In this document: positions 1-21,150 of the stretch, piece after piece
How the letters are laid out: each line of letters begins with the position of its first letter
How positions within the stretch are numbered: the first letter of the stretch is position 1
Source of the DNA: Kofleriaceae bacterium
Lineage (GTDB): Bacteria; Myxococcota_A; Polyangia; Haliangiales; Haliangiaceae
DNA length: 21,150 nucleotides
NCBI GenBank assembly: GCA_046597055.1
Contig: JBKJLC010000210.1
Location: 1-21,150 of the forward strand
Direction: 5' to 3'
Notes under the pieces: generated by a model
The model's input: only the letters and a program-made list of their open reading frames with translations
The model's database searches: none
What the model was told of the DNA's origin: nothing
Made by a program: the position numbers and the translations under genes

Positions 1-126
1 CCCGGGGACCCCGGATCGAGCAAGCGCCGGGACCTCGGCTTCGCCGACGGCGAGGCCGGCCGCGCGCACCCCAGCGTCGCCACGGGTCGAAGCGAAAGCG
101 CGTTCGAACCGAAGCGAAAGAAGTGA
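1..126 (+). CDS. Probable 3' end of an upstream CDS (partial, unknown product)
   Basis: Frame 1 is open from base 1 (PGDPGSSKRRDLGFADGEAG...FEPKRKK) to TGA at 124-126, with mostly GC3-rich codons; no recognisable motif. Confidence 0.45.
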   Translation, partial: PGDPGSSKRRDLGFADGEAGRAHPSVATGRSESAFEPKRKK

Positions 127-130
127 TCAA

Positions 131-187
131 TCCTGAGCTCTGACCTTCGACACGGCGCCTGCGGCGCCGGCTCAGGGCCACCGGGAA
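131..187 (+). repeat. REP-like palindromic repeat copy (CCTTCGAC-hairpin-GGCTCAGGGCCACCGGGAA)
   Basis: 169-187 is identical to 7316-7334 (19 nt); CCTTCGAC at 144-151 matches 7394-7401; internal hairpin GGCGCC-TGC-GGCGCC; CCTGAGC (132-138) is complementary to GCTCAGG (170-176). Confidence 0.75.
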
Positions 188-287
188 AGGTGAGCGCTTC
201 CGATCACATGAAGACTTGTGATCAATCCCGAGGGCGACTTTCTCCGGTCTGGAGGCCGTCGCGCGTCGGCGCTGGGCGGTCCGAGCC

Positions 288-341
288 GATGCATGGGAGT
301 CCACGGATCATATCACCTGGGATGCATGGGCTCCCAATTGC
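288..341 (+). promoter_or_regulatory. Candidate regulatory region of the nitrate operon: tandem GATGCATGGG boxes and a possible sigma54 core
   Basis: GATGCATGGG at 288-297 and 321-330 (33-bp period); TGG-N8-TTGC at 327-341 has the GG-N10-GC spacing but an imperfect -24 element. Confidence 0.35.
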
Positions 342-425
342 CCGCAGCTCGATGAACCCGGTGCGCCCCCGGCATTTAGCGATGCCGACATCGGCCGGCA
401 ACACGGGGCCCGTACAAGCGTAGAC

Positions 426-3395
426 ATGAGGGATCCACGACCGAAGGTTGTGATCGTCGGGAACGGGATGGTGAGCGTGCGGCTGGTCGAGGCGGTGCAC
501 ACGCGGGCGCCCGGCCGGTTCGAGGTGGTCGTGCTCGGCGAGGAGCCCCGGCCGGCGTACGACCGGGTCCGGCTGTCGAGCTACTTCGAGACCCGCGATC
601 CGGCTGCGCTGTCCCTGGGCGACGCCGGCTGGTACCGCGACCACGGCGCGACGCTGCGCGCCGGCGAGCGGGTCACCGGGCTCGACCCGGCGGCCGCGCT
701 GGTGACCACCGCCACCGGCGATACCGTCAGCTTCGACCGGCTGGTGCTCGCGACCGGCTCGGCACCGTGGCTGCCGCCGATCCCCGGGGTCGAGCTCCCT
801 GGCGTGTTCGTGTTCCGGACGATCGACGATCTCGACGCGATGATCGGCTGGGCCGACCGGCTGCGCGCGACCCCGGCCGCCGGCAAGCCGCGGTGCGCGG
901 TGCTCGGAGGCGGGCTGCTCGGGCTTGAGGCGGCCCGCGCTGCGCTCGATCTGGGCCTCGAGGTCCACGTGTTCGAGCTGGCCGACCGGCTGATGCCGCG
1001 CCAGCTCGACGCCGCCGGCAGCCGCCTGCTCGAAGCCGCGATCACGCAGCTCGGCATCACGATCCACCTGGGCCGGGCCCCGAGCGCGCTGGTCGGCGGC
1101 GGCGCGGTCGCCGGCCTCCGGGTCGGCGCCGACGAGCTGCCGTTCGCGATGGTGATCGTGTCGGCCGGCATCCGTCCGCGCGACGAGCTGGCCCGGGCCG
1201 CCGGGCTGGCGGTCGGGCCGCGCGGCGGCGTGGTCGTCGACGACGCGCTGGCCACCAGTGATCCCCGCATCGCCGCGATCGGCGAGGTCGCGCTGCACCG
1301 GGGCCGGCTGTACGGGCTGGTCGCGCCCGGCCAGGCCATGGCCGACGTGGTCGCGCGCCAGCTGGCCGGCGAGGACGCGCGCTGGACCGGCGCCGACGAC
1401 GCGGCCAAGCTCAAGCTGCTCGGCGTCGACGTCGCCAGCTTCGGCGACCCGTTCGCGGGCGACGGCGCCGCCCCCGACGCGCGCGCGCTGATGTTCCACG
1501 ACCTCCAGCGCGGCGTGTACCAGAAGCTGGTGGTCTCGGCCGACGGCCAGCGCCTGCTCGGCGGCGTGCTGGTCGGCGATGCCTCGCGCTGGGCCGAGCT
1601 GTCGGGGCTGGCCCGCTCGGCCGCGCCGCTGGCGCTGGCCCCGCACGAGCTGCTGATGGGCCGGGCCAGCAGCGGCGCCGCCGCGCTCGCCGACGACGCC
1701 CAGGTGTGCGCGTGCAACGGGGTCGACGCCGGTGGCGTCCGCACCGCGATCCGCGCCGGCAAGCTGGGCAGCCTCGACGACATCAAGCGCACGACCCGCG
1801 CCGGCACCGGGTGTGGCGGCTGCGGGCCCGAGCTGGGCCGCCTGCTCGCCGCCGAGCTGACCGCGCGCGGCGAGGTGGTCCGCCGCCGCATCTGCGAGCA
1901 CTTCGACTACACCCGCCAGGAGCTGTACGCGATCGCGTCGACCCTCGACCTGCGCGACTTCGACGCGCTGCTGGCGGCGCGCGGCACCGGCCACGGCTGC
2001 GAGGTCTGCAAGCCGCTGGCGGCCTCGATCTTCGCCAGCCTGCGGCCCGACGTGATCCTCGATCGCAACCCGACCATCCAGGACACCAACGACAAGTTCC
2101 TCGCCAACCTGCAGCGACGCGGGCTGTACTCGGTGGTGCCGCGGGTGCCCGGCGGCGAGCTCACGCCCGACCAGCTGATCACGCTCGGCGAGCTGGCCCG
2201 TCGCCACGGCCTCTACACCAAGATCACCGGCGGCCAGCGCATCGACATGTTCGGGGCCCGGGTCGACCAGCTGCCCGACATCTGGGAGGCGCTGGTCGCG
2301 GCCGGCTTCGAGAGCGGCCACGCGTACGGCAAGGCGTTGCGCACGGTCAAGAGCTGCGTCGGCTCGAGCTGGTGCCGGTTCGGCGTGCAGGACTCGGTCG
2401 GCCTCGCGATCCGGATCGAGCATCGCTACAAGGGCATCCGCGCGCCCCACAAGCTGAAGAGCGGCGTGTCGGGCTGCATCCGCGAGTGTGCCGAAGCCCA
2501 GGGCAAGGACTTCGGCATCATCGCCACCGAGCGCGGCTACAACCTGTACGTCGGCGGCAACGGCGGCACCCGCCCGCGCCACGCCGAGCTGCTGGCGACC
2601 GACCTCGACGAGCCGGCGCTGATCCGGCTGATCGATCGCTTCTTGGTCTACTACATCCGCACCGCCGATCAGCTGACCCGCACCTCGGTGTGGATCGAGA
2701 AGCTCGAGGGCGGCCTCGACCACCTGCGCGCCGTGATCGTGCACGACAGCCTCGGGATCGGGGCCGAGCTCGAGCGCCACATGCAGCGGCTGGTCGATGG
2801 CTACCAGTGCGAGTGGGCCGCGGTGGTGAGCGATCCGGTCAAGCGCGCCCGCTTCCGCGCGTTCGCCAACAGCGACGCGCCCGACGACGGCATCACCTGG
2901 GTCCAGGAGCGCGGCCAGGCCAGGCCGGCTGACTGGCCCAAGCCGGCGCCGCCGGCGCTGGTGCCGGCCCCGACCCGACGGGTCCGGACGCCGGACCCCG
3001 CCGCGCACTGGACCGACGTCGGGCGCGTGGCCGATCTCCCGATCGACGGCGGGGTCGCGATCCGCCACGGCCAGGTCCAGCTCGCGCTGTTTCGTCATCG
3101 CGACGGCGAGGTCTACGCGACCCAGAACATGTGTCCGCACAAGCAGGACCAGCTGCTCGCCCGCGGGCTGCTCGGCGATCGCGCCGGCGAGCCCAAGATC
3201 GCCTGCCCCCAGCACAAGCACAGCTTCTCGCTGCGCACCGGGGCATGCCTGACCTCGGCCGACCTGCCGCCGCTCCGCACGTTCCCGGTCCGGATCGAGG
3301 CGGGCCGCGTGCTGGCCCACCTGCCCCCGCCGGCCGCGCTCGCCGAGCTGTGCCCCACCCAGGCCGCGTGCGCGGCGCACGCCGTGGCGATGTGA
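426..3395 (+). CDS. nirB: NAD(P)H-dependent siroheme nitrite reductase, NirB large subunit fused to a C-terminal NirD Rieske domain
   Basis: FAD motif IVGNGMV; NAD motif VLGGGLLGLE; BFD-like [2Fe-2S] Cys motifs (CACNGV...GCGGC; CEHF...GCEVC); siroheme/[4Fe-4S] ligands CVGSSWC and GCIREC; after a Pro-rich linker, a Rieske motif CPH...CPQH. Confidence 0.96.
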   Translation: MRDPRPKVVIVGNGMVSVRLVEAVHTRAPGRFEVVVLGEEPRPAYDRVRLSSYFETRDPAALSLGDAGWYRDHGATLRAGERVTGLDPAAALVTTATGDTVSFDRLVLATGSAPWLPPIPGVELPGVFVFRTIDDLDAMIGWADRLRATPAAGKPRCAVLGGGLLGLEAARAALDLGLEVHVFELADRLMPRQLDAAGSRLLEAAITQLGITIHLGRAPSALVGGGAVAGLRVGADELPFAMVIVSAGIRPRDELARAAGLAVGPRGGVVVDDALATSDPRIAAIGEVALHRGRLYGLVAPGQAMADVVARQLAGEDARWTGADDAAKLKLLGVDVASFGDPFAGDGAAPDARALMFHDLQRGVYQKLVVSADGQRLLGGVLVGDASRWAELSGLARSAAPLALAPHELLMGRASSGAAALADDAQVCACNGVDAGGVRTAIRAGKLGSLDDIKRTTRAGTGCGGCGPELGRLLAAELTARGEVVRRRICEHFDYTRQELYAIASTLDLRDFDALLAARGTGHGCEVCKPLAASIFASLRPDVILDRNPTIQDTNDKFLANLQRRGLYSVVPRVPGGELTPDQLITLGELARRHGLYTKITGGQRIDMFGARVDQLPDIWEALVAAGFESGHAYGKALRTVKSCVGSSWCRFGVQDSVGLAIRIEHRYKGIRAPHKLKSGVSGCIRECAEAQGKDFGIIATERGYNLYVGGNGGTRPRHAELLATDLDEPALIRLIDRFLVYYIRTADQLTRTSVWIEKLEGGLDHLRAVIVHDSLGIGAELERHMQRLVDGYQCEWAAVVSDPVKRARFRAFANSDAPDDGITWVQERGQARPADWPKPAPPALVPAPTRRVRTPDPAAHWTDVGRVADLPIDGGVAIRHGQVQLALFRHRDGEVYATQNMCPHKQDQLLARGLLGDRAGEPKIACPQHKHSFSLRTGACLTSADLPPLRTFPVRIEAGRVLAHLPPPAALAELCPTQAACAAHAVAM

Positions 3396-3399
3396 CCGC

Positions 3400-5022
3400 A
3401 TGACCACGACCACCCGCACCATCCGCCTGCCGGTGATCAGCGCCGCCACCGCGGCCGCCGCGCCCCGCCACGGCTTGCTCGAGCGGCTGCTCGAGGAGCA
3501 GCAGGAGCTCACCGCGGTCGACCGCTTCGTCCAGCGCCACACCGGCGCCACGCCGCTGCTCGAGCCGATCTACCGCGCGCGCCTGCCCGCGACCCCGCCG
3601 GCGCCCGGCCAGCAGTACGCGTTCGAGGTCGACCTCGACGCTTGCAGCGGCTGCAAGGCGTGCGTCACCGCCTGCCACCGGCTCAACGGCCTCGACCCCG
3701 GCGAGACCTGGCGCGCGGTCGGCGTGCTGCACGGCGGCGACGCCGCCGCGCCGGTGCTCAAGACCGTGACCGCGGCCTGTCACCACTGCGTCGACCCGGC
3801 CTGCATGCGCGGCTGCCCGGTCGCGGCCTACGAGAAAGATCCCCGCACCGGCATCGTCCGCCACCTCGACGATCAGTGCATCGGCTGCCGCTACTGCACG
3901 CTGACGTGCCCGTACGAGGTGCCGCAGTACAGCGCCAAGCTCGGCATCGTGCGCAAGTGCGACATGTGCAGCAGCCGGCTGTCGGCCGGCGAGGCGCCAG
4001 CGTGCGTGCAGGCGTGCCCGTCGGGCGCGATCGCGATCCGGATCGTCGACGTCGCCCGCGCGATCGAGGACGCCCAGGGCGACGCGTTCCTGCCCGGCGC
4101 GCCGTCGCCGGCGATCACGGTGCCGACCACGATCTACCGCAGCGCCCAGGTGCTGCCGAAGAACCTGTTGCCGGCCGACTTCTACGCGGTGCGGCCGGCC
4201 CACGCGCACGCGCCGCTGGTCGTGATGCTGGTGCTGACCCAGCTCGCGGTCGGCACGCTGGTGGTCGATCGGCTGCTGGCCGCGCTGGCGCCGGTCGCGG
4301 CGGCCCCGCTCGCGCCGATCGCGGCCACGCTCGCGCTGGTGGCCGCGCTGGTCGCGCTGGCCGCCAGCACGCTGCACCTCGGCCGGCCCTGGTACGCGTT
4401 CCGTGCGCTGCTCGGCGTGCGGACCTCGTGGGTCAGCCGCGAGATCCTCGCGTTCGGAGGGTTCGCGCTGGCGGCCAGCGCGCACGCGCTCGCGTCGGCG
4501 CGGGTCCCGGCGCTCGGTGCCGCCGCGGTCGCGCTCGGCATCGCCGGCATCGGCGCGTCGGTGATGCTGTACGCGGTCACCCACCGGGCCTGGTGGGGGC
4601 TGGGCCGGACCCTGGCCCGGTTCGCCGGCACCGCGCTCGTGCTCGGCGTGGCCGCGCTGCTGGTGGTGGCCTCCGCGCTCGGCGCCGACGCGCTGGCCGC
4701 CGACCTGGCGCTGGCGCTACCGATCCTGCTCGCGGGCAAGCTCGCCATCGAGCTCGCGGTCCTCGTCCACCTGCGCGACCACGTCCACGGCGAGCTGAAG
4801 CGCACCGCGCTGCTGCTGACCACCCGGCTCCGTGGGCTGATGTGGGCGCGGGTCGCCGCCGCCGTGATCGGCGCGATCGGGGCGCCGCTCGTCCTCGCGG
4901 GCGATCTGTCGGTGGCGGCCGCCGCGGTCGCGTTCGTCGCGATCCTGGCCGGCGAGGTGCTCGAGCGGATCGGCTTCTTCGCCGCGGCCAGCCCGCCCCG
5001 CATGCCGGGGACGTTCCAGTGA
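3400..5022 (+). CDS. Fused 4x[4Fe-4S] ferredoxin (DmsB/NrfC-like) and DmsC/YnfH-family membrane anchor
   Basis: 16 Cys in four groups ([41 protein letters not shown]...CVQACP), followed by about 8 hydrophobic segments with the DmsC/NrfD-type motif STLHLGRP...SWVSREI. Confidence 0.92.
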
Positions 5023-7238
5023 GCCGGCGCTCGCTGGGCGCGCGCGCCCTCGACCTGATGCTTGCCCGCGAGGGCAAGCTGACCGACCGGCTCGAGCGGG
5101 TGCCGGGCGGCTTCGGCCTCGGCCAGGTCCCGCGCGCGCTGGCGCCCGACGGGACCACGACGCTGGTGTGCGGCTACTGCTCGACCGGGTGCGGCCTGAG
5201 CGTGCACCTGCAGAACGGGCGCGCAGTCAACCTGTCCCCGGCGGCCGACTATCCGGTCAACCGCGGCCTGGCGTGTCCGAAGGGCTGGGAGGCGCTGGCG
5301 CCGCTCACCGCCCCCGATCGCGGCACCACGCCGCTGGTGCGCACCGGCCACGGCGGGCTCGCGCCGGTGACCTGGCCGGCCGCGCTCGACCGCTTCGTCC
5401 ACGGCGTGCGCGCGATCCAGGAGGCCCACGGCCCGCAGGCGATGGCGTTCCTCGGCACCGGCCAGGCCCCGATCGAGGAGCAGGCGTTCCTGGGCGCGCT
5501 CGCCAAGTTCGGCATGGGCATGGTCCACGGCGATGCCAACACCCGGCAGTGCATGGCGACCGCGGTGGTCGCCTACAAGGAGTGCTTCGGCTTCGACGCG
5601 CCGCCGTACACGTACGGCGATCTCGAGGCGTCGGACGCGCTGATCTTCGTCGGCGCCAACCCGTGCATCGCCCACCCGATCCTGTGGGAGCGCGTGGTCC
5701 GCAACCCGCGCAACCCCGATATCGTCGTGATCGACCCGCGCCGCACCGAGACCGCGCAGGCCGCGACCCGCCACCTCGCGATCCGCCCCGGCGGTGACCT
5801 GGTGCTGCTGTACGCGGTCGCCCACGTGCTGATCCGCGAGGGCTGGCTCGATCGGGCCTTCATCGACGAGCACACCAGCGGCTTCGCCGAGTTTGCCGCC
5901 CACGTCGCCGGGTTTCCGCCGGCGCGCGCCGCCCTCACCTGCGGGCTCGAGCCGGCCGAGATCGAGGCGCTGGCCCGGCTGATCCACGCGCGGCCGCGGG
6001 TGTCGTTCTGGTGGACGATGGGGGTCAACCAGAGCCACCAGGGCGTGCGGACCGCGCAGGCGATCATCGCGCTCGCGCTCATGACCGGCAACATCGGGCG
6101 GCCCGGCACCGGCGCCAACTCGATCACCGGGCAGTGCAACGCGATGGGCTCGCGGCTGTTCAGCAACACGACCAACCTGATCGGCGGCCACCGGTTCGAC
6201 GACGCCGACCACCGGACCAAGGTCGCCGGCGTGCTCGGCCTCGACGAGGCCTGCCTCCCGACCCAGCCCGGCTGGGCCTACGACCAGATCCTCGAGGGCA
6301 TCGCGCGCGGCGACATCCGCGGGCTGTGGATCGTCGCGACCAACACCGCGCACTCGTGGATCAACCAGCGCGACGCGCGCGAGCTGCTCGGTCGGCTCGA
6401 GCTGCTGGTGGTCCAGGATCTGTTCCCGACCACCGAGACCGCGCAGCTCGCCCACGTGTACCTGCCGGCCGCCGGCTGGGGCGAGAAGGACGGCGTGTTC
6501 ATCAACAGCGAGCGCCGGCTCGGCGTGATCAAGCAGGTGTCACCGGCGCCGGGCCAGGCGCTGTCCGACTTCCGGATCTTCCAGCTGATCGCCGACGCGT
6601 GGGGCTGCGGCGAGCAGTTCGCGCGCTGGCGGTCGCCGGAGGCGGTGTTCGGCCTGCTGAAGGAGCTGACCCGCGGGCAGCCGTGCGATCTCACCGGCGT
6701 CGGCGGCTACCGCGAGCTCGACGCCGACGGCGGCGTACAGTGGCCGGTGCGCGCGGGCACCGTGGTGCCGGCCGGGGCCGAGCGCCGCCTGTTCGAGGAC
6801 GGCCAGTTCTTCACGCCCGATCGCCGCGCCCGCTTCATCGCCGGCGAGCCCCGGCCGCTGCCCGAGCCGGCGCGCGGGGCCTACCCGTTCACGCTGCTGA
6901 CCGGCCGCGGCAGCGCCAGCCAGTGGCACACCGAGACTCGCACCGGCACCTCGGCGGTCCTGCGCAAGCTGGCGTCGCCCGGTCACGTCGAGCTGCACCC
7001 CGAGGACGCCAGCGCCCTCGGGGTCGGCCCGACCGACTGGGTGCGAGTCTCGTCGCGACGCGGCGCGGTCGAGCTGCGCGCCTTTGTGACCCGCGGGGTC
7101 GCGCGCGGCTGCGTCTTCATCTCGATGCACCTGGCGGTCACCAACGTGCTCACCTTCCCCGCATTCGACCCGTCGTCGCGCCAGCCCGCGTACAAGGCGT
7201 GCGCGGTCGCGGTCGCGCGGATCGACGCGCCCCGCTGA
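5019..7238 (+). CDS. nasA: Mo-bisPGD nitrate reductase catalytic subunit (NasA/NarB-like), 739 aa
   Basis: GTG start overlapping the upstream stop (GTGA 5019-5022), in frame with the 3642..7238 ORF; [4Fe-4S] motif CGYCSTGC...CPKG; Mo-ligand region [49 protein letters not shown]. Confidence 0.9.
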
Positions 7239-7249
7239 TCGTCTTGCTG

Positions 7250-7443
7250 TTCCGGTGGCCCGGCGCCGAGCGCCGTCTCGAAGAACTCGACGGCGGGCTC
7301 GCGTGCGCTCGCCCTGGCTCAGGGCCACCGGGAAGATGTGTGGGAGCCCGAGGGCAGAGCGCCAAGGTGCCCACGTGATCTTCGACGGGCTGCCCTTCGA
7401 CGGCGGGCTCGCGTGCGCCCGCCCTGGCTCAGGGCCACCGGAA
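7250..7443. mobile_element. MITE/BIME-like non-autonomous element (~194 bp) with terminal inverted repeats and flanking direct repeat
   Basis: TTCCGGTGGCCC (7250-7261) is the exact reverse complement of GGGCCACCGGAA (7432-7443); CTTGCTG abuts both ends (7243-7249 and 7444-7450); internal 45-nt direct repeats at 7287-7331 and 7397-7441 differ by 1 base. Confidence 0.6.
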
Positions 7444-7553
7444 CTTGCTGGATCCCCAGGGCGCCCTCCAGCCGGACGCCATCATCGTTCGACACCGAGC
7501 TCGCGCAGGTTCGGATCGGGACGTCGGGAGCCGGTCGGTCGCGCGGGGTGCGG

Positions 7554-8447
7554 TCAGCGCACGGGCGCGGCCGGCGTCCACAGCAGCGCGCGCACCGGCG
7601 TGATCGCGTGGGCGCCGCGCGGCGGGCTCGCCATCTGCTGCAGATCGAGGCGCTCGGGCTCGACGGTGGCGATGACGAGCTGGCGGCGGCTCGCGCCGAG
7701 GCGACCGCCGAGCGCGGCGTACGAGACCGGCGCGCGCCAGCCGGGCAGCCCGGTCACCGCGCCGGTGACGTCGGTGACGACGGCAGCGTCGAGGCCGCGG
7801 ACCAGCTGGACCAGCCCCGGGTTCGGCAGCGAACCGGCCCCGAGCACCAGCGCGAGCGAGCCCGCCTGCGCGCGCGGCGCGACCACCAGGTCGGCTTCCT
7901 TGTAGTCCTTCACCGCGGCCACCGCGCCCAGCACGTCGGCCTTGGTCACCGTGCCTGCGAAGAACCGCGCGGTCTTGACCTCGCCGCCGAGGACCACGTT
8001 GTCGACGAAGTCGAGGTCGCGACAGCCGGTGGCCGCGAACGCGATCTTGCGGCCGCGCATGGTCTGGATCGAGGTCGACTCGCGACCGAACACGCCCCAG
8101 TCGCGGCTGGTGCCGCCGTCGATCACGGCGGTGGCCAGCACCGGCCCTGGTGCGCGCGCGGCGATGCACAGGCCATCGATGATCGCGAAGTCGGCCCTGC
8201 TCGCCGTGAGGTCGCTGTAGCGCGCGTAGGCCCGGGCCAGGGTCTTGATGCCGGTGCGGGCCTCGATCGCATCCGCGACGGTCTGGGCGAAGGCGAGCCG
8301 CTCGCTGGCCTGGCCGAAACCGAGGGTCGGGGCGTGGATCGCGACGGTGAGATGGGACGGTCGCTCGGCCTGGACCGGCGCGGGGTCGGCCGCGAGCGCG
8401 ACCCACGCGGCGAGCGCGACGACGGTGGTGGAGGTGGTGGCATGCAT
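7554..8447 (-). CDS. Exported PhnD/SsuA-like (type 2 periplasmic binding fold) substrate-binding protein
   Basis: Signal-like N-terminus ending PVQA; segments typical of PhnD-like proteins (IEARTGI, ADFAIID, MRGRKIAF, VLGAVAAVKDYKEADL); starts 3 nt after the TPR gene stop. Confidence 0.65.
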   Translation of the reverse strand: MHATTSTTVVALAAWVALAADPAPVQAERPSHLTVAIHAPTLGFGQASERLAFAQTVADAIEARTGIKTLARAYARYSDLTASRADFAIIDGLCIAARAPGPVLATAVIDGGTSRDWGVFGRESTSIQTMRGRKIAFAATGCRDLDFVDNVVLGGEVKTARFFAGTVTKADVLGAVAAVKDYKEADLVVAPRAQAGSLALVLGAGSLPNPGLVQLVRGLDAAVVTDVTGAVTGLPGWRAPVSYAALGGRLGASRRQLVIATVEPERLDLQQMASPPRGAHAITPVRALLWTPAAPVR

Positions 8448-8450
8448 GGC

Positions 8451-10970
8451 TCAGCTCCCCGGCGCGATCCCGAACACGCGCTCGATCGATTGCATCCAGC
8501 TCACCACCGCCGGGCTGCCGACGCCGGCAGCCCGGGCGCGCTTCCACAGCTCGTAGGCGTCGAGGGTGCGGCCCTCGCGGTGGGCGATCACGCCGAGGTT
8601 GACGAGTGACTCGGGAGGCTGGCCGTCGAGCCGCTCGAGCGCCGGCCGCGCGCTCTCGGGCGTGGTCCAGGCCGAGAGCACGATCAGGTTGTGGTCGAGC
8701 CGGGGGTCGCGGCCCGGCGCCCCCGCCGCGCGCGCGGCCTCGAGCGCCCGCCGGGCCCCGCCCGGGTTGCCGCCATCGAGCTCGCCGGCCGCGACCAGCT
8801 GGTGGCACGAGCGAAGCAACTCGCGGGCACGCTGCTGGACCGCGCCGCGCGAACGCCCGACCAGCCGCTCGAGCTGCTTGATCGCCTGCCTGCGCGCGGT
8901 GCGACCGTCCTCGAGGTAGTAGGAGTAGGCGAGGAACAGGTCGAGGCCGAAGCGATCCCACGGCGCCGCCAGCCACGGCAGCGGCCGGTCGCCCAGCTCC
9001 TTGGCCAGCCGCTCGAGGCGGGTGCGGCCGTCGCGGATGCGGCCGCCTGCGATCGCGGCGGCGCCTTGCCCGAACCCCAGCACCCGCTGCTCGTCGGCCG
9101 AGAGCTGCGCGGTCGCGGCCGCCGCCTTGTCGAGATCGGCCGAGGCCTCGTTGACGCGGCCCGCGCCGAGGCGGGCCAGGCCGCGCCGCAGCAAGGCGAG
9201 CGCGCGGTTGCGCGCCAGCGCGTCGGACGTGCCGCCCGCCTTGGCGGCCCGGTCGAGCGCGGCGAACGCCTCGTCGAGCCGCCCGCTCTCGATCATCACC
9301 CCGGCGAGGTCGATGCCGGCGGCCGCGGCCACCGCCGGATCGCCACCGCGCTCCGCCAGCGTCAGCGCCTGCTCGAGCGAGGTCGCGGCCTCGGCGGTCG
9401 CGCCGGCGGCCAGCCGCACGCGCCCGTGCAGCCACCGCACCCGCGGCTCGTCGGGCGCCGCGGCCAGCGCGCGCTCGACCGCGGCGGCCGCGCCCGGATC
9501 ACGGGCCTCGAGCAGGAGCGCGCCGCGGTTGTAGTGAGTCATCGCGGACGCGGCATCGAGCGCGACCGCCTCGTCGAGCGTCGCGCGCGCGGCCGCGACG
9601 TCGCCGGCCGCGACCTCCGCGGTGGCGCGCAGGTTGAGCAGCCCGACCGCGCCGGCGATCGCATCGCGATTGCTGGCATTGGCCGCGAGGGCATCGCGAT
9701 AGCGCGTCAGCGCCTGCGCCGGCGGGCGGCCGCCGCGCTCGAGCGCACGAGCCGCGATCACCAGCAGGCGGGCGCGGACCTTCGGCGCGATCCCGGCGCG
9801 GGCGGCGCCGCCCTCGGCGAGCGCGACCGCGTCGTCGAAGCGGCCGGCCTCGACCTGGGCTCCGGCCAGCTCGGCGACCAGCTCGACGTCGTCGGGGTAG
9901 GCGCGCTGGGCGCGGCCGAGTTCCGCGATCGCCAGCTCGAGATCGGGCGGCCGCCGCCGCAGCGCCAGGCGGCCCCGGCGCAGCCCGACCTCGGGCGTCT
10001 CGCCACGCGCGCGCGCGCGCTGGTACGACGCCTCGGCGGCATCGGGCTCGCCGGCCGCGAGGTGGACGTCGCCGCGCAGCAGCCAGCCGCGGGGCGCCCT
10101 GGGCCGTAGCTCGAGGTAGCGCTCGGCGGCGGCCGCGGCCGCCGGGTGACGACCGAGGCCGAGCAGCGCGACGCCGTGGTTGTAGTGGAGCGCGGCGTCG
10201 GCGGTGCCGCCGCTCTGCGCGATCGCGAGCGCGCAGGCCGTCACCGCCTCGGCGTGGCGGCGCAGCCCGGTGAGCGCGCCGCAGCGCGCGTTGCGCACGG
10301 CGCGACGGGGTCCGGCGCTCAGCGGGCCGGCCGCCAGCGTGACCAGCTGGCGATCCGCCGCGGCGAAGTCGCGCGCGCTGGAGGGCGCGCCACTGGCGGC
10401 GCGGAACAGGTACGCGTAGGCGAGCTTGAGCCTGATCGTACTGTCGGCGGCGGCGAGCGTGGCCGGCCGGGTCGTGAGGAACGCCTGGTAGGCCGCGATC
10501 GCCCGGCCGGCCTGGGCCGGATCGACGAAGGCGCGATCGCCGATCAAGAGATGCAGCGCGTACGCGCGCGGCACCGAGGCGATCACCTGCTCGGCCAGCT
10601 CGACCGCCTCGCGATCGCGCCCGGCACCGCCGAGCAGGACCGCCTTCTTCTCGAGGATCAGCACGTCGCCGGGGCGATGGGTCGCCGCGGTGCCGTCGAT
10701 CCAGCGCAGGCCGCCGGCGAAGTCCCGGCGCAGCGTGAACACGTCAGCGCGCTTGGCGTAGTACGTGGGATCGATGCTGCGCGGCTCGGCGGCGATCGCG
10801 CCATCGTAGAGCGCCGCGGCGTGGCCGTAGTCGCCACGGCCGAACGCCTCGTCGGCCTCGTCGAGGAGCTTCTGCACACCCGCGCTCTGCGCGACGGCCT
10901 CGGATGCGTGCGCGAGCACGAGCACGGACGCGCACGCGAGCGCGATGGACCAAGAACATCGAATCACCAT
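8451..10970 (-). CDS. Secreted multi-TPR protein, 839 aa
   Basis: ATG at 10970 with GGGGGA Shine-Dalgarno; signal peptide MVIRCSWSIALACASVLVLAHASEAVA; many TPR-like units (LHYNHGVALLGLG, WLLRGDVHLAAG, THYNRGALLL, SLVNLGVIAHREG). The upstream part of the 1534-aa ORF is a shadow of the TonB gene. Confidence 0.88.
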   Translation of the reverse strand: MVIRCSWSIALACASVLVLAHASEAVAQSAGVQKLLDEADEAFGRGDYGHAAALYDGAIAAEPRSIDPTYYAKRADVFTLRRDFAGGLRWIDGTAATHRPGDVLILEKKAVLLGGAGRDREAVELAEQVIASVPRAYALHLLIGDRAFVDPAQAGRAIAAYQAFLTTRPATLAAADSTIRLKLAYAYLFRAASGAPSSARDFAAADRQLVTLAAGPLSAGPRRAVRNARCGALTGLRRHAEAVTACALAIAQSGGTADAALHYNHGVALLGLGRHPAAAAAAERYLELRPRAPRGWLLRGDVHLAAGEPDAAEASYQRARARGETPEVGLRRGRLALRRRPPDLELAIAELGRAQRAYPDDVELVAELAGAQVEAGRFDDAVALAEGGAARAGIAPKVRARLLVIAARALERGGRPPAQALTRYRDALAANASNRDAIAGAVGLLNLRATAEVAAGDVAAARATLDEAVALDAASAMTHYNRGALLLEARDPGAAAAVERALAAAPDEPRVRWLHGRVRLAAGATAEAATSLEQALTLAERGGDPAVAAAAGIDLAGVMIESGRLDEAFAALDRAAKAGGTSDALARNRALALLRRGLARLGAGRVNEASADLDKAAAATAQLSADEQRVLGFGQGAAAIAGGRIRDGRTRLERLAKELGDRPLPWLAAPWDRFGLDLFLAYSYYLEDGRTARRQAIKQLERLVGRSRGAVQQRARELLRSCHQLVAAGELDGGNPGGARRALEAARAAGAPGRDPRLDHNLIVLSAWTTPESARPALERLDGQPPESLVNLGVIAHREGRTLDAYELWKRARAAGVGSPAVVSWMQSIERVFGIAPGS

Positions 10971-10992
10971 GCGTTCCCCCCGAGCGGCGCGC

Positions 10993-11022
10993 TTGACGAG
11001 CCGGACACTACCACCGTAGCGT
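10993..11022 (+). promoter_or_regulatory. sigma70-type promoter for the TonB-dependent receptor, overlapping a divergent extended -10 for the TPR gene
   Basis: TTGACG (10993-10998), 18-nt spacer, TAGCGT (11017-11022), 8 nt before ATG 11031; on the minus strand TGgTAGTGT at 11005-11013. Confidence 0.55.
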
Positions 11023-11030
11023 TCATCTCG

Positions 11031-13121
11031 ATGAGGGGACCGACGGGAGTCGTTCGTCTCGGGGTCGCGACCGCGTTGGCGGCCAGCACGGGAATCGTCC
11101 GTGCCCAGGGCGTGCCGCCGGAGGTCGAGATCCCGAGCTACACCGACGCCATCAACAAGACGACCGACGACGACGATGGAGGCGACGACGCTCCGGGCTC
11201 GCTCGCGCTCGACGACGTCATCCGCACCTCGGTGTACTCGGTGTCGCGCAAGCCGCAGCTGGTCCGCGAGTCGCCGGGCGTCGTCACCGTGGTCACCCGC
11301 GAGGAGATCCTCGCGACCGGTGCCCGCGATCTCAACGACGTCCTGATGCTGGTGCCCAGCATCAGCTTCGCCGTCGACGTGCAGGGCGTGGTCGGCATCG
11401 GCTTCCGCGGCAACTGGGCCGCCGAGGGCAAGGTGCTGTTCCTGGTCGACGGCCTCGAGCTCAACGAACGCCTGTACTCGGGCGTCGAGTGGAGCAACCA
11501 CATCCCGGTCGATCACATCGAGCGCATCGAGGTGATCCGAGGCCCGGGCTCGTCGATCTACGGTGGCTACGCCGAGATGGCGGTGATCAACATCGTGACC
11601 CGCACCGGCAAGGAGCTGCGGGGCGCGTCGGCCTCGGTCGCGTTCGGGCGCTTCGTCGGTGGCAGCGGCGCGGTGGCCCGGTCCAACCTCGGGATCGAGC
11701 TTGGGGATCACCGGGACGGGGTGACCTGGTCGGTGTCGGGCCTGCTCGGCCGGGGCAGCCGCAGCGATCTCGCGTACGCACCGCCGCCGCCGCCACCGGG
11801 CGAGCCGGGCGTCCCCGCGTTCTCGCTCGAGGACAGCGCTCGCCTCGATCCCACGTACCTGGCCGGCAGCATCAGCTGGCGCGGCCTGACCGTGCGCGGG
11901 CTCTACGACGGGTTCCACAGCACCAACCGCGACGGGTTCGGCGTCGCGAGCCCGGCGGCGAACGACCTCGACTTTACCGGCTACTTCGCCGACCTGCAGT
12001 ACGAGCGGCGGGTGTCCAACCGGCTGACGATCACGCCGCGGCTGAGCTACAAGCGGCAGCTGCCCTGGCGCGACGGCGACGTCGCGTCCGACTACCACTA
12101 CGACAAGACCGCCGAGCGTATCCTCGGCAGCGTGACCGCGTCGTGGGATCCCCGCGACGATCTCAACGTGCTCGCCGGCGCCGAGGGCTTCCGCGATCAG
12201 GCCAAGCTCAACAGCGACCAGCTGGTCGGGTTGCAGTCGGCGTTCGGCGAGGACGGCGCGACCTCCATCTCGTACGTCAACGTCGCCGGGTTCGCGCAGG
12301 GCACGCTCAGCCACCGCCTGGCCAACCTGACCGTCGGGTCCCGGGTCGAGAACCACAGCCAGTTCGGCCTGTCGTTCGTGCCCCGGATCGGCCTCACCCG
12401 GGTCGCCGGCCGGTTCCACGTCAAGCTGCTCGCCGCGCGCGCCTTCCGCGCCCCCGCGATCGAGAATATCAACACCAACCCGATGCTGACGCCCGAGCGC
12501 ACCACGGTGCTCGAGGTCGAGACCGGCTATCAGCTCGCCGACAACGCGCTGGTCAGCATCAACCTGTTCGACATCACGATCGGCGATCCGATCGTCTTCA
12601 CCGTGGAGGGCGAGGACGAGGCGTACCTCAACCAGGACCAGGCCGGCAGCCGCGGCGGCGAGGTCGACCTCAAGGTGCGCGGCAGCCGCGGCTTCGTGGT
12701 CGCCAGCGCGTCGGCCTACACCGCGCAGGGAAAAAACCGGGTCGATCTGTACGAGGTGCCCGGCGAGCAGCATGCCGTGCTCGGCCTGCCGGTGCTCAAG
12801 CTGACCGGCGCCGCCTCGCTCGCGATCTGGCGCGGCCTGAGCGTGGGCCCGTCGCTGGTGGTCATGAGCCGCCGCTACGGCGTCGAGCCCGACGACCTGG
12901 AGACCCTCCAGGTCGTCTCGCAAGCGCCGGCGCTGCTGGTGAACGGGTTCGTGCGCTACGCCGATCTCGGCGTGAAGGGCCTCGAGCTCGGCGTCGGCGT
13001 CTACAACGCGCTCAACGTGGACTACCGGTTCGTGCAGCCATATGCCGGCGGTCATCCGTCGCTGCCGGCGCCGTCGCGTGAGCTGTTCGCGCGGCTCGGC
13101 TTCGAGATGGGCTTCCGCTGA
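11031..13121 (+). CDS. TonB-dependent outer-membrane receptor, 696 aa
   Basis: Signal peptide MRGPTGVVRLGVATALAASTGIVRA; plug domain (SVSRKPQLVRESPGVVTVVTREEI, LFLVDG, IERIEVIRGPGSSIYG); barrel motifs AFRAP, LTPE and GVYNALN; amphipathic C-terminal strand. Confidence 0.93.
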   Translation: MRGPTGVVRLGVATALAASTGIVRAQGVPPEVEIPSYTDAINKTTDDDDGGDDAPGSLALDDVIRTSVYSVSRKPQLVRESPGVVTVVTREEILATGARDLNDVLMLVPSISFAVDVQGVVGIGFRGNWAAEGKVLFLVDGLELNERLYSGVEWSNHIPVDHIERIEVIRGPGSSIYGGYAEMAVINIVTRTGKELRGASASVAFGRFVGGSGAVARSNLGIELGDHRDGVTWSVSGLLGRGSRSDLAYAPPPPPPGEPGVPAFSLEDSARLDPTYLAGSISWRGLTVRGLYDGFHSTNRDGFGVASPAANDLDFTGYFADLQYERRVSNRLTITPRLSYKRQLPWRDGDVASDYHYDKTAERILGSVTASWDPRDDLNVLAGAEGFRDQAKLNSDQLVGLQSAFGEDGATSISYVNVAGFAQGTLSHRLANLTVGSRVENHSQFGLSFVPRIGLTRVAGRFHVKLLAARAFRAPAIENINTNPMLTPERTTVLEVETGYQLADNALVSINLFDITIGDPIVFTVEGEDEAYLNQDQAGSRGGEVDLKVRGSRGFVVASASAYTAQGKNRVDLYEVPGEQHAVLGLPVLKLTGAASLAIWRGLSVGPSLVVMSRRYGVEPDDLETLQVVSQAPALLVNGFVRYADLGVKGLELGVGVYNALNVDYRFVQPYAGGHPSLPAPSRELFARLGFEMGFR

Positions 13122-13143
13122 CGGCGGTGCGCCGCCAACCAGC

Positions 13144-13650
13144 TCAGCGCAGGGGCGCGGCGTGGTCGGTCTCGGACGGCACGTTCCGGCGCGGCTCGTT
13201 CTCCATCAGCTCCATGAACATCGTGGCCATGTCGCCACCGAGGCCATCCAGCTCGTCCTTGCTCAGCAGCTTGCGCACCTTGGGGAAGAGCTCGCCCTCC
13301 TCCTCCTCGCGGGCGTGGTGCTCGACCTGCTCCTTCATGACCGAGAGCTTGGCGTCGAACTCCTCGTCCTCGACCTTGAGCTCCATCAGGTCGGCGAGCA
13401 CGCGCTTGACCGACAGGTGCTCCTCGACCGACTCGAGCAAGAGATCCTGGGTCGGCTTGGCCATCACGGCCGGGTAGAACAGTTTCTCCTCGATCGTCGC
13501 GTGGGCAGCCAGACAGTCGGCCAGCTTGATGAAGAGCTGTGACTTCGCGGCAGGGTCCTCCGCCGCTTCGATCTGGGTGAACAGCTCGTCGACCTCGTCG
13601 TGCTGCTCGGTCAGTAGCTCCAGGGCGTCCATCGCATCGCCATTTTTCAT
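13144..13650 (-). CDS. Hemerythrin/HHE cation-binding domain protein (alternative start 13632)
   Basis: MDALELLTEQHDEV, AHATIEEKLFYPA, EEH, HHAREEEGELFP: His/Glu di-iron ligand pattern. Confidence 0.92.
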   Translation of the reverse strand: MKNGDAMDALELLTEQHDEVDELFTQIEAAEDPAAKSQLFIKLADCLAAHATIEEKLFYPAVMAKPTQDLLLESVEEHLSVKRVLADLMELKVEDEEFDAKLSVMKEQVEHHAREEEEGELFPKVRKLLSKDELDGLGGDMATMFMELMENEPRRNVPSETDHAAPLR

Positions 13651-13662
13651 ACCAGATAGCAA

Positions 13663-13679
13663 TGCACTGCCCGTACCAG
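13663..13679 (-). promoter_or_regulatory. sigma54 (-24/-12) promoter candidate for the hemerythrin gene
   Basis: Minus strand CTGGTACGGGCAGTGCA against consensus TGGCACG-N4-TTGCW: exact GG-N10-GC spacing, 2 mismatches, in a relatively AT-rich intergenic region. Confidence 0.6.
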
Positions 13680-13827
13680 CGCGTGTCCAGAAATTCCGGC
13701 TACATCTGCATGCCCTACCGTTGACCACACGCGCGGTGTGGCAGGGCTCCACGCCGTGCGCGGTGGTGGCGTCGATTTTTGGTGAGCTATCGTGCCGGGC
13801 CGCGCGGTCGGTCGCTCGCTCTGACCC

Positions 13828-15078
13828 ATGAACCTGCTGCGCCGCCATCCTGCCTTTCGCCGCCTGTGGGCGGCCGGCGCGATCTCGCTGGTCGGCGACT
13901 GGCTCAGCTTCGTCGCGGTCAGCGTGCTGGCGCTGACCTCGGGCGGTGGCGCGCTCGGCCTCGCGCTGGTGTTCTCGGCCCACCTGCTGCCGGGCGCGCT
14001 GCTCGCGCCGTTCGCGGGCGCGCTGGTCGATCGCTTCGATCGGCGCAAGGTGCTGGTGCTCGCCGATCTGATCGCGGGCGGGCTCACCGCCGCGATGGCG
14101 CTGGCCGCGGCCGCCGGCTGGCTGGCGGTGGTCCAGTTGCTCCTGCTCGCGCGCAGCGCGGTCAGCGCGATCGTGCCGCCCGGCGAGTCGGCGGCGGTGC
14201 GCCGGCTGGTGCCGCTCGAAGATCTGGTGCCGGCCAACGCGATCCTCGCCGCCACCTGGAGCGTCGCCTACGTCGCGGGCATGGCGCTCGGCGGGGCCGC
14301 CGCCCTGCTGGGGCCGACCCTCGCGCTGCTGCTCGATGCGGTGTCGTTCCTGGTCGCCGCCGCGGTGCACGCGACCTTGCCGCCGATCCCGGTCGCGGCC
14401 GACCGCCACGCCCGCGTGCTCGACATCGTGCGCGCGACCCCGCGCGACACCGTGTTCGCGGTGCGCTTCGCCGCCGGCCACCGGCCGTTGCTGGCCGCGG
14501 TGCTCGGCAAGATGCCGCTCGGGATGGCCGGCGGCGCGGCCTGGATCGCGCTCAACCTGATCGGCGCCTCGGCCCAGCCGTTCGGCGCGGCCGCCCTGTC
14601 CTTCGGCGTGCTCCAGGCCGTGCGCGGCGCCGGCACCGGCATCGGCCCGGCGGTCGCGACCTGGCTGGCGCGGCGGGGGGTGCGCGAAGCGACCCTGCAG
14701 AACGCCGCGCGGGTGACGATGTTCGCCGCGGTCGCCGCGCTGGCGCTCGCCCGCGATCCGCTCGGCCTGTGCGCGTGCGCGCTGGTCTGGGGCATCGGCA
14801 CCGGCACCAACTGGGTGATGTCGCACGCGGCGATCCAGCGCCACGCCAACGACGCGGTGATCGGTCGCCTGGCGGCGTTCGACGAGCTGCTGGTGACCGG
14901 GGCGATGGTCGCGAGCGCGCTGACCGGCGCGGTGATCGCCGACGCCAGCGGCCCCAGCGCCGCGGCGCTGACCGGGGTCGGGCTCGGCATCGCCGCGTTG
15001 ACCGTGGCCGCCCTGATCGCGCGCCGGGCGCCCCGGTCGCGCGTTGAGGCGCCATCAAGCGCTACAGTCGCGGCATGA
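13828..15078 (+). CDS. MFS transporter (DHA3/MFS_3, macrolide-efflux-like family)
   Basis: FRRLWAAGAISLVGDW N-terminus, motif A GALVDRFDRRKVL, about 12 hydrophobic segments. Confidence 0.9.
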   Translation: MNLLRRHPAFRRLWAAGAISLVGDWLSFVAVSVLALTSGGGALGLALVFSAHLLPGALLAPFAGALVDRFDRRKVLVLADLIAGGLTAAMALAAAAGWLAVVQLLLLARSAVSAIVPPGESAAVRRLVPLEDLVPANAILAATWSVAYVAGMALGGAAALLGPTLALLLDAVSFLVAAAVHATLPPIPVAADRHARVLDIVRATPRDTVFAVRFAAGHRPLLAAVLGKMPLGMAGGAAWIALNLIGASAQPFGAAALSFGVLQAVRGAGTGIGPAVATWLARRGVREATLQNAARVTMFAAVAALALARDPLGLCACALVWGIGTGTNWVMSHAAIQRHANDAVIGRLAAFDELLVTGAMVASALTGAVIADASGPSAAALTGVGLGIAALTVAALIARRAPRSRVEAPSSATVAA

Positions 15079-16496
15079 GCGGATCCGATGTCCTGGCTCG
15101 GCTGCGCGCGCTCGGCGACGACCTGATCTCGACCGCGCCCGACGACCTCGCCGCCTACGGACGTGACTGGACCAAGGTGTTCGCCCCGGCGCCGGTCGCG
15201 CTGGCCCGGCCCCGCTCGACCGCCGAGGTCGCGGCGGTGCTCCGCACCTGCAGCGAGGTCGGCCTCGCGGTGGTGCCGTCGGGCGGCCGCACCGGCCTGG
15301 CCGGCGGGGCGGTCGCGGCCCACGGCGAGCTGGTGCTGTCACTCGAGCGCATGCGCGCGATCGCGCCGGTCGATGTCCTGGGCGGCACCGTGCGCGCGCA
15401 GGCCGGCGCGGTCACCGCCGCGGTCCACGCCCACTGCGAGCCCCACGGGCTGACCTGGCCGGTCGACTTCGCGTCGAAGGGCTCGAGCCACATCGGCGGC
15501 AACATCGCCACCAACGCCGGCGGCGTGAAGGTGATCCGCTACGGGCTGACCCGCAACTGGGTGCTCGGCCTCGAGGTCGTGCTGATCGACGGCACCGTGC
15601 TCGAGCTCGGCGGCGCCCTCGAGAAGGACAACACCGGCATCGATCTGCGCCAGCTGTTCATCGGCTCCGAGGGCATCCTCGGCGTGATCACCGCGGCGAC
15701 GCTCAAGCTGGCGCCGCTGCCGCGCAACCTCGACGTGATGATCTTCGCGGTCGATGGTCTGCCCGGCGTGCTGCGGCTGTTCCGCGAGGTCCGCCAGAGC
15801 GGGCTGACCCTGGCCGCGTTCGAGTTCTTCACCCAGCGCTGCCTCGACCGGCTGCTGCGCCACCGCGATCTCCGCGCGCCGTTCGACCGGCCCGCCGACC
15901 ACTACGTGCTGATCGAGGTCGAGGACGCCGCCGACGACGCGCTCGAGGCGTGGGTGGCCGGCGTGTTCGAGCACGAGCTCGCGGTCGACGGCGTCCACGC
16001 CCAGGGTCCGCGCCAGGCCGCCGAGCTGTGGACCCTGCGCGAGGGCATCAGCGAGAGCCTGTCGGCGACCGGGCTGCCGCACAAGAACGACATCTCGCTG
16101 CCGGTCGCCGCGCTCGAGGCCTTCTGCAGCGAGCTCGACGCCGTGCTCGCCGCCGGCTACCCGGGCTGGGAGCTGTGCCTGTTCGGGCACATCGGCGATG
16201 GCAACCTGCACGTCAACATCATGAAGCCCGACGACCTCGACCCCGCCGAGTTCCGGCGCCGCACCAAGGAGGCCGACCACGATCTGTTCCGACTCGTGCA
16301 GCGCCACGCCGGCAGCATCTCGGCCGAGCACGGCATCGGCCTGCTGAAGCGCGACTATCTCGGCTACCGGCGGTCGCCCGACGAGCTTCGGCTGATGGCC
16401 GCCCTCAAGCAGGTGTTCGATCCACGCGGGCTGCTGAATCCGGGCAAGGTGCTGCCGGCGGCGGCGCCGGGGGATGCTGGGCGCCGCGGGGGCTGA
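15075..16496 (+). CDS. FAD-linked 2-hydroxyacid dehydrogenase (VAO/PCMH family), likely D-2-hydroxyglutarate dehydrogenase
   Basis: PSGGRTGLAGG, IGGNIATNAGG, FIGSEGILGVIT, KNDISLP, FGHIGDGNLH, SAEHGIG, DPRGLLNPGK; adjacent to serA. Confidence 0.85.
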   Translation: MSGSDVLARLRALGDDLISTAPDDLAAYGRDWTKVFAPAPVALARPRSTAEVAAVLRTCSEVGLAVVPSGGRTGLAGGAVAAHGELVLSLERMRAIAPVDVLGGTVRAQAGAVTAAVHAHCEPHGLTWPVDFASKGSSHIGGNIATNAGGVKVIRYGLTRNWVLGLEVVLIDGTVLELGGALEKDNTGIDLRQLFIGSEGILGVITAATLKLAPLPRNLDVMIFAVDGLPGVLRLFREVRQSGLTLAAFEFFTQRCLDRLLRHRDLRAPFDRPADHYVLIEVEDAADDALEAWVAGVFEHELAVDGVHAQGPRQAAELWTLREGISESLSATGLPHKNDISLPVAALEAFCSELDAVLAAGYPGWELCLFGHIGDGNLHVNIMKPDDLDPAEFRRRTKEADHDLFRLVQRHAGSISAEHGIGLLKRDYLGYRRSPDELRLMAALKQVFDPRGLLNPGKVLPAAAPGDAGRRGG

Positions 16497-16597
16497 CGCC
16501 CGGCCGGGCCGGATGCTGGCGGTGGTGCGGGCGGATCAGGGATGACCGCGTACGGACGCACCGGCAAGCTCGCGCGCGGGACGACCGGGGGCGACCG

Positions 16598-17839
16598 TCA
16601 CTCCGGTGCGTAGAGCATGCGGGTCTTGATGCTGGTCTCGAGGGCCGTGACCGCCTTCTTCACCTCGTGCGAGACCGCCTGGTCGAGGTCCATCACGAGG
16701 TACCCGATGCTGGGATCGGTGCCGAGGATCTGCGCGTGGATGTTGGCGCCGACGTCCGAGATGATCCGCGTGATGTCGCGGATCACGCCGGGCACGTTGC
16801 GATGCACGTTGAGGATGCGGTGGGTGCTGCGGGCCTGGATCAGCTCGAGCTGGGGGAAGTTGACCGCACCGGTGGTGGCCCCGGTGTTGACGAACTTCAC
16901 GAGCGAGTTGGCGACCTCGCGGCCGATCGCAGCCTGGGCCTCCTCGGTCGAGCCGCCGATGTGCGGGGTGAGGACCACGTTGGGCAGGTTGCGCAGCACC
17001 GAGGCGAAGCCGTCGGAGTTGGCCTCGGGCTCCTCGGGATAGACGTCGATCGCGGCGCCGCCGACGTGGCCGATCGAGATCGCGGCGGCCAGGGCGTCGA
17101 GGTCGACCACGGTGCCGCGGCTGGCGTTCAGGAGGCAGCCGCCCGGCCTCATGCGCGCCAGCTGGTCGGCGCCGATCATGCCGCGGGTCTGCGGGGTCTC
17201 GGGCACGTGGAGCGTGACGAAGTCCGACGAGCCCAGCAGCTCGTCGAGGGTCGCCACCGGGTGGTTGTTGCCCATCGGCAGCCGCGAGCCGACGTCGTAG
17301 AACATGACCTGCATGCCGACCATCTCGGCGAGCACGCCGACCTGGCGGCCAATGTGGCCGTAGCCGACGATGCCCAAGGTCTTGTTGCGGATCTCGTGAC
17401 AGCCGACCGCGACCTTCTTCCAGGTGCCGGTGTGGACCTCGCGCGAGCGGTCGAACAGCTGGCGCGACAGGATGATCACCTCGGCGATCACCATCTCGGC
17501 GACCGAGCGCGTGTTCGAGAACGGCGCGTTGAACACCGGCGCGCCCCGGCGGTTGGCGTGGGCGAGATCGATCTGGTTGGTGCCGATGCAGAACGCGCCG
17601 ACCGCGAGCAGCCGGCGGGCCTCGTCGAGGGCGGGACCGGTGACCTGGGTCTTCGACCGGATGCCCAGGATGTGGACGTCGCGGATGCGCTGGGCCAGCT
17701 CGGCCTCCTTGAGCGCGCCCTTCACTCGCTCGACCTGGAACCCCTCGGCGCCGAAGATCTCGTCGGCGCTCGGGTGCACGTTCTCGAGGAGAAGGACCTT
17801 GATGTCCCCCTTGGGAAATGACGTCACGGGGAGGGTCAC
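16598..17839 (-). CDS. serA: D-3-phosphoglycerate dehydrogenase, E. coli-like type with C-terminal ACT domain
   Basis: LLLENVHP, GIRSKT, FCIGTNQ, NAPFSNTRSVAE, GIVGYGHIG, NASRG, PHIGGSTEEAQ; ACT domain with HRNVPG and GANI; GTG start. Confidence 0.96.
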   Translation of the reverse strand: MTLPVTSFPKGDIKVLLLENVHPSADEIFGAEGFQVERVKGALKEAELAQRIRDVHILGIRSKTQVTGPALDEARRLLAVGAFCIGTNQIDLAHANRRGAPVFNAPFSNTRSVAEMVIAEVIILSRQLFDRSREVHTGTWKKVAVGCHEIRNKTLGIVGYGHIGRQVGVLAEMVGMQVMFYDVGSRLPMGNNHPVATLDELLGSSDFVTLHVPETPQTRGMIGADQLARMRPGGCLLNASRGTVVDLDALAAAISIGHVGGAAIDVYPEEPEANSDGFASVLRNLPNVVLTPHIGGSTEEAQAAIGREVANSLVKFVNTGATTGAVNFPQLELIQARSTHRILNVHRNVPGVIRDITRIISDVGANIHAQILGTDPSIGYLVMDLDQAVSHEVKKAVTALETSIKTRMLYAPE

Positions 17840-17884
17840 GCCGGCACGCTAGCGCATCCGCCCCGCACTGCGGCGATGAAGACG

Positions 17885-18139
17885 CTACAGGTTGAGGCCG
17901 GCGAGCCGCTCGCCGCAGGTCGCCTGGATCGCCTCGGGGTACGGCGCGCACGCGTTCCAGAACGCGCCGGTCCACGCGACCGGGCCCAGGTGGTACTGGC
18001 CGGTGTGCGGCTCGCCGAGCACCGGCGTCGGGCCGTCGTCACCACCGCCACCGCCGCCCCCGTCGGGGCCCGCGCCGTCCCCGTCGCCGCCGCAGGCGGC
18101 CGCGAGCATCATCATCACCAGGACCGGTGCTCGCCTCAT
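17885..18139 (-). pseudogene. Short lipoprotein, probably the truncated N-terminus of a larger secreted (possibly expansin/DPBB-like) protein
   Basis: Lipobox LAAAC, Gly/Asp linker, then only ~45 aa of globular-looking sequence (GEPHTGQYHLGPVAW...NACAPYP...LAGL) before TAG; no continuation before serA. Family call is from recalled similarity and is unverified. Confidence 0.5.
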
Positions 18140-18247
18140 GGACCGCCACGGTACCAGCTCGGCGCCGGGACCCGCCGGCGGTTCTTCGGCGCAAGCTGGC
18201 GCAAGCCGGCAAGCGCCCGCGTCACGCCCACCCGCCGCTGGCGCCGA

Positions 18248-20476
18248 TCACTTCGCGGCGGGGCCGCGCGTCATGTCCCCGAGGATGAACAGCGACTCCT
18301 CGACCCACGGGTCGCGCGCCAGGCCGTCGCGCCAGCGGGTCGCGCGGTCGTCGGCCTTGCCACCGCCGGGCCGCGGCGCGACCGCCGCGACCTGGGCGTC
18401 GAGCAGCGCGACCTGGAACCGGGGCCCGACCTGGTCGAGCTCCGGCGACGCCGCCTCGAGCGCCGCGCGCTGCGCCTTGCGCCGCGCCTCCCAGGCGGGC
18501 AGCGCGAGCGGCACCAGGGTGTCGTCGCGCCGCGCCTTCATGAGCGCCGAACTCGCGGCGACCTTGGCGAACCCGGCGTGCTTGCTGATCCGCTCGGCGC
18601 TGCGCTTCACCAGCAGCTCCTTCTTCCAGGTCGCGAGCGGCCAGTCGACGTGCTTGGCCGGATCGATCTGCGACCACTCGATCGCGTGATCGAGCGAGCG
18701 CTCGCCGATGTCCGTCAGGTGGCCGGCCGGGTCGGGCAGCAAGATGTCGGGCATCACGCCCTCGCGCTGGGTCGACGCGCCGTTGACCCGGAAGAACTGC
18801 TGCACCGTGATCTTGAGGACGCCCAGCTCGATCGCGCCGCCGGTCGCCCGGTCGAGATTGGCGAGCGACTGCACCGTGCCCTTGCCGTGGGTGGCCGCGG
18901 TGCCGACCACGACCGCGCGCTGGTAGTCCTGGAGTGCGCCGGCGACGATCTCGGAGGCCGAGGCGCTGAACCGATCGACCAGCACCACGACCTGGCCGTC
19001 GTACTCGGTGCCGGGCTCGTCGTCGGCGAGGACCTCGCGGCGGTCGGCGCTGTCCTGGACCTGGACCACCGGCCCCCGGTCGACCAGGAGCCCGGTCATC
19101 TCGACCGCGTCGTTGAGGAAGCCGCCGCCGTTGCTGCGGATGTCGATGATGACGCCGCCGACCTTGCGGCCCTTCAGCTCGCGCAGCAGCTTGCGCACGT
19201 CACCGGCAGCGGTGCGCTGGCCGTTGCCCTGGCCCCCGTAGAAGCTCGGCAGGTAGATGTAGCCAAAGGCGGGCTGGCCCTTGCGGGTCAGCACCGCGCC
19301 GCGCGCGTACGACTCTTCGAGCACGACCACGTCGCGGGTGATCGCGACCGTCTCCTCGTCGCCGGTCGGCTTCTGGACCCGCAGCCGCACCACCGTGCCC
19401 TTCTTGCCGCGGATCATCTTCACGACTTCATCGATGCGCATGTCGACGACCTCGACCGGATCCTTGCCGTCCTGGGTCACCGACAGGATCAGATCGCCGG
19501 CCGCGAGCCGGCCCTGACGCCAGCTGGCGCCGCCGGGCACCAGCTCGGTGACCTCGATGTAGTGGTCGCGCTCGCGCAGCACCGCCCCGATACCCTCGAG
19601 CGAGCCGGTCATCTGGATGTCGAAGTTGGCCTTGTCGGCCGGCGGCAGGTAGGTCGTGTGGGGATCGAGCACCGAGCCGACCGCGTTGACCAGATCGGCC
19701 GCGGCATCGAGCGGGCCCGGCGTGCGCAGGCGGGCAAACCGGCCGTCGTAGGCCTTGAGCAGATCGGCGCGGGCCTTGACCTCGCGGCCCTCGCGGGTGG
19801 TCGGAATCTGGGCGATCGGGGTGGCCGCTGCCTCGGGCTCGGACTCGTCGATGCCGGCGTCCTTGCCGTCCTTCTTGGGCGGCGCCAGCCGCGCCTCCAT
19901 CCCGGCGACCCGCTCGAGCACCTCGAGCTCGAGCCGCCGCCGCCAGCGGTCGCGCAGGTCCAGCTCGGTCTTGGCCAGCTCGACCTTCTCGGGATCGACC
20001 TCGATGAACTCTTCGTTGGTCGAGTCAAACCGGGAGGCCAGTAGCTCCTGCACCAGCGTGCCGACCACCACGACCCTGGCCGCGAACAGCTTGGCGCCGT
20101 CGTGCGCGAGGTCGAGCGAGCCCGACCGCAGCTGGTCGTCGATCTGGTCGGCGTGCTTGCCGAGCGCGGCGGCGTCGCTCTGCAGCAGAAACATCTTGCC
20201 GGCGTCGAGCTGCTCGACGTACGTCGCGAACGCCGCGCGCGACAGGGTGTCGTCCAGGGTGCGCCGGCGCAGGTGCTCCGTCTCGAACAGGCCGAGCACG
20301 GTGGCCGCCAGCGCCGCCTCGCGCGGGTCCGGCGGCGGCACCTCGACCGCGGCCCCCAGCGCGTCGGGCGCGTCCGGCATGCGGCGCGGTGACTCGCCCG
20401 AGGGCGGCCCCGAGGCCTTGCAGGCCAGGGCGGCGAGAGACAGGACCAGGACCGCACCGGCAGAGAGGCGTGACAT
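18248..20476 (-). CDS. prc: Carboxy-terminal processing (tail-specific) protease, S41A with PDZ domain; lipoprotein
   Basis: Lipobox ALAC; DPHTTY; PDZ loop LEGIGA; DIRSNGGG; catalytic Ser in SASASEI and Lys in HGKGTVQ; STQREGV. Confidence 0.93.
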   Translation of the reverse strand: MSRLSAGAVLVLSLAALACKASGPPSGESPRRMPDAPDALGAAVEVPPPDPREAALAATVLGLFETEHLRRRTLDDTLSRAAFATYVEQLDAGKMFLLQSDAAALGKHADQIDDQLRSGSLDLAHDGAKLFAARVVVVGTLVQELLASRFDSTNEEFIEVDPEKVELAKTELDLRDRWRRRLELEVLERVAGMEARLAPPKKDGKDAGIDESEPEAAATPIAQIPTTREGREVKARADLLKAYDGRFARLRTPGPLDAAADLVNAVGSVLDPHTTYLPPADKANFDIQMTGSLEGIGAVLRERDHYIEVTELVPGGASWRQGRLAAGDLILSVTQDGKDPVEVVDMRIDEVVKMIRGKKGTVVRLRVQKPTGDEETVAITRDVVVLEESYARGAVLTRKGQPAFGYIYLPSFYGGQGNGQRTAAGDVRKLLRELKGRKVGGVIIDIRSNGGGFLNDAVEMTGLLVDRGPVVQVQDSADRREVLADDEPGTEYDGQVVVLVDRFSASASEIVAGALQDYQRAVVVGTAATHGKGTVQSLANLDRATGGAIELGVLKITVQQFFRVNGASTQREGVMPDILLPDPAGHLTDIGERSLDHAIEWSQIDPAKHVDWPLATWKKELLVKRSAERISKHAGFAKVAASSALMKARRDDTLVPLALPAWEARRKAQRAALEAASPELDQVGPRFQVALLDAQVAAVAPRPGGGKADDRATRWRDGLARDPWVEESLFILGDMTRGPAAK

Positions 20477-20604
20477 CCCCTCCAGACTAGCGCTGTCCGC
20501 GCCCGCGCGCCCCTGCCGGCGATATTCCCAGGCGATCCTCGAGCCGGTAGCGCGCCGCGATCAGGCCCCCGCCGGACCCGCGTCGATCGTGCCACACTCG
20601 CGCC

Positions 20605-21150
20605 GTGCCGGGTGGCAGCGCGGTCCAGCTCGGCGCAGTCGCGGTCGCGTGCATCCTGGTCGGATGTGACCGGCCACCGACGTGCGCGGAGCTGGCGCGC
20701 GCGCAGCGCTGGGAGCCGGCCATCACGCGGTGCCGCGCGGCGTTCGCCCGCAATCACGATCCCGACGACGGCCTCCGGCTGGTGGTCGCGCTCGAGCGCC
20801 GCCAGCGGATCGAGGAGGCGGTGCCGATCGCCGAGCAGCTGCGCACCGGCGGCCGCCCCGCCGACGGCGCGTACTACCTCGGCGTGGCCGCGATGAAGGC
20901 CGAGCAGTTCGACCGGGCCGAGCCGTGGCTCCACCAGGCGATCGACGGATACCGCGCGGCCGGCGACGATCACCGGGTCGCCGAGGCGATGCACCAGCTG
21001 GCCGGGGTCCACGTCGCGCGCGGCGCGTACCGGGCCGCGGCCGCGGTCCTGACCGACGGCCTGCCCAGCGCCCGTCGCAGCGGTGACCCGCGGCTGGTCG
21101 GCTTCTTCGAGCTGGCGCGCGCCGACCTGCTGCGCCGCACCGGCGACGTC
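20605..21150 (+). CDS. TPR-containing lipoprotein, 5' part only (runs off the window)
   Basis: Frame not listed in the ORF track: GTG 20605 MPGGSAVQLGAVAVACILVGC (lipobox LVGC), then TPR-like helices (GAYYLGVAAMKAEQFDRAEPWLHQAI; AEAMHQLAGVHVARGAYRAA); no stop to the end of the window. Confidence 0.75.
   Translation, partial: MPGGSAVQLGAVAVACILVGCDRPPTCAELARAQRWEPAITRCRAAFARNHDPDDGLRLVVALERRQRIEEAVPIAEQLRTGGRPADGAYYLGVAAMKAEQFDRAEPWLHQAIDGYRAAGDDHRVAEAMHQLAGVHVARGAYRAAAAVLTDGLPSARRSGDPRLVGFFELARADLLRRTGDV

Follow-up and report, generated by a model that had tools for sequence, protein, structure and literature searches.

NarGHI is a cytoplasm-facing quinol:nitrate oxidoreductase with a four-cluster iron-sulfur wire, in which NarG is Asp-ligated and NarI is a di-heme cytochrome that oxidises quinol at the outer face of the membrane. 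NapA carries a Tat signal, is periplasmic and belongs to the Nap clade, and the classical Nas enzymes (NasA, NasC and NarB) are cytoplasmic, Cys-ligated Mo enzymes, encoded beside nirBD and nitrate transporters, that draw on a soluble donor module and have no membrane subunit; they are expressed under ammonium repression and are required for growth on nitrate. Four-cluster B subunits and heme-free, eight-helix anchors are found in DmsABC and YnfFGH of E. coli and in PsrABC of Thermus, and in DmsABC proper the catalytic subunit is Tat-exported, periplasm-facing and of the DmsA type. For cytoplasmic Cys-type nitrate reductases one review (PMC13381448) names ferredoxin or NAD(P)H as the donor and does not name quinol, and the passages that lay out its PC/PD/NC/ND scheme do not list an enzyme that is at once Cys-ligated, cytoplasm-side and quinol-coupled; according to another (PMC7331816), no member of the Nas/Nap/Fdh clade has four-cluster or anchor subunits. 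An N-side, inverted DmsC-like anchor with His65 and Glu87 has been hypothesised, in the account that PMC8076601 gives of SoeABC from Allochromatium and Aquifex, for a three-subunit complex that oxidises sulfite and reduces quinone. In Clostridium ljungdahlii, deletion of a three-gene nar cluster (CLJU_c23710-30) abolishes nitrate reduction, and the enzyme is described, in the relevant part of PMC9124969, as dissimilatory in a host that lacks cytochromes or ubiquinone genes.

The module considered here appears to break both review rules, that of soluble-only donors and that of a Nas/Nap/Fdh clade free of four-cluster and anchor subunits. It lies in a window (the whole stretch of Kofleriaceae DNA that was analysed, 21,150 nucleotides) within an operon of three genes, the first two separated by a 4-nucleotide gap:

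426..3395, + strand: operon gene 1, a fused NirB-NirD NADH nitrite reductase of 989 aa with FAD, BFD, siroheme and Rieske domains (Pfam and NCBIfam)
3400..5022, + strand: a DmsB-type wire of four [4Fe-4S] clusters fused to an inverted DmsC-type, eight-helix predicted quinol anchor, 540 aa (Pfam, alignments, AlphaFold model)
3613..4050, + strand: four-cluster iron-sulfur domain of the fusion, residues 72-217, with 16 invariant Cys and P140 and Y165
4210..4983, + strand: membrane anchor of the fusion, residues 271-528 (alignment to E. coli DmsC and YnfH, fold match)
4375-4377, + strand: H326, equivalent to DmsC His65 (same alignment)
4441-4443, + strand: E348, equivalent to DmsC Glu87 (same alignment)
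4966-4968, + strand: R523, equivalent to DmsC Arg271 (same alignment)
5019..5022, + strand: GTGA overlap, the GTG start of the Mo gene over the TGA stop of the fusion gene (sequence and translation)
5019..7238, + strand: catalytic subunit of a Mo-bisPGD nitrate reductase, 739 aa, sister to the clostridial nitrate reductase (Pfam, alignment, tree)
5058..5162, + strand: N-terminal arm of the Mo subunit, with the conserved pattern R.G.LT..L...PG.FGLG.VP; it is no signal peptide
5550-5552, + strand: predicted Mo ligand C178, followed by M179 (alignment)

The sequence observations behind the original prediction hold. The GTGA overlap is where it had been reported and may couple translation of the fusion and Mo genes; as had also been noted, Pfam finds no Fer2_BFD domain in the Mo subunit and no separate diaphorase gene adjoins it. 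The module does lie downstream of nirBD, except that nirBD proves to be a single fused ORF, which scores 927 bits against TIGR02374 (NirB, cut-off 578) and 97 bits against TIGR02378 (NirD, cut-off 75).

That one polypeptide carries both four [4Fe-4S] motifs and an anchor is likewise upheld, with the refinement that the anchor, proposed as DmsC/NrfD-type, is DmsC-like and not NrfD-like. Against a profile built from the membrane portion of the family, YnfH scores 84, DmsC 74 and NrfD 21 bits. Pfam places Fer4_11 at residues 123-212 and DmsC (PF04976) at residues 270-527, the latter with 37.3 bits against a cut-off of 22.3. The fusion contains exactly 16 cysteines in DmsB spacing, every one of them invariant in 62/62 homologues; the top NCBIfam match of this domain is TIGR02951 (DmsB) at 132 bits, below the cut-off of 214, and in predicted-structure comparisons its fold matches FdnH, ArrB and PsrB. 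The AlphaFold model (pLDDT 91.2, pTM 0.88) has eight long helices between residues 271 and 528 together with two short loop helices, and the anchor matches PsrC (2vpw_C; TM 0.70 by target, E 3.4e-3), so that the predicted fold resembles both PsrB and PsrC, subunits of the menaquinone-bound polysulfide reductase. H326, S343, E348 and R523 are invariant in all 62 homologues, while the equivalent of DmsC Ser62 is kept in only 41 of them, a point against the reading favoured below. In the sections of PMC8076601 on DmsC, replacement of H65 blocked quinol oxidation, E87 matters for quinol binding, and Arg271 is the proposed proton-gate arginine. An assembly accident can be dismissed as the origin of the fusion, because the best 120 homologues listed (508-602 aa) all have both Fer4 and DmsC Pfam matches.

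The topology prediction that had been proposed as a check gives a consistent answer. Loops on the iron-sulfur side carry a mean of 14.4 K/R against 2.7 on the other side, with the excess on the iron-sulfur side in 62/62 homologues; for the E. coli controls the same comparison gives 3 against 8 (DmsC) and 3 against 10 (YnfH). By this measure the anchor is inverted relative to E. coli DmsC, with its iron-sulfur side predicted to be cytoplasmic. No Tat-like signal was detected in any of 78 Mo partners, with NapA and DmsA as positive controls. The module thus differs from DmsABC/YnfFGH and PsrABC, with which it shares the four-cluster B unit, the heme-free eight-helix anchor and the His65, Glu87 and Arg271 equivalents, in the fusion of B to C, the inverted anchor and the missing Tat signal; its catalytic subunit, moreover, is Cys-ligated and of the Nas/Nap/Fdh clade. 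With NarGHI it would share a cytoplasm-facing quinol:nitrate reaction and the four-cluster wire; unlike NarI, however, the anchor lacks a heme pattern, and its predicted quinol site faces inward.

The Mo subunit has only the Molybdop_Fe4S4, Molybdopterin and Molydop_binding domains of Pfam. Its putative FS0 ligands are C51, C54, C58 and C86, C178 is invariant in 52/52 Mo homologues, and the Cys-Met ligand motif and M334 are as in NapA. It had been called NasA/NarB-like, a description that is not supported: no NCBIfam cut-off for Nas or Nap is reached (NasA_Halo 472/1000, NasC 381/1100, NAPA 279/931), dmsA_ynfE scores 107/778, and NarG is distant at 31.5 bits. The phylogeny suggested alongside that description does place the protein among nitrate reductases and apart from Fdh, as sister to the clostridial "fermentative" nitrate reductase (support 100/100), outside the proteobacterial NasA and NasC-like branches and weakly near haloarchaeal NasA (82/69), with NapA on a separate branch, in a tree that left out cyanobacterial NarB and B. 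subtilis NasC. Its closest studied relatives, as judged from sequence, are the soluble clostridial nitrate reductases and not the textbook assimilatory ones. Identity to a C. perfringens protein named nitrate reductase is 43% (617 bits); among the 60 plasmid matches listed, those other than Cetobacterium do not exceed 39.9% identity or 425 bits, against 592 bits for Cetobacterium.

The clostridial enzyme is likewise cytoplasmic, likewise has an iron-sulfur partner, and has motifs in common with the Mo subunit that are unusual (NTRx[36 protein letters not shown]). Its partners, however, are a 135-aa iron-sulfur protein and an NADH flavoprotein, without an anchor, and the conserved N-terminal arm, which is possibly a docking arm, is missing from the clostridial relatives, whose alignment begins at their Cys7. 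In a metagenome scan, 33/35 clostridial-type loci had the small iron-sulfur protein and the flavoprotein and 0/35 an anchor, whereas module-type loci had the anchor in 10/10 cases and the flavoprotein in 0/10; Pfam likewise finds no flavoprotein of the clostridial type in the window. The C. ljungdahlii nar genes are linked to the clade indirectly, by gene layout and through the proteins of C. perfringens and Cetobacterium. Two wirings occur in this distinct clade of nitrate reductases, that of the module and, in clostridia and fusobacteria, the small iron-sulfur protein with the NADH flavoprotein; a deeper branch that has an anchor suggests that the anchor is ancestral.

At least 582 genome stretches carry the module; they come from Myxococcota, Planctomycetota, Acidobacteriota, Entotheonella and Poribacteria. 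The synteny search that had been recommended bears out the pairing: among the best 80 of these loci, which are not independent because they are the best of at least 582 and include many Sorangium strains, the Mo gene follows the fusion in 78, the two misses being contig ends. Reciprocally, the fusion accompanies 22/22 close Mo matches from two samples of phyla (8/8 and 14/14), which sets the module apart from classical Nas, as does the missing BFD domain. The pairing persists where the type of nitrite reductase is swapped. Loci with full flanks have a nitrite reductase in 48/50 cases, NirB in 43/50 and a nitrate transporter in 31/50.

We favour, at a probability of about 0.65, the reading that the module is a menaquinol-fed, cytoplasm-facing nitrate reductase serving assimilation. 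The sequences show its parts and their cofactor ligands, the residues of the quinol site, the inversion of the topology and the pairing of the genes; the quinol feeding, the contact between the Mo subunit and the wire, and the role are what we infer from them. The two polypeptides would form a complex iron-sulfur molybdoenzyme attached to the cytoplasmic membrane on its inner face, a menaquinol:nitrate oxidoreductase. Oxidation of menaquinol would take place on the cytoplasmic side, at the H326/E348 site, and the electrons would travel along the four [4Fe-4S] clusters to reach FS0 and Mo; nitrate would be reduced to nitrite within the cytoplasm, and NirBD, encoded in the same operon, would then reduce nitrite to ammonium for biomass with NADH. 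Since an iron-sulfur wire is fused to an inverted quinol-binding anchor, the electrons that reduce nitrate for growth probably come from the respiratory quinone pool. As both protons would stay on the cytoplasmic side, the nitrate step itself is probably electroneutral, while NADH could first pass through a respiratory dehydrogenase. The original prediction of a cytoplasm-facing, membrane-anchored enzyme built for quinol is thus supported by the inverted charge distribution, the absent Tat signals, the invariant quinol-site residues and the strict pairing, whereas its NasA/NarB-like wording is not supported.

It had left the role between assimilation and redox-balancing ammonification, and here assimilation is favoured in the Kofleriaceae genome, which has MenD, nrtABCD, a separate Tat-bearing NapA and NrfA. 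Were the main job of a quinol-fed complex redox balancing or low-oxygen respiration, that is, ammonification with NirBD, perhaps electrogenic through a proton channel in the anchor, one could point to the dissimilatory character that PMC9124969, where it treats the enzyme, gives the clostridial sister, to the invariance of the proposed gate arginine, and to Sorangium So0157-2, where a further gene, NasC-like and next to a diaphorase-like one, counts against the assimilatory reading and means that the role may differ between hosts. We consider this unlikely. The upstream regions contain sigma-54 sites in 21/66 cases (7 on the antisense strand, 2.0 in shuffled sequence) and FNR boxes in 0/66, ATP-driven nrtABCD genes adjoin the operon in three relatives (L039, L042 and L044), the Poribacteria loci include ammonium transporters, and the Kofleriaceae genome already has its NapA and NrfA; these sigma-54 sites, nitrate ABC genes and separate Nap and NrfA fit assimilation, although the window's own sigma-54 match, at only 7/11, counts against it.

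Paracoccus NasBGC is a composite system, and on its model the anchor could be just a scaffold or overflow valve, with NADH electrons entering the wire through NirB and the Rieske domain of NirD. Such soluble input is conceivable because NirB is an NADH diaphorase and most of the alternative nitrite reductases beside the module also have an NAD(P)H flavin domain or partner (Rieske and FAD/NAD domains, or a CysJ-like neighbour), and nirBD lies directly 5' of the fusion here as NirB accompanies most full-flank loci. It is nevertheless decidedly improbable in our estimation, given that the quinol-site residues are invariant, that the Mo subunit lacks BFD and 67/70 C-terminal tails are of at most 15 residues, and that the order relative to nir varies while that of fusion to Mo does not; the sole apparent NirBD-FeS-DmsC fusion, in L050, is a frameshift inside nirD. 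Least credible of all is an enzyme acting on formate or a sulfur or halogen oxyanion, or working oxidatively like SoeABC, the inverted-anchor precedent, which reduces quinone in the description that PMC8076601 offers. The top NCBIfam score of the Mo subunit is indeed Fdh-alpha (483, cut-off 666) and its best PDB sequence match a formate dehydrogenase, but the C. perfringens nitrate reductase protein shows the same NCBIfam pattern, the motif is Cys178-Met179 and not Sec/Cys-His, the tree sets the protein apart from Fdh, and the neighbourhood consistently holds nitrate and nitrite genes.

Our literature search found no paper on the module. A bolder proposal, which we regard as doubtful, is that of an undescribed class of Cys-ligated, cytoplasm-side, quinol-coupled nitrate reductases, ancestral to the clostridial enzyme (in which the anchor would have been swapped for the NADH flavoprotein), with protons moved through the inverted anchor at gate R523; nitrate assimilation would then also build proton motive force. 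If the menaquinol-fed, assimilatory reading is right, many bacteria of soils, the sea and sponges have their nitrate assimilation tied to the respiratory chain. The module also gives an evolutionary setting to the clostridial enzyme, which is little understood, and allows an inverted DmsC anchor to be tested in culturable bacteria. Homologues bear the annotation "formate dehydrogenase" or "DMSO reductase anchor", and on the same reading genes so labelled would be mis-binned in nitrogen-cycle surveys.

Three genes, all on one strand, occupy positions 426-7238 of the window:

426-3395: fused NirB-NirD, 989 aa, exceeding the NCBIfam cut-offs for both halves
3400-5022: FeS-anchor fusion, 540 aa, with Fer4_11 and a DmsC anchor, the latter above its Pfam cut-off
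5019-7238: Mo-bisPGD subunit, 739 aa, with a GTG start

The gap between nirBD and the fusion gene is four bases, the GTG of the Mo gene overlaps the fusion's stop codon, the fusion contains exactly 16 cysteines, spaced as in DmsB, and a Pfam domain search found no BFD domain in the Mo subunit. The original prediction's description of the locus, a FeS-DmsC fusion overlapping the start of a BFD-less Mo gene, both after nirBD, is thus borne out. A REP-like repeat lies on either side of the operon (164-187, 7287-7331 and 7397-7444), its 16-base core being present in 122 copies in the genome. Downstream, and unrelated to the finding, are a substrate-binding-like protein with no Pfam match (7554-8447, minus strand) and, by inspection only, a long TPR-like protein (minus strand) and a divergent TonB-receptor-like ORF within 7554-13121. 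The genes of 13144-20476 are ordinary: a hemerythrin-like small protein (by inspection), an MFS transporter, a FAD-linked oxidase, a SerA-like dehydrogenase and a tail-specific protease.

The fusion represents a real and large family. It is matched by 7,783 of 8,000 scored candidates, many of the weaker ones perhaps through the FeS domain alone; 818 representatives (50% clustering) reach E <= 1e-30, and Fer4 and DmsC are both present in all of the 120 best homologues. A genome scan returned at least 582 relatives, the best 80 of which were examined as loci and come from Myxococcota, Planctomycetota, Vicinamibacterales, Entotheonella and Poribacteria; among these 80, the nearest named loci belong to genomes of Kofleriaceae and Myxococcales, at 68-77% for the fusion. 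Closer to home the fusion is patchy, since a strong match occurs in only 10 of 40 relatives of the window's genome (one interrupted by a contig end), seven of them among the 16 of the same genus. Fusion and Mo gene are tightly linked: the Mo gene follows in 78 of the best 80 loci, and in the other two just 253 and 48 bases of contig remain. Reciprocally, Mo-side searches gave matches in 8 of 200 genomes of the window's own phylum and in 14 of 201 around Adhaeretor (centre counted), with the fusion upstream in all 8 and all 14 (22/22; 57-67% identity), and no anchor lay within 1.5 kb of the 21 weaker own-phylum matches examined. In the 50 of the best 80 loci that are flanked on both sides by 6 kb or more, a profile panel detected a nitrite reductase in 48 (NirB in 43) and a nitrate transporter in 31, although these counts and those of pairing overstate independence because the loci are kin, many Sorangium strains among them. 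Pfam adds a siroheme reductase in locus L067, which leaves L055 as the sole full-flank locus without a nitrite reductase. The type of nitrite reductase swaps between loci (NirBD; NirA-Rieske with or without a FAD/NAD domain; NirA with a CysJ-like neighbour) while the fusion-Mo pair is constant.

A profile of the family's membrane part scores 84 bits with E. coli YnfH, 74 with DmsC and 21 with NrfD. Fusion residues H326, E348 and R523 align with DmsC His65, Glu87 and Arg271 and are unchanged in 62/62 diverse homologues, 41 of which retain the equivalent of DmsC Ser62. In DmsC, according to a review (PMC8076601), replacement of His65 blocks quinol oxidation, Glu87 is important in quinol binding and Arg271 is a proposed proton gate. 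The loops on the FeS side carry a mean of 14.4 K/R as compared to 2.7 opposite, with all 62 sequences so biased, whereas the same register gives 3 vs 8 in DmsC and 3 vs 10 in YnfH. The positive-inside rule therefore puts both the FeS domain and the quinol site on the cytoplasmic face, in line with the cytoplasm-facing enzyme originally predicted, and makes the anchor an inverted, "inside out" DmsC; a cytoplasm-facing orientation is likewise hypothesised for SoeC (PMC8076601). This agrees with the Mo partners, none of which (0/78) has a Tat-like leader, evident in the NapA and DmsA controls; they bear a conserved N-terminal arm in its place. The AlphaFold model of the fusion (pLDDT 91.2, pTM 0.88) resembles polysulfide reductase subunits PsrB (TM 0.68 by target) and PsrC (TM 0.70, at a weak E-value of 3.4e-3).

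The catalytic subunit was originally described as NasA/NarB-like, which did not hold. It reaches none of the curated NCBIfam cut-offs (Fdh-alpha 483/666, NasA_Halo 472/1000, NasC 381/1100, NapA 279/931). Its top plasmid match is a Cetobacterium protein (592 bits; others listed <=425) whose gene is followed by those for a 135-aa FeS protein and a FAD oxidoreductase, and whose homologues include Clostridium proteins annotated as nitrate reductase; the C. perfringens enzyme so named is 43% identical to the window's subunit. The nar locus of C. ljungdahlii, likened by description and not sequence, has the same three-gene make-up, and the account of its deletion in PMC9124969 reports abolished nitrate reduction by an enzyme termed cytosolic and fermentative. 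The window's group joins the clostridial group at 100/100 in a maximum-likelihood tree of 39 rows (LG+G4; rows picked by hand from a 52-row alignment, with 10 new ones added). Both stand apart from NasA, NapA, Fdh and a NasC-like branch, and a 36-row quick tree agrees. Kinship with nitrate reductases was thereby upheld, and classical Nas identity was rejected on scores and placement, in a tree lacking cyanobacterial NarB and B. subtilis NasC. Loci L141, L148, L150 and L182 hold a separate NasC-like Mo clade (motif YNGRLCM). Its gene has that of a 350-380-aa membrane protein on one side and that of a DmsB-like FeS protein, then a small gene, on the other; this may be a further nitrate reductase linked to the membrane.

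The two sister groups are wired differently. With the Cetobacterium protein as query, a metagenome scan recovered 79 loci, of which 45 had room on either side; the small FeS protein and flavoprotein accompany 33 of 35 clostridial-type loci and an anchor none, while 10 of 10 window-type loci have the anchor and none the flavoprotein. Two clostridial-type loci, L261 and L288, have neither arrangement within 4 kb. A deeper Mo branch (40-42% identity) in five planctomycete genomes, each with the fusion, is sister to both groups (98/97). The simplest reading would be an ancestral anchor later replaced in clostridia and fusobacteria, though it may have been gained twice. A single clade of all anchored forms was rejected (p-AU 1e-5), the group being named post hoc and several rows of odd composition.

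We favour, at a probability of roughly 65%, a menaquinol-fed, cytoplasm-facing nitrate reductase serving assimilation. Menaquinol would be oxidised at the H326/E348 site, electrons would pass through the four clusters and the Mo subunit's own cluster, FS0, to Mo, and the nitrite formed would be handed to NirBD. The potential of menaquinol is about -75 mV. That of nitrate is given as +433 mV (PMC10100899). With both half-reactions at the inner face, the nitrate step would be electroneutral unless the anchor pumps. Physical association of Mo subunit and fusion is predicted from gene coupling and homology.

Assimilation is favoured by several observations: sigma-54-like sites (>=9/11) on the sense strand upstream of 21 of 66 distinct loci (7 antisense, 2.0 shuffled; the window's own best match is only 7/11), FNR boxes in none of these 66 regions, and, in the window's own genome (94% complete), MenD, a nitrate-type ABC cluster (contig C178) whose counterpart adjoins the operon in relatives L039, L042 and L044, a separate Tat-bearing NapA and NrfA, and no further Nas-type gene among seven molybdopterin matches. 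A dissimilatory role for the quinol-fed complex is unlikely, despite a dissimilatory studied sister enzyme and, in Sorangium So0157-2, a NasC-like gene (825 bits, sub-cut-off) with a diaphorase-like neighbour; four other complete genomes showed no classical Nas. Electrons fed from NirB, present in most full-flank loci, seem less probable still, and we would be surprised if the Mo enzyme, which has the nitrate reductases' Cys-Met ligand motif and Met334, acted on another substrate. On contig C165 (16296-23391), by inspection, the flanks of the NapA gene hold two tetraheme cytochromes and a divergent pair resembling NrfC/NrfD, in place of the usual napBC/GH set.

The passages of PMC7331816 on the Nas/Nap/Aio/Fdh clade give no member four-cluster or anchor subunits, and NC-type enzymes are set against quinol users in the comparison drawn in PMC13381448. 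The literature searched, which did not reach subscription papers or supplements, yielded no description of the fusion-Mo module. The module is a real and widespread variant, of predicted function, on the complex iron-sulfur molybdoenzyme design, and this variation is what is new.

Several loci show further peculiarities. A NirA-type siroheme reductase is fused to Rieske and FAD/NAD-binding domains in L071 (7086-9944), L096 (6981-10019) and L104 (7116-9962), the architecture of a self-contained NAD(P)H nitrite reductase, and a uroporphyrinogen-III synthase (HemD) domain apparently shares NirBD's open frame in L054 (6260-9904). Poribacteria Mo subunits (L101, L110 and L121, 11626-14424) are extended at the C-terminus by 195 aa that contain a single Cys and lack any Pfam match, and ammonium transporter genes flank these loci. 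Five loci (L039, 13806-14741; L042, 4749-5687; L044; L048; L050) encode, next to the operon and nrtABCD, a protein of ~300 aa whose N-terminus is signal-like and which has no Pfam match at 1e-6, possibly an outer-membrane nitrate channel; a similar-looking gene occurs in L198 (4427-5446).
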